Below are positions 1 through 64,000 of a DNA stretch of 64,000 nt, piece after piece (position 1 is the stretch's first letter; the number at the start of each line of letters is the position of its first letter). The stretch is from positions 1 to 64,000 of IMG/VR virus record IMGVR_UViG_3300032562_000004. One strand, written 5' to 3'. Both the position numbers and the translations under genes were made by a program. The notes below the pieces were generated by a model that did not search any database, was not told the DNA's origin, and saw only the letters and a program-made list of their open reading frames with translations.

Positions 1-207
1 GCCTCCTTAGCCCACCTAATATGGTCATCGCACTGCCACTTAATCTTGTCATGGCTAAGCTCAACGTGCTCGTTGGCAATAGACTGTAGTACCTGTTTCA
101 ATGCTTCTATTTTAGCTTGTTGCTGGCGTAGCATTTCAATAGCTTGTTTAACTGCTGGTAAATACCCAACAGAAAGCATCTTTTCAAACTCCTTTAAATC
201 AGCTAGT

Positions 208-414
208 TCATTTGCGTTCATTTATGTCCCCACGTTCTAAAAAAATATTTATAGCGTTATTTGTTATTATTGATTCCTTTTCGTTACCGTCTAAGTCTAC
301 ATAAATAATATTTTTACCGTCAAACTTTATATGCCCTTCGTGGAGGATTAAATCGTATTGGTCTTGGGCTAAAAAGCTAAGCATAATTGGTTTCACTACG
401 TCATAAGTTGTCAT
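208..414 (-). CDS. hypothetical protein
   Basis: 68-aa ORF in the tightly packed minus-strand run. Confidence 0.6.
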   Translation of the reverse strand: MTTYDVVKPIMLSFLAQDQYDLILHEGHIKFDGKNIIYVDLDGNEKESIITNNAINIFLERGDINERK

Positions 415-806
415 TTCTCTTGTGCCTCTTTAATTTGCTCACTATGTTTACATTTGTTCCTATATGCAAATCCAATACAATTGCAAGTATATCTACCGCT
501 CTCCAAAGTAACCGTATAGGTCTTGCCTGAATCGCTTTTGACTGACCAATGAGGCGTATTCTCAAGGTTAGGCACATCAAGCACCACCGTTGCACCATAC
601 GAGTCCAATGCTTCATGTTTGACCTTGATAAACTTACGCCTACGGGTATCTATGGCCAATGGTTTTTTAAAGATAAAAATCTCACCGTTACTCTCTTTTG
701 CATAAGCTAAGGCATTCGATTTTCCATCAAAAAGATATACATTTTGAGGTACGGTGAATTCCACATCCGACCACTCGGTTACTTCTTTATATGCACTAAT
801 ACCCAT
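411..806 (-). CDS. SWIM zinc-finger domain protein
   Basis: YTCNCIGFAYRNKCKH fits the CxC...CxH SWIM pattern. Confidence 0.7.
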   Translation of the reverse strand: MGISAYKEVTEWSDVEFTVPQNVYLFDGKSNALAYAKESNGEIFIFKKPLAIDTRRRKFIKVKHEALDSYGATVVLDVPNLENTPHWSVKSDSGKTYTVTLESGRYTCNCIGFAYRNKCKHSEQIKEAQEK

Positions 807-882
807 TGATAATATCCGCCACTATTAAAATAATTAAACCAATAACAAAAGTTACACCAAAAGCAATCCAAAATTCACTCAT
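796..882 (-). CDS. 28-aa hydrophobic peptide
   Basis: MSEFWIAFGVTFVIGLIILIVADIINGY read by hand; first ORF after the promoter at 906-933. Confidence 0.45.
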   Translation of the reverse strand: MSEFWIAFGVTFVIGLIILIVADIINGY

Positions 883-905
883 TCATATTCTCCATTAATT
901 CTACC

Positions 906-933
906 ATTATACAGGTGTTGGTACCAATGTCAA
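906..933 (-). promoter_or_regulatory. sigma70-type early promoter
   Basis: TTGACA-N16-TATAAT on the minus strand. Confidence 0.7.
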
Positions 934-939
934 TGGTGC

Positions 940-957
940 TGTTGTTTTGGTACAACA
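940..957. promoter_or_regulatory. palindromic operator-like site, copy 1
   Basis: TGTTG-ttttggta-CAACA just upstream of the -35. Confidence 0.65.
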
Positions 958-1058
958 TTTCTATTCACACTTCCGTTGACAAAACCAGTCAAAATATACA
1001 CTTTTGTTGACATTCCGAGCAATTATAGGTGGTTATTAACACTTTTGTTGACACACAC

Positions 1059-1301
1059 TCATTTTGTCCAATCTCTGGTTGTAACCAATCCAATATCCCT
1101 GGCCTTTGGTGATTGCATTTGGTCAATCATTCCCATCATGAGGCGGATTGTATTTCTCTCTGCCATTGGAATATCCACACAATAAATGGCCTCTTCAATC
1201 GCCAATTGTGCAAAGTCAATCAAATCTTCTTTGGTATACATCATGTAATCATCCATTTTGGATTTTTCAAGCAACTTCTCTAAATTTTCGTAATCATTCA
1301 T
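1059..1301 (-). CDS. hypothetical protein
   Basis: 80-aa ORF. Confidence 0.65.
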   Translation of the reverse strand: MNDYENLEKLLEKSKMDDYMMYTKEDLIDFAQLAIEEAIYCVDIPMAERNTIRLMMGMIDQMQSPKARDIGLVTTRDWTK

Positions 1302-1390
1302 TTTAATCCCTCGTCATTATCCAATAAGTAAATATTGAACCAAATATGTAACCAATGGCATATGCCAAATAACACCAATATAATATAAAA

Positions 1391-1705
1391 TCACTCATCA
1401 TTAACCTTTACATTAATATTCATCAACTGCTTAATAGTGGGTGACCATGTATCACGCCAGTCCTCTAAAAATGCCACCTGTTGTTTCAATTCTTTTATTT
1501 CGGCTTGTTGCTGGCTAATGGTTAGGTTTAGAAAATCAATATCTACATCTCTCGATACAGCTTTTTGAATATCTACCAATTCCATTAAGTTAGTTATTTC
1601 AGCTTGTTGCTGGCGTAGCGTGGTGGCGGCTTGTTGCATGGTGTCATAATGCTTTTGTTCCATCCCAACGTTTTCTAATTCATCAGCTAGTTCATTTGCG
1701 TTCAT
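1391..1705 (-). CDS. hypothetical coiled-coil protein
   Basis: 104-aa ORF with a QQQAEI motif twice; ATGA-type overlap with the neighbour. Confidence 0.65.
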   Translation of the reverse strand: MNANELADELENVGMEQKHYDTMQQAATTLRQQQAEITNLMELVDIQKAVSRDVDIDFLNLTISQQQAEIKELKQQVAFLEDWRDTWSPTIKQLMNINVKVNDE

Positions 1706-1989
1706 GTTAATCTCCCCGATTCAAATCGTTCTTGCCATTGTTTACTACGATATTGCTCTTGCTCATATGCCACTTTTAATTGTGTAATTTGTAATTCATA
1801 TTGCTTCATATAACTCAATGCAATATCTAAATCAGTTTGCACTTTATCATGCTCATCCTGTAAACCACGCAACATTACTACTGCCTTCTTAACATGGTGA
1901 TACCGAAACCCATGAGTGTCCATGGCATCTGCCAATAACCGTGGAGTCCATTCTATTGCTTTTCCTTCACATTCACCAATAATTACCAT
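1702..1989 (-). CDS. hypothetical protein
   Basis: 95-aa ORF overlapping both neighbours. Confidence 0.65.
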   Translation of the reverse strand: MVIIGECEGKAIEWTPRLLADAMDTHGFRYHHVKKAVVMLRGLQDEHDKVQTDLDIALSYMKQYELQITQLKVAYEQEQYRSKQWQERFESGRLT

Positions 1990-2171
1990 TGTTCTACCTT
2001 TTCTAATGCTCTAATCAATTCAGATACCACTCGTTTATCAATATTAATAAACATTGTTTTATTCACTTGGTTGGGATACAATTGAATTCTCACCTTATCT
2101 CCCATATCAATTATGGAAGCGTATTGAAGGCCTTGTGATTCAATCGTGGTTGTTGGATAAATTGTGTTCAT
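1983..2171 (-). CDS. hypothetical protein
   Basis: 62-aa ORF, coupled. Confidence 0.6.
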   Translation of the reverse strand: MNTIYPTTTIESQGLQYASIIDMGDKVRIQLYPNQVNKTMFINIDKRVVSELIRALEKVEQW

Positions 2172-2362
2172 TTTCTATATTCCGTAACTGATTCAGCATC
2201 TATCCAAGTTTGATTTTCTTCGTACCAATACTGTAATATAGGACCAACCTTGTCCTCTAACTTTTCTTTAACCGCTCTCCAGCCTATTTGGTGCTCACGG
2301 CCATAAAAATCTATATCCTCTTGGGTCACATGATTCTGTCGTGTTACATATCTTACTTTCAT
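2168..2362 (-). CDS. hypothetical protein
   Basis: 64-aa ORF, 4-nt overlaps. Confidence 0.6.
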   Translation of the reverse strand: MKVRYVTRQNHVTQEDIDFYGREHQIGWRAVKEKLEDKVGPILQYWYEENQTWIDAESVTEYRK

Positions 2363-2568
2363 TCTTCAACTCCAAAATGTTTAAGCAATTCATCTTCAAT
2401 ATCACCGCATCCAATATTCAACGCTACCGCACCACATTCTCGCACAATCAACTCAGCGAACTTGGTTACACCGACATCACCTAAAACCCAACTTGGCCAA
2501 TCGTTTTGATTACCAGAACTGTACTGACCACCTGCATCTAACAGTAATTGTTTAATCTTCTCATTCAT
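2359..2568 (-). CDS. hypothetical phage protein (KFAELIVREC family)
   Basis: 69-aa ORF with the MNEKIKQL...KFAELIVREC motif common in phage early regions. Confidence 0.65.
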   Translation of the reverse strand: MNEKIKQLLLDAGGQYSSGNQNDWPSWVLGDVGVTKFAELIVRECGAVALNIGCGDIEDELLKHFGVEE

Positions 2569-2761
2569 AATATACTTTCAATTCATTACCTTGATAATCT
2601 TTAACTTTAATATGGCCTTTACCCATATACTTTATAAACTGTGTAATAAACCATCGTGGTACATAATCATTAAACTCCACACTAGGTGTTTTGGTTACAA
2701 TTACAGTATCACTAGAATTAAAGAACAGGTTGTTCATATCTTTGCACTCGCATATCTTCAT
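2561..2761 (-). CDS. hypothetical protein
   Basis: 66-aa ORF. Confidence 0.55.
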   Translation of the reverse strand: MKICECKDMNNLFFNSSDTVIVTKTPSVEFNDYVPRWFITQFIKYMGKGHIKVKDYQGNELKVYYE

Positions 2762-2975
2762 TCAAAATCAAATCAATTTCTTCTAATGTTTGTGTTACCA
2801 AAATATCATCAAACGATAAAGTTACTATGCGAGTAACCGGAATATCCGGCTCACAAGGTATTTGTAATATATCTTCATGGTAATACTGAATGTGATTGGA
2901 GTTAATGCGAATTGATTGTTGGTGATAACCCCCCGACATCAATTCACGAATCTGTTTTAATTTAATAATCATCAT
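2718..2975 (-). CDS. hypothetical protein (start uncertain)
   Basis: 85-aa ORF. Confidence 0.5.
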   Translation of the reverse strand: MMIIKLKQIRELMSGGYHQQSIRINSNHIQYYHEDILQIPCEPDIPVTRIVTLSFDDILVTQTLEEIDLILNEDMRVQRYEQPVL

Positions 2976-3339
2976 ATCCTTCCGCCCAAGTTATTTTTGG
3001 ATTTTCTCTTTCATACAATTCAACAATATCTTTGAATTTCCACATTGCATCAGTTTCAAAAGTATTCAACCAATTACTAAATCTACCCCAATCTTGGTCA
3101 GTCATTGGTGGTATACCAATCTCTGCACCATATGGTCCTAAATCATTACCATTGCAATCAATACGACCACACGAATACGATTGAGTAATCTCATTATACT
3201 CAAATGATTCACCAGCTTTTCTGCCAGTTAATTTAGAATCTTCTGTTAGTGTTCGTGTTACTCTTTTAGTTAATCCACGGTCAATATACCATTGCATATT
3301 GATAACACCCATCCAATTGGTAGAATATCTTACTGGCAT
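2962..3339 (-). CDS. hypothetical protein
   Basis: 125-aa ORF abutting the upstream stop. Confidence 0.7.
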   Translation of the reverse strand: MPVRYSTNWMGVINMQWYIDRGLTKRVTRTLTEDSKLTGRKAGESFEYNEITQSYSCGRIDCNGNDLGPYGAEIGIPPMTDQDWGRFSNWLNTFETDAMWKFKDIVELYERENPKITWAEGYDDY

Positions 3340-3561
3340 TTATTTACTTTCATCAATAGGTGGATAATCAAGGTAATTACCAAACTCACTACGATACAAA
3401 ACCGCATCGTCTAAAATTTGTATTTCCAAATCATGGTGCAATATATCATAATCAAGAAAAGTATAATCTTCACGATATACACGAAACACATGGCGGTCGC
3501 CAACACGAATAAGAATGCCCTTCATACCTTTGGCTGATTCGGTGCCTCGTAATCTATTCAT
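3340..3561 (-). CDS. hypothetical protein
   Basis: 73-aa ORF. Confidence 0.65.
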   Translation of the reverse strand: MNRLRGTESAKGMKGILIRVGDRHVFRVYREDYTFLDYDILHHDLEIQILDDAVLYRSEFGNYLDYPPIDESK

Positions 3562-3752
3562 TTTCTTGCTCTCATCATTGCATCTGCCATTTTATAACAA
3601 TGTTCTGCTGTGAAATCCGTATCATCAACTGGCTTTATATGAAAATTCATTGTTGTTAATGCTTTAGCGGCAAAGTAATCACGCAAGTCCATGCCTTCAC
3701 CACTTTGTTTACCATCAGAACTTATCCATTCTAAACTAGGAAATGCTTTCAT
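3558..3752 (-). CDS. hypothetical phage protein (GMxLRDYFAAKA family)
   Basis: GMDLRDYFAAKAL...YKMADAMMRAR motif. Confidence 0.7.
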   Translation of the reverse strand: MKAFPSLEWISSDGKQSGEGMDLRDYFAAKALTTMNFHIKPVDDTDFTAEHCYKMADAMMRARK

Positions 3753-3753
3753 T

Positions 3754-3951
3754 TTAACCCCCATAATAATCAATCAATATATCCAATGCAGCAATATACT
3801 TACCATATAATACCACATCTTCAGGATGAATCCAATACTTTGGATCTTTCTTTTTCTTCTTCAATTCTTCTTTATGATACTCTCTGGCATTTTGCATAGT
3901 GGCTAATGTAATACCATCAGCAACTTCATAACTAATTTCAAGCTTCTTCAT
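3754..3951 (-). CDS. hypothetical protein
   Basis: 65-aa ORF. Confidence 0.6.
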   Translation of the reverse strand: MKKLEISYEVADGITLATMQNAREYHKEELKKKKKDPKYWIHPEDVVLYGKYIAALDILIDYYGG

Positions 3952-4130
3952 TATTCAGCCTCTGCAAAATTACAATAAACTTCTTTATAAATTGTTTTGA
4001 TAGTATCATTAGGATAATTATCTCCACAATATTCTTTAACTTCTTCAACATCAAAGAATTGCACATGAATGGTTCTGCCGGATTCAAACTCGACCATATA
4101 AACACTTTCATAATCTGAATCGTAACTCAT
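3951..4130 (-). CDS. hypothetical protein (59 aa, below track cutoff)
   Basis: MSYDSDYESVYMVEFESGRTIHVQFF... read by hand; fills the gap exactly. Confidence 0.6.
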   Translation of the reverse strand: MSYDSDYESVYMVEFESGRTIHVQFFDVEEVKEYCGDNYPNDTIKTIYKEVYCNFAEAE

Positions 4131-4594
4131 GCTACTTCCTTTTCTTTACAGAATTCAGTAAACTCTTTTAAATTACCTTTGAAGATAATATCATGCGTAT
4201 CACCACTCATGCCAAACATATTGCAACCACAATTATACACTTCAATACGGAATACTTCACCACTCAATAAACCATTCTCACTAAAGATATGATATTCATA
4301 ATCTTGGCCGCAATCGGTAATATCAACAGGATGAATATAGAAACCACCAGGCGTTTGCTTAAAATGAGCAACCATCGATGCCGCTAAACAACCCATACCA
4401 TTATAAACTGCTTCATCAACTGTTTTGGTTGCAATCAAGCCATTCACTAAACGACCACCATTCAAAAACTCTGCCAACTCTGCACCATGGCCTTCAGGAT
4501 AGCCATCGAATTGCCGATACATATTCACAACTGGTTTTTGTATTTGACCGTATTTTTCATATACAAATGTAAGGGATCTTGTTCCCATAATCAA
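4127..4594 (-). CDS. hypothetical phage protein
   Basis: MGTRSLT...YRQFDGYPEGHG motif family. Confidence 0.75.
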   Translation of the reverse strand: MIMGTRSLTFVYEKYGQIQKPVVNMYRQFDGYPEGHGAELAEFLNGGRLVNGLIATKTVDEAVYNGMGCLAASMVAHFKQTPGGFYIHPVDITDCGQDYEYHIFSENGLLSGEVFRIEVYNCGCNMFGMSGDTHDIIFKGNLKEFTEFCKEKEVA

Positions 4595-4782
4595 TACCTC
4601 GCTAAATGTGTTTCAAATTTTTCTTCATACATCTCTACAATAGATTCATCATGCAGCTCACGCATATTATCTACCATCAATACTTTGGTTAATTCTACCA
4701 ATTCGGATTTTTTCATCTTCTTTACTACAAGCATATCTTCTGCAACTAATTCACTAATCAATCTGTCGATTTGTTTACTCAT
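4591..4782 (-). CDS. hypothetical protein
   Basis: 63-aa ORF. Confidence 0.6.
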   Translation of the reverse strand: MSKQIDRLISELVAEDMLVVKKMKKSELVELTKVLMVDNMRELHDESIVEMYEEKFETHLARY

Positions 4783-4900
4783 TTAATAATTTTATAACCT
4801 TTTAATAAAATTTGTTCAACATATAATTCCACAATCGGTTGTGAATCTTCAAAACCTTGTTGTAACGATTTCAATTCTTTAATCACAAAATCCCATGTGT

Positions 4901-5206
4901 TCATGCGCCACACCACCTTATATTTTTATAATCACCAGTTAATACATTACCACGCTTAAAGTTACGAGCAGGAGCATTCCAACTTGCCGACTTTAGAATA
5001 TCACCACGCTTAAACTTTTTATCATCTTTCAACATAATCCAAGAATGTGAACTTTTTTGGTTATCACTCATAATCACATGGACATACTTACGACCAACTT
5101 CATATGAAAACTCTTTATTAACATAACCATTAGAACCATAATCTTTTCGTAGATGGCCAACATACAACGCCAAACCAAATTCTAAATCTGCATTACCTAA
5201 TTTCAT
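4901..5206 (-). CDS. conserved T4-like phage hypothetical protein
   Basis: GRKY...GDILKSASWNAPARNFKRGNV motif seen in aquatic T4-like phages. Confidence 0.7.
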   Translation of the reverse strand: MKLGNADLEFGLALYVGHLRKDYGSNGYVNKEFSYEVGRKYVHVIMSDNQKSSHSWIMLKDDKKFKRGDILKSASWNAPARNFKRGNVLTGDYKNIRWCGA

Positions 5207-5214
5207 AAAAGCTC

Positions 5215-5532
5215 CTAAACATCGTAGCGGTGATGAACCACTAAAATATATTCAAATGGTAGTTCCTCGAAAGGAGCATCCTTATCATACAATGTGTTAA
5301 TATACACAGATACAGATTTACAAAAATAACTACCTGCCTCGGCTGTCGTATCTTGCCAGAAATACTCTCTTGCTAGATTATGTAAATCATTATGATTTAA
5401 ACCATCTGTATGATTATGGACATTGTAATAACTATCCCAGCCATCAATACCAAAGTTTAATGAACCAACCTCAGTTAATATAAAATCATCAAGGTTAATT
5501 GTTCCATTTTCCTTCATTGCACACATAATCAA
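5215..5532 (-). CDS. hypothetical protein
   Basis: 105-aa ORF. Confidence 0.6.
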   Translation of the reverse strand: MIMCAMKENGTINLDDFILTEVGSLNFGIDGWDSYYNVHNHTDGLNHNDLHNLAREYFWQDTTAEAGSYFCKSVSVYINTLYDKDAPFEELPFEYILVVHHRYDV

Positions 5533-5843
5533 TGACTCCTATTATTTGCCCATTGAACGCCACGCTGAAATGCTTCACGCTCAATTCTCAACTCATTGGT
5601 GGTACGAGCATCACGCATATACACATCAAATGCTTTAGCATTACGCTTACGGGTAGAACCTTTGAAACCTGGTTGAGGACGAGGACCTCTAAACATTACA
5701 AAATACTTGGTGAAATCAATAAACGGCAATACTTCAGCATAACGACCAAACGGCACACCTTTATAACTTGAACGAAAACCAATCGGTGTAACATAATCAG
5801 TCAAGGCATTTTGCATTGCTATTTCTTTTAAACGATATTCCAT
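5529..5843 (-). CDS. hypothetical protein
   Basis: GGAG RBS before MEYRLKE. Confidence 0.6.
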   Translation of the reverse strand: MEYRLKEIAMQNALTDYVTPIGFRSSYKGVPFGRYAEVLPFIDFTKYFVMFRGPRPQPGFKGSTRKRNAKAFDVYMRDARTTNELRIEREAFQRGVQWANNRSH

Positions 5844-5896
5844 ATTAACTCCAAAAAGATGTGGTCTTATATCCGACAGAATGCCACATTCAAACA

Positions 5897-6181
5897 TTAT
5901 ACTTTACTTAAATTTACCACTCTAAAATCAAATTCCATAAAACCTGTTTCATGTGGTACATACATTAAAGCACCAACACGATTAGTTTTCTTTGCTTTTG
6001 TTTCGTATTTTTTAAACTTATCTGATGTAACTTCAATTTTAAATGCTTTGTAACCACCTTCCATATTGTTGGCATCAATTACAATACCTTCAATAAATGC
6101 ATCATCACGACCTGCCATTGGTTTAAAATCATAGGCACGGATAATATCACCAACTTTTGCAACTCCAGTAAATTTCAACAT
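5897..6181 (-). CDS. hypothetical protein
   Basis: GAGGA RBS before MLKFTG; promoter at 6236-6264. Confidence 0.7.
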   Translation of the reverse strand: MLKFTGVAKVGDIIRAYDFKPMAGRDDAFIEGIVIDANNMEGGYKAFKIEVTSDKFKKYETKAKKTNRVGALMYVPHETGFMEFDFRVVNLSKV

Positions 6182-6235
6182 AAATCCTCTTTTTTGTGTT
6201 TTACTTTGAAAACTCTTTATAATCAATAATGTACC

Positions 6236-6298
6236 ATTATAAAGGATGCCTGAAAAAACCACAAGCATTCTTTATAAAAGTGTTGTACCGAAACAACA
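6236..6298 (-). promoter_or_regulatory. promoter plus palindrome copy 2
   Basis: TTGTGG-N17-TATAAT; TGTTG-taccgaaa-CAACA at 6281-6298. Confidence 0.6.
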
Positions 6299-6311
6299 CC
6301 ATTATATTTTA

Positions 6312-6503
6312 CTACCAACTGCGTACCGTAAAACATTCAATTTCCACAGATTCAGTTTCATCCAAATCTTCTGGTTTTATTTGACTTTCAGCATTACGAG
6401 CAAAAGCTACTGCCGCATCATTATTATCAAATACTGCCAGATTTGTCCAATCCCAACCAATCAATTCTTCAAAATGACCAGATTTTACCAAATATACTTC
6501 CAT
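6312..6503 (-). CDS. hypothetical acidic protein
   Basis: MEVYLV...AVFDNNDAAVAFA; resembles 7383..7565. Confidence 0.6.
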   Translation of the reverse strand: MEVYLVKSGHFEELIGWDWTNLAVFDNNDAAVAFARNAESQIKPEDLDETESVEIECFTVRSW

Positions 6504-6700
6504 TATGCTCTCCATGAAGCGTCATCAATTAATTGCTCTTCGATTTGGTCAAAGGCATCCAATGCATCAATAATACAAGAGTCGGCGCAGCTCATCTGAC
6601 TCTCAACATCTTCCAAACCATTTTCACAAGCATAATGATAAACATCAGATAATAATGCCTGTGCTGTTTTCAGCTTTTCAACCATTTCTTGATTAATCAT
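6503..6700 (-). CDS. hypothetical protein
   Basis: 65-aa acidic ORF. Confidence 0.6.
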   Translation of the reverse strand: MINQEMVEKLKTAQALLSDVYHYACENGLEDVESQMSCADSCIIDALDAFDQIEEQLIDDASWRA

Positions 6701-6920
6701 CGTTTTCTCCAAATACTGTTGAAATATCACGCTCTACCAATTCTGTTTCCAATTCTTCATCGGTATAAGCATTATAACCTTTAAAACCACCAGTTAGTAT
6801 TTCTGATAAAAAGAATTCATCATTATATTCACCTTTGGCGGTTAAAATAGTATTAATATCATCATTTACCAATGTTTCAATGGCATTATCCCGCCATTTA
6901 GGTCTAAAACTTGTTACCAT
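6693..6920 (-). CDS. hypothetical protein
   Basis: 75-aa acidic ORF. Confidence 0.6.
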   Translation of the reverse strand: MVTSFRPKWRDNAIETLVNDDINTILTAKGEYNDEFFLSEILTGGFKGYNAYTDEELETELVERDISTVFGENDD

Positions 6921-6921
6921 A

Positions 6922-7221
6922 TTATACCTCATCTATCATATTTAAATATTGTTCTAAATGGTCACGGACTCTATTATCTTCTGCTGAATAGAATACATAA
7001 TCACCCATTTCGTGCCGATATTCAGAATCAACATATTCAAAACCACCATAATACTGTAATGTGCGGTCATTACCTTTATAAACACCAATACAATCTGGCG
7101 TTACAAACAGTTTACCGCAACGATTATCGAGACCTAACTGCTTAGCATTAGCTTTACTCATATTAACCACATAATTCTCAGTTAATTCTGTTACCTCATC
7201 AATCAATTCAAATAAATCCAT
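6922..7221 (-). CDS. hypothetical protein
   Basis: 99-aa ORF. Confidence 0.65.
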   Translation of the reverse strand: MDLFELIDEVTELTENYVVNMSKANAKQLGLDNRCGKLFVTPDCIGVYKGNDRTLQYYGGFEYVDSEYRHEMGDYVFYSAEDNRVRDHLEQYLNMIDEV

Positions 7222-7382
7222 ACTATACCTCAATTCTATCTACTTTAGACTGCAAATCAGAAAACTCAGAAGCGTCCTGCTCATCATAATAAGGAGAATC
7301 CTCATCATAGATATTGTCCTGATAATCACATAATGCCAAATGGATTAACTCCAATTGGTTCTCATTTACTTCCAATATAATC

Positions 7383-7565
7383 TTACTCATAATCTAATTC
7401 CTCAATTTCAATAGTTTCAGGTGAATTATCTGCCTTTGCCTGCTCTTTTAATACTTTGGCAAACTCCCAAGCATTTTCAAAGTTATTAAATGCTTTAATT
7501 GCTTCGGTAGACCAATTATTAGTTTCTACCTCTAAATGAGATAATACTACAAATACTTTACTCAT
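7383..7565 (-). CDS. hypothetical protein
   Basis: 60-aa ORF. Confidence 0.6.
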   Translation of the reverse strand: MSKVFVVLSHLEVETNNWSTEAIKAFNNFENAWEFAKVLKEQAKADNSPETIEIEELDYE

Positions 7566-7723
7566 ACTAAATCCTCAATGTAAGGTTGTTCGATAATCTG
7601 ATAATCATAATCGGTAATATCTTCACCATTTTCAAGATTATCAGTAATTGCATTAAATACCCATTTATCTGCTCGAGTATCATCTTCTACCAGTAAATCC
7701 ATTGTTATTCTAACTAATTTCAT
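7562..7723 (-). CDS. hypothetical protein (53 aa)
   Basis: MKLVRITMDLLVEDD... read by hand; ATGA overlaps. Confidence 0.55.
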   Translation of the reverse strand: MKLVRITMDLLVEDDTRADKWVFNAITDNLENGEDITDYDYQIIEQPYIEDLV

Positions 7724-7884
7724 TTATCATTATCTTTCATTGCTTGTTGGATTGTCATAATCTGAATGGTATCTCTTAAAGCATCCGCAATACGCATCAA
7801 TTCATCATCATTATTACCAAACTCATGTAAAGCATTAACTAATACTTCCAATTGTTTATCATTTAAATCTAATACTAATTTCAT
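7720..7884 (-). CDS. hypothetical protein (54 aa)
   Basis: MKLVLDLNDKQLEVL... read by hand. Confidence 0.55.
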   Translation of the reverse strand: MKLVLDLNDKQLEVLVNALHEFGNNDDELMRIADALRDTIQIMTIQQAMKDNDK

Positions 7885-7902
7885 ATTATCTTTCTTTTTT
7901 AA

Positions 7903-8268
7903 TCATAATTGCTTCGTATTAAAAATATTCATTAACTTTTCATAATCATTAACATTCAATTGAAATGGTTTATCTTTACGACCACTACCACCACCAATTT
8001 GTTTAAAATGATTGTAACCGTTCACTATCGAATTATATTCTTTAATAAAATAAGGTTCCATTTCATTTAAACAATGATTTTTATCTTTGGATTGATAGAT
8101 AATATCAAAATCAAAATTCTCTATGCCACAATCTTTCATTGCTTGATTAACCAAACTCCATTTAATTGTATGTTCAAACATTCTACGCTCAAATGACCGA
8201 CCTGTATAACCGATGTAAACTTTATTATTGATTTTGTTTGTGATTTTGTATATTGAATATATACTCAT
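7903..8268 (-). CDS. GIY-YIG endonuclease (Seg-like, short)
   Basis: SIYKITNKINNKVYIGYT...R...E...GYN. Confidence 0.85.
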   Translation of the reverse strand: MSIYSIYKITNKINNKVYIGYTGRSFERRMFEHTIKWSLVNQAMKDCGIENFDFDIIYQSKDKNHCLNEMEPYFIKEYNSIVNGYNHFKQIGGGSGRKDKPFQLNVNDYEKLMNIFNTKQL

Positions 8269-8289
8269 GCTGGCATCCTTCCTGATGTT

Positions 8290-8333
8290 AGAGTAGGTGG
8301 GATCCCCCGATCCGTGACCTACACCTATTTATA
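8290..8333 (-). promoter_or_regulatory. late promoter TATAAATA plus conserved stem-loop upstream of GIY-YIG gene
   Basis: TATAAATA-GGT-GTAGGT-CAC-GGATC-gggg-GATCC-C-ACCTAC-TC; homologous to 48021-48067. Confidence 0.8.
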
Positions 8334-8395
8334 CCAAACGCTCACTAACAAACACAATCTTACTAATAACCACTCATAGAATGGTTACTATAAAA

Positions 8396-9148
8396 TCACG
8401 CTGCCAATTTTAATTCAATTGTTGGATACTTAACGAAACCACTTGTATCCTTCTTTGCTTTACCTTTAGCATATAATCCAACAATAACACCTTTTGGATC
8501 TAAAAAGCGTAAATCACTTTCATCGCCATTATATACTGGCAAACCAAGGTAAGTATCGGGCATTGGTAATGTTTTCTTAATACCAAATACTACAGCAATA
8601 TTATAACCTTGCTTAATCGCTTCACGCACATCATTATCATTACCATCAGCGGCCGAGAAGGTTAAACTATAATTACTAATATGATTAACTTTACGACCTA
8701 ATACTTTTGAATAATCATAGAAGGTAACAAAACCAAACGCCGCAAAGATATTAGAGTAAGTAACATTACCCATAGTAACTGGATATTTCTCCCATGAAAT
8801 ATCGCTAGTACCATTTAAACGAATAACTGGAACTAAACCTGCTTTGGCAGATTGCTTAATCGCCAAGTTAATATCTTTCACCAATAACTCCATAAACAGG
8901 TCACGATTATCAAAGAATAGATTAGTTTTACGAATCCGTGCTTTTTGAATAGTATTAGTATTCTCGCCTTTTTTAAACATACCGCCACGACCAGCAGTAT
9001 TCAAACACGCAGAAATGCAACCTGGTGTTGCTTTAGGACAGGTATTATGACCTGATAATGATGCTGGTGCTAAATGAAGAATATAGGTATTATAACCTTG
9101 CTTCATTCCCTTTAAAGTCTTGGGATTACCGACTGATAATAAATTCAT
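8396..9148 (-). CDS. GP88-like phage protein (Cys-rich, putative Fe-S)
   Basis: HLAPA...NTCPKATPGCISACLNTAGRG, IRLNGTSD, FYDYSK, GDESDLRFLD. Confidence 0.7.
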   Translation of the reverse strand: MNLLSVGNPKTLKGMKQGYNTYILHLAPASLSGHNTCPKATPGCISACLNTAGRGGMFKKGENTNTIQKARIRKTNLFFDNRDLFMELLVKDINLAIKQSAKAGLVPVIRLNGTSDISWEKYPVTMGNVTYSNIFAAFGFVTFYDYSKVLGRKVNHISNYSLTFSAADGNDNDVREAIKQGYNIAVVFGIKKTLPMPDTYLGLPVYNGDESDLRFLDPKGVIVGLYAKGKAKKDTSGFVKYPTIELKLAA

Positions 9149-9203
9149 AATATAAACTTTCTCAAAAATTACAATCGAGCGCAACTCTCTCACTTAAAAA
9201 ACC

Positions 9204-9297
9204 ATTATACAGGCATTAGAATGAACCACAATCAAATTGGCACATTCCAATACGGTTTCTCTGTCGAAAAACCAGTATGTGTTGTATCGGAACAACG
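9204..9297 (-). promoter_or_regulatory. promoter plus palindrome copy 3
   Basis: TTGTGG-N16-TATAAT; TGTTG-tatcggaa-CAACG at 9280-9297. Confidence 0.55.
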
Positions 9298-9545
9298 ACT
9301 TAATCTTTAATACATTCAACCAAGTAACCATTACCTTCCATTTTGGATAATAATGCTTTAATCGTTTTATCCATCATATTAGATAATGGATAATACTCCG
9401 TTCTAAATCCAACCTTACTGCAAACAAATGTATAACCTTTCATAATACCCTTTCTACTTTAATATTACCAGACATTACCTTAAACTGATTATCAATATCA
9501 CTAAAATGATAAGATAATAGTATAATCAAACAAACGATAATAACT

Positions 9546-9728
9546 TTATCCATTATCTAATGCCATTTCAATATCTAACCAGTTATTAAACTCCTCATTA
9601 TAGGCAATGGGATCCATTTCCTTCAATATATCAGAAGGAGAAAATGATATACCAGCAATAACTACATCACCATGCTGATTATCAAAATAATAGTTAAAAT
9701 CTTCAACCAAACGCTTCATACTGCTCAT
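9546..9728 (-). CDS. hypothetical phage protein
   Basis: PSDILKEMDPIAY motif. Confidence 0.65.
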   Translation of the reverse strand: MSSMKRLVEDFNYYFDNQHGDVVIAGISFSPSDILKEMDPIAYNEEFNNWLDIEMALDNG

Positions 9729-9828
9729 AATACTCCTTTAATCAATTTAGATAATGACCTCTTAACCTTATAAGAGAATCCAATAATGAAATACTTAACT
9801 AACTGAAAATTGCTCATATAATACCTTT

Positions 9829-10269
9829 TTATAATAAACCACTAATAATACTGCCTGCTGAATTATTCATAATGCTACGATATAATTCACCTTTAATTCT
9901 TTTTACCAATTCCGAACGATTATTCCATGACCTCATAAAGGATAATGGTGATGCATCATGATTATTACCATAATAAATCCATTCTCTACCATGATTATAG
10001 TTTACTTTATATTCTTTACCTTTTAAGTTAATTATAGTGGGATTAAATAAACTCTTAATATCTGCCTCCACTTTAGTAACCATTGGAATATATTCAGAAT
10101 GGATTATAGTATAATCTAATGGTGTAGATTGACTTAATCCCGCCATTCTATTATTCGGTGTCTTTTTAGTAATACCGATTTTAATCCAACCTGGCATACT
10201 CTTATTAAAAGCAATATAAAAATAACCATTATTCCTTTTAGATAATAGATTATGCTTTGAATTTCTCAT
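9829..10269 (-). CDS. T5orf172-type GIY-YIG domain protein
   Basis: GYFYIAFNKSMPGWIKIGITKKTPNNRM...E...GREW. Confidence 0.75.
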   Translation of the reverse strand: MRNSKHNLLSKRNNGYFYIAFNKSMPGWIKIGITKKTPNNRMAGLSQSTPLDYTIIHSEYIPMVTKVEADIKSLFNPTIINLKGKEYKVNYNHGREWIYYGNNHDASPLSFMRSWNNRSELVKRIKGELYRSIMNNSAGSIISGLL

Positions 10270-10414
10270 AATCAATGACCACAAGCAGATAGAAAACGGT
10301 TAATATCAAATAACCGATTATCATTTTTAAACTGAACCGCCATATCAGAACATAATTGAAATGGTGCTTTATTCTCAAATAATACTCTTGCCAACATAAT
10401 ATAATGCTTTTTAC

Positions 10415-10717
10415 TCATAATCTCTCCGTATCAAATAATTTACTTTTAATAACTCTATAATACTGACCATTCATCCATACCATTTTCTCATATGATAATG
10501 CACGGATAATAGTCCTTATTGACCTATTGTATATCTGAATAATACGAGAACCAGATATACCATAATCTTTACCTAAATCTTTATTAGTACCATTATCAAG
10601 AATATAGTGCAATACAATACTATAATCTCTCTCAGATAATACTTCCTGAGCTATATCTAATACCTCATGGCATAATACGATATTATCCAAATCGTTATCT
10701 TCCACTATATTGCTCAT
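10415..10717 (-). CDS. sigma70 region-4-like HTH protein
   Basis: LSERDYSIVL...TNKDLGKDYGISGSRIIQIYNRSIRTI resembles region 4.2. Confidence 0.7.
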   Translation of the reverse strand: MSNIVEDNDLDNIVLCHEVLDIAQEVLSERDYSIVLHYILDNGTNKDLGKDYGISGSRIIQIYNRSIRTIIRALSYEKMVWMNGQYYRVIKSKLFDTERL

Positions 10718-10991
10718 AATGATGCTCCGTATATTACTTTAAAATCTATTCTATATTACTTTTGGTTATATGTCGCTATAATGGTCGGGATATAGGTGCT
10801 CTTGAATGGTCTTAATTTCTATTTCTGATTATCCTAGAGAATCCTAGTTAATCCACAAAGATTTTCCGAGCATATTCACAATATCATAATACCATAATAA
10901 CTAATATAATCAATAACTTAATACTAATAACCACTATGCGTATCAGAATACCACAATGGTTATTATATTACTACTGATTATCTCTATACTA

Positions 10992-11219
10992 TTATGAAGC
11001 TAATCTAGCATTCAATTTAGCCAGTTTATCTTGAGCAGCTTTAATCTGCGCTTCGATTTTTGCCTTCTTTTCTGCTTCTTTATTAGCCTTAATGATTAAC
11101 TTGGTGGATTTACTCATTACTACATCCTGCTTAATGGATTCTCTTAACTCTTTTAATAGAGCACGCTTATCCTTAATAGAAACCATGGAGAGGTCGGTAG
11201 CACAAAATGATTTAAACAT
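10992..11219 (-). CDS. hypothetical basic protein
   Basis: 75-aa ORF with a Lys/Ala-rich tail. Confidence 0.7.
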   Translation of the reverse strand: MFKSFCATDLSMVSIKDKRALLKELRESIKQDVVMSKSTKLIIKANKEAEKKAKIEAQIKAAQDKLAKLNARLAS

Positions 11220-11268
11220 ATAATATTCCTTTTAATAATTGGTAAATGTAAATGGTACAGCTTGATAA

Positions 11269-11613
11269 TTAAGCAAATCTGCGATATAATCTAATACCAG
11301 CTTTTGCGCCTCTTACTGCTTTACTGGTTAATCGGTCGCTTTTAGTGGTAATAATACGACCACCATTATTGAGATAATCCAGAATATCGTGCTGGATGGC
11401 AATATCTTGGATAATACGCTTATTGGTTACTGGTTTATCATATTGCTTACCAGTAAAGGCCTTAGCGATATTATTAGCCACGATATACTCATTATCCATA
11501 ATGGCAGCTTTTTTGGCAGCAGCTTTTTCCTTACGCTTAATAGAGGATATATCCTGATTAACTCGGGATAATAACTGCTTTAATTCAATAATCGATAAAT
11601 TTTTAATATCCAT
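11269..11613 (-). CDS. hypothetical basic protein
   Basis: 114-aa ORF, first after the promoter at 11676-11703. Confidence 0.7.
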   Translation of the reverse strand: MDIKNLSIIELKQLLSRVNQDISSIKRKEKAAAKKAAIMDNEYIVANNIAKAFTGKQYDKPVTNKRIIQDIAIQHDILDYLNNGGRIITTKSDRLTSKAVRGAKAGIRLYRRFA

Positions 11614-11675
11614 ATAATCCTAATAATAATATAATCGATAAAAACACCAAAGCGGTGCGCAGAACCGATTTTATA

Positions 11676-11703
11676 AGTATACAGGAACCATGGAAAAGGT
11701 CAA
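11676..11703 (-). promoter_or_regulatory. sigma70-type promoter
   Basis: TTGACC-N16-TATACT. Confidence 0.6.
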
Positions 11704-11760
11704 GCGGTATTTTTGCGGATGGCAGGTAGGATGATGGTTTTTTGGTGCGTTGCCGGATGA

Positions 11761-11870
11761 GTGTTGTTTTGGAGCAACGACTGTGGCAGATTGGAGAGCA
11801 GCTTTGAGGCGCTCAGAGGTAAAAGTGTTGTTTTGGAGCAACGCCGGAGAGCAGTATGGAAAAAAGCTCA
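11761..11870. repeat. imperfect ~64-bp tandem repeat containing palindrome copies 4 and 5
   Basis: GTGTTGTTTTGGAGCAACG at 11761 and 11825, each followed by GGAGAGCAG and GCTCAG. Confidence 0.8.
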
Positions 11871-11918
11871 GGATAGGTCAAATCAATGATTCAGTAACTC
11901 CTTTTCCAGGAAATTTTT

Positions 11919-12122
11919 TCAGGATCCGACTTTTTTGGATTCTAAATTTTTTTCCTGTTCCCGGTTCTTAATCCAGACTAATGCATCATCCAGATTCATC
12001 CACGGAGAATACTCTTTGGTCTTTTCGTCAGTCCATTGGTATTCGTGTGATTCTCCGATCCACCAGTTATTCGCTGAGTGGTCCCATCGAGCAGAAGGGT
12101 TACTTTGTTTCTTTAATATCAC
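11919..12122 (-). CDS. hypothetical Trp-rich protein
   Basis: 67-aa ORF. Confidence 0.55.
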   Translation of the reverse strand: MILKKQSNPSARWDHSANNWWIGESHEYQWTDEKTKEYSPWMNLDDALVWIKNREQEKNLESKKVGS

Positions 12123-12297
12123 AGTTACACTCTAAGCGGCCTTGATTACAGTCACCATTACATCCTTTAGATGGTTTAGGAAACTGGCAAGGAGCATCAT
12201 AGTTACCAGTAAGGCATCGTTGGTCACAGGTAACTCTAATAGAAAACCACTTATCGATTAATCGTACCCACCAGGAATTAGGTCTACAGTTCTTCAT
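12100..12297 (-). CDS. hypothetical Cys-rich protein
   Basis: CNGDCNQGRLECNC motif. Confidence 0.6.
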   Translation of the reverse strand: MKNCRPNSWWVRLIDKWFSIRVTCDQRCLTGNYDAPCQFPKPSKGCNGDCNQGRLECNCDIKETK

Positions 12298-12722
12298 TAT
12301 TTTTTCCAGTTAAATCCTAATAGTTTGTATAATAGCTTACTGTACCATTTCGGTTCGTTCTCTAGTACTACGGAGATTCCACCAATGTTGAGTTGGCCAA
12401 CTGAATTTTGAGGATGAACAGAAAGTGTAGGAGAAATGTTTGTGGACCAGGTACCTAGAACTACTTTAAATTCGTGTATAGAACCTTGAATCGGCATAGA
12501 ATGTACTCCAGCGATTCCTTGAGCTCTATAGTGAAGGTGTGTCGGACCATAATCTAAATCTAATTCGGTTTGCTCAGTTAGTGGCCAGAACCAAACGATA
12601 TCGGCCTGATTGTTCCAATCTTTTCGTATTGCGTCTACCCATTTTTTACCCCAGCGTTCTTCCCAAGTCGGCTCAGAGGGTTTTTCGAATTGTATTCTAT
12701 CTTCTGTGGTGAACGTGGTCAT
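12297..12722 (-). CDS. hypothetical protein
   Basis: MTTFTTEDR start, 141 aa. Confidence 0.7.
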   Translation of the reverse strand: MTTFTTEDRIQFEKPSEPTWEERWGKKWVDAIRKDWNNQADIVWFWPLTEQTELDLDYGPTHLHYRAQGIAGVHSMPIQGSIHEFKVVLGTWSTNISPTLSVHPQNSVGQLNIGGISVVLENEPKWYSKLLYKLLGFNWKK

Positions 12723-12811
12723 TGTAATATTCCTGAAATATATTTCTTAACTATATAAGTATAAACACTAATACCATTAGTGCAACTCTAAAACTTCTCA
12801 AAAGGAAAATC

Positions 12812-12967
12812 ATGAACTTCTTAAAACAAATTTCGGACGCTTTGAAGTCCTTCTTTAATACTTATGGTCCTATGACTTTAGACGAGTATATCTCTCTAAA
12901 GCGTCCTCAGAATAATGCCGACTTGGATCGCATTGTTCGTGAGTTTAACGAACTTCGTTACTGGTAA
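12812..12967 (+). CDS. small plus-strand protein (51 aa)
   Basis: AAGGA RBS; MNFLKQISDALKSFFNTYGPMTLDEYISLKRPQNNADLDRIVREFNELRYW; late-like TATAAGTA at 12754-12761. Confidence 0.7.
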   Translation: MNFLKQISDALKSFFNTYGPMTLDEYISLKRPQNNADLDRIVREFNELRYW

Positions 12968-13023
12968 GCCCCGGAAGCGAAGCCCCGGAAGCGCTTGAAA
13001 AACTTCTTGTTCTTTGAGCGCTT
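12966..13023. terminator. 14-bp tandem repeat and hairpin between convergent genes
   Basis: AAGCCCCGGAAGCG twice, then AAGCGCTTGAAAAAC...GTTCTTTGAGCGCTT stem. Confidence 0.55.
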
Positions 13024-13243
13024 ATAATGATTGTTGTTCGGTTAGGCCACGCCACTCGATAATTTTAAGTTTCGTTCCGCCAATATCATCCTCTGGCCCA
13101 AAATATTCCCGCCATTCGGTGCCGTTCCAATATGCTTTATGTGGAAACGGCCACGACCTTACTTTGACCTCGTAGATACCTTCGTAAACTGGTTTGATTT
13201 CTTTACTGAACCAGTCGGTCGTTTCGTATTGAACTTCTGACAT
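13022..13243 (-). CDS. hypothetical protein
   Basis: MSEVQYETTDWF...PVYEGIYEV...WRGL. Confidence 0.7.
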   Translation of the reverse strand: MSEVQYETTDWFSKEIKPVYEGIYEVKVRSWPFPHKAYWNGTEWREYFGPEDDIGGTKLKIIEWRGLTEQQSL

Positions 13244-13244
13244 A

Positions 13245-13547
13245 TTACTCGCCTTCGAACACCAGAACCAAATCTTCTTCGTCAACAATCCAATATTCAA
13301 TATTCTCATATTTTACTTTCTTTGCTTTTTGCCAGTTAGGTAGAATCACCTGACCAACTTCAACAATCGTAACATCAGGACCAATTGCAACGATTTTACC
13401 ACGGGAAGCTTCTTCTCTATCAGCAGAAGCTAAAACAATACCACCTTTAGATACTGTATCTTTTTTAACTGCTTCAAGGATAATATTTGCTCTGATTGGT
13501 TTGATACCGATACCAGCTGGTGTTGCTTTAGATTTTTTGGTTGCCAT
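13245..13547 (-). CDS. groES: GroES-like co-chaperonin
   Basis: IKPIRANIIL...SKGGIVL...GKIVAIGP...VGQVIL. Confidence 0.85.
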   Translation of the reverse strand: MATKKSKATPAGIGIKPIRANIILEAVKKDTVSKGGIVLASADREEASRGKIVAIGPDVTIVEVGQVILPNWQKAKKVKYENIEYWIVDEEDLVLVFEGE

Positions 13548-13758
13548 AAATTTTCTTTCTACATTCTTCAATTACTTTGGTGGGAACATCGGGGTGCCAA
13601 CCACCGATTAACATATCACAATTATACTTGATAGGCGTTATCTTGGCAACGATTTTATGGTAATCATCATCAGAAACGAAACCATAGACCACAAAGAATG
13701 CCAGTATTGTGGCAAACATTTTGATTGTGGTTATAGTATCATACCTATCTTTAAACAT
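13528..13758 (-). CDS. hypothetical membrane-anchored protein
   Basis: N-terminal TM; YNCDMLIGGWHPDVP. Confidence 0.65.
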   Translation of the reverse strand: MFKDRYDTITTIKMFATILAFFVVYGFVSDDDYHKIVAKITPIKYNCDMLIGGWHPDVPTKVIEECRKKIYGNQKI

Positions 13759-14557
13759 TTATTTTAAGCATTTCTTCATAAGAATAATTTTGTATCATAT
13801 ACTTGGACGGTTTCTCTAGATAACAAGCTTCTAGGTCACCAGGTCGTCTTGGTAGAACATTCACTTTAAATTTCTTATTGTTTACTTTCTTGTAAATCTC
13901 AATAATTTCTTTGACTGTTCTGGTATCACCATAAGCAAGGTTTTCAATATCTCTGGAAGGTTCATCGATTGCTTTAATAATGGCAGAACAAATATCATTC
14001 ACATGGACATATTCACGAACACATGTTCCATCTTTGGTGTTGTAATCATCTCCATACAGATTAAATCCATCTTTACTGGCCTTCACTAGATTCAATAAAA
14101 TGCCTTCTGGATTGGTTGGAGGAAATCCGTCTGTACCAATTACATTATAGAATCGGAAGATAGTATAATCGTAAGCCTTCTCTTTTACAATATCTTCGGC
14201 AACACGTTTAGAGAATCCATAAGGAGAATCTGGATTAGATGCGGCGCCCGTAGAGGCAAAGATGAAATTGTGGTGTCTTACTTTTTCTAAAAGATTGATT
14301 GTACCACCAACATTCGTTTCATAATAATCGGTAGGATTTTTAACAGATTCACCAACACGAACCAAAGCAGCCAAATGAATTACGGTATGAAATTCCATAT
14401 CACAAGTAAACATATTACGGATATCTAAATTTTCCATACCTGTGCCGGCAATATCAAAACCGTACAAATCAATATCAGGTCTAGTTTCAAAAATCATTTG
14501 CCATAGATGGCGACCAATGTAACCTTTATGACCTGTAATCAATACTCTTTTTTTCAT
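13751..14557 (-). CDS. galE: NAD-dependent epimerase (UDP-glucose 4-epimerase-like)
   Basis: TGHKGYIG, HLAA, YGFSK, FRFYNV, GTCVREYVHV, RRPGD. Confidence 0.85.
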   Translation of the reverse strand: MKKRVLITGHKGYIGRHLWQMIFETRPDIDLYGFDIAGTGMENLDIRNMFTCDMEFHTVIHLAALVRVGESVKNPTDYYETNVGGTINLLEKVRHHNFIFASTGAASNPDSPYGFSKRVAEDIVKEKAYDYTIFRFYNVIGTDGFPPTNPEGILLNLVKASKDGFNLYGDDYNTKDGTCVREYVHVNDICSAIIKAIDEPSRDIENLAYGDTRTVKEIIEIYKKVNNKKFKVNVLPRRPGDLEACYLEKPSKYMIQNYSYEEMLKINV

Positions 14558-14724
14558 TTTGTTTTCTTTTTCTTACATTCACACCAAGATTCTTTTTTAC
14601 CACAAACATTGCAGTAACCTTTTAGAATTGGTCTATCACCAAAAATTGTATTCCACTTCTCTGCAAATTCTTCCTTTGGAATCACAAAAGGTCTTGGAGA
14701 ACTTCCTTTTCCACCGTCACTCAT
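14554..14724 (-). CDS. hypothetical protein (56 aa)
   Basis: MSDGGKGSSPRPF...CNVCGKKESWCEC read by hand; ATGA overlap. Confidence 0.65.
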   Translation of the reverse strand: MSDGGKGSSPRPFVIPKEEFAEKWNTIFGDRPILKGYCNVCGKKESWCECKKKKTK

Positions 14725-14835
14725 TATCTTCCTAACTGTTGTTTTAATTGGTCCATGATTTGTTTCACTTCATTTCTCATATAATTATTTTTTGGCAACC
14801 AAACATATATTCGATTTAATAATTGTAGTAATTGC

Positions 14836-15102
14836 TCAGGGTTCATTATTATCTTTTAAGAATTTAATTACTGGTAATTTGTTTGCTACCAACACATAAG
14901 CTTCTTTTAATGTTGGTGTAATAACTTTGCAATGAAATATACCATCTTTAATCATGATATCGAAAGGTGCTAATCCGACAAAGCTTTCATCAACAATACA
15001 ACGAATATGCCAAGATTTGGCAGTCTTGCATCTTTTAATTAAATCATCATAGATTTTTTTAGGATCAAAGGGATCAAATAAAGCAACTTCAGACATTTTC
15101 AT
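14836..15102 (-). CDS. hypothetical protein
   Basis: 88-aa ORF. Confidence 0.65.
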   Translation of the reverse strand: MKMSEVALFDPFDPKKIYDDLIKRCKTAKSWHIRCIVDESFVGLAPFDIMIKDGIFHCKVITPTLKEAYVLVANKLPVIKFLKDNNEP

Positions 15103-15292
15103 TCAATAAACTAGGACCATTATTACTTTCACTCAAGGTAAAACTTTCAGCAAGTTGTTCCGCTTTACTAAAGTCAGATACAACTTCTTTATTAATGATT
15201 CTACCTTTTAGGTAATAATTAACGGTATATGAAAAATCTTTTCTTTCGACAATAGCTTTTTTATCACCATTGGTAAACTTAGACAGTTCCAT
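15089..15292 (-). CDS. hypothetical protein
   Basis: MELSKF start; similar to the upstream neighbour. Confidence 0.65.
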   Translation of the reverse strand: MELSKFTNGDKKAIVERKDFSYTVNYYLKGRIINKEVVSDFSKAEQLAESFTLSESNNGPSLLNENV

Positions 15293-15494
15293 GAATTTCT
15301 CCCCATACAAATTGTTCAGCATAAGATTGTGCTTCGGATTCTTCTTTAAAGAATTTGGTTTCCATTAATACTAGACCATCATCGTCAGCACAATCAACTT
15401 CAAACATATCAAATATATTTCTCCAAATAATAGTGGCAGTTTTTCTACCACTATTACCTACAAAAGTAACGATTCGTTTTTCGCCATCCATCAT
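15279..15494 (-). CDS. hypothetical protein
   Basis: 71-aa ORF; ends AQSYAEQFV like its neighbour. Confidence 0.65.
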   Translation of the reverse strand: MMDGEKRIVTFVGNSGRKTATIIWRNIFDMFEVDCADDDGLVLMETKFFKEESEAQSYAEQFVWGEIHGTV

Positions 15495-17620
15495 GATATC
15501 ATTCCTACAAAACGATTTAATACAACACGGTTATTCAAACGATTACCTGCATATTTACTGAAAGCAGAAACCAAACCACGAGTAGTTGCATTTTCTTTAA
15601 CAGTAAATTCTACATCATCATCAGTATCTAGGCCTTCTGCACGGAGAAGATAATACTCATCGTAACCAGCAGATGTAACAACCATAGATTTGTTTTTACG
15701 AAATTCATATTTAATTTTATCGTGTAGGTTGTAAGAAAGATTAGGATAGAACCAATGTAATTCACGACCAAGTTCACGACCACTTAAAACATAAAAACCA
15801 ACAATGTTACATTCTGTACGAGCCTTCAACATTTTAATATATTGAGCAGTTAATTCACGACCATGTGGATTATCTACTTTAACTTCAGATTTAGTTTTAG
15901 GATCACGAATCACCATTTTCTTATGTTTACCATAAACATATTCACTACTTGTACCTGAAGTTTTATAACCATCAGCATTAGTATAATATACATCACGCAA
16001 AGTATGGCCATCACCATCGGTTAAGAATACAGTATTTACAATCTGTAATTTATATTGTTTCTGAAATTCAGGAACAATTTTCATGGCAGAAATAACTGTT
16101 TCATTTAATGGTGTACCACCCATTTGGAACCAATATGGTTTGAATGAACGATGGTGTGATAAGCTTACCAAAGCAGCACCAGCATAAGAAAATTCAGAAG
16201 CAGACATTTTGCTCGATAATAAATTCAACAATTTAAAATTGCGCAAAACAATATCGCCTTCTTTAAATTCACCAGAATAACAATCGTTATGTTCAGATGT
16301 AAAAGCATAAACATCATAAGGAATGTTTACCTTCTTACAGAACATTACTAAGTTAATTAACTGCTTGATTGTATTCTCTAAATGGTTGTGCATACTACCT
16401 GACCAGTCTAAGAACATTACAAGACCGTGAGATTTACCATTAGGCAATACGGTAATTTTCTTAAACAAATCTTCAGCAAACTGGTATGAATAGATTTTGC
16501 TCATATTCAATTCACCAGTTTTAGCAATAGATGCACGTTTCAATTGGTCGGCATTTTTACGCAACTCAAATTCTTTGGCCAAATAACCAACAACTTTCTT
16601 GGCATCATTACGGAGTTTTTGAAATCCTTCTTTATCCTGACCTGTAGGACGATAATATCTATCGTTTTCAAATTTAATTAATTCTGCACGATAATCATTC
16701 CACAATTTTTTATGTGTAACAATGGCTTTATTTAAATCAATATCAGGAATATTTCCATAATATAGAATATCACTAGAGGTATCAAATAATTTACTTTCAT
16801 TCTTACGATAGTTTTCATCGGTGAAAGATTTTATTTGATCTTTCGAATCGAATTCAGGATTATTACCACCAGCACGGGTTGCCTCGGCATTTATATCTTC
16901 CGTTTCTTCACCGTCATCAGAATCTTCTGTATCGGAATTAGATTCACGGGTTTCGGTCTCATCGTCCCATTCATCAGAATCATCATATCCTTCGGAATCA
17001 AAGCTTTCATAATCACCATCTTCATCTTCTTCAAACATTTCGGGATTATTCTTCTTGCGTTCTTCGGCTTCATGCTTCATGAAGTCCATTACTAAACGAG
17101 CAACTTCAATTACATCTTCATAAGTTTCGGTATTTTCGATACGATTGACCAAGTATTGCTCAGCATCATTAAATTTAATTCCTTGTGTTGCACCACCTTT
17201 AGTGTAAAGGTTAACACGGTCAATAAAATTCAATTCATTCAAATCAACGTCTTTAGTACCAAAGAAATCTTTTTCAATCAATTCTTTGTACGCACGAATA
17301 AACGAGGAACGAATTCCTGGATATTTGTTTTTGATTTTACGCTCAATACGAGAATCTTCCAATACGTTCATAATGGACATTGGAAGTTTTTCTTCATGTG
17401 CTTGAATCAAACCATCTAGAGGAGTATAAAGTGCATGGCCGACCTCATGACCCATAAACAAGTCATAGAGATAGCCAGAGATATTTTTATCTAAAATGGG
17501 TACAGTTAATACACGTTGTTTAACATCAAAAGATGCAGTTTGCACATTTCTTTGCTCAATAGTGAGATTTTCTGTTGCCATTAACTTGGCAAGTAACGAT
17601 TTTGACTGAATGAGTTCCAT
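15491..17620 (-). CDS. metallopeptidase-VWA protein (CobT-like, T4-like phages)
   Basis: HEVGH zincin motif, acidic linker, MIDAS DWSGS, GGTPL, FLTDGD. Confidence 0.85.
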   Translation of the reverse strand: MELIQSKSLLAKLMATENLTIEQRNVQTASFDVKQRVLTVPILDKNISGYLYDLFMGHEVGHALYTPLDGLIQAHEEKLPMSIMNVLEDSRIERKIKNKYPGIRSSFIRAYKELIEKDFFGTKDVDLNELNFIDRVNLYTKGGATQGIKFNDAEQYLVNRIENTETYEDVIEVARLVMDFMKHEAEERKKNNPEMFEEDEDGDYESFDSEGYDDSDEWDDETETRESNSDTEDSDDGEETEDINAEATRAGGNNPEFDSKDQIKSFTDENYRKNESKLFDTSSDILYYGNIPDIDLNKAIVTHKKLWNDYRAELIKFENDRYYRPTGQDKEGFQKLRNDAKKVVGYLAKEFELRKNADQLKRASIAKTGELNMSKIYSYQFAEDLFKKITVLPNGKSHGLVMFLDWSGSMHNHLENTIKQLINLVMFCKKVNIPYDVYAFTSEHNDCYSGEFKEGDIVLRNFKLLNLLSSKMSASEFSYAGAALVSLSHHRSFKPYWFQMGGTPLNETVISAMKIVPEFQKQYKLQIVNTVFLTDGDGHTLRDVYYTNADGYKTSGTSSEYVYGKHKKMVIRDPKTKSEVKVDNPHGRELTAQYIKMLKARTECNIVGFYVLSGRELGRELHWFYPNLSYNLHDKIKYEFRKNKSMVVTSAGYDEYYLLRAEGLDTDDDVEFTVKENATTRGLVSAFSKYAGNRLNNRVVLNRFVGMIS

Positions 17621-17642
17621 GAATTCTCCGATTTAAAAGACC

Positions 17643-17705
17643 ATTATACTCTAATTATCGCTTACCGTCAAATGTTTTCTGAAAATGCGTTGTTTTTTAG
17701 CAACA
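17643..17705 (-). promoter_or_regulatory. promoter plus palindrome copy 6
   Basis: TTGACG-N17-TATAAT; CGTTG-ttttttag-CAACA at 17688-17705. Confidence 0.7.
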
Positions 17706-17708
17706 CCA

Positions 17709-17873
17709 TCAATCTTGATAAATTACCTTGCGTTTTTGGTAGTCGGAAAGGTCTTTTTCCATGCCGGATAACGTTGCCCATTTTCGGATTACGATATCCA
17801 ACTTTTTCCAATAAGGAATTTCTTCATCATCCGCTTTTGCATCGAGCCAAATGTAGTGTCCGTTGTTACTCAT
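17709..17873 (-). CDS. hypothetical protein
   Basis: MSNNGH start, 54 aa. Confidence 0.55.
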   Translation of the reverse strand: MSNNGHYIWLDAKADDEEIPYWKKLDIVIRKWATLSGMEKDLSDYQKRKVIYQD

Positions 17874-18054
17874 GTTTATTTCCTTCGTTTTTTTCAAAAA
17901 AATTCTGCTCAATTGCAGATGCCAAGCGATCCGCAAGCTTTGGATCGAACTTTACTAAAAAATACGCAACATCTTCTGTTGGTACATGACGCAAATTGAA
18001 CATAATTTCATCAATTCCACGCAAAATTTGCGATTCTTCTTGCTGTCTTAGCAT
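17866..18054 (-). CDS. hypothetical protein
   Basis: 62-aa ORF with GAGGA RBS. Confidence 0.65.
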   Translation of the reverse strand: MLRQQEESQILRGIDEIMFNLRHVPTEDVAYFLVKFDPKLADRLASAIEQNFFEKNEGNKHE

Positions 18055-18061
18055 AATTTCC

Positions 18062-18220
18062 TCATTGTAAAGTGTCGGTTTGCACAGAAGTCACTACACT
18101 GCCTCTTTCCTTCGCAATTCCGACTGATTTTAACCATTCAATCTCAATTTGTAACTCTTCCTCTGTCAAGGTTTCCAAATATTCTTCATATTCGGCCCAA
18201 TCTTCTGCTGAAATGCTCAT
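18062..18220 (-). CDS. hypothetical acidic protein (52 aa)
   Basis: MSISAEDWAEYEEYLETL... read by hand. Confidence 0.6.
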   Translation of the reverse strand: MSISAEDWAEYEEYLETLTEEELQIEIEWLKSVGIAKERGSVVTSVQTDTLQ

Positions 18221-18558
18221 CTTCTCATACTCGATATGTCTTTGGCTTCATTATCTGTGAATACCGGCACAGCATTTGATTTATGCATGGTACCGATGCC
18301 TTTAATTTTGTCTCCTGTGTAGGAATTTTGCAATCTTTTTGTGCAAGGAATAAATCCTGTGTCTAAAGATTTAAAGTCAGGGGTTTCCCTGTGGAAAGGT
18401 ACCATCTTTTTCAGAGGTAGTTTAGTTTTAATGACGGGAGAATGTGAATATCTTTTTGAAGATATTTTATTGATAGCCTCTAACCATTGATGCTTTTGCT
18501 CTTGTTGAGCTTTAGTTAGTTTTTTTGGCTTTGATTTGGGAATATAACCGTATATCAT
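18217..18558 (-). CDS. conserved T4-like hypothetical protein
   Basis: YTGDKIKGIGTMHKSNAVPVF...AKDISSMRR motif. Confidence 0.8.
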   Translation of the reverse strand: MIYGYIPKSKPKKLTKAQQEQKHQWLEAINKISSKRYSHSPVIKTKLPLKKMVPFHRETPDFKSLDTGFIPCTKRLQNSYTGDKIKGIGTMHKSNAVPVFTDNEAKDISSMRR

Positions 18559-18586
18559 ATAATCAATTTCTCCATGTGAAGAAACA

Positions 18587-18640
18587 ATTATATAACAGGA
18601 GGTGCTGGATGTCAAGCGCTGGTGTTGTATGGAAGCAACA
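18587..18640 (-). promoter_or_regulatory. promoter plus palindrome copy 7
   Basis: TTGACA-N17-TATAAT; TGTTG-tatggaag-CAACA at 18623-18640. Confidence 0.75.
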
Positions 18641-18684
18641 ATACCTTTATTTCAAAAGCGGACATACCTACTTATAAGAAAAAA

Positions 18685-18864
18685 TTAGAAATTTCTATTT
18701 TCTTCTGGTAAACTTGTATCTTCTAATTCACTTAATAATTCTTCAACAGTTCTATTTTTGAGTTTTTTGATTTCTGCATGCTCATTTTTGCTTCTTTTTG
18801 GTACATAAGCATAATCATCATTATACTCTTTATTCTTGCGGAATTTTGCCACAAATTTTGTCAC
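18685..18864 (-). CDS. hypothetical protein (59 aa, GTG start)
   Basis: GGAG RBS; MTKFVAKFRKNKEYNDDY... Confidence 0.6.
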   Translation of the reverse strand: MTKFVAKFRKNKEYNDDYAYVPKRSKNEHAEIKKLKNRTVEELLSELEDTSLPEENRNF

Positions 18865-18873
18865 TTATTTCTC

Positions 18874-19245
18874 CTATTTCATCGTTTCAAAAGTTATGCC
18901 TCTAATTTTAGTTTCGGGCATGTTGTGCATATCCATATTCGACACATAAGTGATGTCGGCATTTGGATAACAAATTTGTACAAGTTTGAGTAATTGGCAG
19001 ACTGTGCCATCTGAATCATTAAACGAAAATATTTCATCAACACAATTGATATTTTTTAATATTTCACGGCGAGTGTCATAATTTTGAACAAATCCACCTT
19101 GTGACCACATCATATACCAATCAGAATGAACACCGACAACTAACCAATCACCTTTTGACTTACATTTCATTAAGTATCTTAATTCTTCAATCGTAAGTGG
19201 ATCAAAAGTGCCGGATGTTATTATTATTCTATCTTTTTGTGGCAT
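18874..19245 (-). CDS. cytidylyltransferase-fold protein (HldE C-terminal/TagD-like) with degenerate HxGH
   Basis: SGTFDPLTIEE...GDWLVVGVHSD...R.EIL..INCVDE. Confidence 0.75.
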   Translation of the reverse strand: MPQKDRIIITSGTFDPLTIEELRYLMKCKSKGDWLVVGVHSDWYMMWSQGGFVQNYDTRREILKNINCVDEIFSFNDSDGTVCQLLKLVQICYPNADITYVSNMDMHNMPETKIRGITFETMK

Positions 19246-19670
19246 TACGGTAATAGATTTGGAAAAGCCTCTTTTACGAATTTATAGTTTAAACCTTTTA
19301 CACCTTGGTCTTTTTGGAAAATACCAATCAATACTTCTGCATCACGGGGTTCCAAAGATTCCAAAATTTGTAACAATAATTGATTTCTTTTCTCTGGTGT
19401 CAAACTTTCTGCTGTAGCATCACCTTTTTTGAAAAGATATAATTTACGCAATTGTGCAGCTAAAGAATTTGAAGTAATACCAGGTAAAATATCATCAGGT
19501 ATTTTGTAATTATCTGGCATTCCAGTAACTAACCATTGGCAATTTGGATGAAATGTTAATTGCAACACATCGACCAAAGTTTGAGAAAGATTCTTCTCTA
19601 TTACTGCCATTTTTTCTTTTTTATCTTTAGCTTCTTCAAATTCATCAAATACTTCAAATATATTCTTCAT
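19245..19670 (-). CDS. conserved T4-like hypothetical protein
   Basis: KRNQLLLQILESLEPRDAEVL motif; usual neighbour of rnh. Confidence 0.75.
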   Translation of the reverse strand: MKNIFEVFDEFEEAKDKKEKMAVIEKNLSQTLVDVLQLTFHPNCQWLVTGMPDNYKIPDDILPGITSNSLAAQLRKLYLFKKGDATAESLTPEKRNQLLLQILESLEPRDAEVLIGIFQKDQGVKGLNYKFVKEAFPNLLP

Positions 19671-20512
19671 TAAAATTCCTCGATTATTTCCATTAAGTTT
19701 TTCAGTTTATGTTCAATAAAATAATTCAACAACTTATTCCGTTTTGCTGGAACTGTTTCATCATAAGTATTTATAATCTTTTCTTTTATTTCTTGTGGAA
19801 TGAAAGACAAGTCAATTAACGTTTGATTTCTACCAAAATTTACAGTTTCATCGTATGAGAAATTTTTAACATCTTCATTCAGATATTTTTCTAATGTTTT
19901 TTGTGTAATTGGTTTTTGTCTTAAATCACGGACAAAACAATCTGATGGTGAAAACATATTTGGTATGCCATCACCTTTATCACCACGAATAATTTTTTCT
20001 TTAAGTTCTAATACCGGATTTTCTGATTTTACAAACTTCTTTTGTGAAGGATTATATTGCTTCACATTTGGATAGTTTTGCAACTGTAGGAAGTCACCAT
20101 CACTCGATAGGATCAAAATCTTTTCGTGTGCTGAGTGCCGTGGTACTAGTGTGCCAATGATGTCATCCGCTTCGGCGCCCTCAACGTCAATTACTTTATA
20201 TGGGAAGTTTTCTTTGAGTTCGGCTTTGAATTTTGCAAGCATGTCAAAAATTAAATGCCAATCTAAGTTAGATTTGTCACGGTTCTTTTTACGATTTGCT
20301 TTGTAAAATGGGAAATACTCTTTACGCCAGTATTTACGATTATCACAACACAATACCACTTCACCATATTCATTTTTAAAATTCTTAATATGGTTACGAA
20401 TGATATTCAAAATCATGTGACGAATTAGACTTTCATCTAATGCACCTTTATGGTTTGAAATTTGTGCCATAAGTCCGGCAAGTAATACTTGATTTAAATC
20501 AACGAGAATCAT
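19670..20512 (-). CDS. rnh: RNase H / 5'-3' exonuclease (T4 Rnh)
   Basis: ILVDLNQ, YKANRKK, EADDIIG, SSDGDFLQL, GDKGDGIPN. Confidence 0.93.
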   Translation of the reverse strand: MILVDLNQVLLAGLMAQISNHKGALDESLIRHMILNIIRNHIKNFKNEYGEVVLCCDNRKYWRKEYFPFYKANRKKNRDKSNLDWHLIFDMLAKFKAELKENFPYKVIDVEGAEADDIIGTLVPRHSAHEKILILSSDGDFLQLQNYPNVKQYNPSQKKFVKSENPVLELKEKIIRGDKGDGIPNMFSPSDCFVRDLRQKPITQKTLEKYLNEDVKNFSYDETVNFGRNQTLIDLSFIPQEIKEKIINTYDETVPAKRNKLLNYFIEHKLKNLMEIIEEF

Positions 20513-20549
20513 AATAAACTTTCAATAGTTTCCAATAGGTACTATTGTA

Positions 20550-20894
20550 TCACAGTTCTTTCAGTTTGTCAAATGTTTTTTGGATAAAAGTGGTAGAAGT
20601 GGTAGTTTTGCGAGCCATGACACCATACCAATTTTGTGGTATTAATCCAGAAATATATTCTAAAGGTTCTACAAAAACGGCATCAAAGCGGTCAACATCA
20701 TATATGCCATCATGTGTATTATCTTCTTTGAATAATATAACATGATATGTATTACCCATTGTAGAATTGTTTAGGCTTTCACCTGGATTTTTGTATAAAG
20801 CTGATTCAATATGTATTTCGTCTTTTTTATCGCCAGGTAGAAAAAAGATTGCGTCATGTGTCTCATTCTTGAGGTGTTTGAGAAATTCTAACAT
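20550..20894 (-). CDS. hypothetical protein
   Basis: 114-aa ORF. Confidence 0.7.
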   Translation of the reverse strand: MLEFLKHLKNETHDAIFFLPGDKKDEIHIESALYKNPGESLNNSTMGNTYHVILFKEDNTHDGIYDVDRFDAVFVEPLEYISGLIPQNWYGVMARKTTTSTTFIQKTFDKLKEL

Positions 20895-21303
20895 TATAGT
20901 CCTTGATATGTGATTTGCGTACTCTTACCATTATCCATGTGTTATAGTAATCTTCTGATTCCATAACTCCACGGACAAATTGCTCTTTTGCTTCGAGATA
21001 ACCACATTCGCCTTTACTTCGGCATAGATGTAATATTTCACGGGAAAAGTTTTCATGGCCTAATTGTAACACATCTCGCTTCAACATGTCACTGCTTCCA
21101 TAGTAAGTTTGCCAATCACTTGGAACTTTAATCTTTTTCTTTTTACCTTTGACTTGTTTGGTTTTGGCAGAATAAAAGAATTTCTTGCCTATGTATTTTT
21201 TACCATTCGTCAGATTAGTTATCTGATACACGAACCCGTAATTATCACCAATCAAATCTTCAGTAAAATCTTTACCATTATACTGCCAATCTATTCGTCC
21301 CAT
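20863..21303 (-). CDS. denA: GIY-YIG endonuclease II-like (DenA)
   Basis: YGFVYQITNLTNGKKYIGKK...YYGSS...REIL...YYN. Confidence 0.8.
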   Translation of the reverse strand: MGRIDWQYNGKDFTEDLIGDNYGFVYQITNLTNGKKYIGKKFFYSAKTKQVKGKKKKIKVPSDWQTYYGSSDMLKRDVLQLGHENFSREILHLCRSKGECGYLEAKEQFVRGVMESEDYYNTWIMVRVRKSHIKDYNVRISQTPQE

Positions 21304-21479
21304 TCCTCATTGTCCAAATCGTCATCATCCTCTATATAGTCCTCGGATAATTCTTCGATTTGTTCACCACAGAATGGGCAATGTTCAGGTAATTCTTGAG
21401 AAACCATTTCTTCCATAAATGCTATGCTATAAGTCGATTCACAACTTAAGCATTCTCCAGATAATTGTTTTTGAGTCAT
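21291..21479 (-). CDS. small zinc-ribbon protein
   Basis: CLSC...CPFCG with an acidic tail. Confidence 0.7.
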   Translation of the reverse strand: MTQKQLSGECLSCESTYSIAFMEEMVSQELPEHCPFCGEQIEELSEDYIEDDDDLDNEEWDE

Positions 21480-21488
21480 TAAAAATCC

Positions 21489-22475
21489 TTAATGTGCCCA
21501 AACATCACTCCAATCTCCAGACAAAGCACCTTTTGCATAGTCGGTTGCTCTATTCTCAAAGAAGTTTGTGTGAGTTGGTGCGTTAATCATTTCCTCTACC
21601 CAAGGTAAAGGATTTCTTTTCACTTTAAACAGACCTTTGAGTCCTAAAGAAATCAAACGGCGGTCGGCAATATAACGAATATACTTCTTAACATCTTCAG
21701 CAGATAAATCTTCCATGGCGCCCATCTTAAATGCCAAATCAATAAATTTATCTTCAAGTTCTACCATGCGTTCAGCAATAGTATATAACTTACCTTTCAA
21801 TTCATCGTTCCAAATTTCACGATTTTCTTCTATATATGTTCTAAACAGTTTAACCATGTTTTCTGTATGTTGAGTTTCATCAACAATAGACCAAGTTACA
21901 ATCTGTCCCATGCCTTTCATTTTGCCATGTCGTGGAAAATTAAGTAACATAATAAAAGAGCTAAACAACTGCATACCTTCGGTAAATGCCGAGAATACAG
22001 CAATGTGAGTTGCAGTGTTCTCTTTAGTAGTATTCTTTGCAGAGATGTCCATAACATAGTCGTGTTTCTCTTTCATTTCAGCATAAGCCATAAATTCGTT
22101 ATAAGTTGTATCTGGAAGACCGAGAGTTTCAATCAAATGTGAATAAGCAGCAATGTGTAAGGCTTCACGAGCAGCAAATCCTAATAACATCATGCGTATT
22201 TCGGGTTGTGGGAAATAAGGTAGATAATTATTAACATAACCACCAGCAACGTCAATATCTCCTTGGGTGAAGAATCTAAAAATGTGGGTGAGAAATTGCT
22301 TTTCTTCTTTGGTGAGTTTTTTCTTCCAATCTTTAACATCTTCCAACATTGGAACTTCGGTATGTAACCAATGAGATTGCTCATGCTTAAGCCATGCATC
22401 ATAAGCCCAAGCATAATTAAAAGGTTTAAAATATGTACGCTCATCGGTGAGCCTCGTTTCTGTTTTTTTAATCAT
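21489..22475 (-). CDS. nrdB: ribonucleotide reductase class Ia beta subunit
   Basis: FFTQGD, REALH, EGMQLFSSF, DETQH iron ligands; NFFE tail. Confidence 0.96.
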   Translation of the reverse strand: MIKKTETRLTDERTYFKPFNYAWAYDAWLKHEQSHWLHTEVPMLEDVKDWKKKLTKEEKQFLTHIFRFFTQGDIDVAGGYVNNYLPYFPQPEIRMMLLGFAAREALHIAAYSHLIETLGLPDTTYNEFMAYAEMKEKHDYVMDISAKNTTKENTATHIAVFSAFTEGMQLFSSFIMLLNFPRHGKMKGMGQIVTWSIVDETQHTENMVKLFRTYIEENREIWNDELKGKLYTIAERMVELEDKFIDLAFKMGAMEDLSAEDVKKYIRYIADRRLISLGLKGLFKVKRNPLPWVEEMINAPTHTNFFENRATDYAKGALSGDWSDVWAH

Positions 22476-22483
22476 TATTCTCT

Positions 22484-22807
22484 CTATACATTAAATGAGG
22501 AACCACAACCGCAGGTACCTTTGACTTCAGGATTTGTTATAACAAATTGTGAATTAAATTTTTCTTCTTTATAATCTAAAGTAGCTTCCATTAAGTATTG
22601 TGCCGACATTGAATCGACAAACACTTTAACATCATCCTTCATAATCACAAAATCATCTTCTTCTTGATTTTCATCGAAACTAAATTCATATTGGAATCCC
22701 GAACATCCGCCACCCTTTACGGACATCCTCAATGCCATATTAGGATTCTTTTCTTCCACAATCAAATCTTTTATTTTATTAAATGCATTATCGGTTACTT
22801 TAACCAT
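22484..22807 (-). CDS. erpA: A-type Fe-S carrier protein (ErpA/IscA)
   Basis: GGGCSGFQY and CGCGSSF motifs. Confidence 0.92.
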   Translation of the reverse strand: MVKVTDNAFNKIKDLIVEEKNPNMALRMSVKGGGCSGFQYEFSFDENQEEDDFVIMKDDVKVFVDSMSAQYLMEATLDYKEEKFNSQFVITNPEVKGTCGCGSSFNV

Positions 22808-22808
22808 T

Positions 22809-23195
22809 TTATACCTTACATGAACATTTAAGTTCGTAATCTTTTATTGCAGCTTTAATAGCATCTTCCGCAAGGATCGAACAATGAATCTTAACCGGCG
22901 GGAGTGCGAGTTCCTCTGCAATTTCAGCATTCTTAATTGATCCAGCTTGTTCCAGCGTTTTACCCTTGACCCACTCCGTGACGAGTGAACTTGAAGCAAT
23001 CGCCGACCCACAACCATATGTTTTAAATTTAGCATCTACAATTATTCCGTCTTCCACTTTAATTTGTAGTTTCATTACATCACCACACGCTGGTGCACCA
23101 ACCATTCCCGTTCCAACAGAATCGTCATTTGAATCCATTTTGCCTACGTTTCTAGGATTCTCATAGTGGTCAATTACTTTATCTGAATATGCCAT
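22809..23195 (-). CDS. iscU: Fe-S cluster scaffold protein IscU
   Basis: MAYSDKVIDHYENPRNVG, GAPACGD, KTYGCGSAIASSS, LPPVKIHCS. Confidence 0.96.
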   Translation of the reverse strand: MAYSDKVIDHYENPRNVGKMDSNDDSVGTGMVGAPACGDVMKLQIKVEDGIIVDAKFKTYGCGSAIASSSLVTEWVKGKTLEQAGSIKNAEIAEELALPPVKIHCSILAEDAIKAAIKDYELKCSCKV

Positions 23196-24986
23196 TTAAC
23201 CCTCACAAGCAATACAATCGTTACCTTGAGCAATCTGAGTCATATCTAGCTCTTTGATAACTTCTCTTTCTATCTTTTTGGCAACCTTATCAGCTTTACC
23301 AATTTTTTCTGAACGGCAATAATATAAAGTTTTCAATCCTTTTTTCCATGCCATAAAATGAATAGCGTGAATATATTTAATATGCGCATCGGGTCTAAAG
23401 AATAGATTTAATGATTGCGCTTGGTCAATATACGCTTGACGATCTGCAGCAAGGTCGATAACCCACCTTTGGTCAATTTCCATTGAGGTTTTGAAAATAT
23501 CACGTTCTGCTTCAGAGAGTATATCAAGATGCTGGCAGGAACCATCATTAGCAATAATAGAACTCCAAGCATCAGCGTAAGCTTGTTCATCTGTTATTTT
23601 CTCCTTTAAAATTTTATCTAACCATTTATTTTTATTTAAGTGAGAACCCGAAAGAGTATCCTGCCGATAAGCGTTGGCACGATAAGGTTCAATAGAAGGA
23701 GAAGTATTCCCCATGATAATGGAAGAAGAAGCATTGGGAGCAATAGCCATAAGGTGACTAAACCTACGACCAGTACCAGTTGCATCAGGAGCTTCACCTC
23801 TTTCGGAACCAAGTTGAATATTTGCTTCATCTAGTCCTCGTCTGATTGATTTAAAAATTCTGTTATTTGCAACTTTCGCCATAACACCCTCAAAAGCAAT
23901 TCCGTTGCGTTGTAAGTAAGCATGAAAACCAAGAGCACCAATACCAATGCTTCGTTCACGCTGAGCGGAGTACTTTGCTCTTGCAATAGCGTCAGGAGCA
24001 TTTTCAATAAAGTATTGGAGTACATTATCAAGCATTTCTGCTACATCTTTAAGAAACTGTTTATTATTTTTCCACTCATCATAAGTTTCTAGATTTAAAC
24101 TTGATAAACAACATACTGCTGTTCTTTCTTCGTTTGTAGGTAAAATAATTTCAGAACACAAATTTGATTGATGTACTTTTAGACCTTTATCTTTTAACCA
24201 TTTTGGTAATTGGCGATTGCTCGTATCAATATAATGAATGTATGGTTCACCTGTATGCATACGCAATTCTAAAATTTGTTGCCATAGGTGTCTTGCTGAT
24301 ACCATTTCACGAATTTCGCCTGAATGTGGGTCTTTTAGTTCCCAATCATCTTTAGCTTCAGGATCCAACATGCAATTTTCAATGAGTTGCATGAAGTCAT
24401 CCGTAATATTGATACCATGGTGTAGATTCAGGCAACGCACATTTGGATCGCCTGTTGGTTTTCTCATCTCAAGGAAGGGAATAATATCAGGATGAGATAT
24501 ATCAAGATAAGCAGCGTAACTGCCCCTACGGGTACGACCTTGACGATAAGCCAAGCTAGAGGCATCATAGATTTTGAGATGCGGCATAACGCCAGTCGAT
24601 TTATCGTCTGCCGAACGAATACCAAAGCCAATGCCAACACCGCCACCAAGCATACTAAGCCAATTAGTTTCTGAAAGATTATCAACTAGACCCTCCGCAG
24701 TATCTTCAATATAATTAAGGAAACATGATATAGGCATGCCACGCTTAGAACGGCCAAAACTGAGAATGGGAGTAGAATAAGATAACCAATGTTTACTGCT
24801 GTACTCATATAGTCTTTGTGCATGTTCTAAATTACTTCCAAATGATTTTGATACAAAGGCAAATCTGTGTTGTGGCGATGTTTCATCTTCTTTCATGTAC
24901 GATTCTTGTAATCGTTTTATTCCTAGTTCGTCAAAAAGTTTATCTCGTTGTAAATCAATAGTTAATCCTAGATATTGCATATTCAC
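23196..24986 (-). CDS. nrdA: ribonucleotide reductase class Ia alpha subunit (no ATP cone)
   Basis: PISC, SNLCSE, VCCLSS, APNASSS, DQAQS, LYY, C-terminal CIAC. Confidence 0.95.
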   Translation of the reverse strand: MNMQYLGLTIDLQRDKLFDELGIKRLQESYMKEDETSPQHRFAFVSKSFGSNLEHAQRLYEYSSKHWLSYSTPILSFGRSKRGMPISCFLNYIEDTAEGLVDNLSETNWLSMLGGGVGIGFGIRSADDKSTGVMPHLKIYDASSLAYRQGRTRRGSYAAYLDISHPDIIPFLEMRKPTGDPNVRCLNLHHGINITDDFMQLIENCMLDPEAKDDWELKDPHSGEIREMVSARHLWQQILELRMHTGEPYIHYIDTSNRQLPKWLKDKGLKVHQSNLCSEIILPTNEERTAVCCLSSLNLETYDEWKNNKQFLKDVAEMLDNVLQYFIENAPDAIARAKYSAQRERSIGIGALGFHAYLQRNGIAFEGVMAKVANNRIFKSIRRGLDEANIQLGSERGEAPDATGTGRRFSHLMAIAPNASSSIIMGNTSPSIEPYRANAYRQDTLSGSHLNKNKWLDKILKEKITDEQAYADAWSSIIANDGSCQHLDILSEAERDIFKTSMEIDQRWVIDLAADRQAYIDQAQSLNLFFRPDAHIKYIHAIHFMAWKKGLKTLYYCRSEKIGKADKVAKKIEREVIKELDMTQIAQGNDCIACEG

Positions 24987-25028
24987 CTTGTTATTGTTAT
25001 TGTTATTTAAAAAATATAATATTAAATG

Positions 25029-26039
25029 CTAAACTTTTTTCCAGTTCACAAACTCCATTTTTGCTCTTAAATTTACAGCTGTATGTTTATCTATAATGTC
25101 TTGAATTTCGTCAGGTGAGAACCCATTCAATATCATATCATTAACATCTTTTTCTTCAATAAATTCTGGCCAAATAACCACATTAAAATGATTGTCTATC
25201 GCATGTTCCATCTTCTTAACAATTTCTTTGTTACGAGGCTCATTGTCGAACACCAACACCACCTTGGACTTGTCCAATACATCGGTGATTGATTCCAAAT
25301 TAGAGTCTGCTGTTGCTACTGCATTCTCAATGAACATGGAATCAATTGGACCTTCAAACACATATACTAATTTATCCTCGTCTATCCGGTCAAGCCCAAA
25401 AACTTTTTTATTATCTTCGTGTGTTTTTATCGTAATGTAACGGAGCGAGGATTCACCCAAAGCCCGTGCTTGAACGGCAACAAGGTTCTTTTGTTTATCA
25501 TAGAATGGTATAACGAGCCGTTTATCGTCCTTATGAAGTCCTTCTTTTTCAATCCCCAAATCTTCAACGAACTTCCTGAAATCTTCCGCATAGTATAATT
25601 GCGATGAAAAGGCCTCAGGAATCCGTCTCTGCTGAACATAGACCTTAGCAAAATGCGCTTCTGGTAAAGAGTCGATTGTTGGAAGTTCAAGGGATTTCTT
25701 GAAGGTCGGCTTCTCCGTTTTAAATTCTTCAAACTCCGGTTTCGGGTAGTTGCCATTGTCAGTTCCATTCTTATATCGTTCAAGTTGGTATTCCTGTACG
25801 AGATTGGGATCAACTTGTTTTAGGAAATTATAGAAAGTTGTGGATATGCCACAATTATGGCACATATAAAAGTAGTCATTCTTTTTACGAAAGATATAAC
25901 CACGAGATTTTACTTTATTCTTTTGGGAATCACCACAGATTGGACACCTGAAGTTATAGAGATCATCCTTCTTCTTGGCAAATCTCTGTAACTTTGGTGC
26001 CACTTGTAACAGGAAAGACCTGTCGATAAAAACGCTCAT
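25029..26039 (-). CDS. gp61: DNA primase (T4 gp61)
   Basis: RCPICGDS...CHNCG zinc finger; FEGPIDSMF; DNEPRN TOPRIM. Confidence 0.95.
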   Translation of the reverse strand: MSVFIDRSFLLQVAPKLQRFAKKKDDLYNFRCPICGDSQKNKVKSRGYIFRKKNDYFYMCHNCGISTTFYNFLKQVDPNLVQEYQLERYKNGTDNGNYPKPEFEEFKTEKPTFKKSLELPTIDSLPEAHFAKVYVQQRRIPEAFSSQLYYAEDFRKFVEDLGIEKEGLHKDDKRLVIPFYDKQKNLVAVQARALGESSLRYITIKTHEDNKKVFGLDRIDEDKLVYVFEGPIDSMFIENAVATADSNLESITDVLDKSKVVLVFDNEPRNKEIVKKMEHAIDNHFNVVIWPEFIEEKDVNDMILNGFSPDEIQDIIDKHTAVNLRAKMEFVNWKKV

Positions 26040-26066
26040 AATATATTATTTCAAAAATGGTACTAA

Positions 26067-26483
26067 TTAATGTAATGTGTGTAGTATTGTATCAACATTT
26101 GCGTGTGAAATCAACCACGAAAGAACAAGAATACCACCGGCAATCATCCACTTCCATTGAAGTAATTTGTCTAGTTGGTCTTTTTCTTCTTTATTGTGTT
26201 TCAACATACATTCACGGAGACCTCTAATCTCATTCATAATACGTAATTCGGTATCTGAAACTTTTTCTAAAACAGTATCGATTCGTTCATGTATTTCGGA
26301 GATATCCTTATCCGTATCTTTTCTTCTTTGTTCCATATCGGTATACACTTTGGCTATGTGACGGTCGTGTTGGTCGACCAACTTTTCAATCACAATATCC
26401 ATTTTATTACATAACGCAGATAAAGTCAATACTTGTGTCTTTAAAACACCAATGTCGACCTTGATTTCTGTTTCGTCTGACAT
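26067..26483 (-). CDS. coiled-coil protein with C-terminal TM
   Basis: heptads then WKWMIAGGILVLSWLI. Confidence 0.75.
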   Translation of the reverse strand: MSDETEIKVDIGVLKTQVLTLSALCNKMDIVIEKLVDQHDRHIAKVYTDMEQRRKDTDKDISEIHERIDTVLEKVSDTELRIMNEIRGLRECMLKHNKEEKDQLDKLLQWKWMIAGGILVLSWLISHANVDTILHTLH

Positions 26484-26484
26484 T

Positions 26485-26658
26485 TTACTTCTTCTTTACT
26501 GGAATGGCAACAGCATCAGCGATTGCTTGATGAATCTTAACATTCTTACATACAGAAACAGTTTTACCTTTTACCACTTTATCGTGGCAAATCTTTTTAG
26601 TTTCAGCATGAGCAACTAATGATAAAGTGGCTAATATAATGAATAGTGATTTTTTCAT
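26485..26658 (-). CDS. small secreted protein (57 aa)
   Basis: MKKSLFIILATLSLVAHAETKKICH...VCKNV read by hand. Confidence 0.65.
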   Translation of the reverse strand: MKKSLFIILATLSLVAHAETKKICHDKVVKGKTVSVCKNVKIHQAIADAVAIPVKKK

Positions 26659-26660
26659 TT

Positions 26661-27149
26661 TTATCTTTCTGGCATTGACATAGAAGGACCTAGTGGTTTT
26701 AACGTAGGTGATGGGGTTGTGGTAACAGTTTCAGATACAGTTGTTGTAGTTGATTGTGGCATTGGTGCTCTAGACATTGTATTTCCACCCAATGGCATAT
26801 TATTCATTGGCATTGGAGAACCACCCATCATAGGTGTATGTAATCCACCGGCCTCAGCACCATTTAATTTCTCTTGTGTTCTACCATAAGCAGCAATACC
26901 AAGAACAGCACCCATGGCAAGGTGAAATAATCCGGCACCTTGAAGTGTTAAAGGTTGCCATTGACTAGTTACTTGGCCATGGTTAAGTGCCTGAAGTAAA
27001 CTCCAAAGGACAGGTGCTAATAAGAAGTCGAACATACAAATACTCATGTACATCCAACCCATCATTGGACGCCACTTGGAGTTCATCCAATCTTCTTTTT
27101 TCTTCTCGCTGTCTGAGAGTTGTTTGTATTCTTTTTGTGTATCTGGCAT
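26661..27149 (-). CDS. holin (GTA-type 3TM family)
   Basis: WMNSKWRPMMGWMY...FDF...GAVLGIAAYGRTQEK; adjacent to endolysin. Confidence 0.75.
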   Translation of the reverse strand: MPDTQKEYKQLSDSEKKKEDWMNSKWRPMMGWMYMSICMFDFLLAPVLWSLLQALNHGQVTSQWQPLTLQGAGLFHLAMGAVLGIAAYGRTQEKLNGAEAGGLHTPMMGGSPMPMNNMPLGGNTMSRAPMPQSTTTTVSETVTTTPSPTLKPLGPSMSMPER

Positions 27150-27757
27150 TAGGCACCTAAAACTTGGCAAGCATGTTGATAATGTGCTCTGCGTTCTGGC
27201 TCACCTAAAGAACCTCCATTGATAATGTGTGAAATTTGGTCAATATCACCATTGTCAGCGTGGGCATTTAAATTGGCATTTTCCCAAAAATAACAAGCAG
27301 ATTGTACGGCACCATCAAAAGTTGCCATATAAGCAGGAACATCTTCAACGTTCATCTGTAAAGAATCAGCAAACGCTTGATAATTATCTTTACCGGTCAA
27401 TTGAATTAATCCACGACCACAATATCTCCAACCATCACCACTTTCCTCATCACCGTTACCCATACGTCCAGCATAAGCACGATTGGCGATTGCTTCTGGA
27501 TTATGTTGATATTGTTCGGCAATTTCCATTGTTTGGAAGTGTGATGGCCAAGTTCTATGTAGAGATTCTGCTTTGTAATTTAGATTCTCTTGAATTGCAG
27601 TGAAATTAGCAGACTCAACGCAACATTCACCCATGAAGGCAGCAACACGTAAAGGTGTGGTGATGTCATATTGTGGCAATATTTTATTTAATGCCTCAAC
27701 CCATTGTTCAGCATATGGGTTATTAGGTACAATTGCGTGAAATTCTTCTAAAGTCAT
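27149..27757 (-). CDS. endolysin, glycoside hydrolase family 19
   Basis: ES..F..IQENLNY; YCGRGLIQLTGKDNY; SACYFW; INGG. Confidence 0.92.
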   Translation of the reverse strand: MTLEEFHAIVPNNPYAEQWVEALNKILPQYDITTPLRVAAFMGECCVESANFTAIQENLNYKAESLHRTWPSHFQTMEIAEQYQHNPEAIANRAYAGRMGNGDEESGDGWRYCGRGLIQLTGKDNYQAFADSLQMNVEDVPAYMATFDGAVQSACYFWENANLNAHADNGDIDQISHIINGGSLGEPERRAHYQHACQVLGA

Positions 27758-27766
27758 TTTAAATCC

Positions 27767-28111
27767 TTACGATGGTTTGGCCAAAGATACTGGCGTTGCT
27801 TCTGGTGTTACTACAATCTGACTAGACTGTGTAACTGCTAAATCTGCATGTTTCTTTGCTTCGTCTGTTAAATCGGCAACATCTTTTGCTGCTTTTGCGG
27901 CCGCAGCGATTGCTGCATCACTTGCTTTTTGTGATAATTCTGCTGCTTGATGAATTGCTAAGGCTAATTCTGCTTTTAGTGTATCAACTTTTGCATTTGC
28001 TTTGGCTGCTTCGGCTTTTGCTGCAGTAAACACTTGATGTAAATCACCTTCAATAATACCTTCAATTTTTTCAACGGTTTCTTCTACCGTAAACAATTTC
28101 AAAATACTCAT
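27767..28111 (-). CDS. Ala-rich hypothetical protein
   Basis: 114-aa ORF with GGAG RBS. Confidence 0.7.
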   Translation of the reverse strand: MSILKLFTVEETVEKIEGIIEGDLHQVFTAAKAEAAKANAKVDTLKAELALAIHQAAELSQKASDAAIAAAAKAAKDVADLTDEAKKHADLAVTQSSQIVVTPEATPVSLAKPS

Positions 28112-28121
28112 TTCAATCTCC

Positions 28122-28331
28122 TTAATATATTGCACTCACAATTTGAATAACACCCATTAATACTTCTCTTGCTTCTTGATCCATCTGGTATTCATCGGCA
28201 TTAGCATCGATTTGACCAGCAATATTTAAATCTTCGACCAATTCTTTAAAGTCAGCAGCCGAAAGGTTACCAGCATTATATTGGTTTTGATACTCTTGTG
28301 CCTGCATGGCAAGGTCTCTAATTATACTCAT
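28122..28331 (-). CDS. hypothetical acidic protein
   Basis: 69-aa ORF, coupled. Confidence 0.7.
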   Translation of the reverse strand: MSIIRDLAMQAQEYQNQYNAGNLSAADFKELVEDLNIAGQIDANADEYQMDQEAREVLMGVIQIVSAIY

Positions 28332-28699
28332 CTTGGTTTACTCCCAGTCACTTGTTGAATTCGTTCTGCCGACTTCGCTATTATATTTAGTTTTGCGGTA
28401 CAATAGAAAGCCGCAGGATTCTCTTTTTTGTGCAATTCATCTACCAATGTAAACAGTTCACCAGTTAATTTAATCTCAGCATCATTATTTGGTAAATATT
28501 GACTGTAATTCTTCAACTGATAAGCACTCCAATACATTCTTTCAATATTTTCAGCACTATTTAAAGGATTACTACAATTTGTAGTTAAAGCAATGGTTCT
28601 AACCTGAGTTACCAAATAGTATTCGTTGGCATCGTAAGGTCCAATCATTAAAGAACAACCAGATAATAAAATCATACAACTTAATATTAATTTTTTCAT
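28328..28699 (-). CDS. lipoprotein
   Basis: MKKLILSCMILLSGC lipobox. Confidence 0.75.
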   Translation of the reverse strand: MKKLILSCMILLSGCSLMIGPYDANEYYLVTQVRTIALTTNCSNPLNSAENIERMYWSAYQLKNYSQYLPNNDAEIKLTGELFTLVDELHKKENPAAFYCTAKLNIIAKSAERIQQVTGSKPR

Positions 28700-29001
28700 G
28701 GATTCAAGTCTTTCTGTTGTTTAACCCAATTCTGTAATGCTTTCAATTGGTCTGCTGTCAAATGATATGTGCCGTAATTCTCTGCAATTACTTTTTCCGC
28801 ATCAGATAATTGTACGTTATCTTCCGGTAGTACTTGTAACTCCGGTGGTGGTTCCATTAACTGGTCCGGTGGAGTTGGGAACGGTATTCGTAGCGGCGTA
28901 GTTGTGCAAGCGGATAAAAGAAAGAGGAAGCTTACACAAGCTATCGTCTTTAGTTGTAATATATTTAATAATCGTTTCATTCTTGGCTTTCGTTGCCTCA
29001 T
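28696..29001 (-). CDS. o-spanin (Rz1-like lipoprotein), overlapping the i-spanin
   Basis: FLLSAC lipobox then Pro-rich PFPTPPDQLMEPPP; start uncertain. Confidence 0.75.
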   Translation of the reverse strand: MRQRKPRMKRLLNILQLKTIACVSFLFLLSACTTTPLRIPFPTPPDQLMEPPPELQVLPEDNVQLSDAEKVIAENYGTYHLTADQLKALQNWVKQQKDLNP

Positions 29002-29296
29002 GGCTTTTTATATAATCATCGAGCACTTGCTTTGTAATATTCTTTTGATCGGTTACTACTTGGTTGATCTTCGTTTCTTCATTAACCAAAACATCTCGTC
29101 TTCCATCTATATAGAATCCCGAAGCAAACAAGAAAACACCAATTAGTTCAACAACAATCACCACAAAATATCGGTATACTATGGGTATTAATCCTTGAAC
29201 AAATTGAACCAGAATAAAAAGGGCAACACCGAAACCGATAATTGCCCAAGGTACCCAACTAGGAATCAAACCTAATAACCAATTTATTGAGAACAT
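28817..29296 (-). CDS. i-spanin (Rz-like)
   Basis: N-terminal TMs, coiled coil, C(x)LP(x)SFIRLHN motif. Confidence 0.75.
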   Translation of the reverse strand: MFSINWLLGLIPSWVPWAIIGFGVALFILVQFVQGLIPIVYRYFVVIVVELIGVFLFASGFYIDGRRDVLVNEETKINQVVTDQKNITKQVLDDYIKSHEATKAKNETIIKYITTKDDSLCKLPLSFIRLHNYAATNTVPNSTGPVNGTTTGVTSTTGR

Positions 29297-29297
29297 T

Positions 29298-29597
29298 TTA
29301 AATATTTGGAGGCTTTCTATGACTCATACCCATCATCACAGGATTGTGTGCCTTCTTCCTCTTTCTTAAATCAACACCAGGTTCACCACCTTTGCCACCA
29401 GAACCAGCGATTGCACCACCGCCAACCACATTAGTTGGACCCGCAGACATTGCGCCACCACCCATACCATCTTCTTTTACACAAGAATCTTTTGAATATT
29501 CTTTTGTGCCAACGGCAGTATATCCAGTCCTGCAGGCTTTCTTTAAATCGCCTGTGGGTTTCTTAACTGCTTCTGAAAATTGTTTAAATGTTTTCAT
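29298..29597 (-). CDS. small internal head protein
   Basis: MKTFKQFSEA resembles the T4 capsid-targeting sequence; Gly-rich. Confidence 0.65.
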   Translation of the reverse strand: MKTFKQFSEAVKKPTGDLKKACRTGYTAVGTKEYSKDSCVKEDGMGGGAMSAGPTNVVGGGAIAGSGGKGGEPGVDLRKRKKAHNPVMMGMSHRKPPNI

Positions 29598-29980
29598 ATT
29601 TGTCTCAATATCTCTGCGATATTCATATCTACGGGAATATCATCCGTAATTAGTGTTTTACCTCTGATACCTTTAACTATTTTTGGTAGTATATTTAAAT
29701 ACAACAAAAATGTTTTTAATATATCATAATCTCTCTCGTCAATTCTATAGAATAAAATTCTTGCCGTTACTTCGGGACCAAAAACATTATTCAATAGAAT
29801 GATATGATTTAATATCAATCGTTCTTTTACTACTTTAGTAACCTTGTATCTGCGAAATAGACGCTTCAGATATTTGGTTCTTTTAATATCGCCTTCAAAT
29901 TCCGACATTACGCAATGTGGTGAAGTGTATGACTTCATTGCATATATCATAAAATTATCTTCATTCAACTCATCAAACAT
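29594..29980 (-). CDS. conserved T4-like hypothetical protein
   Basis: MFDELNEDNF...EFEGDIKR..Y...RLILNHII motif. Confidence 0.85.
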   Translation of the reverse strand: MFDELNEDNFMIYAMKSYTSPHCVMSEFEGDIKRTKYLKRLFRRYKVTKVVKERLILNHIILLNNVFGPEVTARILFYRIDERDYDILKTFLLYLNILPKIVKGIRGKTLITDDIPVDMNIAEILRQI

Positions 29981-30004
29981 TATTATTATTCTTTTTACAT
30001 GATG

Positions 30005-30036
30005 AAAAAACGGAGACAGCCTAGGCCATCTCCGTT
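30005..30036 (-). terminator. rho-independent terminator
   Basis: AACGGAGA/TCTCCGTT stem followed by a T-tract on the minus strand. Confidence 0.75.
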
Positions 30037-30045
30037 AATTAAGCA

Positions 30046-30675
30046 TTAAATACCAGCGAAATATGTGCCAGAGTTACTTGTGTTACCGGACAATGTGTTA
30101 GCTGCAGTTGGATTAGCAAGAGCAACCAAAACTTCATTTTGAACACGACCAGCACGACCGCCAGTAAATGTTCTTGTACGAACCCAACCGGCATGTGGAA
30201 CAGAACCTATATTAAACTGGTTTGTACCATTGGCTACACCAGCATATACTGCATTGGCCAAACGAGTTGGAGTCACCAATACTGTATCATTGTTATATGT
30301 GGTATCATAAGTTTTGTTTGTATTGTAGGTGATAGCGGTATCGAATGTAGCAACTGCACCAGCGGGTGTAGTATTAAAGGAACCATTTGTCAATACAACG
30401 TTGTTACCACTAACAGAAGCAACTTGTGTGTTAGAAGCAAAGAATCCTGGATATCCGTTACCTGCTGTTCCAGTAACAAAATACACATATTGTCCTGCTG
30501 TAATACCTACGTTGGCAGCACTATTTGGTCCACCATCATAAACTGTTAAAGTAATAACGGTATTACCAATAGCAGTGGTATTGGCAGTAGTTGCGGTTAC
30601 GGTTTGTCTTACTTCACGCTCACGATCCCATTTAGGTTTCTGATTGTGATTATCTGTATTTCCCCATGTTGGCAT
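30046..30675 (-). CDS. virion structural protein
   Basis: MPTWGNTD...HAGWV...GGRAGRVQNEVLVAL; T/N/G-rich; late promoter GATAAATA at 30710-30717. Confidence 0.75.
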   Translation of the reverse strand: MPTWGNTDNHNQKPKWDREREVRQTVTATTANTTAIGNTVITLTVYDGGPNSAANVGITAGQYVYFVTGTAGNGYPGFFASNTQVASVSGNNVVLTNGSFNTTPAGAVATFDTAITYNTNKTYDTTYNNDTVLVTPTRLANAVYAGVANGTNQFNIGSVPHAGWVRTRTFTGGRAGRVQNEVLVALANPTAANTLSGNTSNSGTYFAGI

Positions 30676-30717
30676 TATTTTCTCCTTGATGAGCCTTTGG
30701 TTATAGTACTATTTATC

Positions 30718-32145
30718 TTATTTGTTTTCTACTTTTTTGTTGACCGTACCATCATCTTTTTTGTTGCCATTCAAATCTGGTCTTGATTTCATTTGTGGAT
30801 CAATCTCCACGGTATCACGCTTCTCACCAGTCATAGTAGTTCCACCAGACATTACTGCTCTGGCTTTTGGTTCACCATCAGGTAAAGCATTTGGATCTTC
30901 TTTACTTAGTTTTGGATTTTTTCCATTAGGTTTACCAGGAGATGTTTGATTCTTATCATCCTTTTCGTGGTCATACATTTCTTCTTTGACTGGTTTACAT
31001 ACAGATTTTATTGTCTTTAATGTTTTTGACATACCACGTTTTCTTGGTAGAATATCATGGGTATCATCTGTATTATTGGCACCATCAAAACAAGACTGTG
31101 TGGCTGCCTGTGGGTCACCAAAGTTATCTTCGGATACCGGTTTCATACCGACTTTACGTTGCAAGTAACCTTTGAGTCCTTTAACACGCTTCTTAGCAAT
31201 TTCATCAGATTTCTTATGTAGGTCGGCAAAACCCTTGGACATATGTTTACCATGTTCAGCAGCATCACGGTTTGCCTGAGCATTTTTAAGACTGGCTGTA
31301 GATTTATCTTTATAAGAAGCTAGTGTAGATTTTGAGATTTCATCAATCTGTTCAACTTCTTCTTTGGCTAATTGTTTCTTTTTTAACTCAATTTGACCCA
31401 TATGTTGAATTGGTTTTTTCTGTTTTGGCATACGTTTAGACCAATCGTATTTTGCAGCTTTCTTGGCCAATTCATTTTCTTCTTTGTTCAAATGTTTCTG
31501 TAAACGGTCAATAGCGGAAGTCATGCCTTCACCAGTCTTAGATTGTTTCTTTTGAATCTCATCATGTTTCTTGGCACGTTCTGCTGCATCTTGACGGAAC
31601 TTATCTAAAGCAATAGGTTTCTTAACCTCTTCAGGAAAGATTTCTCGGTTTTTGGCTTTGTCGTGAGCAATTTTACTCTGTCTAACATGAGTTGGTGTAG
31701 TACCAGGCATTGGAGTTTTACTCAATGTTTTACTAACAGTTTGTTCTGGTTTTGCATCTTCTTGTATATGATGCTGTTTCCAAATCAAAAATTGCTTAGA
31801 TTTGGAATGAGAAATCTTAACATCTTTAGTAGCAAACTTAGGATTGATGCCATGTGCTGACAGATAACGATCCAAAAGAGCATCTTCACTTACATATTCA
31901 ACTTCCTCAAACTTGTGATCCATGCGCCATTTCTTGAATGTGTTGGATTTAGCATGAGAAATTTTTGTAGCTTTAGATACAAAGTTAGGATTGATACCTT
32001 TGGCTTTTAAATATTGAGATAAAGAACCATCTTCAGCAACTTGATTTGTGGCTGAATACTGACCTAACTGGCCAGGGTTTACATAATTTGTGCCTCTGGC
32101 CGGTTCAGGATTCTGTTTAACTACATCCTTTAATTTCTTTGCCAT
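30718..32145 (-). CDS. internal head polyprotein-like protein
   Basis: Lys-rich; repeated (I/V)xE sites; internal 49-aa duplication. Confidence 0.7.
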   Translation of the reverse strand: MAKKLKDVVKQNPEPARGTNYVNPGQLGQYSATNQVAEDGSLSQYLKAKGINPNFVSKATKISHAKSNTFKKWRMDHKFEEVEYVSEDALLDRYLSAHGINPKFATKDVKISHSKSKQFLIWKQHHIQEDAKPEQTVSKTLSKTPMPGTTPTHVRQSKIAHDKAKNREIFPEEVKKPIALDKFRQDAAERAKKHDEIQKKQSKTGEGMTSAIDRLQKHLNKEENELAKKAAKYDWSKRMPKQKKPIQHMGQIELKKKQLAKEEVEQIDEISKSTLASYKDKSTASLKNAQANRDAAEHGKHMSKGFADLHKKSDEIAKKRVKGLKGYLQRKVGMKPVSEDNFGDPQAATQSCFDGANNTDDTHDILPRKRGMSKTLKTIKSVCKPVKEEMYDHEKDDKNQTSPGKPNGKNPKLSKEDPNALPDGEPKARAVMSGGTTMTGEKRDTVEIDPQMKSRPDLNGNKKDDGTVNKKVENK

Positions 32146-32154
32146 ATTATTCTC

Positions 32155-33537
32155 TTAGTTAGAAATTTTGCCCATCATGGTTTCATTCTTCAACTTTTTG
32201 AAAGCGGAACGAGCCAAATCTTTAGCACGGGACATTGGTGTATGTTTAGCACCAGATTTGTCTGTTACAGTAGCAGGAGATTTCTTCCATGGTGTTTCTT
32301 TATGCCATGAACGCTCGTCAGCTTCTTCATTCTTTTTACCATAATAAGCACCTAAAGCCATTTTCTTACGTTCAGCTTTAGATTTACCAGCAAACTTAGG
32401 ATTTTTAGAATGTATGAAATCATGAATCCAATCACCAGCATCAGCATCTTTAGAAAGAACTTCGTTAATCATTGCATCAAGTTCAACATCAGTTGCTGAT
32501 TCCATTTTAAGATTTGGAAGATTAACATGGGGTTCTTTTGCTTTGATAGACTTACGAGCAGTAGTTTCTTCAGCATCTTTTACGGCAGGAGCTTTCATCT
32601 CACCATCAGTTTTCAACTGTAATTTATAAGATTTAAATTCATTTGCATTTCCACCTTTTACACGACCACGAATCATATCTGTGGTAACTTCATTTGGTTG
32701 TGCTGCTGGTGTAGTAACTTCTGATTCAGATAATTCAACTCCTTCTTTTAATGTGGACAAATGTTTATCCAAACTAGAAAAATTACTTGTGCTATCACCA
32801 TGAGCCTTAGATGATTTTGAACCTGCAGGATAGTGGTGCCATTCACCATAACGGTTAATAGAAACTTCACCTTTGGTTGGATGTTTCATTCCTGCACCAT
32901 AAGTGGTTCTTTTAAATTCCATACCATGATTTTTAGCAATAGTATCAAGGTTATCTTCATTCAATTCGACTTCTTCATTGCGTGCTTTAGCAAGATTCTC
33001 TGGATGTGAAATTGTATCTTTCTTAGGACCTTTAACATCAGTCATGGTCAAAGGTTTTTCACCTTTTGCTTTACGGAGAAAAGCAGGAACATCGGACTTA
33101 CGAACTTCTTCACCCATGTTATTGTCGGTGAAAGTCTCTTGTGGACCACTACCCTTGTTTTCTTTAATCTTTGCTTTTGCTTTTTCTTTCCACTTATGTG
33201 CCAAAGTCATTTCTTCTGCATGGTGCATACTTTTCTCATGACCTTTTACTTCTTTTTTAGCAATATTCTTTGCTTCAGGTTCAGTAACACATGAACCATC
33301 TTCTTCCTTCATTTCTTTAGCTTTAGGACCTTTGAGTTTATCCACATCATGTGATGTTTGGTCTTTATGTGCCTTAGCAGAATTACCATAACGGTGACCA
33401 AGTACCTTTGTACCTGTAGGAGTAGCAATCTTGGTAGATTTCTTTTCAGGTTCTAACAATAATTTTTTATCTTCTTCAGCAATAACACTATTAACAGCAT
33501 CAATCATGGATTGGGTAATTTTACTTTTTGTGAACAT
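32155..33537 (-). CDS. internal head polyprotein-like protein
   Basis: K/E-rich; EEVELNE, EGVELSE; FIHSKNPKFAGKSK motif. Confidence 0.7.
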   Translation of the reverse strand: MFTKSKITQSMIDAVNSVIAEEDKKLLLEPEKKSTKIATPTGTKVLGHRYGNSAKAHKDQTSHDVDKLKGPKAKEMKEEDGSCVTEPEAKNIAKKEVKGHEKSMHHAEEMTLAHKWKEKAKAKIKENKGSGPQETFTDNNMGEEVRKSDVPAFLRKAKGEKPLTMTDVKGPKKDTISHPENLAKARNEEVELNEDNLDTIAKNHGMEFKRTTYGAGMKHPTKGEVSINRYGEWHHYPAGSKSSKAHGDSTSNFSSLDKHLSTLKEGVELSESEVTTPAAQPNEVTTDMIRGRVKGGNANEFKSYKLQLKTDGEMKAPAVKDAEETTARKSIKAKEPHVNLPNLKMESATDVELDAMINEVLSKDADAGDWIHDFIHSKNPKFAGKSKAERKKMALGAYYGKKNEEADERSWHKETPWKKSPATVTDKSGAKHTPMSRAKDLARSAFKKLKNETMMGKISN

Positions 33538-33549
33538 TTTTAGTCTCCG

Positions 33550-35442
33550 TTATTTGTTCTTTTTCTTCTTTTTAACTATTTCAATACCAATATTTCTGTT
33601 GGGGTCTTTATAGGTATCCATGCCCTCTTTGTTGTCGGCACCACCTAGTGTACCACCTAGACCGGATTCAACATCATTTTGAAAGCCGTTATATTCTTTA
33701 ATGGTCTTTCTAAATTTCTTAAATTCTTTCTTTGGAGCAGTATAAGCACTATCTCCTAATGGATTTGGTGTGATACCTGCCGGCATTGCTGTGCTAGCAG
33801 GATTTGCGTTACTATATTCTTCACCTTCACTATATGTCTGATTGCCTAATCCAGCACCGCCAGTTAAACCACTACCGTTTGTTCTTGTATTCCAAGTATT
33901 GCCTAGGCCGTCAGGACGACCAAGAGCTGATTCTTTACCAGACTTGTCGATACCACGTTTCTTTAGTTTGATTTTGTCTTTGTCTTGCTGGAAGTTGCTT
34001 TCTTTGGCTTTGTTGTAGACTTTCGTGATTGGCTGGCTTTCTTCGTAGGCTGCGTGCCACGCACCGCCGGAGTGGCCTTTGTTGAAGTTGTCTTTTCTGG
34101 CGCCCGTGTTGCCTTTAACTTGGTCTTGTCCAGGGGGAACAATGGATCCTTGGTTGTCGGGTTTGATGTCGGCTGGACCTTTTGCTCTTGGACTGGAGTA
34201 ATTGGTTTTAACTTTAAGAAATCGATTATTCGTTTTAACATTATTTTCTTCCTCAATTTTAAATTTACGATTCAGCCAATCTTCAGCCGTTTCGTTTACG
34301 GTATTTGAATCAAGAAAAACTTTAGTGTTTTCATATACTTCATGAATATCATATTCTTTAGTACGGATATCACCCGTATTATCGAAAACAATAAAATTTT
34401 TAAATGATTCGGTGAAATATTTAGTATTTCTCTGTGATTTAGACCATTTGTCCTGTCTGACGGATTCTACCATCATTCTGGACAACAGAGAATTACGCTC
34501 TTTACTTACTTCATCGGTGGTATTCACAAAAATCATCATAGTATCATATCCAAGACTTTCCAATTCTTCTTTGATATGTGAAATTCTATCTTTATCATCA
34601 GCTGGACCATTAATAATCAATGGACCACGGTTACGAATAGCTTCTCTACGGAAATCATTGGTTTTTTCAGATAGTTTTTGTTTATCACCCAAATACTCTT
34701 GTGCTTGAATAAAGTTTAATTCTACAATCTTGGATTCAGCAATAGCTTCACGAATAATAATATCTTTACCTGAACCTGGACCACCAGTTACAAAGATTGC
34801 TTTGAATTGCCCGTGGTTATATGATTCGTGTAATCCCATACCTTTGCGAGTATCATTCATCAACTCTTTAGCGTGTGTATCGGATACATGAGCAGGAACA
34901 CCTTTACGAAACTCATCAAAGTTTTTATTCTTTGCGTGTTCTCTCATCTTGGTGCCAGATACACCTTCGGATCCCTCAGCATCAGGATCACGGTGGCCAG
35001 CGGAATGTACTGTTATCTTTTTAAAATGATAAGGTACTTTACCTTCTTTATTGGGTTTACCGTTATATTTGTTTAATGAATCTTTAAATTCTTTGACACG
35101 GTCCAAACCAACAACAACATGAAGGTGAGTTACACCTTGTTTATGTAACTTTTCAGCGTGACTAAAAATGGAAGGATGTTCTTTTGAAGATTTCTCGATA
35201 TTAGTATCCGGAGAATACCGCTTCAGAGCTTTAACCTTCTGTGCGCCGGATAAAGGATTCTTCTTAGCATCTTGTGTATGAGATACAATAACATGATGTG
35301 AACCACCAACATCCTTAGCAATTTCTTTAACCTTATCGATTACTTTTAAATGTCCTGTGGTTGGAGGATTCATCCGACCATAAGTCATCACGGCATGTTT
35401 ACCTGTATCTTTTTCTTCAGATAATTCTAAGAATGATTTCAT
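33550..35442 (-). CDS. HxGH nucleotidyltransferase fused to P-loop kinase domain
   Basis: TYGRMNPPTTGH; VVGLDRV; SGTKMR; AIFVTGGPGSGKD; MKSFLELSEE N-terminus. Confidence 0.8.
   Translation of the reverse strand: MKSFLELSEEKDTGKHAVMTYGRMNPPTTGHLKVIDKVKEIAKDVGGSHHVIVSHTQDAKKNPLSGAQKVKALKRYSPDTNIEKSSKEHPSIFSHAEKLHKQGVTHLHVVVGLDRVKEFKDSLNKYNGKPNKEGKVPYHFKKITVHSAGHRDPDAEGSEGVSGTKMREHAKNKNFDEFRKGVPAHVSDTHAKELMNDTRKGMGLHESYNHGQFKAIFVTGGPGSGKDIIIREAIAESKIVELNFIQAQEYLGDKQKLSEKTNDFRREAIRNRGPLIINGPADDKDRISHIKEELESLGYDTMMIFVNTTDEVSKERNSLLSRMMVESVRQDKWSKSQRNTKYFTESFKNFIVFDNTGDIRTKEYDIHEVYENTKVFLDSNTVNETAEDWLNRKFKIEEENNVKTNNRFLKVKTNYSSPRAKGPADIKPDNQGSIVPPGQDQVKGNTGARKDNFNKGHSGGAWHAAYEESQPITKVYNKAKESNFQQDKDKIKLKKRGIDKSGKESALGRPDGLGNTWNTRTNGSGLTGGAGLGNQTYSEGEEYSNANPASTAMPAGITPNPLGDSAYTAPKKEFKKFRKTIKEYNGFQNDVESGLGGTLGGADNKEGMDTYKDPNRNIGIEIVKKKKKNK
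33963..34241 (-). CDS. putative overprinted basic protein in an alternative frame
   Basis: GAGGA RBS 8 nt before ATG; MLKRIIDFLKLKP...TKKASQSRKSTTKPKK; locally GC-rich. Confidence 0.45.
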   Translation of the reverse strand: MLKRIIDFLKLKPITPVQEQKVQPTSNPTTKDPLFPLDKTKLKATRAPEKTTSTKATPAVRGTQPTKKASQSRKSTTKPKKATSSKTKTKSN

Positions 35443-36563
35443 GCAGGTTTATGTTCCATATGTTCTGATTTATCGGTATAATGTATATCTTTATGATCTT
35501 CACTTGGAAGTGTTACCGTTCCTTTGGGAGATTTATTTGCCGGACGGCCACCAGCAGAAATTGATATTCTAGCAACCGCCATTTTCTTTTTTGTTACTTT
35601 ATGGTGTCCATGTATAGTAACAGAATTTCCTTTAGCTGTAGGATCCACATGTAAATTTTCAAAATGATGTAAATATTCAGCAACATGGCCATGAGCATCA
35701 TATGTGTGATGGCCACGTTCCTGGCCTGCTTTAGAATGACTTTTTGGATAAGTTATTTGTCTAGAAACGATATGTTTCAAATGTGTTTCTGGAGATACAG
35801 CATCCGATACGGTTTTGTGTAATTCATTATGTGATTTTTGTGAAAGACCATGTCTTATATCATGAGCAATACTAGTATTCATTTCAAAAGAAGATTTTTT
35901 AATATTGGATGCTTTTTCTTGATCTTCTTTATTTGAAGAATCTCTTAATGCTTTATATTTGTCATGTGAATCTTCATGCAAATTTGTCTTTATTGTTTCT
36001 CCGTGTTTTTCTGTGTGGTGACTCAAACTTTTACCACTCATTTTACTTAACGAATCTAAACCCAAGTTTGAATAATTTACACTACCACTACCCGTTTTAA
36101 CAGAAATTGCTACTTTATTTTCATTTCTATTTTTTCTTTTATGTGATTTGCTTGTTGTAACAATTAAATCAGCTTTTGAATTTTTATCAGCTACACCGGT
36201 CTCACTTTGATGGTCTGATGGTTGTGAGGTCCATACAGTTTTTTTAACTTTACCGTGGCCATGTTTCTCTAAATGAGATTCTATATTTTTAGCGGCTCTG
36301 GCAGCATTTTTTTGAGAAGTTTTGTGTCCTTCAGCCTTCTCATAATTTTCTCCATGAGCTTTCTTTGAAAGCTTATCATGTGTTTGTTCTGGAGTTTTAC
36401 CTTCAGCACGATAACTCTCCATATGTTTTCCACCATTAAGATGTTGGCCAACTTGTAATTCTCTTAATTTTCCTACTGTGTCGGCACCTTCACCCGTGGA
36501 AGCTTCTAATAATAATTCTTCTTCTAGATATTCTTCATTTAGCCAAGTTTTAAATCTTTTCAT
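35439..36563 (-). CDS. His-rich PD-(D/E)xK-like protein
   Basis: KADLIV...AISVK motif; MKRFKTWLNEE N-terminus. Confidence 0.65.
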   Translation of the reverse strand: MKRFKTWLNEEYLEEELLLEASTGEGADTVGKLRELQVGQHLNGGKHMESYRAEGKTPEQTHDKLSKKAHGENYEKAEGHKTSQKNAARAAKNIESHLEKHGHGKVKKTVWTSQPSDHQSETGVADKNSKADLIVTTSKSHKRKNRNENKVAISVKTGSGSVNYSNLGLDSLSKMSGKSLSHHTEKHGETIKTNLHEDSHDKYKALRDSSNKEDQEKASNIKKSSFEMNTSIAHDIRHGLSQKSHNELHKTVSDAVSPETHLKHIVSRQITYPKSHSKAGQERGHHTYDAHGHVAEYLHHFENLHVDPTAKGNSVTIHGHHKVTKKKMAVARISISAGGRPANKSPKGTVTLPSEDHKDIHYTDKSEHMEHKPA

Positions 36564-37765
36564 TTTCTTACCTTTAACAAATTTTGTTTAGCAAATTCAG
36601 CACGATTAACCAATTTAGTAGGTTCTTCTTTACCACCTTCTGGTTTATGGTTTACCACAAAACCTTCAGGTTTGGATTTCTTACCATCAATGTGATGTTG
36701 ATAGTGTCCTTCGTGTGTTTCTAAAGACTTCACCAAAGTATTTTTGGCTTGGTGTAAATGATGGTGCATTGAGAATAGGTTACCATAGTGTTCTTTGTGT
36801 TTTTCAACATGAGCAATTTGGTGTTTACCTTCGTTACGTTTTTCTTCTTTACTTTTATCTGTTTTGACCTTGGCAGCCATCTTTTCATGTTCACCGTGTA
36901 AATGTTCTTTAAAACCTTTAACACTTGGAACTTCATCGTGTCTTACTGTCTTGTTTATGTATGTGGCAAGGTGGCCATGTTCTCCACTATGTTTTGGATG
37001 AACGGCATTATACATCTTATGACCATGAGTATCATGAATATCTTTAGCGGCATTCATGTGTTTATGGAACTCTTTTTCACGTTCAGCAGTATGTTTTACC
37101 TTGCTGGTATCGTGTTCAGCGCCATGAATATGGACATCTGGATGTTCTTTGAATTTACTTACATCAACATGGGGTGAAGCGTGTTTCATTTCATGGTCGT
37201 ATTCGTGGTGTACTACCACACCAACTTTAGACTTTTTAATCTTTTCTGCTTCTTTACCTTTGGCAGTATAGGTAATAGTGTTTGGAGTAAAAGAAACATC
37301 ACCTTTAGCCTCAACGATATAACTTTCGTGTAGGTGTTTGGTATCAGCATGGTGCATTAAGTCACCTTGAAATACGCCATGTTTAGGTGTTACTTTAGGT
37401 AGATGTTTGAGTGCGTGTTTAAGTGTGTGTGCTAGACCTGGAGCGTGGCCATGATTTCTATCGATGTCCGCTTCAGTATGATTGATTTTTGGATTCTTAT
37501 TGAAGGCAGATTTGGTTGCCACAAAGAATTTACCATTCTTAGGATGATGACCAAAAACAATCGATGGTGAACCGTCATATTTCATGGTCAGATTTGTATT
37601 TTTATGACCACCAGTCATATGTGCATGAGCTTTCATCAAAGCTGCATGAGCATGTTCAAAACCTTCGTGACCATGCATCAACGGTCTATCTTCAGCATGA
37701 TGAATATGTTTCAACTCCGAACTCTGTTCGGCCTCTTCTTTTAAGAATGATTTAAATGATAACAT
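36560..37765 (-). CDS. His-rich ligase-like nucleotidyltransferase (KxDG)
   Basis: TMKYDGSPSIVFG, FFVATKSAFNK, QGDLM, PEGFV, KLVNRAEF; MLSFKSFLKEE N-terminus. Confidence 0.75.
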   Translation of the reverse strand: MLSFKSFLKEEAEQSSELKHIHHAEDRPLMHGHEGFEHAHAALMKAHAHMTGGHKNTNLTMKYDGSPSIVFGHHPKNGKFFVATKSAFNKNPKINHTEADIDRNHGHAPGLAHTLKHALKHLPKVTPKHGVFQGDLMHHADTKHLHESYIVEAKGDVSFTPNTITYTAKGKEAEKIKKSKVGVVVHHEYDHEMKHASPHVDVSKFKEHPDVHIHGAEHDTSKVKHTAEREKEFHKHMNAAKDIHDTHGHKMYNAVHPKHSGEHGHLATYINKTVRHDEVPSVKGFKEHLHGEHEKMAAKVKTDKSKEEKRNEGKHQIAHVEKHKEHYGNLFSMHHHLHQAKNTLVKSLETHEGHYQHHIDGKKSKPEGFVVNHKPEGGKEEPTKLVNRAEFAKQNLLKVRK

Positions 37766-37810
37766 GAATTTCTTTCTAGACTTGCAACACACTTTGGTTG
37801 CCGGACACCT

Positions 37811-37818
37811 TATTTATA
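37811..37818 (-). promoter_or_regulatory. T4-type late promoter
   Basis: exact TATAAATA 46 nt upstream of the ATG; GCAAC-N8-GTTGC hairpin in the leader. Confidence 0.8.
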
Positions 37819-37888
37819 CAACTTTTAAGTTAATATGGTGAAACTGTGGAAAGATTGGCTTAGATACATAGTGCCAAAATTGTTGGAT

Positions 37889-38608
37889 TTAAAACTTGGT
37901 TCCTTCAAAATCCATCCAATAAGTGGCCATTTTACCTTTACCTTCAAGTAAGTAAAAAGGTAGAGTATGGATTAAACCCCGACTGGAGTTATAGTATATC
38001 AGGTCTTTAGGTCCACGGTCAAGCGAAAATGCAAAATGTGTTGTTCCTGTATCACCCCCGATAAAGATTTCGGCAGTCTGGATATGGTTGATATTTTCCA
38101 TGAAGCCAAAACTATATTTGAAATGTATTGGAATCAATTCTTCATGGCCAAATGGATATTTACCAACACAGATAAGTTTTTCGTAATCATCATATTCTGG
38201 CGCACTATACTTATTACAAATGGTTTCAAGTAATTTTGGTGGCCAATTTCTGTAGGTATTATAAGGCGCATCAAACAATGGAAAAATAACAATCTTCTTT
38301 TCCATTTCTAATTTGTTTGGAACTGTTACTAAATCTCCAGAGATATCTCTAAAGTCCCAAACATTCACTCTACGCCATGGCAGAGTTTCTTGTCCTTCGA
38401 AATCAGAAAAGTAATTAGTTACCAATAAAAGAAATGTATAAAATTCCTGTACATATTTCTCAGAACTTATTGCTTCCGGCTTTAAATGAAATCGAATCTG
38501 TGGATTATTATTAGTTTTTCTAATATGTTCCAATACATTACAGACACCAAGTAAATCACCATTGCGTAATGGTCCACCAAAAGTACCAGGTTCAATATTA
38601 ATAATCAA
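37889..38608 (-). CDS. glycosyltransferase, GT9-like
   Basis: IFIGGDTGTTHFA resembles the GT9 xxIGxDSGxxHLA motif. Confidence 0.6.
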   Translation of the reverse strand: MIINIEPGTFGGPLRNGDLLGVCNVLEHIRKTNNNPQIRFHLKPEAISSEKYVQEFYTFLLLVTNYFSDFEGQETLPWRRVNVWDFRDISGDLVTVPNKLEMEKKIVIFPLFDAPYNTYRNWPPKLLETICNKYSAPEYDDYEKLICVGKYPFGHEELIPIHFKYSFGFMENINHIQTAEIFIGGDTGTTHFAFSLDRGPKDLIYYNSSRGLIHTLPFYLLEGKGKMATYWMDFEGTKF

Positions 38609-39348
38609 AGTAGTGCCTCCAAATCTTTAGCGTGAACTAGTTTTGCTTTACGGTTCAAATAGAAATGTTTTTCAAATACTTTATTGATATCCTTACCATC
38701 GTCCCAAGATACATTATCACCTACACGGAACTCAGGTTTCCAATCTTCTGCTTTCCATACACAATAAAGTGGAACATTACAGAGGTCTGCCAACATACCG
38801 ACACCAGTAAAATTGGTGATAAATGGTTTCTTTAGATTCTTAATGATGTAAGCATTGGTCAACATATCATTATCAAAATTAATAAACTCACAATCTTTTA
38901 AATAAGATAATACATGAGTTTCTCTACGATTATCAATCTCACCAACCGCCCATCTATCACCAACATAATAGGCATCTTTAATTTCAATATCCATCTCTGG
39001 TGTTAATACAACAAATTTATCATTTACTTCAAACATCAAATCATATTTGTCCCTTAACCAATTCTCATATCGACAGGTTTCAATCGGTCTATCAGGATCA
39101 CCTTTAGTTTCACGGCTTGGCCACGAACTTAATTGAATCATATCGCCATAAGGAATGATATCATCATCAAATTCAACATCAGAAAACAAATCTTGGTACA
39201 TTAAGAATTCTTTAATGCCTTTAAATTTCTTCGTTGAACCTTTGAGTATCAAAGAATATTTACCATATGATTTAGTAAGACCTGACAACACAGGCATTGT
39301 GTTTAAAAAATCACCAAGGTTAGCAGTTCCAGTTACATAAATTTTCAT
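38605..39348 (-). CDS. glycosyltransferase-like (GT9-type N-terminus)
   Basis: NLGDFLNTMPVL motif. Confidence 0.5.
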   Translation of the reverse strand: MKIYVTGTANLGDFLNTMPVLSGLTKSYGKYSLILKGSTKKFKGIKEFLMYQDLFSDVEFDDDIIPYGDMIQLSSWPSRETKGDPDRPIETCRYENWLRDKYDLMFEVNDKFVVLTPEMDIEIKDAYYVGDRWAVGEIDNRRETHVLSYLKDCEFINFDNDMLTNAYIIKNLKKPFITNFTGVGMLADLCNVPLYCVWKAEDWKPEFRVGDNVSWDDGKDINKVFEKHFYLNRKAKLVHAKDLEALL

Positions 39349-40139
39349 TTACTAAATTCCTTAAAAGCAACAAACCAGTCCTGTTCGGAAACTGGATGTA
39401 ATTCAAACAATTCGGGTTTCAACAAATAGGACATTAACAATAAAGTTTGGTCATCATCAACCAATCCATTCTTGACCAATTCATCCATACTATGAGCAAC
39501 CAACTTCTGTAATGTTGGCCAATTCTCTTTGCTAGCAACAATCATTGGTCCTGTAATATGTACATCGTTGTTGGCAATAACATCTTGAATGATAGTGCCT
39601 TCTTGCCAATCTTTAATATTGAATAAATGAATTTTATCTTTATCAAATGGATAACTCCAAACTTGAACATCATTTAAGGTTACTTCATCACGACAATAAC
39701 CAAAATCGAGCCACGCAATTAAATCATTATTAATTGTGTTTCGTCTAATAGCCTCAACAACAAAACTAGATTTTAGTGCGTTTACGATAACATAATCAGC
39801 ATTCCAATATTCTGGATTGCGTACTTGCATGGGATTTATTTTTGCTTGATATTCTGGATCCTGTTGAACTTTGGAAACCATTTCACGGAAAACACTAAAA
39901 GATTCTTTAAAGTCCATCGTGATAATATCTGTTGGTCTATCTTCTCTTAACTCTTTAATTTTATCGACCATATCGGCTGATGTAAATATGGTCATTTCAT
40001 TTTCGAGTTTGGCCATGTGACCAAATCTTTGCAAATAAGTTTCTGTTGTTCGTTGTAGATAGTGTGGAAGATTTTTATCTGGTGTCCATTCACCACGACC
40101 AATATCAAAGAAGGCCGTTACGATGCTAATTTCACTCAT
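39345..40139 (-). CDS. HtrL/YibB (WlaTC)-family glycosyltransferase-like protein
   Basis: SIVTAFFDIGRGEW, K..FV..AI, AWLDFG, VDDDQ. Confidence 0.75.
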   Translation of the reverse strand: MSEISIVTAFFDIGRGEWTPDKNLPHYLQRTTETYLQRFGHMAKLENEMTIFTSADMVDKIKELREDRPTDIITMDFKESFSVFREMVSKVQQDPEYQAKINPMQVRNPEYWNADYVIVNALKSSFVVEAIRRNTINNDLIAWLDFGYCRDEVTLNDVQVWSYPFDKDKIHLFNIKDWQEGTIIQDVIANNDVHITGPMIVASKENWPTLQKLVAHSMDELVKNGLVDDDQTLLLMSYLLKPELFELHPVSEQDWFVAFKEFSK

Positions 40140-40864
40140 ACCCAATAATACCTTTTATAATTATTAACAATTTCAATGTGGATTGGCTGACTCATAACAA
40201 AATCATCATAATCATATCCATCATTCTTATGGTGGTGTGTATCCGTCAAATAAGGATTAACACTATAATCTTTTCCACACAACATATAATAAACTACCAT
40301 ATAACAATCCATGAATCCTAATGGCTGATAGTGAATCTGAAACCAATCATGATTCTTTTTAAACCATTCGGTTACTTTATCATAGTTCTCTAAGAATGTT
40401 GATACTTTAAATATTGAACCTCCACCACAACCATATTGATTTGTGATTGGTTTCTTTCCAGAGAAATCTGTTATACTACCTATGATATCATCAGGAATTA
40501 TATTACCAATTTTGATATCATGTCCTGCCATTTCCCAAGTAGAATCAACTGTGATTGGTTTTTTAATCCAAACATCGTCTTCCATCATCATTATATGTGA
40601 TGTTGGTGCTTGTTGGCAAGCAGCTCTAAATCTATCCAACCATTGTAATGTTTTGTCGGCATCATAACTTGGATAACCTAATTTAGAAACTGAACGAATG
40701 TAATCACAGTTATATTTTTCAGCAATATCAGATAAATCATCTGCTGCATCCGACAATAACATATAATAGGAATCAGGATGGTGTTTACGGACTTGTTCTA
40801 CAACTTTTTCAGTAGAAACTTTTTTGCCTGCTGAGGCAAGATGGCAAAAAGAAATATCAGGCAT
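40136..40864 (-). CDS. putative glycosyltransferase (GT-A)
   Basis: IMMMEDDVW DxD-like motif; GCGGGSIF. Confidence 0.6.
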   Translation of the reverse strand: MPDISFCHLASAGKKVSTEKVVEQVRKHHPDSYYMLLSDAADDLSDIAEKYNCDYIRSVSKLGYPSYDADKTLQWLDRFRAACQQAPTSHIMMMEDDVWIKKPITVDSTWEMAGHDIKIGNIIPDDIIGSITDFSGKKPITNQYGCGGGSIFKVSTFLENYDKVTEWFKKNHDWFQIHYQPLGFMDCYMVVYYMLCGKDYSVNPYLTDTHHHKNDGYDYDDFVMSQPIHIEIVNNYKRYYWV

Positions 40865-41423
40865 ATTTTACCCAAAAGATAATACTATCGGTCATATTTG
40901 AAGGTTCTCTGAGGTCAACAACACCACAAACCATATTAGGTGGAACTAAAGTTCTATAATCTTCTGTCCATTCCATTTGACCAATATCTTCAATAATAAA
41001 CATACCACCACGGTTTAACTTTGGTAAATATAAACTAAGTGATTGTAAATGACTTTTTTTGGTGTGAGGACCATCATCAATGATAATATCAAAATTAGGC
41101 AAAGAATCGGCAAACTCTTTTTTATATCCGTCAGCGTAAATTATTTTAACTCGTGGATAAGGTTCACAATTTGTTTTTGCACCAAAATCATATGGGTCTA
41201 CACCATAGAGGTCAGCATTAGGAAAGTAATGATGCCAAAGTGCCATACTTCCGCCACGATGAATTCCTAATTCTAATAAACGAATATTTTTATCTTGATA
41301 TGGCAAAAGAGCTTCATCATAGAAACCACTACAATATTTGTGGTTAAATTCTTTATCTGTACCAAATTCATAATGTGTATCATTACGAATATTATACTTA
41401 ATCATAATATCAACTAAACTCAT
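40857..41423 (-). CDS. class I SAM-dependent methyltransferase
   Basis: LLELGIHRGGS; YGVD; DIIIDDGPH; GGMFIIED. Confidence 0.85.
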   Translation of the reverse strand: MSLVDIMIKYNIRNDTHYEFGTDKEFNHKYCSGFYDEALLPYQDKNIRLLELGIHRGGSMALWHHYFPNADLYGVDPYDFGAKTNCEPYPRVKIIYADGYKKEFADSLPNFDIIIDDGPHTKKSHLQSLSLYLPKLNRGGMFIIEDIGQMEWTEDYRTLVPPNMVCGVVDLREPSNMTDSIIFWVKYA

Positions 41424-42436
41424 TACATTAACCTATCTTTCCATGTTTTAGGTGTTTTATCTGATACAATTTCCAATGGATATGTATAGTCGAAAGGTTT
41501 AGGTCCTTTCTTCTTAACATACGCCACGGTTTCTTGAATGGCTTTTCTTAAATCTGTTTTAGTTTCATAATTTAATAATTTACGAGCTTTATCTGCTGAA
41601 CAAGAAGCGTGTTTAACTTCTCTTGGTCGGTCTGGCATATGAATTGGTGGCCATGTGTTATCTTTTCTCATATCACACTCTTTATTCACCAAAGCAGCCA
41701 ACTCAGCAATAGTAATTGTACCTTCATCAGGTCCAATGTTAATAATCTCACTCTTAATTTTTGGATCTAATGCCATTTTTTCTAAACAATTAATACAGTC
41801 ACTAACATAAGAAAAACAACGAGTTTGTTTACCATCGCCATAAATGATTGCAGGTTTACTTTGCAAATTACGATTAATCATAATACTCATAACATTACGG
41901 AACGGATCATCATAACGCTGACGAGGACCAACAATATTATGTGGCACAGCAATATTCCATTCCATACCATGAGTTTCACAAAGAGCTTTTAATACTTCTT
42001 CACCAGCAACTTTAGCTATGCCATACGGATCTACAGGTCTAGGAGTCATTTTTTCATGGAATGGTGCCTTTTGGTCACCATATCGTGCCATAGATGTGCA
42101 ATAAACAAATCTTTTTACTTTATTTTGGATTGCTGCAGAAATAGTAGATACACTTGCTTCAAAAATATTTCGTGTAATGAAACTAGGAGAGAATACAGAC
42201 AGTCCTTCATGTGCCGTTGCGGCAGTATGAATAACGATATCACAACCTTCCATAGCATAGGTCATCTTTTCATTATCACAACAATCAATGATAAAAAGTT
42301 TTGCTTTTTTTGGAACATTATCACGATAACCACCAATCAAGTTATCATTACCAATAACTTCATGTCCAAGTTCAATCATTCTATCAGCAAGATGGCTACC
42401 TAGAAATCCTGCTAGTCCAGTAATAAAAATTTTCAT
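41423..42436 (-). CDS. NAD-dependent epimerase/dehydratase
   Basis: TGLAGFLG; TSMARYG; YGIAK; HNIVGP. Confidence 0.9.
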   Translation of the reverse strand: MKIFITGLAGFLGSHLADRMIELGHEVIGNDNLIGGYRDNVPKKAKLFIIDCCDNEKMTYAMEGCDIVIHTAATAHEGLSVFSPSFITRNIFEASVSTISAAIQNKVKRFVYCTSMARYGDQKAPFHEKMTPRPVDPYGIAKVAGEEVLKALCETHGMEWNIAVPHNIVGPRQRYDDPFRNVMSIMINRNLQSKPAIIYGDGKQTRCFSYVSDCINCLEKMALDPKIKSEIINIGPDEGTITIAELAALVNKECDMRKDNTWPPIHMPDRPREVKHASCSADKARKLLNYETKTDLRKAIQETVAYVKKKGPKPFDYTYPLEIVSDKTPKTWKDRLM

Positions 42437-42963
42437 TATACTCTCTTAATCAAAGTCATTCCATTGCAATTTGTTCTTCGTTCAACTAATTGCCATTGTG
42501 GATTAGTATCCAAGAATTCTTGAATCGCTTTCCATACACCTCCTTCACCACCTTGGCCACGTGCACCAAATAATTCTGTATCATGGAATAATATATATTT
42601 GCTCACCTTATCAGCATGTAAATCTAATTCACCTTTTACTTGTTCATATGAATGATAACTATCCACAAGCATAATATCTGTTGGTGCAATTTCAGTTTCT
42701 AATGTAGAACAAACATGAAGTGTAACATTTCTACCAGCGGCTCTCGCTTCGTTAAAGAATTGAGTAGTAACCTCATAAGGTGAAATTTCGTAACTATGAA
42801 GTTCTACATCTTGCCTTAAAAATCCTCTGGTACTTTGTGCATATCCAACACCAAGTTCAGTCGCATGTTTACACTCAGAAGTTAGTTCTGAAATCCATGG
42901 TAAATGCTCGTGCATATCGGTTGGTCTGGCACAAGCATCTAAGTATTCTTGTTCAAAGTTCAT
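42436..42963 (-). CDS. SAM-dependent methyltransferase
   Basis: TELGV; DIMLVDSYH; YILFHDT. Confidence 0.75.
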   Translation of the reverse strand: MNFEQEYLDACARPTDMHEHLPWISELTSECKHATELGVGYAQSTRGFLRQDVELHSYEISPYEVTTQFFNEARAAGRNVTLHVCSTLETEIAPTDIMLVDSYHSYEQVKGELDLHADKVSKYILFHDTELFGARGQGGEGGVWKAIQEFLDTNPQWQLVERRTNCNGMTLIKRV

Positions 42964-42964
42964 T

Positions 42965-43801
42965 TTATGTACTGTATATAAATAATTGTGATTCATCTTC
43001 TTGTCCATATTTTTCTTGGACAAACTTCTTTAAAACTGGTACCCTATCGTATTGGTGTACAATTGGAAAAACTTTATCGGTATAATCTTTTAAAATACCA
43101 TCTTCAAAAAATGGTTCAACGATAAGTAGATTTGGCCTAAACTGTTCAATCTTGGATGGATCCATGATTGTTCCTAACTCAGCAGCCCATTGTGTTGTTT
43201 TAGTTACAACATCTTTAAACGGTTGTGTGTTGATTAGAACATTGAATACTGCTTGGTCTACGATAGGAATTGGTCGGTTGATTCCGTTTGTGAAAATATG
43301 AAACACCATATCTTTTACATATTCTGATTTACCACCAAAGGTTCCTACATTAAAGATTTCATTGTTTTTAAATTTATCATACACATATGGACCATAAGCT
43401 TGATATAAATTCTCATTACCCCAAGGTTCGTCTTTATATTTCAAACCTTCAGATGCAATAACCAATTTACGGTCAACTAAGAATTTAAATGGATCTGTTT
43501 GAAAATAAACATCTTTAACATCAGTAGTAACAACATATTGATAATCAAACCAATGATTTTCTAGATATTCATAGATTGATAAAAATCGTAACACATGGAT
43601 CGGTATGTTTTGTACTTGTAACATGGGAACAACAACTACTCCTTGTTCTACCAACCAATCTAGTGTTTCATCTGAAGCGTTACCATAAACCAAAACAACA
43701 TCATTATCACCAGCAACTTCTTTTGCTGAGATAACCCAAGGTTTTAATTGGTTAATGTTATAGTTTGTGAACCCGCCGATGATGAGATTTTTTTGCGCCA
43801 T
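42965..43801 (-). CDS. putative glycosyltransferase
   Basis: VVTTDVKDVYFQTDPF; FNVGT; DQAVFN; IVHQYDR. Confidence 0.7.
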   Translation of the reverse strand: MAQKNLIIGGFTNYNINQLKPWVISAKEVAGDNDVVLVYGNASDETLDWLVEQGVVVVPMLQVQNIPIHVLRFLSIYEYLENHWFDYQYVVTTDVKDVYFQTDPFKFLVDRKLVIASEGLKYKDEPWGNENLYQAYGPYVYDKFKNNEIFNVGTFGGKSEYVKDMVFHIFTNGINRPIPIVDQAVFNVLINTQPFKDVVTKTTQWAAELGTIMDPSKIEQFRPNLLIVEPFFEDGILKDYTDKVFPIVHQYDRVPVLKKFVQEKYGQEDESQLFIYST

Positions 43802-44505
43802 GGGAATTCTCCATTATATTTTTGATTCATTACATTATTTCCATTGATAAAGAAATCGGCAGTAACCGAACCTTTACCGCCATCAACACGATAGTTTACG
43901 GTATACTCACCTGTACAATCGAATTTCTTAAAGTGCTGAGCAACGACACTCAGGAACACTCTATCTTGTCCCCAACCACCATGCCAACAACTTGCTATTT
44001 TAACAGCAATCTCTGTCTTGAGGCAATATGAATTGGTATCCACATGGTTCACTCCATGGTAAGTTTGCCATTTACCTAAAGATTCACAATCATCATGGCA
44101 AACAAATGTACCATCCTTATTGTATACGTCACGCAAAGAATAACACCAATCAAGATTCTTTTCTTTGATTGTGTTGATACAAGTTTCAACGTGATTTGGT
44201 TTTAACCAATTATCTTGGTCGAGATATAATACATATTCTGTATTAATTAAATGAGTGAAAGCGGCATAGACACGGTGTCCGTAGAATCCATTGGCGCCCA
44301 CATTGGTTGGTAAACTACATAGAGTAATGTTCTTGTATTTCGGATGCTTTTCAAATTGTTTAATATGGTTCTTGATAGCGTAAACAAATTCAGGACCATC
44401 ACAAACAATATAACATTTAGTTTCGTATGTTTGGTCTAATACCGATTTAATAGCTTCATGTACTGGTGCAGCGACAGTAGTTGGTATAATCACAGTTGCG
44501 GACAT
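43744..44505 (-). CDS. glycosyltransferase family 2
   Basis: TVIIPT; IVCDG; LYLDQDNW; VDTNSY; DRVF. Confidence 0.85.
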   Translation of the reverse strand: MSATVIIPTTVAAPVHEAIKSVLDQTYETKCYIVCDGPEFVYAIKNHIKQFEKHPKYKNITLCSLPTNVGANGFYGHRVYAAFTHLINTEYVLYLDQDNWLKPNHVETCINTIKEKNLDWCYSLRDVYNKDGTFVCHDDCESLGKWQTYHGVNHVDTNSYCLKTEIAVKIASCWHGGWGQDRVFLSVVAQHFKKFDCTGEYTVNYRVDGGKGSVTADFFINGNNVMNQKYNGEFPWRKKISSSAGSQTITLTN

Positions 44506-44507
44506 AA

Positions 44508-44786
44508 TTAATCTCTAGTCAGTTTTAAAATCTTTTCTATTTGTGCTTCGATGGCAGGTTTACGGTTAGGCCAATATATGTATTCTTTATCTCCAGTTGA
44601 ATGGAGTTTAGTTAAGAATGGAACAATCATCTTTTCTAATTCTTGTAATCGTGTCTTATAATCATCCGCTGTTGCAGCAGTTTTATTAATTACTGAATTA
44701 TATTCTTCTTCAGAAACAGCAGAGAAACCAAAATCATTATCAGTTTCATATTGCTTAGCTAGTTTATCAAAATCAATTAATGCCAT
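44508..44786 (-). CDS. conserved hypothetical protein
   Basis: DFGFSAVSEEE...YIYWPNR motif. Confidence 0.75.
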   Translation of the reverse strand: MALIDFDKLAKQYETDNDFGFSAVSEEEYNSVINKTAATADDYKTRLQELEKMIVPFLTKLHSTGDKEYIYWPNRKPAIEAQIEKILKLTRD

Positions 44787-44794
44787 ATTCTATC

Positions 44795-45499
44795 CTATTT
44801 TGAATTTGCTCTTGATGAAAGAGCTTTTAAATAATCCTTATCATCCAAATCACTATCAGACTTTTTTAACGAATTTGGAATTGCTTGTATAGCGGTTGTA
44901 AATCTATAATTATAAATTGGAATACTTCCACCTCGTTTGATTCGAATTCTCAATTTCAATTTTAAATTGAATTCTGGTAATCCTAATTTTGCAGGATCTT
45001 TACCCATGTAATAAAATCCACTTTTACCAATTTGAATATAATAAGTATCTTTACTATTGTAATACTTAGATACCGCATTACTTGGTATATCTATAAACTC
45101 ATCTTTAAAAGTTTCATAATCATATTCAACATCTTGTTTTTTGTATAGTTTATATGGTACTGTATATTTTCTTGGTGCACCTTTTGGGCCCCATTTCTTA
45201 TTTACTATTTTCACAACACCAATAGATTCTAAAAATTGCCTCATCTGTTCCGCAGCAACTGTTTTTGCTCCACCTAAACTCCATAAACCACTATCAACAT
45301 TATAATCTAAACTGCCTTGGCCAAAATCAACTTTAGTATCTAATTTAATTTCTATCTTATAATCTCGGCCTTGATATCGAATTTTGGCATCAGGTGCATT
45401 AGAATCTGCACCAGCAGCAACAAATCCTGGAGTTAAAAGTTTTGCCTTTTTTAGATTGGCGTTTACTTTAGATTCGTAAACAAAGCCTTTGTTAGACAT
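44795..45499 (-). CDS. PD-(D/E)xK-like nuclease-fold protein
   Basis: APDAKIRYQGRDYKIEIK; late promoter GATAAATA at 45522-45529. Confidence 0.6.
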   Translation of the reverse strand: MSNKGFVYESKVNANLKKAKLLTPGFVAAGADSNAPDAKIRYQGRDYKIEIKLDTKVDFGQGSLDYNVDSGLWSLGGAKTVAAEQMRQFLESIGVVKIVNKKWGPKGAPRKYTVPYKLYKKQDVEYDYETFKDEFIDIPSNAVSKYYNSKDTYYIQIGKSGFYYMGKDPAKLGLPEFNLKLKLRIRIKRGGSIPIYNYRFTTAIQAIPNSLKKSDSDLDDKDYLKALSSRANSK

Positions 45500-45524
45500 A
45501 ATATATCCATTTAAAAGGAACTAT

Positions 45525-46634
45525 TTATCTGATGATTTGAATGTCTTTGCCTGAAGTCCAGATTTCTAATTCATTTCTCAATCGACCATCCAACTTGAGT
45601 GATTCATAACGATTGGTTGCTTTTTGCTTCCACCATGAAATGATGTTACTCAATTCATGTTTCTCATAGTTTTCACCAGGTAAAAGTTCATCAGTCTTAC
45701 AGTTCATGTAATCCACAGCATTCTTAAATCCATAATCTGAAGTATAATATCTTTTCTTTTCGGTCAACTTTTTAGCGTTCTCAATCGTTAAAGAGAATGC
45801 CTCTCCTTCCGCAGTACCTTTTAAAGCAGCTTTAGTAAGAGCAATAATCTTTGTAAAAGTTCTTAGTTTTCTACTGGTGGTCGATGTATCACCTGCCAAT
45901 AAATCTCCAGTAATATTTTCCACATAGTTTTTCAAATCGTGATATCGTTGACCGTGCATCATTGGTACAATATCAGATTCGGTCAGACCACGAAAACGAA
46001 TGTAAGGTTTCATACCATCATATTGTGATACTGTCTTGGTACTACCATACAAACTGGTAGTTTCAAATAGGCATAAATTCATACCATATTTTTTATTACA
46101 GATTTCTCTTACTTCATGACTGGTACAGATGGCAGATAGAAGTTTACCACCTAGATAATTATAACCAAAAGGTTGAGCTGGTACAATTACGAATCCCATT
46201 ACAGTAGAAGCATTGAATCTTTTTGCAGTATCTTCCTGTTGAATCCAGACCTGTCCTAAGAGTTCATTACGAGGTTTCATATAGATGACTGGTGAACCTA
46301 ACCGAATGAAACCTAGAACCTTTCCTGACTTCTTTTCCATAACCGCCAACTGAATATTTTTACCAACTGGTGATTTATTAATATGAGAACTGGTAATGGC
46401 AAGTAATGTTTCCCAAGTGGTACCATCAATCTCACAAACATCAATTTCCATATCATTTGGGTGCATAGAGAAATCAGAGAACAAATCGTCCTCTGGTGGA
46501 AACAATGAAGAAGGTAAATTTTCAAGGTTCTTTAATTTCTCATCACGCATGTATTCTTCGGTACTTCCAATATTACTGAAATAATCATCGAATACTTTAG
46601 AGCAATGTAAGGCTTGTTCTCTAGTTAGAATCAT
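45525..46634 (-). CDS. DUF4338 / DruA-like protein
   Basis: GFIRLGSP..PRN; GFVIVPAQPFGYNYLGGKLL; FETTSLYG..SQYD. Confidence 0.65.
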   Translation of the reverse strand: MILTREQALHCSKVFDDYFSNIGSTEEYMRDEKLKNLENLPSSLFPPEDDLFSDFSMHPNDMEIDVCEIDGTTWETLLAITSSHINKSPVGKNIQLAVMEKKSGKVLGFIRLGSPVIYMKPRNELLGQVWIQQEDTAKRFNASTVMGFVIVPAQPFGYNYLGGKLLSAICTSHEVREICNKKYGMNLCLFETTSLYGSTKTVSQYDGMKPYIRFRGLTESDIVPMMHGQRYHDLKNYVENITGDLLAGDTSTTSRKLRTFTKIIALTKAALKGTAEGEAFSLTIENAKKLTEKKRYYTSDYGFKNAVDYMNCKTDELLPGENYEKHELSNIISWWKQKATNRYESLKLDGRLRNELEIWTSGKDIQIIR

Positions 46635-48010
46635 ACTTTAAAGCCTTCAAATTTCTTATGTTGAATTTTGTTTTGTGAACCAATCGCTGGTTGTCCTGAA
46701 TCAGCCAAGCCGACTTGTGCTGATTGTTCAATATCATATAATCTCATTTTGGATCGGTCAACACCAATTGTAAATCGTTTGTAATATGTTGGGTCATTAT
46801 ATCGATTCTTTAATTGTTTTACCATAATTTGACCAAGTTCTTCTAAATCTTCACTTGTGATTAAAGCAAACATCAAGTCTGCTGTGGCGGGAAGTCCGAA
46901 CGATTCACTCGTATCTTCAAGTCCTGGATCACTCGATGTAAATCCGGATCTTGTAGTCTGTGTCGCAGATACAATAGGAACATTATACTCAACAGCCAGA
47001 CCCCTAAGCTCCTCTGCAATAGACTTAACGTATGTGTAGGAATTAATATTCGCACCAGCCTTAATACGAGAGCTACAACAGATGTTAAGATAATCAACAA
47101 AGATAATATCAGGTACAAAAGACCTTTTGAGATTAAGTTCATTTAATAATGTCCTAAAGTGAGTAGTAGACGCTGAAGCAGTTGGATATTCTTTGATGAT
47201 GAGTTTACCAGTTACTTTTTCTTTAACTTTGGCAACCTTCTTATCATACATATCTTTTGGTAAGTCCATCAAATCATCAAGTGTAACATTCAATAAGTTT
47301 GCATCTATTCTTTCTGCAATTTTTTCTTCAGCCATTTCCATAGTGATGTACAAAGCATTTTTGCCTTGGACCATAGCTGCCGCTGCAACATGGCACATGA
47401 ACAAAGATTTGCCAACACCTGTACCAGCAAGAGCAATATTGAGAGTTTTAGTTGGAAGACCACCTTTTGTAATCTTGTTGAAGTATTCGAGGTCAAAAGG
47501 AATTCGCTCCTCTTTTCTATGATAGAAATCATAGCGAGCATCAGAGTTTTCAAGATAATCATGTCCTACGGTTGTATCGAATGAAACGGCCAAGGCGGCC
47601 GATAATATAGAGGGAATCGCACCTTTGTCGTGACCTTTGTCCTTACCATCGAGAATTGAAATAGCCCGTAATACGCCATTGTAAATCGCTTTCTCCTGGC
47701 AAAACTTTTCGGTCTTATCAACAAGCCATTGAATCTCGGTTTCTGATGTACGATTAGATTTAATTTCTTCGAGATATGATTCGCATCCCTTAACTTCATC
47801 ATCTGTAATAGTGGTCTTTTCTTTGACGGCAATACTAAGTGCTTCAACCGTTGGTGGAGTATTGTAAGTCTCCGTGAATGATGTAATTTCATCGAATAAT
47901 GTCCTCTCCGTTCTGTCGGAGAAATAGTCAGATTTTAAAAATGGTAATACTTTTCTTAAATAGTCCTCGTTATAGACTAGGTTTTTTAATATGGCTTGCT
48001 CTAATTTCAT
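46631..48010 (-). CDS. gp41: replicative helicase (T4 gp41)
   Basis: LAGTGVGKS; ITMEMAE; VDYLNI; SATQTTR; SESFGLPATAD; KNRY. Confidence 0.96.
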   Translation of the reverse strand: MKLEQAILKNLVYNEDYLRKVLPFLKSDYFSDRTERTLFDEITSFTETYNTPPTVEALSIAVKEKTTITDDEVKGCESYLEEIKSNRTSETEIQWLVDKTEKFCQEKAIYNGVLRAISILDGKDKGHDKGAIPSILSAALAVSFDTTVGHDYLENSDARYDFYHRKEERIPFDLEYFNKITKGGLPTKTLNIALAGTGVGKSLFMCHVAAAAMVQGKNALYITMEMAEEKIAERIDANLLNVTLDDLMDLPKDMYDKKVAKVKEKVTGKLIIKEYPTASASTTHFRTLLNELNLKRSFVPDIIFVDYLNICCSSRIKAGANINSYTYVKSIAEELRGLAVEYNVPIVSATQTTRSGFTSSDPGLEDTSESFGLPATADLMFALITSEDLEELGQIMVKQLKNRYNDPTYYKRFTIGVDRSKMRLYDIEQSAQVGLADSGQPAIGSQNKIQHKKFEGFKV

Positions 48011-48020
48011 ATCTTTCCAT

Positions 48021-48067
48021 TATAAATAAAGGTGTAGGTCACGGTACTGGAATACCCACCTACTCTA
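48021..48067 (+). promoter_or_regulatory. late promoter plus conserved stem-loop upstream of GIY-YIG gene
   Basis: TATAAATA-AAGGT-GTAGGT-CAC-GGTA-ctggaa-TACC-C-ACCTAC-TCT. Confidence 0.8.
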
Positions 48068-48099
48068 TGTCATAACAGTTTAACATAAGGACACAGCTC

Positions 48100-48747
48100 A
48101 TGTCAAGTATATATTCAATCTATAAAGCCACAAATACCATTAATGGTAAAGTTTATATTGGCTTTGATTCCAAATGGCCAAAAAGGCAAATAGTCCATAA
48201 ATCCAACCATAAAAAGGTTAATTATAAATTCTATAATGCCATTCGCAAATATGGTTGGGATAATTTTGAATGGACACTAATATATCAGTCAAAAGACCGA
48301 GAACATACCTTAAAAATAATGGAACCACATTTTATTCAAGAATATGATACTTTTGTTAATGGATACAATTCAACTCTTGGAGGTGAAGGTGTTTTTGGTT
48401 TGACCAGAAAACAGTCTGATGAAGAAAAGAAACAACGAAGCATTATAATGAAAGGTAATCAATTAGGTAAAGCACTTAAAGGTAAATTGCTTAGTGAAGA
48501 AAGAAAACAATTGTTAAGAAAACCTAGAATTAATCCTGTTTCACCTTTAACTGAAGAACACAAACAAAATATATCAAAATCTAAAATTGGAAAACCAAAA
48601 CAAAAAATTAAATGTCCTCATTGTAGTAAAATGGGTGGCTTACCACAAATGAAACAATGGCACTTTGATAATTGTAAACTTATCCTTCAATCTTGTAGGA
48701 CACATCATGACATTCCGGACAAACTACTGTTCGTTTTGGGGGAATAG
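48100..48747 (+). mobile_element. free-standing GIY-YIG homing endonuclease, antisense to the replication operon
   Basis: SIYKATNTINGKVYIG; GYNSTLGGEG; NUMOD3-like repeats; C-terminal CPHC...WHFDNCK. Confidence 0.88.
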
Positions 48748-48892
48748 AAGCGAGAACCATGTTAGGATTTTGATAATAAAGTTCTACTTTACATTTATTA
48801 CATAAAACTCCAGCCATTACTTTGCCTGTTCCGAAACCATAAGTGTCAGGCCGAAAAATGGATTCATTATATTCAGTTAATGTTTTCATCAA
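48680..48892 (-). CDS. small zinc-finger protein
   Basis: CNKC...CPEC. Confidence 0.65.
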   Translation of the reverse strand: MMKTLTEYNESIFRPDTYGFGTGKVMAGVLCNKCKVELYYQNPNMVLASIPPKRTVVCPECHDVSYKIEG

Positions 48893-49169
48893 TTATTTCC
48901 TGCTCAATGTTAGATGACATAAGCTCAACGAGCAAGTCACCAATGTAATTTTTAAATTTATCATCTTTTTCCATCTTCTTTGGCTTCATGACTGGTGATT
49001 CTATCACATCATAAGCAAAAAGTAAATACATCAAACCATCTTTTTCTTCAAACTTAACTTTACCATATTTGAAGATAGTGTCCTTATAAGGACCATCTAA
49101 TAGTTTGATATGTACCGCAGTGCCATCATCTTTTGGATAAATGAAACAGTAATCAATACCTTCAATCAT
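48873..49169 (-). CDS. conserved T4-like protein (positional gp40 equivalent)
   Basis: between uvsX and gp41; YKYGKV motif; FKNYIGDLLV. Confidence 0.7.
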   Translation of the reverse strand: MIEGIDYCFIYPKDDGTAVHIKLLDGPYKDTIFKYGKVKFEEKDGLMYLLFAYDVIESPVMKPKKMEKDDKFKNYIGDLLVELMSSNIEQEIIDENIN

Positions 49170-50238
49170 CTTCTACTCCGTTAGTAGTCTCCACTTCAAA
49201 CACTTCTTCAAAATCTTCTTGCATAATACTACCTGAAGCAATTTGATAAGTATTTTGTACATATTCTTGAAAAGACTTTTGTTTTAGAATTGGTAACCAG
49301 AAATCGGAAGTATCGGTTTCTTTAATGCGATATTTCTTATCTTCTATAACGCCGTCTGAATCCACCTTAGAGTACCAACCGTTGGATGGTTTAACAACAT
49401 GGCCTGAATCAATCGCAATATCAAGTAAGCCAGACCACTTGCTAATGCCACCATCGTGACGAACTGTAACAGGAATTTTAGACTTTTCTCTAACATATCT
49501 ACTCTTTTCTACATTGATAATGAAGTTGTAACCGACAACCTCAGTACCTTCTTTTTCTTGTTGGCGGCCAATAACAAAAATGTTATCAGCTGAATAATAT
49601 GAACCTGTACCACCACCAACGATTGCTTTAGGGAACATTCCAATTTCCATGTAAGTGTGATTAACTACAATCATTGGAATATCTTTGATTGAAAGATGAG
49701 GTGTAACCATTCTGAATAATGATTTAACAGATTTAGCTCTGGTCATATCAGCAACAGTTTTACCATCTAAGGCATCATTGACTTCTTTGATAGAGGCCAA
49801 GTTACCAATTGAATCAACAACAATAATTAACCTATCACCACGTTCAACAACACTTAATTGTTGCATAATATCGGATTTTAATTGCTCAATATCAGTAAGA
49901 GGGGTGTGAAGAACACGATTAGTATCAATACCAAAGGAATCAAAATAGGATTGCGGCGTTCCAAACTCCGAATCATAGAATAGTAAGGCTGCATCAGGAT
50001 ATTTGTCCAAGTAAGATTTTGCCATCAACAAAGAGAAGGCAGTTTTAAAATGTTTAGAAGGACCTGCCCACATAGTAAGACCGGGAGTTAAACCACCATC
50101 CAAACGACCAGAAAGTGCCACATTGATAATTGGCACCGATGTTGGAATCATATCTTTATCTGTAAAGAATTTTGATTTGGATAGAATAGCTGAATCTTTA
50201 ATACTACTGTTCTTTTTAATTTTATCAAGAATACTCAT
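49162..50238 (-). CDS. uvsX: RecA-like recombinase UvsX
   Basis: AGPSKHFKT; FYDSEFG; VDSIGNL; MTRAK; NHTY; GGTGSYYSAD. Confidence 0.96.
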   Translation of the reverse strand: MSILDKIKKNSSIKDSAILSKSKFFTDKDMIPTSVPIINVALSGRLDGGLTPGLTMWAGPSKHFKTAFSLLMAKSYLDKYPDAALLFYDSEFGTPQSYFDSFGIDTNRVLHTPLTDIEQLKSDIMQQLSVVERGDRLIIVVDSIGNLASIKEVNDALDGKTVADMTRAKSVKSLFRMVTPHLSIKDIPMIVVNHTYMEIGMFPKAIVGGGTGSYYSADNIFVIGRQQEKEGTEVVGYNFIINVEKSRYVREKSKIPVTVRHDGGISKWSGLLDIAIDSGHVVKPSNGWYSKVDSDGVIEDKKYRIKETDTSDFWLPILKQKSFQEYVQNTYQIASGSIMQEDFEEVFEVETTNGVEDD

Positions 50239-51156
50239 TTATTTTCCTTTTTCACGAAACGAATATGGTGCCTCATAATCATACTTAGGCTCTAATGTTT
50301 TAGTTTTAATTCCTGCTGAAATAGGTGGCATAGTTTCACCCGAAACAGGGTCAATAATAATAGAATCTGCTGTTTTAAACTCGGTGATGTTTTCTTTTTC
50401 AACTTCAACCTTATCAGTAAATACTGGAATATCACTAGATTTTACTCCAACAATTTCATCTTTTTTAATAATCAAATCACCTGGCTGTCCAGTTTCAGGT
50501 TTTAAATTCATGGATATATTTGCTGATATCAATAATAACACAGCTAAAGGGTCAAATACAACCATAATTATCATTATTACCAATCTAACCGCTTTATCAA
50601 TACCATCTTCTGTATTACCATAAATCAATTGTGCCACATATTTTATCGGTCCAACATCGGCAGATAATTTAATATCTTCTTTCATTAATGGTAATTTTTT
50701 CTTGCTAATTTCGGTAAGGTCTTTTTGCGTATCTTGAATTTGCTTATCTAACTTACCACTTGCTGTAGATGGATCTTTGGCACGAGCCAACAAATAATCT
50801 AATCGTTCTTTGGTAATCTTTTCTTGCTGATTTATTGTTTTTAATTCAACAGTATTGGCACCAGAGTTAAGTGTGGAATCGATATGTGCTTTAGATAGAA
50901 AACCAAAAATGCCCATCGAGGTGATGAGCATGAGTAATACCACAGCAGCGGTCAAATATGATTTTATTAAAATTGGTGCTATCTTCCAATTACGATATAA
51001 CCAAGATGCTGTTACCAGTTTACTAACTTCTAATACTGAACCCATAAACACAACTGGCCAAAAAGCACCAACGAAAATGGCAGCTAATCCAATAATTGAA
51101 TAATAGGCTGCAATACCGGACAATGATATTGCGGTTAGAAATGTAATGTAAATCAT
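50239..51156 (-). CDS. conserved membrane protein
   Basis: several N-terminal TMs, coiled coil, VFDPLAV TM. Confidence 0.8.
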   Translation of the reverse strand: MIYITFLTAISLSGIAAYYSIIGLAAIFVGAFWPVVFMGSVLEVSKLVTASWLYRNWKIAPILIKSYLTAAVVLLMLITSMGIFGFLSKAHIDSTLNSGANTVELKTINQQEKITKERLDYLLARAKDPSTASGKLDKQIQDTQKDLTEISKKKLPLMKEDIKLSADVGPIKYVAQLIYGNTEDGIDKAVRLVIMIIMVVFDPLAVLLLISANISMNLKPETGQPGDLIIKKDEIVGVKSSDIPVFTDKVEVEKENITEFKTADSIIIDPVSGETMPPISAGIKTKTLEPKYDYEAPYSFREKGK

Positions 51157-51159
51157 GAG

Positions 51160-51299
51160 AAGAAGTCCTAAATTTTATAAATAGTATATATAATGTTCAT
51201 AAAAAGGTAAAAGTAATGTATTGTGGAATATTAGCTATGAAAACCAACATTACACGATGGCACAATACCAATTGTAAATTAGCTAAAGAAGTCCTCTAG
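51160..51299 (+). pseudogene. miniature remnant of a homing-endonuclease cassette at the gp43 3' end
   Basis: TATAAATA at 51176; frame encodes KVKVMYCG...RWHNTNCK; flanked by direct repeat AAGAAGTCCT (51160, 51286). Confidence 0.7.
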
Positions 51300-53816
51300 T
51301 GTGCTAGTTTTTTCGGTTGTCCATTTCATACATTCCAGAATTACTTTGATTGGTTCCAAGAATGCCTTTTCAAATTGTACATCATAATCAATAAATTTTT
51401 CAAGTCCAAACTCTTTTGGCAATCTACCTGGGAAAGAGATAACAGTATCTTTAAATGGATTTGGCATTTTTAGATAACTATATTTCAACTTTTCACCTTC
51501 TTGAATCAATGGATACTTCTTAGTAAGGTTCATCTGTTTTAAATAATGATTATATAGAATGGCACCTTTAACGTGCATTGGTGTTCCTAATTTATATAAT
51601 TGTAATGAATCTGCATACTTACTTAGTCCATTACATCCACGAGGTGAGGAGATTTCTTCCACAGGCAAATTCATAAAATCTTCTTTAGCTTTCTTGATAA
51701 AATTATGAATATCATTTTCAGTACCATTCATCATGATAGTGATTGCTTCTTTCATCTTCTCACGAATTGCAGCAGGTGTGGAAGATTTAATCATCTCTAG
51801 ACCCATCACTTTCATCTGTGGTTCATTATACTGAACGCCTTCATTATTATATACATTTAGAATATAACGCTTCTTGGCAGTCCAGATACCTTTATCAGAA
51901 AGACCTTCACGTTTCATTTGCATCTTTTGGTCGTATGCGTGAACATAATCGGCCAACTCTTTATAAGAAGCATCAATGTAAGGTTCAATCTTATCTTTAC
52001 AGATTTTATCCATCAAAGAGATTACTTTTTGTTTGTCTGAAGTATCTTTAATAAATTTATTAACCAATTCTCCCATTCGCAGGTAAATTGAATCAGTATC
52101 AGAAGCAATAACATAATCAACATCTTTGGTCTCCAGTATTTTGTTCATCCATTGGTTAATCTTGCCTTCAATCCAACGAATACTTAATTGCCCAGCAGTA
52201 GTGACCCCAAGTGCCATCCTAAGGTCATAGAACCTAAAATACTGAGAACCCAAAGCACCATAAGCACTATTGAGAGATACTTTTTTGGCGAGTTGTATGT
52301 TGTTGTATTTGGCAATTCGTTTTTCGATTTCATATTTTTTTGATTCTTCTTGTTCATGTTCATATTCCTGTTTTGCTTTCAACATCAACTTCTTAAACTT
52401 ACTTCTATCAGTATACATTTCTTCCATCACCTTAGGTAAGAAACCTTGATGGTCGGTACGAAAGAATTGACCGTTGGGAGTTATTGTTGCACCTTTGAGT
52501 TTAGATGTGTCTACCGATTTGCTCAATAGTTTATCAACAGAAACACCATTAGAAAGAATCTCACGCATTTCATCTGTATAGTTTTCTGGTTCAATCAATG
52601 TTTCAGGACTTATATTGAATTGCATCATAAGGTGAGGGTAAAGTGAATTTAGGTCAAAGCTGGCGACATAATGGTGCATACCCACTTGAACCTCTTTAAC
52701 ATATGCACCTTCAAACATACCATCTTTTTCTTTGATGATACGAGGCGGAACAATGATACCTTTTTCAAATAAATAAGAATTGGTCAAAGAATCCCACATA
52801 CGAGTTTGAGCAAAAATATCTTCAAAGTTTGTTTTGGTATCATATGCCAAGGTTACTCCTAATTCAAGTAACTTTAACTTATCTTCCAGTTTAATAATCA
52901 ACTCAACGTCTTTGATGTTATACTCAATAAACTTCTGATAGTTCAAACGATACAATGAGTGTAGATTATCATATTCATCATACGAAATCTTGCCTTCACC
53001 GAGTTCAACTTGAGCAATGGCATCCAAACGATAGGACTCTTGTGACTTACCGCCAGGAGCATACCATTTGTATAGTTCGATATAATCAAGTGATTCGACA
53101 CCCATAATATTATAGGCAATCATAGGTCGACCATTGATAACAGTCTTACGTTCACCAATATAATTCCATGGTGATAACTTCTTGGTCAAATCTTCACCAA
53201 GAATTTTACGGAAACGATTGATAATATAAGGTTCATCAAAGAACTTGGTGTTCCAACCAGTTAGAATGTCTGGTGTCTTTTCTGTCCACAAAGACAAAAA
53301 CTGTTTACATAAAGAATATTCATCTTTACATTTTACATATATTTCAGAACCTTGCTTTTCATAATCACCACAACCAAACACATAGATTGGTCCATTTAGA
53401 TATTTGATAGCAATGGCAGTAATTGGTTCATTTGCTTGATATGGATCAGGGAATCCATTCTCGGAACCAACCTCGATATCGACTACACCGATTAGGACTT
53501 TATCAAAATCATAATCAACCATACCTTTGTGTTGGTCGGCAATAAAAGCATATTCAAAACGAGTTTGACCATAGATTTTAGGTCCACCAGATACATCTTC
53601 AAACTGTTTGATGTATTCTTTGGCGGACCTCATATCTGTAAAGATTTTCTGGTCTAGATAATTACCTTCGAGTGAGGTAAAGTTGGTGACTCTCTTTGAT
53701 GGTATAAAAAGTGAAGGAGAGTATTCCACTCTCTGTTTCACTCTCTTACCATTTAGAATACCTCGGTAAAGTATGTTATTACCAAAAGACTGAACATTTG
53801 TATAAAAATTACTCAA
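51279..53816 (-). CDS. gp43: DNA polymerase family B (T4 gp43)
   Basis: DIE exonuclease motif; SFDLNSLYPH; KVSLNSAYG; SDTDS; KKRY; probable TTG start. Confidence 0.97.
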   Translation of the reverse strand: MSNFYTNVQSFGNNILYRGILNGKRVKQRVEYSPSLFIPSKRVTNFTSLEGNYLDQKIFTDMRSAKEYIKQFEDVSGGPKIYGQTRFEYAFIADQHKGMVDYDFDKVLIGVVDIEVGSENGFPDPYQANEPITAIAIKYLNGPIYVFGCGDYEKQGSEIYVKCKDEYSLCKQFLSLWTEKTPDILTGWNTKFFDEPYIINRFRKILGEDLTKKLSPWNYIGERKTVINGRPMIAYNIMGVESLDYIELYKWYAPGGKSQESYRLDAIAQVELGEGKISYDEYDNLHSLYRLNYQKFIEYNIKDVELIIKLEDKLKLLELGVTLAYDTKTNFEDIFAQTRMWDSLTNSYLFEKGIIVPPRIIKEKDGMFEGAYVKEVQVGMHHYVASFDLNSLYPHLMMQFNISPETLIEPENYTDEMREILSNGVSVDKLLSKSVDTSKLKGATITPNGQFFRTDHQGFLPKVMEEMYTDRSKFKKLMLKAKQEYEHEQEESKKYEIEKRIAKYNNIQLAKKVSLNSAYGALGSQYFRFYDLRMALGVTTAGQLSIRWIEGKINQWMNKILETKDVDYVIASDTDSIYLRMGELVNKFIKDTSDKQKVISLMDKICKDKIEPYIDASYKELADYVHAYDQKMQMKREGLSDKGIWTAKKRYILNVYNNEGVQYNEPQMKVMGLEMIKSSTPAAIREKMKEAITIMMNGTENDIHNFIKKAKEDFMNLPVEEISSPRGCNGLSKYADSLQLYKLGTPMHVKGAILYNHYLKQMNLTKKYPLIQEGEKLKYSYLKMPNPFKDTVISFPGRLPKEFGLEKFIDYDVQFEKAFLEPIKVILECMKWTTEKTSTLEDFFS

Positions 53817-53817
53817 T

Positions 53818-54129
53818 TTAACCTGTAATGATTTTTGGGGTTGGAGGAACAATCAAACCAGCACCAAAGAGTTGCTCATAGTGTTTGGTGAACTCTTCCG
53901 CTGGTGTATAGGAGTATACTACATTCCGCTTAGAAATTACAAGCGTGGCACCAGAAACTTGTTCGGCATGAATAGGAAATGGTGAAAAACCAACGTTTGG
54001 TTGACCATCTTTACCACGAATTACTGTGATACCTACTGTATTTAGGAGTACAAATTCAGTTTCCGATTCAGATTCGATTTCGGCAACTACATCTTCTCCA
54101 GTAATTAATTTAAGACCTTTGATATTCAT
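53818..54129 (-). CDS. conserved T4-like hypothetical protein (Sm-like)
   Basis: LKLITGEDVVAEI motif; GGAG RBS. Confidence 0.75.
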   Translation of the reverse strand: MNIKGLKLITGEDVVAEIESESETEFVLLNTVGITVIRGKDGQPNVGFSPFPIHAEQVSGATLVISKRNVVYSYTPAEEFTKHYEQLFGAGLIVPPTPKIITG

Positions 54130-54141
54130 ATTCTCTCCTTG

Positions 54142-54212
54142 GATAAATAACTTAGTATTGATACTTATACTAATGATTAATTGATTATATAACAATAACC
54201 AATTAAAGTCAA
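54142..54212. promoter_or_regulatory. overlapping opposed promoters: plus-strand late-like GATAAATA and minus-strand sigma70
   Basis: GATAAATA at 54142-54149 (+); TTGACT-N17-TATAAT at 54184-54212 (-). Confidence 0.55.
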
Positions 54213-54219
54213 TAGTAAA

Positions 54220-54498
54220 ATGGATTTTTTTAAGATAGTTGCCGAATTAGGATTCCCTATGGCTGCCGCTTTTGCAGCTGGGTATTTCGTATTCCTAACT
54301 CTTAAATTCATTCTGGCTGGTGTTACTGGCCAAGTCAAAAGTCTGAGCGGTATTATTACCGCCTTGGACAATCGTGTTAAAACAATGAACCATGATGTTA
54401 TCAGAATTGATACCCTAATGTCGAGCGCTATGGGTGTTAAACCTGATGTTGACCGTATTGCTCGTGCTGATGGTAAAAACGATGCTCGGAGAGATTAA
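54220..54498 (+). CDS. small single-TM protein (paralog A)
   Basis: ELGFPMAAAFAAGYFV...LDNRVKTMNHDVIRID. Confidence 0.8.
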   Translation: MDFFKIVAELGFPMAAAFAAGYFVFLTLKFILAGVTGQVKSLSGIITALDNRVKTMNHDVIRIDTLMSSAMGVKPDVDRIARADGKNDARRD

Positions 54499-54782
54499 TG
54501 GATTTAGTTGAATTAGTAAACAAATATGGTTTTCCAATTGTTGCAGCTGGCGGCATGGGTTATTTTATATATTATGTTTGGACTTGGGTAACCAAAGAAA
54601 TTAAGCCAGTTTTGAGTGAAGCAAGTACAGTATTAATTGCTTTGATTGACCGTGTTAGAATGTTAGATAATGATTTGATTAGATTGAATCAGAAAATTAA
54701 CATTGTATTAATGATGCGAGAAATTAAAGAAGATGAAAAGACTAAAAAGACTAATACTGATACTGCTAACACTTACCGTTAA
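54498..54782 (+). CDS. small single-TM protein (paralog B)
   Basis: KYGFPIVAAGGMGYFI...LIDRVRMLDNDLIRLN. Confidence 0.8.
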   Translation: MDLVELVNKYGFPIVAAGGMGYFIYYVWTWVTKEIKPVLSEASTVLIALIDRVRMLDNDLIRLNQKINIVLMMREIKEDEKTKKTNTDTANTYR

Positions 54783-55197
54783 TTCAGCATATTCTGCACC
54801 ACTTAACGATTTTACATTCAAATCTCCATCATTCAATGGTAATGGTTATGGCACTTATGTTCTAACCATTCAAAATGAGGAGTATACACGAGCTCAAGCA
54901 ATTCAGCAAGCCCTATTGGCGGCACAACAACAGGCAAAGACTGATGCAGCCAACACACCACTTAATCAATTTCTGGTTAATTTAGAATCTCGTATTTACG
55001 CACAAATTTCACAAAATCTTGCTACAGCAATGTTTGGTTCAGGTTCTTCCACACAAGGTACAATGAACTTCCAAGGCAACACAATCAGTTATGTTAATCA
55101 AGGAAGTAACATTCAATTAACTGTTACCGATAATCTTGGTAACCAAACAGTCATTAATGTACCAATTGGGCAATTTAATATTACAGGACAACCATGA
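54733..55197 (+). CDS. csgF: curli assembly protein CsgF-like
   Basis: signal peptide then FTFKSPSFNG; NQFLVNLESRIYAQISQNL. Confidence 0.75.
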   Translation: MKRLKRLILILLTLTVNSAYSAPLNDFTFKSPSFNGNGYGTYVLTIQNEEYTRAQAIQQALLAAQQQAKTDAANTPLNQFLVNLESRIYAQISQNLATAMFGSGSSTQGTMNFQGNTISYVNQGSNIQLTVTDNLGNQTVINVPIGQFNITGQP

Positions 55198-56063
55198 AAA
55201 AAGTATTGTTAATTGTTTTGGTTGCAATGTTGTCTGGTTGTGCTATGTTACAAAAAAGTGGACAATTAACGGGAATTGAACATGAACCAAAAGTAGCGGA
55301 AAACAAACTTCAAAAAGAGTTTGATAGAGTTCCACCACCTAAAGGTGCTCATATTACTGTTGCCGTGTATTCATTTCAAGATAAAACCGGCCAACGTAAA
55401 GCAGTATCAACATATGCTAGTTTTAGTACCGCAGTTACGCAAGGCGCTGAACCATTTTTAATTAAAGCATTACAAGATGTTGGTAGTGGTACATGGTTTG
55501 ATGTTGTTGAACGTGTTAATGTGGAAAATTTAATTAAAGAAAGAACCATCATTAAGCAAATGCGTGATGCTTATGAAGGTCCTAAAGCACAACAATTAGC
55601 ACCATTACAGTTCGCTGGTATCATCATGGAAGGTGGTATCATTGGTTATGATTCTAGTACTGAATCTGGTGGACTTGCATATCGTTGGTTAGGCATTGGA
55701 CCACAGACACAATATAGTAAAGATATAGTTACAATCAGTTTACGAGCAGTTAGTGTGAGCTCAGGTAAGGTATTGGCAACGGTAACTGTTACAAAAACAG
55801 TTTACTCAACTGCCGATAGTTTTGCTATGTTAAAGTTCTTTAATGACGGAACTCAGGCCTTTGAGGCTGAATCAGGTTTAACAATCAATGAACCTGGAAC
55901 ATTAGCGGTGAAAGCAACCGTGGAAGCCGCAGTAGTTGAATTAATTAAAGAGGGACAAAGACGAGGTATTTGGGAATTTAGATATCCAATGCCTGAGGAC
56001 AAACCTTGGTGGAAATTTGGAAATGTTCAAACAACACAAAAGGAAGAAAAAAATGAAAAGTAA
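55194..56063 (+). CDS. csgG: curli secretion channel CsgG-like lipoprotein
   Basis: LSGC lipobox; VAVYSFQDKTGQRK; TAVTQGA; VVER...LIKERTII; EGGIIGYD. Confidence 0.92.
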   Translation: MKKVLLIVLVAMLSGCAMLQKSGQLTGIEHEPKVAENKLQKEFDRVPPPKGAHITVAVYSFQDKTGQRKAVSTYASFSTAVTQGAEPFLIKALQDVGSGTWFDVVERVNVENLIKERTIIKQMRDAYEGPKAQQLAPLQFAGIIMEGGIIGYDSSTESGGLAYRWLGIGPQTQYSKDIVTISLRAVSVSSGKVLATVTVTKTVYSTADSFAMLKFFNDGTQAFEAESGLTINEPGTLAVKATVEAAVVELIKEGQRRGIWEFRYPMPEDKPWWKFGNVQTTQKEEKNEK

Positions 56064-56883
56064 ATTAACAAGCTTTGTTATGGGTTTGTTGGTTGCGTTC
56101 AACGTAGCAGCTGCAGACAATAGTATCTATATTGACCAATCCGGAAATAGTTCTACGGTTAGCATTACACAAGATGGTGCAGGTAATATAGTTCAAGGTA
56201 TTCAAGGCACCGGAACAAGTAGCACAACACCAGCAACAATCTATGGTGATAGTAATCAAGTTACTATCAACCAAGTGGGCACAGGAGATACTGTTAGTTT
56301 TGGTATCAAAACATCTGTGGCTAATGGTGTGAGTGGTGGAAACAATTTTAGTTATTCGATTAATGGTAACAACTCTAACGCTGTTATCGATTCAAATAAC
56401 GATGGTCAAGGAGTATCAGCAAGTAATACTGTTACAGTCAATCAAACCGGCAACAATTCCAATGCTAATATTAATGTGTTGGGTTCACAAAATACTGTTA
56501 CCGCTACAACAACAGGTGGTGCTAGCAATAGTGTGGTTTCAACCATAGATGGAAATAGCAACTCACAAACTATTAATGTGTCTGGTGGTGGTTCTAACTC
56601 TATTACTGTTGAACAAGGTATTGGGGGTTCAGCTCTAACCGGTAATGCAACAACGCAAAATAATAGTAATGGTTCTGTAAATTTAACTGTTGTTGGTGCA
56701 AGTAATACTGTGGCAATTGGTCAAACCAGTTCAGGTTCTTATCAAAATACCACAGTTGTTTCTTTAACTGGTTCTAGTGATAATGTAAACATATTACAAA
56801 ATGCATCTGCAGGTAACACTACTGTAAACTTGCAATCTGTTGGTAGTAGTAATACATTTACCATACACAGCAACGCACACTAA
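56053..56883 (+). CDS. curlin-like repeat protein
   Basis: signal peptide; N/S/T/G/Q-rich; repeated I-x-Q-x-G-x-x-N units. Confidence 0.75.
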   Translation: MKSKLTSFVMGLLVAFNVAAADNSIYIDQSGNSSTVSITQDGAGNIVQGIQGTGTSSTTPATIYGDSNQVTINQVGTGDTVSFGIKTSVANGVSGGNNFSYSINGNNSNAVIDSNNDGQGVSASNTVTVNQTGNNSNANINVLGSQNTVTATTTGGASNSVVSTIDGNSNSQTINVSGGGSNSITVEQGIGGSALTGNATTQNNSNGSVNLTVVGASNTVAIGQTSSGSYQNTTVVSLTGSSDNVNILQNASAGNTTVNLQSVGSSNTFTIHSNAH

Positions 56884-58001
56884 TGAAACATGTTTTATTA
56901 TGTGTTCTATTGATATCGTTTAATTGTTATGCTGGAATTGGGACAGTCACCGAACAGGTGAATGCTCCCGGTTCTATTGTTCGTTCTAACAAATCAATGC
57001 CAGCTGCCAAAGGTACTGGTGTTGAAATGAACGATACCGTCAATACAACCAAAGGTAAAGTTGAAATAACTTTTGCCGATGATACTAAAGTTGAGGTTAA
57101 CGAAAACTCAAAATTGGTTATTGACGATTTCGTTTATGATGCTAAATCTTCTAAGAATAGTAAATTGGCCATGAAGTTTGCTTCAGGTACAGTTCGTTAT
57201 GCCTCTGGTGCAATCGCACATAACAATCCCAATGCAGTAGCACTCAATACACCATCAACAACTATTGCTGTTCGTGGTACCGATTTCACAGCAACCGTGG
57301 ATGAAGGAGGTGCTTCTACTGTTATTCTTTTACCTTCTTGTCCAAAAGTATGGGTTGATATTGAAAGAGATTGTAAAACAGGAGTAATTGATGTTATTAA
57401 TGATGCTGGTATGGTAACACTCAACAAACCATTTCAAGGCACTAAAGTTGAAAGTCGTAATGTGGCACCAATGAAACCTGTTGTTCTTTCTTTGACTGCT
57501 GATACAATTAACAATCTTCTTATTGTTGCTCCACCAAAAGAATTAAATAAAGATAAACTTGAAAATAAAAGTACTATAGTTATTAATTCTGCCAACATGT
57601 TAGCAGTTAATTTTTTAAAACAAGATTTTTTAAAGAATGAATTGGCAGACCAAACTCCTTATGGTGATAATCCATTAACCAAACCATTACTTGAACAATA
57701 CTTCTTGGCCAACATTTTTGATATTTTAGCGCAGCAGTTACAAGAGGAACAAATGGGTTTATTGGCCAATTTATTAACCCCACAAAATACGTTGTTACCG
57801 GATTATAAAAAAGAAACTGGTGTAGTAACTTCTATTGGCGTATCTACTGTTGGTTTATGTCGTAATGACGGAAGTAATATGCAATGTGTTACTGTACCAA
57901 AGTCAGAAAATGCCACTATATATCAACAACAAGGTTCGGTTGATATTCGTAACAGAGTAAATAGTGGCGGTAACACAATCATAACATTAAAGCAAAATTA
58001 A
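56883..58001 (+). CDS. FecR-domain secreted/periplasmic protein
   Basis: signal peptide; DTVNT...ITFADDTKVEVNENSKLVIDDF; TPSTTIAVRGTDF. Confidence 0.85.
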   Translation: MKHVLLCVLLISFNCYAGIGTVTEQVNAPGSIVRSNKSMPAAKGTGVEMNDTVNTTKGKVEITFADDTKVEVNENSKLVIDDFVYDAKSSKNSKLAMKFASGTVRYASGAIAHNNPNAVALNTPSTTIAVRGTDFTATVDEGGASTVILLPSCPKVWVDIERDCKTGVIDVINDAGMVTLNKPFQGTKVESRNVAPMKPVVLSLTADTINNLLIVAPPKELNKDKLENKSTIVINSANMLAVNFLKQDFLKNELADQTPYGDNPLTKPLLEQYFLANIFDILAQQLQEEQMGLLANLLTPQNTLLPDYKKETGVVTSIGVSTVGLCRNDGSNMQCVTVPKSENATIYQQQGSVDIRNRVNSGGNTIITLKQN

Positions 58002-58588
58002 TGAAATTTTTAATTATCCTTTTTTTAATATCAGGCCTTGGACAATGTTCATACATCAAAGCCGCAGATAATACCATTGCAATAGACCAAGTTGGTAGTA
58101 ATAATCAATACACAATTTCACAAGATTATACAGGAAATTCTGTTGATATTTCGATTGGAAAATCATCAGCAAGCGATAATAATGTTATCGGAATTACACA
58201 AGGTGGATTTGGTCAACAAACATCAAGTATTAAAATACCTGGTGGCATTAATAATACCGTTTCAATTACTCAAAACGGAGTAGGTAATATGGTTGCAACA
58301 GTAGATAATATGAATGGTTCTGCAAACAATATTACTATTAATCAGGGTGGGGCAAGTAACAATACAATGAACATTATTGGTGGTACAGGAACAACAAACA
58401 ATGCAAATACGATTAATACAACTCAATTCGGAAATGCAGGTGCAGATAAATCCTTCACACTAAATATGAATGGTACAAATGGTGCCAATGTTACAGTACA
58501 ACAAACGAATCCAACTCAATCAAATACCGGTTCAATGAGTATTCAATGTTACACCAATTGTGGTAGTTATAGTTACATAAGAAACTAA
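58001..58588 (+). CDS. second curlin-like repeat protein
   Basis: IDQVGSNN, ITQGGFG, ITQNGVGN, INQGGASNN repeats. Confidence 0.7.
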   Translation: MKFLIILFLISGLGQCSYIKAADNTIAIDQVGSNNQYTISQDYTGNSVDISIGKSSASDNNVIGITQGGFGQQTSSIKIPGGINNTVSITQNGVGNMVATVDNMNGSANNITINQGGASNNTMNIIGGTGTTNNANTINTTQFGNAGADKSFTLNMNGTNGANVTVQQTNPTQSNTGSMSIQCYTNCGSYSYIRN

Positions 58589-58589
58589 T

Positions 58590-60602
58590 ATGAAAATACT
58601 GAAGAAATTATTACTCTCTCCATGGACAGCAATATTAACACTCATATTATTGGTATGTATTCGTGTATCAGATCCTTCATTTGTTGAGTCGGTAAGACTT
58701 CGTTATTTTGATACTGTTATATCTTCAAAATCTATTACCACATCACAAATAAGTGTTGTGAATATTGATGATTTTACAATAGAAAAAAAAGGTCAATTTC
58801 CTTTTCCTAGAGGACAATATGCAAAAATTATTCAAGATTTGTATCAACGTAATGCTGGTCTTGTTGTGTTTAATGTTTTCATGCCTGATAGCGATAGGTT
58901 TTTTCAGGATAGTATATTGGCTAACACACTCAGGAAATATCCAGTAGTTTTACCACAAATTGGTTCTACCGATAAACCCAATAAAATAATTCCTTTTAGA
59001 CCAGGTGTTTCAGTAATCGGAGAAGGCAGTGCAGGCGTTATATATAATTCTATCCAACCTAATGTGAAAGAATTAAATGAGACGGCTGCTGGCATTGGCA
59101 TTGTTAATACTCTCCCCGAAATTGATGGCGTCACCAGACGAGTGCCTATGGTGGTACAATCCGGTAACGGCTTGCTTTACCCTGCAATCTCTCTTGAATC
59201 CCTTCGAGTTGCCTCTGGAGACCCAAGTTTTCAAATCAAACTCGGAGAAACAGGAATACAAGCCCTCAGAATTCCTAAATTTGGAAAAATCACAACCGAC
59301 CCAATTGGAAGGATATGGGTCGATTGGTCCAGTAAACCCACAGAATATTCCTTCTCCAACTTACCAAAGGATTTTGGAGGTTCCATCGTCATCGTTGGAC
59401 TCACAGCAAAAGGCCTCAACAATCCGGTTGCAACTTCAGTCGGTGCCGTCTATCCTCATTACCTACAAGCAGCAGTTCTAGACACCTTAATCTCAGGTAC
59501 AAACATCTCCAGACCAGACTGGTCAGACGGAGCAGAGTTATTATACACAATTGCACTTTGTATAATAGCAATTTTCTTTACAAGGTATACACATGGTTAC
59601 ATCGCAATCATCATTATGGGAATTGCATCCTATGTACTTGGCCATGAATCATTCAATCGATATAATTACTTACTTGATGTTACTTTCCCACTTCTCACCA
59701 TTACTCTTGTTTTCGCACATGGCTACGTTATCAAATTCCTGTCGGAATTAAAACAAAAACTCCAAATTAAAAAACAATTTGGAACATATTTAAGTCCCGC
59801 TTTAGTAGAAAAACTCCAAAAAAATCCAGAATTGTTGGTTCTTGGTGGAGAATCCAGAGAACTTTCTATTATGTTTACTGATGTTCGTGGTTTCACAACA
59901 ATTTCAGAACATTATGGTAAAGATGTGCAAGGTTTAACTAAGATTATGAATCGTTATATGACTGCAATGACCGCAAAGATTATTGAAAATAACGGCACTC
60001 TGGATAAGTACATTGGAGATGCTCAGATGGCATTTTGGAACGCACCTCTAGATGAACCTAATCATGCTAAGATGGCTGTGAAAACTGCAATACAAATGAT
60101 GGAGAATTTAGATGAATTCAATAATGAAATTACTAAAGAGGGCATCCCAGCTTTTGGCATGGGTCTTGGCATTAATACTGGTACCGTTGTTGTTGGCAAT
60201 ATGGGTAGTAGCCAGCGTTTCGATTATACTTGTCTTGGAGATTCTGTTAATCTTGCATCCCGGCTTGAAGGTCAAAGTAAACCGTATGGTGTCAGAATGG
60301 TCCTCGGACCTGATACAGCTCTTCAAGTAAAAGATGAATATCCTGTTATTGAGTTAGATTGTATTGCTGTTAAAGGTAAAAAAGAAGGTGTGAAAATATT
60401 TACACTAGGCAAATCTAACTGGAAACATGAAGATTACCTTGATGCTTATTACACAGGTGATTGGGATAAAGCGATAGGTCATTGTAAGACCTTGATTGAA
60501 GAAGGTGGAGAGTTAAAACAATACTACGAAAATATGTTGGAAAGACTACAAGAAGGAGTTCCATCCGATTGGGATGGAACCTATAGAGCAACTTCTAAGT
60601 AA
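58590..60602 (+). CDS. CHASE2-domain class III adenylate cyclase
   Basis: IDD..I...GQFPFPR; DGVTRRVP; GAVYPH; TMs; MFTDVRGFT; DKYIGD; GDSVNLASRLEG. Confidence 0.93.
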   Translation: MKILKKLLLSPWTAILTLILLVCIRVSDPSFVESVRLRYFDTVISSKSITTSQISVVNIDDFTIEKKGQFPFPRGQYAKIIQDLYQRNAGLVVFNVFMPDSDRFFQDSILANTLRKYPVVLPQIGSTDKPNKIIPFRPGVSVIGEGSAGVIYNSIQPNVKELNETAAGIGIVNTLPEIDGVTRRVPMVVQSGNGLLYPAISLESLRVASGDPSFQIKLGETGIQALRIPKFGKITTDPIGRIWVDWSSKPTEYSFSNLPKDFGGSIVIVGLTAKGLNNPVATSVGAVYPHYLQAAVLDTLISGTNISRPDWSDGAELLYTIALCIIAIFFTRYTHGYIAIIIMGIASYVLGHESFNRYNYLLDVTFPLLTITLVFAHGYVIKFLSELKQKLQIKKQFGTYLSPALVEKLQKNPELLVLGGESRELSIMFTDVRGFTTISEHYGKDVQGLTKIMNRYMTAMTAKIIENNGTLDKYIGDAQMAFWNAPLDEPNHAKMAVKTAIQMMENLDEFNNEITKEGIPAFGMGLGINTGTVVVGNMGSSQRFDYTCLGDSVNLASRLEGQSKPYGVRMVLGPDTALQVKDEYPVIELDCIAVKGKKEGVKIFTLGKSNWKHEDYLDAYYTGDWDKAIGHCKTLIEEGGELKQYYENMLERLQEGVPSDWDGTYRATSK

Positions 60603-60803
60603 TTAAGCGTAAGTATCAGCTTCTACGGCACCAGCAGAATGAATTATTTCACCATCAAGGTCATAAACCTTAACAGTATGTGAATTTAAACTGTTGGCAA
60701 AACCAATAGCATCTAATGAAGATGTAAAGATATTTTCTAGTGTTAATAGTTCGCCATTATACCAATGTTGGCTAACTACTTTGTGGTGGTGATGCTTGCT
60801 CAT
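60603..60803 (-). CDS. hypothetical protein
   Basis: 66-aa ORF with GGAG RBS. Confidence 0.65.
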   Translation of the reverse strand: MSKHHHHKVVSQHWYNGELLTLENIFTSSLDAIGFANSLNSHTVKVYDLDGEIIHSAGAVEADTYA

Positions 60804-60811
60804 TTTTTCTC

Positions 60812-61831
60812 CTAAAGAAAGTATTTTGTCCAGATTTTTCTGGTATTATTTGTATATTTTTTCAAATTTCGTTGATTCAAAAAAACACTTAATCTAGGGT
60901 ATTTATAAGCCCTCAAAAGTGCCTCACAAATATCTTCACTATCTGTACAATCCGCATTGATAAATGAGGTTGACCATGGAATTTCAGTACTTCCAATCAA
61001 AGGAACACCTTGAGAAGTTAGGTCAGCACCCACAATGTTAAAAGTTTCTGAGAAATTACATTGCATACCAATGTCCATTTGAGAACACAACTGTAAAAAT
61101 TCTTCTCTAGGAGTCCATTGATGATTGATTAATGTATGGCCTCTTCCATAGATTTGCTGAAATAATCCTTTGAGATTATTGATATTGGCATTACCATTCA
61201 TTTCAATACGACCAGCATTTACATGGAATCGTAATTTCTTTCCAACTCTTTCAGCAAATTCAATAGCAGCAAATGCTTGCACTAAATGATTTTTTAATGG
61301 ACGAATTGCACCAAAACAAGATACATCAACCCATTCTTTATCTTTGTTGAATTGTTTTGTTTTGTATTCTTGTGGATAAAAATTAGGTAAATAAATTACT
61401 TTATCTGTACCCAAATAGAGTTGAATTTCTCTCAACATTCTAGGTGCATTACAAGCAATCTTAACATTCTTAAATGTTCTATAATCGCCTAGCCAATCCA
61501 TGGCCATTCCTTCTCCTGCCATAAAAGGCATTTCAGAATGTAAACGAACAATCCATTGAACACTTGGATGTAACTTTTGAAGAATGGAGAATTTAGTAGG
61601 AACAACCCATAGTGCCTCAATGATTACATGAGTGGGTTTGTGTTTAGATACAAGTCTATCGATACAATTGTTATCAACAGCAACTTCAAGAACAGAATTA
61701 AATCCTGCTTCAACCAACATATCATTCATAAATTTGGCAGAGTTATATAAACCTGTACTCAAACCAATGTGTGAATGTACTTTAGCGTTGTAATCTTCTC
61801 TGCGTTTTAGTATGAATAATATTTTGGACAT
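60812..61831 (-). CDS. GT-B (GT4-like) glycosyltransferase
   Basis: FGAIRPLKN; SETFNIVGAD; GVPLI; late-like CATAAATA upstream (~61866-61873). Confidence 0.65.
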   Translation of the reverse strand: MSKILFILKRREDYNAKVHSHIGLSTGLYNSAKFMNDMLVEAGFNSVLEVAVDNNCIDRLVSKHKPTHVIIEALWVVPTKFSILQKLHPSVQWIVRLHSEMPFMAGEGMAMDWLGDYRTFKNVKIACNAPRMLREIQLYLGTDKVIYLPNFYPQEYKTKQFNKDKEWVDVSCFGAIRPLKNHLVQAFAAIEFAERVGKKLRFHVNAGRIEMNGNANINNLKGLFQQIYGRGHTLINHQWTPREEFLQLCSQMDIGMQCNFSETFNIVGADLTSQGVPLIGSTEIPWSTSFINADCTDSEDICEALLRAYKYPRLSVFLNQRNLKKYTNNTRKIWTKYFL

Positions 61832-61895
61832 AACGAACCATTATAAGTTTTTTGGATTAAAATTTTATTTATGCCATCATATTATTTCGGTTTTG

Positions 61896-62018
61896 TTACC
61901 GACCACGACCTGCTTTACGCATTACAGTATTTTTGGGAACAAATTTTTGAGTTTGTTTTGGTGCTGGCTTTTGTGTTTGTGGCTTAATTGGTGTTGCAGG
62001 CTTTTTAGTTTCACTCAT
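61896..62018 (-). CDS. small basic protein (40 aa)
   Basis: GGAG RBS; MSETKKPATPIKPQTQKPAPK...RKAGRGR. Confidence 0.55.
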   Translation of the reverse strand: MSETKKPATPIKPQTQKPAPKQTQKFVPKNTVMRKAGRGR

Positions 62019-62031
62019 AATATCTCCTTGT

Positions 62032-62105
62032 TGGTTGCGGATCCTGGAGTTGCACCAAGAACTAAAGATTATGAGTCTTTTGTGATTCTATTTCACCAAT
62101 CCGCT
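62032..62105 (-). tRNA. tRNA with CAT anticodon, initiator-like acceptor stem
   Basis: cloverleaf; AAAGA-CTCATAA-TCTTT; 1:72 mismatch; ends CCGCAACCA. Confidence 0.8.
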
Positions 62106-62161
62106 GTTATATTTTACTAAATGGATTATGAAGTTAATCATAATACTATAAAGGACTTTAA

Positions 62162-62524
62162 ATGTTAAATTGTGTCATATGTTCAAATAAACTTAAAGGT
62201 AAACAAACAAAATTTTGTAGTTTGCCTTGTAAAAATACTTCTACAAACTTGAAAAATCAATCCTATACAAACCAAAGAGAAAGAGGATTAGATGTTAAAA
62301 CCAAATTAATTAAATTAAAAGGATCTTGTTGTTCAGTATGTGGTTACAATAAAAATTATGCTGGTCTTTGTTTCCATCACCTAAAAGATAAAAATTTTCA
62401 AATAGATATGAGAAGATGTTCCAATACAAAATGGGAAATTTTGGTCGAAGAAGTTGAAAAGTGTATGCTACTTTGTCACAACTGCCACATGGAAATTCAC
62501 TATCCTGTATATTCCATTATATAG
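62162..62524 (+). mobile_element. HNH homing endonuclease, antisense within the tRNA cluster
   Basis: CSVCGY...LCFHHL...CMLLCHNCHMEIH; N-terminal CxxC zinc finger. Confidence 0.85.
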
Positions 62525-62527
62525 ACA

Positions 62528-62722
62528 TTATTGAGAATACTGTTTCGTGTTTAAGATAATTCAACCGACCCTTTACAGGATTATTTCGGTATTATAGGTC
62601 TCTCCTGTGTTCGTCTTGCTGCGTCAGCATACAGCGTTCTCAGATACCTGAGGATTACTACCAGGATGATGTCCTTCCCTAACAGTTGGGATTGCTTACT
62701 CTTTTGCCCACATTCTCAATAA
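62528..62722 (-). ncRNA. ~195-nt structured ncRNA of unassigned family
   Basis: 11-bp closing stem TTATTGAGAAT/ATTCTCAATAA, five internal hairpins and a possible pseudoknot; starts immediately after the tRNA-Gly CCA. Confidence 0.7.
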
Positions 62723-62796
62723 TGGAGCGGGATATTGGAATTGAACCAATGACGAAAGGTTGGAAACCTTTAGTTTTACCACTAAACTAATCCCGC
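62723..62796 (-). tRNA. tRNA-Gly (TCC)
   Basis: canonical cloverleaf; AAAGG-TTTCCAA-CCTTT; encoded CCA. Confidence 0.92.
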
Positions 62797-62802
62797 AAAA
62801 AC

Positions 62803-62869
62803 TGGAGCGGTGGTCTGCTTTGCTCAGATAATCTAAGAGGGTATCTCAAATCGTGCTATCACACACCGC
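62803..62869 (-). ncRNA. tRNA-like RNA with Gly-type acceptor and non-canonical loops
   Basis: GCGGTG/CACCGC-T-CCA; T-loop AGCAAAG; short D arm; 67 nt. Confidence 0.6.
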
Positions 62870-62926
62870 ATATTCAATACTATAACATTACTTATACACA
62901 AAGTCAATAACTTTATGTGGTAAATT

Positions 62927-63011
62927 TGGTGCATCAGGAAAGATTCGAACTTTCGTAGCCAGAGGCGATTGATTTACAGTCAATTGGTTTTAACCACTCA
63001 CCCACCGATGC
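62927..63011 (-). tRNA. tRNA-Tyr (GTA)
   Basis: ATTGA-CTGTAAA-TCAAT; long variable arm; CCA. Confidence 0.92.
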
Positions 63012-63016
63012 ATTTT

Positions 63017-63092
63017 TGGCTCCCCGAGCTGGGCTCGAACCAGCGACCTACGGATTAACAGTCCGGCGCTCTACCAACTGAGCTATCAGGGA
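63017..63092 (-). tRNA. tRNA-Asn (GTT)
   Basis: canonical 76-nt cloverleaf; CCA. Confidence 0.95.
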
Positions 63093-63150
63093 ATAAAACA
63101 TTTATTATACTACACAAAAGAATTCCTGTCTAGTAACTTTTTGGTATACT

Positions 63151-63225
63151 TGGCATCCCGGTACGGATTCGAACCGCATCTTTTGGTTTTGGAGACCAAT
63201 GTGCTACCGTTAACACTACCGAGAA
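63151..63225 (-). tRNA. tRNA-Trp (CCA)
   Basis: TTGGT-CTCCAAA-ACCAA; G73; apparent U1:U72 mismatch; CCA end. Confidence 0.88.
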
Positions 63226-63228
63226 CTC

Positions 63229-63260
63229 GAAAAAAAACCCTAGAGATTAGTCTAGGGTTT
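63229..63260 (-). terminator. rho-independent terminator after hss
   Basis: AAACCCTAGA/TCTAGGGTTT stem with a T-tract. Confidence 0.7.
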
Positions 63261-63286
63261 TATTATAACAGACTTAATTTATTTTA

Positions 63287-64000
63287 TCAAGTCCAAACCC
63301 TAAAGTTTTCAAATTTACATGGATTATTTTTACTTAATTCACGGTAAAATAATGAATTGGTATCTTGTGATGGTGTCCAATTAGACATTACCGACACCAA
63401 AGGTTCCCAATACATATCACCAATTGCCAAAATTTCTTCAAATGGTAACATTTCAGGTTCAATATATCCTTCTCTTGGGTGATTAATCATCCAAACAATA
63501 GCACCTAACATGGAGCCTGCAACTTGTATTGATGTAGCATTTTCACCTTCAACAAGTTTACGAGCACCATGAATATCTAATTGTGATCCGTGCCAAAAGC
63601 AGAATCCATCACCAATCAATAGCACACCTAACTCATCCATACCCGAAACAATTTCATCTTTTAAAATACGATGGTCTCTTTGTAAGTCTAATTCGTTACC
63701 ACGCATCTCATGTAAAGAAGCAAGAGCTGCATCACATGGTTGATAAACATAATAAACGGATGGTCTAAATGATTTGTCTTTTGTTTCAAAATATTGGCTT
63801 AGTGTAACAGACTCAGAGTGCTGAATACAATAACCATTATATTGTCCACCATCAGGTACCCATGAACGCATTAGTGTTGTACAACCAGGTTGCATTAAGT
63901 ATGCTACATTACCCTGTGAACGACCACCTTCTGGATGTTTATCTTCGTGTGTACCCCAACCCATCTCTGTAGGTGCACGACCTTCTGCCCAAAAACCTTC
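63287..64000 (-). CDS. hss: homospermidine synthase, 3' part (5' end outside window)
   Basis: YCIQHSESVTL; RPSVYYVYQPCD; DELGVLL; NATSIQVAG; GYIEPE. Confidence 0.85.
   Translation of the reverse strand, partial: EGFWAEGRAPTEMGWGTHEDKHPEGGRSQGNVAYLMQPGCTTLMRSWVPDGGQYNGYCIQHSESVTLSQYFETKDKSFRPSVYYVYQPCDAALASLHEMRGNELDLQRDHRILKDEIVSGMDELGVLLIGDGFCFWHGSQLDIHGARKLVEGENATSIQVAGSMLGAIVWMINHPREGYIEPEMLPFEEILAIGDMYWEPLVSVMSNWTPSQDTNSLFYRELSKNNPCKFENFRVWT

What the first reader, a model, noticed from the sequence alone, without database searches (positions are those of the whole stretch)
54220..60602. Phage-encoded curli-secretion plus FecR plus CHASE2 adenylate-cyclase cassette: candidate trans-envelope signalling system
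Seen: eight consecutive, mostly abutting or overlapping plus-strand genes in an otherwise minus-strand region. They encode two small TM paralogs, CsgF-like, CsgG-like lipoprotein, a curlin-like repeat protein, a FecR-domain exported protein, a second curlin-like protein and a membrane CHASE2 class III cyclase, with a late-like GATAAATA upstream. Known: CsgG/CsgF form the outer-membrane curli channel, and csgF/csgG have been reported in some aquatic T4-like phages. CHASE2 cyclases are periplasm-sensing inner-membrane enzymes, and FecR domains relay signals across the periplasm. Inference: this is a complete surface-to-cytoplasm circuit (exported beta-solenoid, pore, FecR relay, cAMP) that might sense cell contact or superinfecting phage and tune lysis timing, aggregation or the CRP regulon. 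Alternatively it exports curlin-like virion fibres. No CsgE-like gene was recognised.
Basis: partly seen in the sequence, partly recalled or inferred. Interest (0 to 1): 0.9.

Follow-up and report, generated by a model that had tools for sequence, protein, structure and literature searches.

The report
Phage curli-export cassette wired to cyclase
A large T4-like aquatic phage carries an eight-gene envelope cassette, a curli-type export pore with fibre subunits, a FecR-type periplasmic protein and a membrane sensor that makes cAMP; this cassette family was already published for marine phages in 2022, its function is still unknown, and comparative evidence here favours a device that reports the state of a surface filament to the cytoplasm.

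Summary
Eight abutting plus-strand genes (54220-60602) encode two small membrane paralogs, CsgF, lipoprotein CsgG, two curlin-repeat proteins, an exported FecR-domain protein and a CHASE2 class III adenylate cyclase with all catalytic residues.

It is not new. Wittmers et al. 2022 (PMC9599517) described the same module in pelagiphages, including FecR and the cyclase, with metatranscriptome expression. This window is a divergent copy (37-44% identity to cultured phages) in a 236-kb phage.

What this analysis adds:
- The sensor domain is CHASE2.
- The published 'histidine kinase' label for the small proteins is untenable.
- A T4-late-type NATAAATA motif is conserved upstream.
- The cassette occurs in at least 589 viral contigs.
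- The CsgF-to-cyclase core also sits in Caulobacterales chromosomes.
- The nearest bacterial CHASE2 cyclases sit beside other surface-filament exporters, often with FecR domains fused to the export substrate or the outer-membrane barrel.

This favours secretion- or fibre-coupled trans-envelope cAMP signalling. That function, the cAMP receptor and any link to lysis remain untested.

The parts
54142..54149 (+). GATAAATA, a T4-late-promoter-like motif 71 nt upstream of the first gene
   Evidence: Sequence read. ATAAATA is depleted in the window (14 found against 37.9 +/- 6.4 expected), and 9 of the 14 sites lie within 104 nt upstream of a same-strand ORF. NATAAATA lies within 100 nt upstream of the tmA homolog in 14 of 17 related loci, including Melnitz and HTVC008M. 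No plus-strand sigma-70-like site was found upstream.
54220..54498 (+). tmA: 92-aa bitopic membrane protein (N-terminal TM, then a helical charged tail ending in a conserved ...RIARADGKNDARRD motif)
   Evidence: PHROG 18771, 7e-35. One hydrophobic segment at residues 6-24. No Pfam family. Family alignment A4. Among 50,697 cultured phage records it occurs only in the 6 that carry the cassette.
54498..54782 (+). tmB: 94-aa paralog of tmA
   Evidence: 30% identity to tmA, E 2e-13. PHROG 18771, 1e-36. No kinase family matches any of 24 members, and only 5/24 give weak YvrJ-like hits. The family has 864 representative clusters, and all of the top 150 are 68-209 aa with no fusions.
54733..55197 (+). 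CsgF-like exported protein (T8SS outer-membrane accessory)
   Evidence: Pfam CsgF 1.1e-15 over the full profile. Signal peptide present. The mature N-terminus carries an F-x-F-K-S-P-S-F-N-G-N-G segment, comparable (from memory) to the CsgF segment that inserts into CsgG.
55194..56063 (+). CsgG-like outer-membrane lipoprotein channel
   Evidence: Pfam CsgG 1.3e-45. End-to-end alignment with E. coli CsgG structures (3x2r, 6l7a, 4uv3), E 1e-42, including the lipobox Cys and the F-S-T-A-V loop.
56053..56883 (+). curlin-repeat protein 1 (276 aa from the ATG; signal peptide; Asn/Ser/Thr/Gly-rich)
   Evidence: Curlin_rpt 0.0013-0.002, below the cutoff for this copy, but 13/19 family members match (best 6.5e-9). 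The AlphaFold model is an all-beta solenoid (pLDDT 79, pTM 0.77). No PDB match reaches E<0.001.
56883..58001 (+). exported FecR-domain protein: signal peptide, FecR-type beta domain (about residues 20-200), low-confidence helical linker, small C-terminal beta domain
   Evidence: Pfam FecR 4.8e-11. In the model, residues 20-200 have pLDDT of about 90. Foldseek matches 4m0n (anti-sigma factor) at 1.9e-5 and the PupR cell-surface-signalling domain 6ovk at 1.2e-4. There is no TM helix and no anti-sigma N-domain.
58001..58588 (+). curlin-repeat protein 2 (195 aa, signal peptide)
   Evidence: Curlin_rpt 0.0016. It shares the post-signal-peptide segment AADN-x-I-x-IDQ-x-G with protein 1 (42% identity over 48 aa).
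58590..60602 (+). membrane CHASE2 class IIIb adenylate cyclase (TM, periplasmic CHASE2, TMs, cyclase, conserved C-terminal tail)
   Evidence: CHASE2 5e-37 and Guanylate_cyc 6e-21. Best solved relatives are bacterial adenylate cyclases, with CyaB 3r5g at 5e-43 using the profile. D431, D477, K473, T547, N554 and R558 are all present. D431, D477 and R558 are identical in all 71 cassette-linked cyclases, and K473 in 70 of 71, the other being an X.

Best explanation
The cassette is one late-expressed envelope module made of two joined halves. The first half is a type VIII (curli-type) export apparatus. CsgG forms the outer-membrane channel, CsgF is its outer accessory, and one or two Sec-exported curlin-repeat beta-solenoid proteins are the substrates. 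The second half is a cAMP generator: an inner-membrane adenylate cyclase held under the control of its periplasmic CHASE2 domain. The exported FecR-domain protein is the coupler between them. It has the fold that, in FecR/PupR regulators, docks onto an outer-membrane protein. The proposed mechanism is that the state of the pore or fibre (substrate passing, fibre assembled, or fibre perturbed from outside) is relayed through the FecR-domain protein to CHASE2. This changes cyclase activity and therefore cAMP in the infected cell. The two small inner-membrane paralogs tmA and tmB are a phage-specific addition that probably links the module to a phage process. Shown here: gene identities, topology, an intact catalytic site, tight co-inheritance, the conserved late-type motif, a cellular counterpart, and recurrent wiring of related cyclases to exporters. 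Inferred: the physical contacts, the direction of signalling, the signal itself, and what reads the cAMP.
For: Components and topology. The cyclase is catalytically intact and adenine-specific, and is conserved across 71 copies. The FecR fold matches periplasmic cell-surface-signalling domains. Co-inheritance is tight. Every cyclase-anchored viral locus with enough flank carries the whole set. Among CsgG-anchored loci, 46/46 have CsgF, curlin and FecR, 44/46 have the cyclase and 36/46 have tmB. The core CsgF-to-cyclase block is a discrete unit in Caulobacterales chromosomes with cellular flanks. The cassette cyclases form one clade (SH-aLRT 100) next to alphaproteobacterial CHASE2 cyclases. 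Of those 18 loci, 10 have at least one T1SS part adjacent and 7 have two or more. Others lie beside a TPS exoprotein or an OM barrel plus FecR. FecR domains are fused to RTX repeats (L052) or to an OM beta-barrel (L062). Experimental precedent: S. meliloti CHASE2 cyclases raise cAMP on sensing an extracellular protein via the OM barrel NsrA (PMC13001267). Deleting CHASE2 makes CyaD1 constitutive, and a FecR-domain gene lies beside cyaD1 (PMC5498481). Late expression is suggested by the conserved NATAAATA motif, and transcripts were reported in ocean metatranscriptomes (PMC9599517).
Against: No interaction was tested or modelled, so FecR-CHASE2 and FecR-CsgG contacts are inferred from gene order and analogy. 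In S. meliloti the FecR-domain neighbour was not required for signal perception (PMC5498481). No cAMP receptor was found in or near the cassette. Divergence of FecR tracks CsgF/CsgG/curlin (r 0.82-0.90) much more than CHASE2 (r 0.52). This fits an outer-membrane-side partner but gives little support for a specific FecR-CHASE2 contact, and it is confounded by physical linkage. Some podophage versions lack the cyclase (PMC9599517), so the export half can apparently stand alone. No clumping or fibres were seen in Melnitz infections (PMC9004378).
Confidence: 0.5

Rival explanations
1. The fibres are the purpose. The phage makes infected cells display curli-like amyloid for aggregation ('sibling capture'), adhesion or a shield against superinfection. 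FecR and the cyclase act only as regulators or quality control of fibre production (inside-out), as proposed by Zaragoza-Solas 2020 and Wittmers 2022.
For: A complete minimal T8SS with substrates is present. The curlin genes are the fastest-evolving parts, as expected for surface-exposed proteins (mean identity 34%). Podophage versions often lack the cyclase (PMC9599517). In E. coli, cAMP-CRP feeds into curli regulation (as cited in PMC9599517).
Against: No CsgD or other transcription factor lies in the cassette for cAMP to act on. A late-promoter operon needs no such control. The cyclase is retained in 44/46 myophage-type loci with a strictly conserved active site. No clumping was seen with Melnitz (PMC9004378). 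The same cyclase clade is coupled to non-amyloid exporters in bacteria.
Confidence: 0.25
2. A superinfection-exclusion or abortive-infection-like device. An envelope sensor detects an incoming competitor phage and the cyclic nucleotide triggers a membrane effector (tmA/tmB in phages, PycTM in one bacterium), by analogy with Pycsar.
For: In L037 a PycTM effector gene directly follows the cyclase (Pfam 9e-25; PADLOC PycTM 1e-17). The cyclase domain matches PADLOC PycC models (1e-25). tmA/tmB are small membrane proteins that always travel with the phage cassette.
Against: PycTM is absent from L056 (cyclase 93% identical to L037's), L039, L040 and all phage loci. PycC hits are expected for any class III cyclase. 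The purine-specifying Lys argues for cAMP, not cCMP/cUMP. tmA/tmB match no PADLOC model.
Confidence: 0.1
3. CsgG-CsgF is used only as a pore: a gated secretin or pinholin-like lysis timer (Buchholz 2022), or an import channel for nutrients or cofactors.
For: No CsgE gate is present. The late-type promoter fits a lysis-stage role. Both hypotheses appear in PMC9004378 and PMC7029224.
Against: CsgG is an outer-membrane lipoprotein channel, so it cannot depolarise the inner membrane as a pinholin does. This idea leaves the two curlin genes, FecR and the cyclase unexplained, although they are co-inherited in 44-46 of 46 loci.
Confidence: 0.07
4. The curlin-like proteins are virion fibres exported or assembled with help of the cassette.
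For: Late-type promoter. In Melnitz and HTVC008M the cassette adjoins tail and baseplate genes.
Against: All the proteins carry Sec signal peptides or a lipobox and would end up in the periplasm, outer membrane or outside, away from cytoplasmic virion assembly. The same core cassette exists in bacterial chromosomes without phage structural genes. In the window it adjoins replication genes.
Confidence: 0.02

Closest known systems
Pelagiphage T8SS ('curli') module of Wittmers et al. 2022 (PMC9599517); first noted as csgFG in pelagimyophages (PMC7029224) and in Methylophilales phage Melnitz (PMC9004378)
   Same: Same gene set and order: two small proteins, CsgF, CsgG, curlin, FecR, curlin and cyclase. 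The order is directly syntenic with Melnitz and HTVC008M. All lack CsgE, CsgC and CsgD.
   Different: It is a divergent copy: cyclase 37-40%, CsgG 41-44% and FecR 35-41% identity to the cultured phages. It sits in a 236-kb T4-like phage whose DNA polymerase is only about 50% identical to any cultured phage, and next to the replication module rather than tail genes. The published labels 'histidine kinase' and 'iron regulator' are not supported here.
E. coli curli system CsgBAC-CsgDEFG (type VIII secretion)
   Same: It has a CsgG lipoprotein channel (E 1e-42 to solved structures), CsgF, and Sec-exported Gln/Asn/Gly-rich repeat substrates with Curlin_rpt homology at family level.
   Different: It has no CsgE gate or adaptor, no CsgC/CsgH chaperone and no CsgD regulator. 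Its substrates are longer and irregular. It adds a FecR-domain protein, a CHASE2 cyclase and tmA/tmB. Amyloid formation is untested.
S. meliloti CyaD1/CyaD2/CyaK CHASE2 adenylate cyclases with the OM barrel NsrA and FecR-domain SMc02177 (PMC13001267, PMC5498481)
   Same: The cyclase architecture is the same (CHASE2 plus class III). A FecR-domain exported protein is encoded next to the cyclase. An outer-membrane protein is needed to pass an extracellular protein signal to cAMP synthesis, and CHASE2 acts as an inhibitory input.
   Different: The outer-membrane partner there is a beta-barrel (NsrA), not a T8SS. The output regulator Clr is known there and unknown here. SMc02177 was not required for perception.
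FecA-FecR-FecI / PupB-PupR cell-surface signalling
   Same: The periplasmic FecR-type fold (Foldseek 6ovk 1.2e-4, 4m0n 1.9e-5) docks onto an outer-membrane protein and relays information inward.
   Different: Here the protein is fully exported, with a signal peptide and no TM or cytoplasmic anti-sigma domain. There is no TonB-dependent transducer and no ECF sigma factor. The output is a cyclase, and nothing links it to iron.
Burkholderia 'BiofilmReg' operon: FecR/LysM protein plus CHASE2 histidine kinase (PMC5192318)
   Same: An exported FecR-domain protein is encoded directly beside a CHASE2 membrane sensor, and the operon is linked to a biofilm phenotype.
   Different: Its output is a histidine kinase and response regulator, not a cyclase, and no secretion pore is in the operon.

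Membership tests
Phage T8SS-FecR-cyclase module (Wittmers 2022) | Syntenic set of small TM protein(s), CsgF, CsgG, curlin repeat, FecR, (curlin repeat), adenylate cyclase in a phage genome | tested here: met
   Same order as Melnitz and HTVC008M. All eight genes are present.
Type VIII secretion (curli) system | CsgG outer-membrane lipoprotein channel | tested here: met
   Pfam 1.3e-45. Full-length alignment to solved CsgG with the lipobox Cys.
Type VIII secretion (curli) system | CsgF accessory protein | tested here: met
   Pfam CsgF 1.1e-15, profile positions 4-132 of 132. phmmer against PDB CsgF chains found nothing.
Type VIII secretion (curli) system | Secreted curlin-repeat subunits (CsgA/CsgB type) | tested here: inconclusive
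   The window copies score below Pfam's cutoff (18.5-19.1 against 20.7 bits). At family level 13/19 match (best 6.5e-9). The model is a beta-solenoid but has no significant PDB match.
Type VIII secretion (curli) system | CsgE periplasmic adaptor/gate and CsgC/CsgH anti-amyloid chaperone | tested here: not met
   No such Pfam match in any of the eight proteins at E<=0.1. This is typical of alphaproteobacterial-type systems according to PMC9599517.
Type VIII secretion (curli) system | Substrates form extracellular amyloid fibres | not testable with these tools
   Needs Congo red/ThT or electron microscopy.
CHASE2-type class III adenylate cyclase | N-terminal TM, periplasmic CHASE2, further TMs, and a cyclase domain with two metal Asp, Lys plus Thr/Asp adenine pair, and Asn and Arg for the transition state | tested here: met
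   D431, D477, K473, T547, N554 and R558.
FecR/PupR anti-sigma cell-surface signalling | Periplasmic FecR-type domain | tested here: met
   Pfam 4.8e-11. Foldseek 4m0n and 6ovk.
FecR/PupR anti-sigma cell-surface signalling | Single-pass inner-membrane protein with a cytoplasmic anti-sigma domain, a partner ECF sigma and a TonB-dependent transducer | tested here: not met
   The only hydrophobic segment is the cleavable N-terminal signal peptide. No other domain was found. No sigma factor or TonB receptor lies in the cassette.
Histidine kinase (label given to tmA/tmB in PMC9599517) | DHp (HisKA) and catalytic HATPase domains | tested here: not met
   The proteins are 92-94 aa. There is no kinase family among 24 members even at E<=1. 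The 864 related clusters show top hits of 68-209 aa without fusions.
Pycsar anti-phage system | Pyrimidine cyclase adjacent to a PycTM/PycTIR effector | tested here: not met
   The window has no effector. The cyclase keeps the purine-specifying Lys. PycTM is adjacent in only one bacterial locus, L037.
T4-type late transcription unit | TATAAATA-like -10 element upstream, recognised by gp55/gp33 | tested here: inconclusive
   GATAAATA at 54142-54149. The motif is depleted genome-wide and conserved upstream in 14/17 relatives. Transcription itself was not measured.

The most novel reading that the evidence does not exclude
CHASE2 cyclases with FecR-domain partners may form a general, undescribed class of filament-coupled trans-envelope sensors. 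In this reading the FecR-domain protein is itself a stalled or tethered substrate of the adjoining exporter. It carries RTX repeats in T1SS-linked systems, is fused to the barrel in others, and perhaps ends in a curlin-like repeat in the T8SS-linked phage cassette. It would therefore physically connect an extracellular filament through the outer-membrane pore to the CHASE2 domain. Phages would have captured this device and added tmA/tmB, so that an infected cell can sense contact, neighbours or superinfecting phage and adjust late events such as lysis timing through cAMP.
Probability: 0.15. Interest if true: 0.85.

Novelty: new member of a known kind. Interest (0 to 1): 0.45.

Why it matters
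Phage-borne curli-type secretion genes are abundant in aquatic viromes. PMC9599517 estimates about 0.1% of assembled viral proteins in the GOV2 ocean viromes, and at least 589 IMG/VR contigs carry them here. They give infected cells an envelope function their hosts lack, yet nobody knows what it does. Three points make the problem experimentally tractable in laboratory E. coli and in a cellular host. The cyclase is a CHASE2 sensor. The core cassette also exists in Caulobacterales chromosomes. The nearest bacterial cyclases are wired to other filament exporters. Together these point to a possible general principle: second-messenger signalling coupled to surface-filament export. For this window specifically, the finding is another, divergent member of a published module.

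Tried and rejected
- **Near-identical DNA in cultured phages:** none found.
- **'Histidine kinase' identity of tmA/tmB:** rejected. Only weak YvrJ-like similarity was seen (5/24 members, best E 0.004).
- **PycTM as a core component:** rejected, because it is present only in L037.
- **Foldseek confirmation that the repeat protein is CsgA-like:** no PDB hit with E<0.001, only generic beta-helices.
- **Curlin-like repeat at the C-terminus of the FecR protein:** hhalign gave probability 51%, E 1.5e-4. The shuffle control gave p of about 0.02. Pfam Curlin_rpt detects 0/20. It is kept only as a lead.
- **Direction of transfer between Caulobacterales and phages:** unresolved. The bacterial copies group with phage locus L163 at an unresolved base of the clade, and the nearest relatives of the bacterial FecR protein are phage copies.
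- **CsgF against PDB by sequence:** no hit.
- **Literature linking CHASE2 to secretion systems:** none found in the library searched.
- **cAMP receptor:** the ten ORFs flanking the cassette (45525-51156, 53818-54129 and 60603-63964) were scanned and show no cNMP-binding or CRP family. The rest of the 236-kb genome could not be read.
- **Habitat:** the sample habitat of the source contig could not be established with these tools.

Full report
**1. Observation**

The region 54220-60602 holds eight plus-strand ORFs that abut or overlap. The surrounding stretch is otherwise almost wholly minus-strand.

- CsgF, 1e-15
- CsgG, 1e-45
- FecR, 5e-11
- CHASE2, 5e-37, followed by Guanylate_cyc, 6e-21

The two repeat proteins hit Curlin_rpt just below threshold. 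Across 19 homologs, however, 13 match, the best at 6.5e-9. The first two proteins are paralogs, with 30% identity and E 2e-13.

Simple sequence inspection shows:
- signal peptides on CsgF, both curlins and the FecR protein
- a lipobox in CsgG
- a TM / periplasmic CHASE2 / TM / cytoplasmic cyclase layout

CsgG aligns end to end with solved E. coli CsgG, E 1e-42. No CsgE, CsgC or CsgH was found.

**2. Source of the window**

The window comes from IMG/VR contig UViG_3300032562_000004, which is 235,812 bp. The neighbours of the cassette are T4-type replication genes:
- a gp43-like DNA polymerase, about 50% identical to cyanomyophage polymerases
- UvsX and a gp41-like helicase

**3. Prior knowledge**

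- csgF and csgG in pelagimyophages were reported in 2020, with the 'sibling capture' idea (PMC7029224).
- The Melnitz paper proposed a lysis-timing pore. It never mentions FecR or the cyclase (PMC9004378).
- Wittmers et al. 2022 described the whole module (HK, CsgF, CsgG, CsgA/B, FecR, CsgA/B, AC) in podo- and myo-pelagiphages. They reported co-occurrence across ocean viromes, transcripts in metatranscriptomes, and an alphaproteobacterial affinity for each gene (PMC9599517). They did not name CHASE2. They stated that FecR, AC and HK are not within bacterial T8SS operons.
- No experimental follow-up turned up in the library.

The cassette family is therefore known. The window holds a divergent member, with its cyclase 37-40% identical to those of Melnitz and HTVC008M and the same gene order.

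**4. Co-occurrence**

Anchoring on the cyclase gave 32 viral loci. Every locus with enough upstream sequence carries the set, and those that lack it are cut by contig ends.

Anchoring on CsgG gave at least 589 viral contigs. Of the best 80, 46 had enough flank to assess:

| Gene | Loci with it (of 46) |
|---|---|
| CsgF | 46 |
| curlin | 46 |
| FecR | 46 |
| cyclase | 44 |
| tmB | 36 |
| tmA | 32 |

The tm pair sits either upstream on the same strand or downstream on the opposite strand. It therefore follows the cassette independently of operon structure. Among 50,697 cultured phage records, tmA occurs only in the six that have the cassette.

Host loci range from GC 0.32 to 0.53, and contigs reach 364 kb. 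Context look-ups showed a 337-kb jumbo phage and a T4-like contig with a compact one-curlin version. This spread of GC content and genome size suggests the module is not confined to pelagiphages, although no hosts were assigned here.

**5. The parts in detail**

*Cyclase.* The window copy has the full class IIIb set: D431 and D477 for metal binding, K473 and T547 for adenine, and N554 and R558 for the transition state. It aligns motif for motif with P. aeruginosa CyaB and OaPAC. Across 71 cassette-linked cyclases, the metal Asp residues and the Arg are invariant, and the Lys is present in 70 of 71, the remaining one being an X. Positions 547 and 554 switch together, T/N in 37 copies and D/S in 30. 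The predicted product is cAMP.

*FecR protein.* The AlphaFold model is confident for residues 20-200. Foldseek matches a Parabacteroides anti-sigma factor (4m0n, 1.9e-5) and the PupR cell-surface-signalling domain (6ovk, 1.2e-4). The protein is fully exported and has no anti-sigma domain. It therefore shares a fold with FecR regulators, not their system, and nothing ties it to iron. A further hit, to 5ix9 ('cell surface anchoring domain'; 62 columns, TM 0.71, E 0.009), is noted but was not interpreted.

*Curlin 1.* The model is an all-beta solenoid with pTM 0.77. It has no significant solved relative.

*tmA and tmB.* No kinase family matches. An exhaustive profile search found 864 clusters of small stand-alone proteins. 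The 'histidine kinase' label should be dropped.

**6. Promoter**

GATAAATA lies 71 nt before tmA. ATAAATA is depleted in the window, with 14 sites found against 38 expected, and most sites precede same-strand ORFs. NATAAATA is present upstream of tmA in 14 of 17 relatives. No plus-strand sigma-70-like site lies upstream of tmA. Late transcription as a single unit is inferred, not shown.

**7. A cellular counterpart**

A profile scan of one genome per species returned many MAG contigs that are evidently phage, because they carry tmA/tmB. Four loci are different: L039 and L040 (Henriciella; one contig of 397 kb) and L037 and L056 (Caulobacteraceae).
- They carry CsgF, CsgG, curlin(s), FecR and the CHASE2 cyclase, without tmA/tmB.
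- Their flanks are ordinary cellular genes: TonB-dependent receptors, glycosyltransferases, FAA hydrolase and peptidase S9.
- L037 and L056 share only the cassette, at 71-96% identity, and have different flanks.
- Cassette GC is 0.51-0.53, against 0.37 in the phage.

The core is thus a discrete unit in Caulobacterales. This refines the published statement that FecR and AC lie outside bacterial T8SS operons.

The direction of transfer is unresolved. The bacterial copies sit at the unresolved base of the cassette clade together with phage locus L163. The closest relatives of the bacterial FecR protein are phage copies.

**8. The wider pattern**

The cassette cyclases form one clade (SH-aLRT 100) beside 18 ordinary alphaproteobacterial CHASE2 cyclases. 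Of those 18 loci, 10 have type I secretion parts directly adjacent, and 7 have two or more. The parts are a HlyB-like ABC exporter, HlyD and a TolC-like OEP, with RTX-cadherin proteins alongside.

Other arrangements:
- L071: FecR, then a 1,531-aa TPS exoprotein, then the CHASE2 cyclase
- L077: an OM beta-barrel/TPR protein, then FecR, then the cyclase
- L052: FecR fused to RTX repeats in a single protein
- L062: FecR fused to TPR repeats and an MtrB/PioB-type barrel

Published cases add to this. A FecR-domain gene lies beside cyaD1 in S. meliloti, where CHASE2 cyclases sense an extracellular protein through the OM barrel NsrA, and where deleting CHASE2 gives constitutive cAMP (PMC5498481, PMC13001267). 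A FecR/LysM gene lies beside a CHASE2 kinase in Burkholderia (PMC5192318).

The recurrent theme is a CHASE2 sensor, a FecR-domain protein, and an outer-membrane export channel with a filamentous substrate. I found no paper that states this.

**9. Mechanism**

The best reading is a curli-type export apparatus coupled through the FecR-domain protein to a CHASE2 adenylate cyclase, so that the state of the pore or fibre sets cAMP in the infected cell late in infection.

Divergence patterns show three co-varying blocks: tmA/tmB; CsgF/CsgG/curlin/FecR; and the cyclase. This places FecR with the outer-membrane side. Gene adjacency confounds the result, so it is only suggestive.

A curlin-like repeat at the C-terminus of the FecR protein would make it a tethered substrate. 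The evidence is weak: hhalign probability 51%, shuffle control p of about 0.02, and no Pfam hit in 20 members.

Rival readings are scored in their own section: fibres as the end purpose, a defence-like device, a bare pore, and virion fibres.

**10. Verdict**

The window is a new member of a published module, and its function remains open. The comparative results in sections 7 and 8 are the useful additions.

Noticed in passing
window 45525-46634 (-): A 369-aa phage ORF in the replication module matches the Druantia defence protein family DruA (Pfam 1.2e-9, 38 bits, above the cutoff of 27).
   Followed up: no
window 62032-63224 (-): A cluster of five tRNA genes (Met, Gly, Tyr, Asn, Trp) lies just downstream of the cassette region. 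A Cys-rich 120-aa ORF with no Pfam match (62162-62524, +) sits between them.
   Followed up: no
whole window: The heptamer ATAAATA is strongly under-represented (14 sites against 37.9 +/- 6.4 in shuffles), and most occurrences precede same-strand ORFs. This is as expected if the motif is reserved for T4-type late promoters.
   Followed up: partly
L037:11497-12090 (+): In one Caulobacteraceae MAG, a PycTM (Pycsar effector) protein is encoded directly after the cassette's CHASE2 cyclase, with no other cyclase nearby. It is absent from the closely related L056 and from all other loci.
   Followed up: partly
cyclase positions 547 and 554 (window 60228-60230 and 60249-60251): Across 71 cassette-linked cyclases, two active-site positions switch together: Thr/Asn in 37 (including the window), Asp/Ser in 30 (including Melnitz) and Ser/Asn in 4. 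This may reflect two catalytic or specificity variants.
   Followed up: partly
cyclase residues about 605-670 (window 60402-60599): A conserved C-terminal tail follows the cyclase domain. R652, P658, W661, G663, A667 and K670 are conserved in at least 90% of the ten aligned phage cyclases. It has no domain assignment.
   Followed up: no
L165/L166 (JGI 3300071517/3300071516, contigs of about 337 kb): A jumbo phage carries a compact seven-gene version of the cassette with one curlin gene. A 157-aa OMP_b-brl protein follows the cyclase, and an ART-PolyVal/Polbeta protein is encoded nearby.
   Followed up: no
L009:5427-6186 and L042:4843-6666: CsgG in L009 and the cyclase in L042 are each split into two ORFs. 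These may be pseudogenes or assembly errors in otherwise intact cassettes.
   Followed up: no
L021/L030:2134-2412 and L031:13511-13942, L035:15307-15738: Some phages carry a third tmA-like copy, one of them with a long C-terminal extension (143 aa), so the small-protein family expands within cassettes.
   Followed up: no
window 63287-63964 (-): An ORF matches the saccharopine dehydrogenase C-terminal domain (2.4e-7). This is an unusual metabolic gene for a phage. It runs toward the window end.
   Followed up: no
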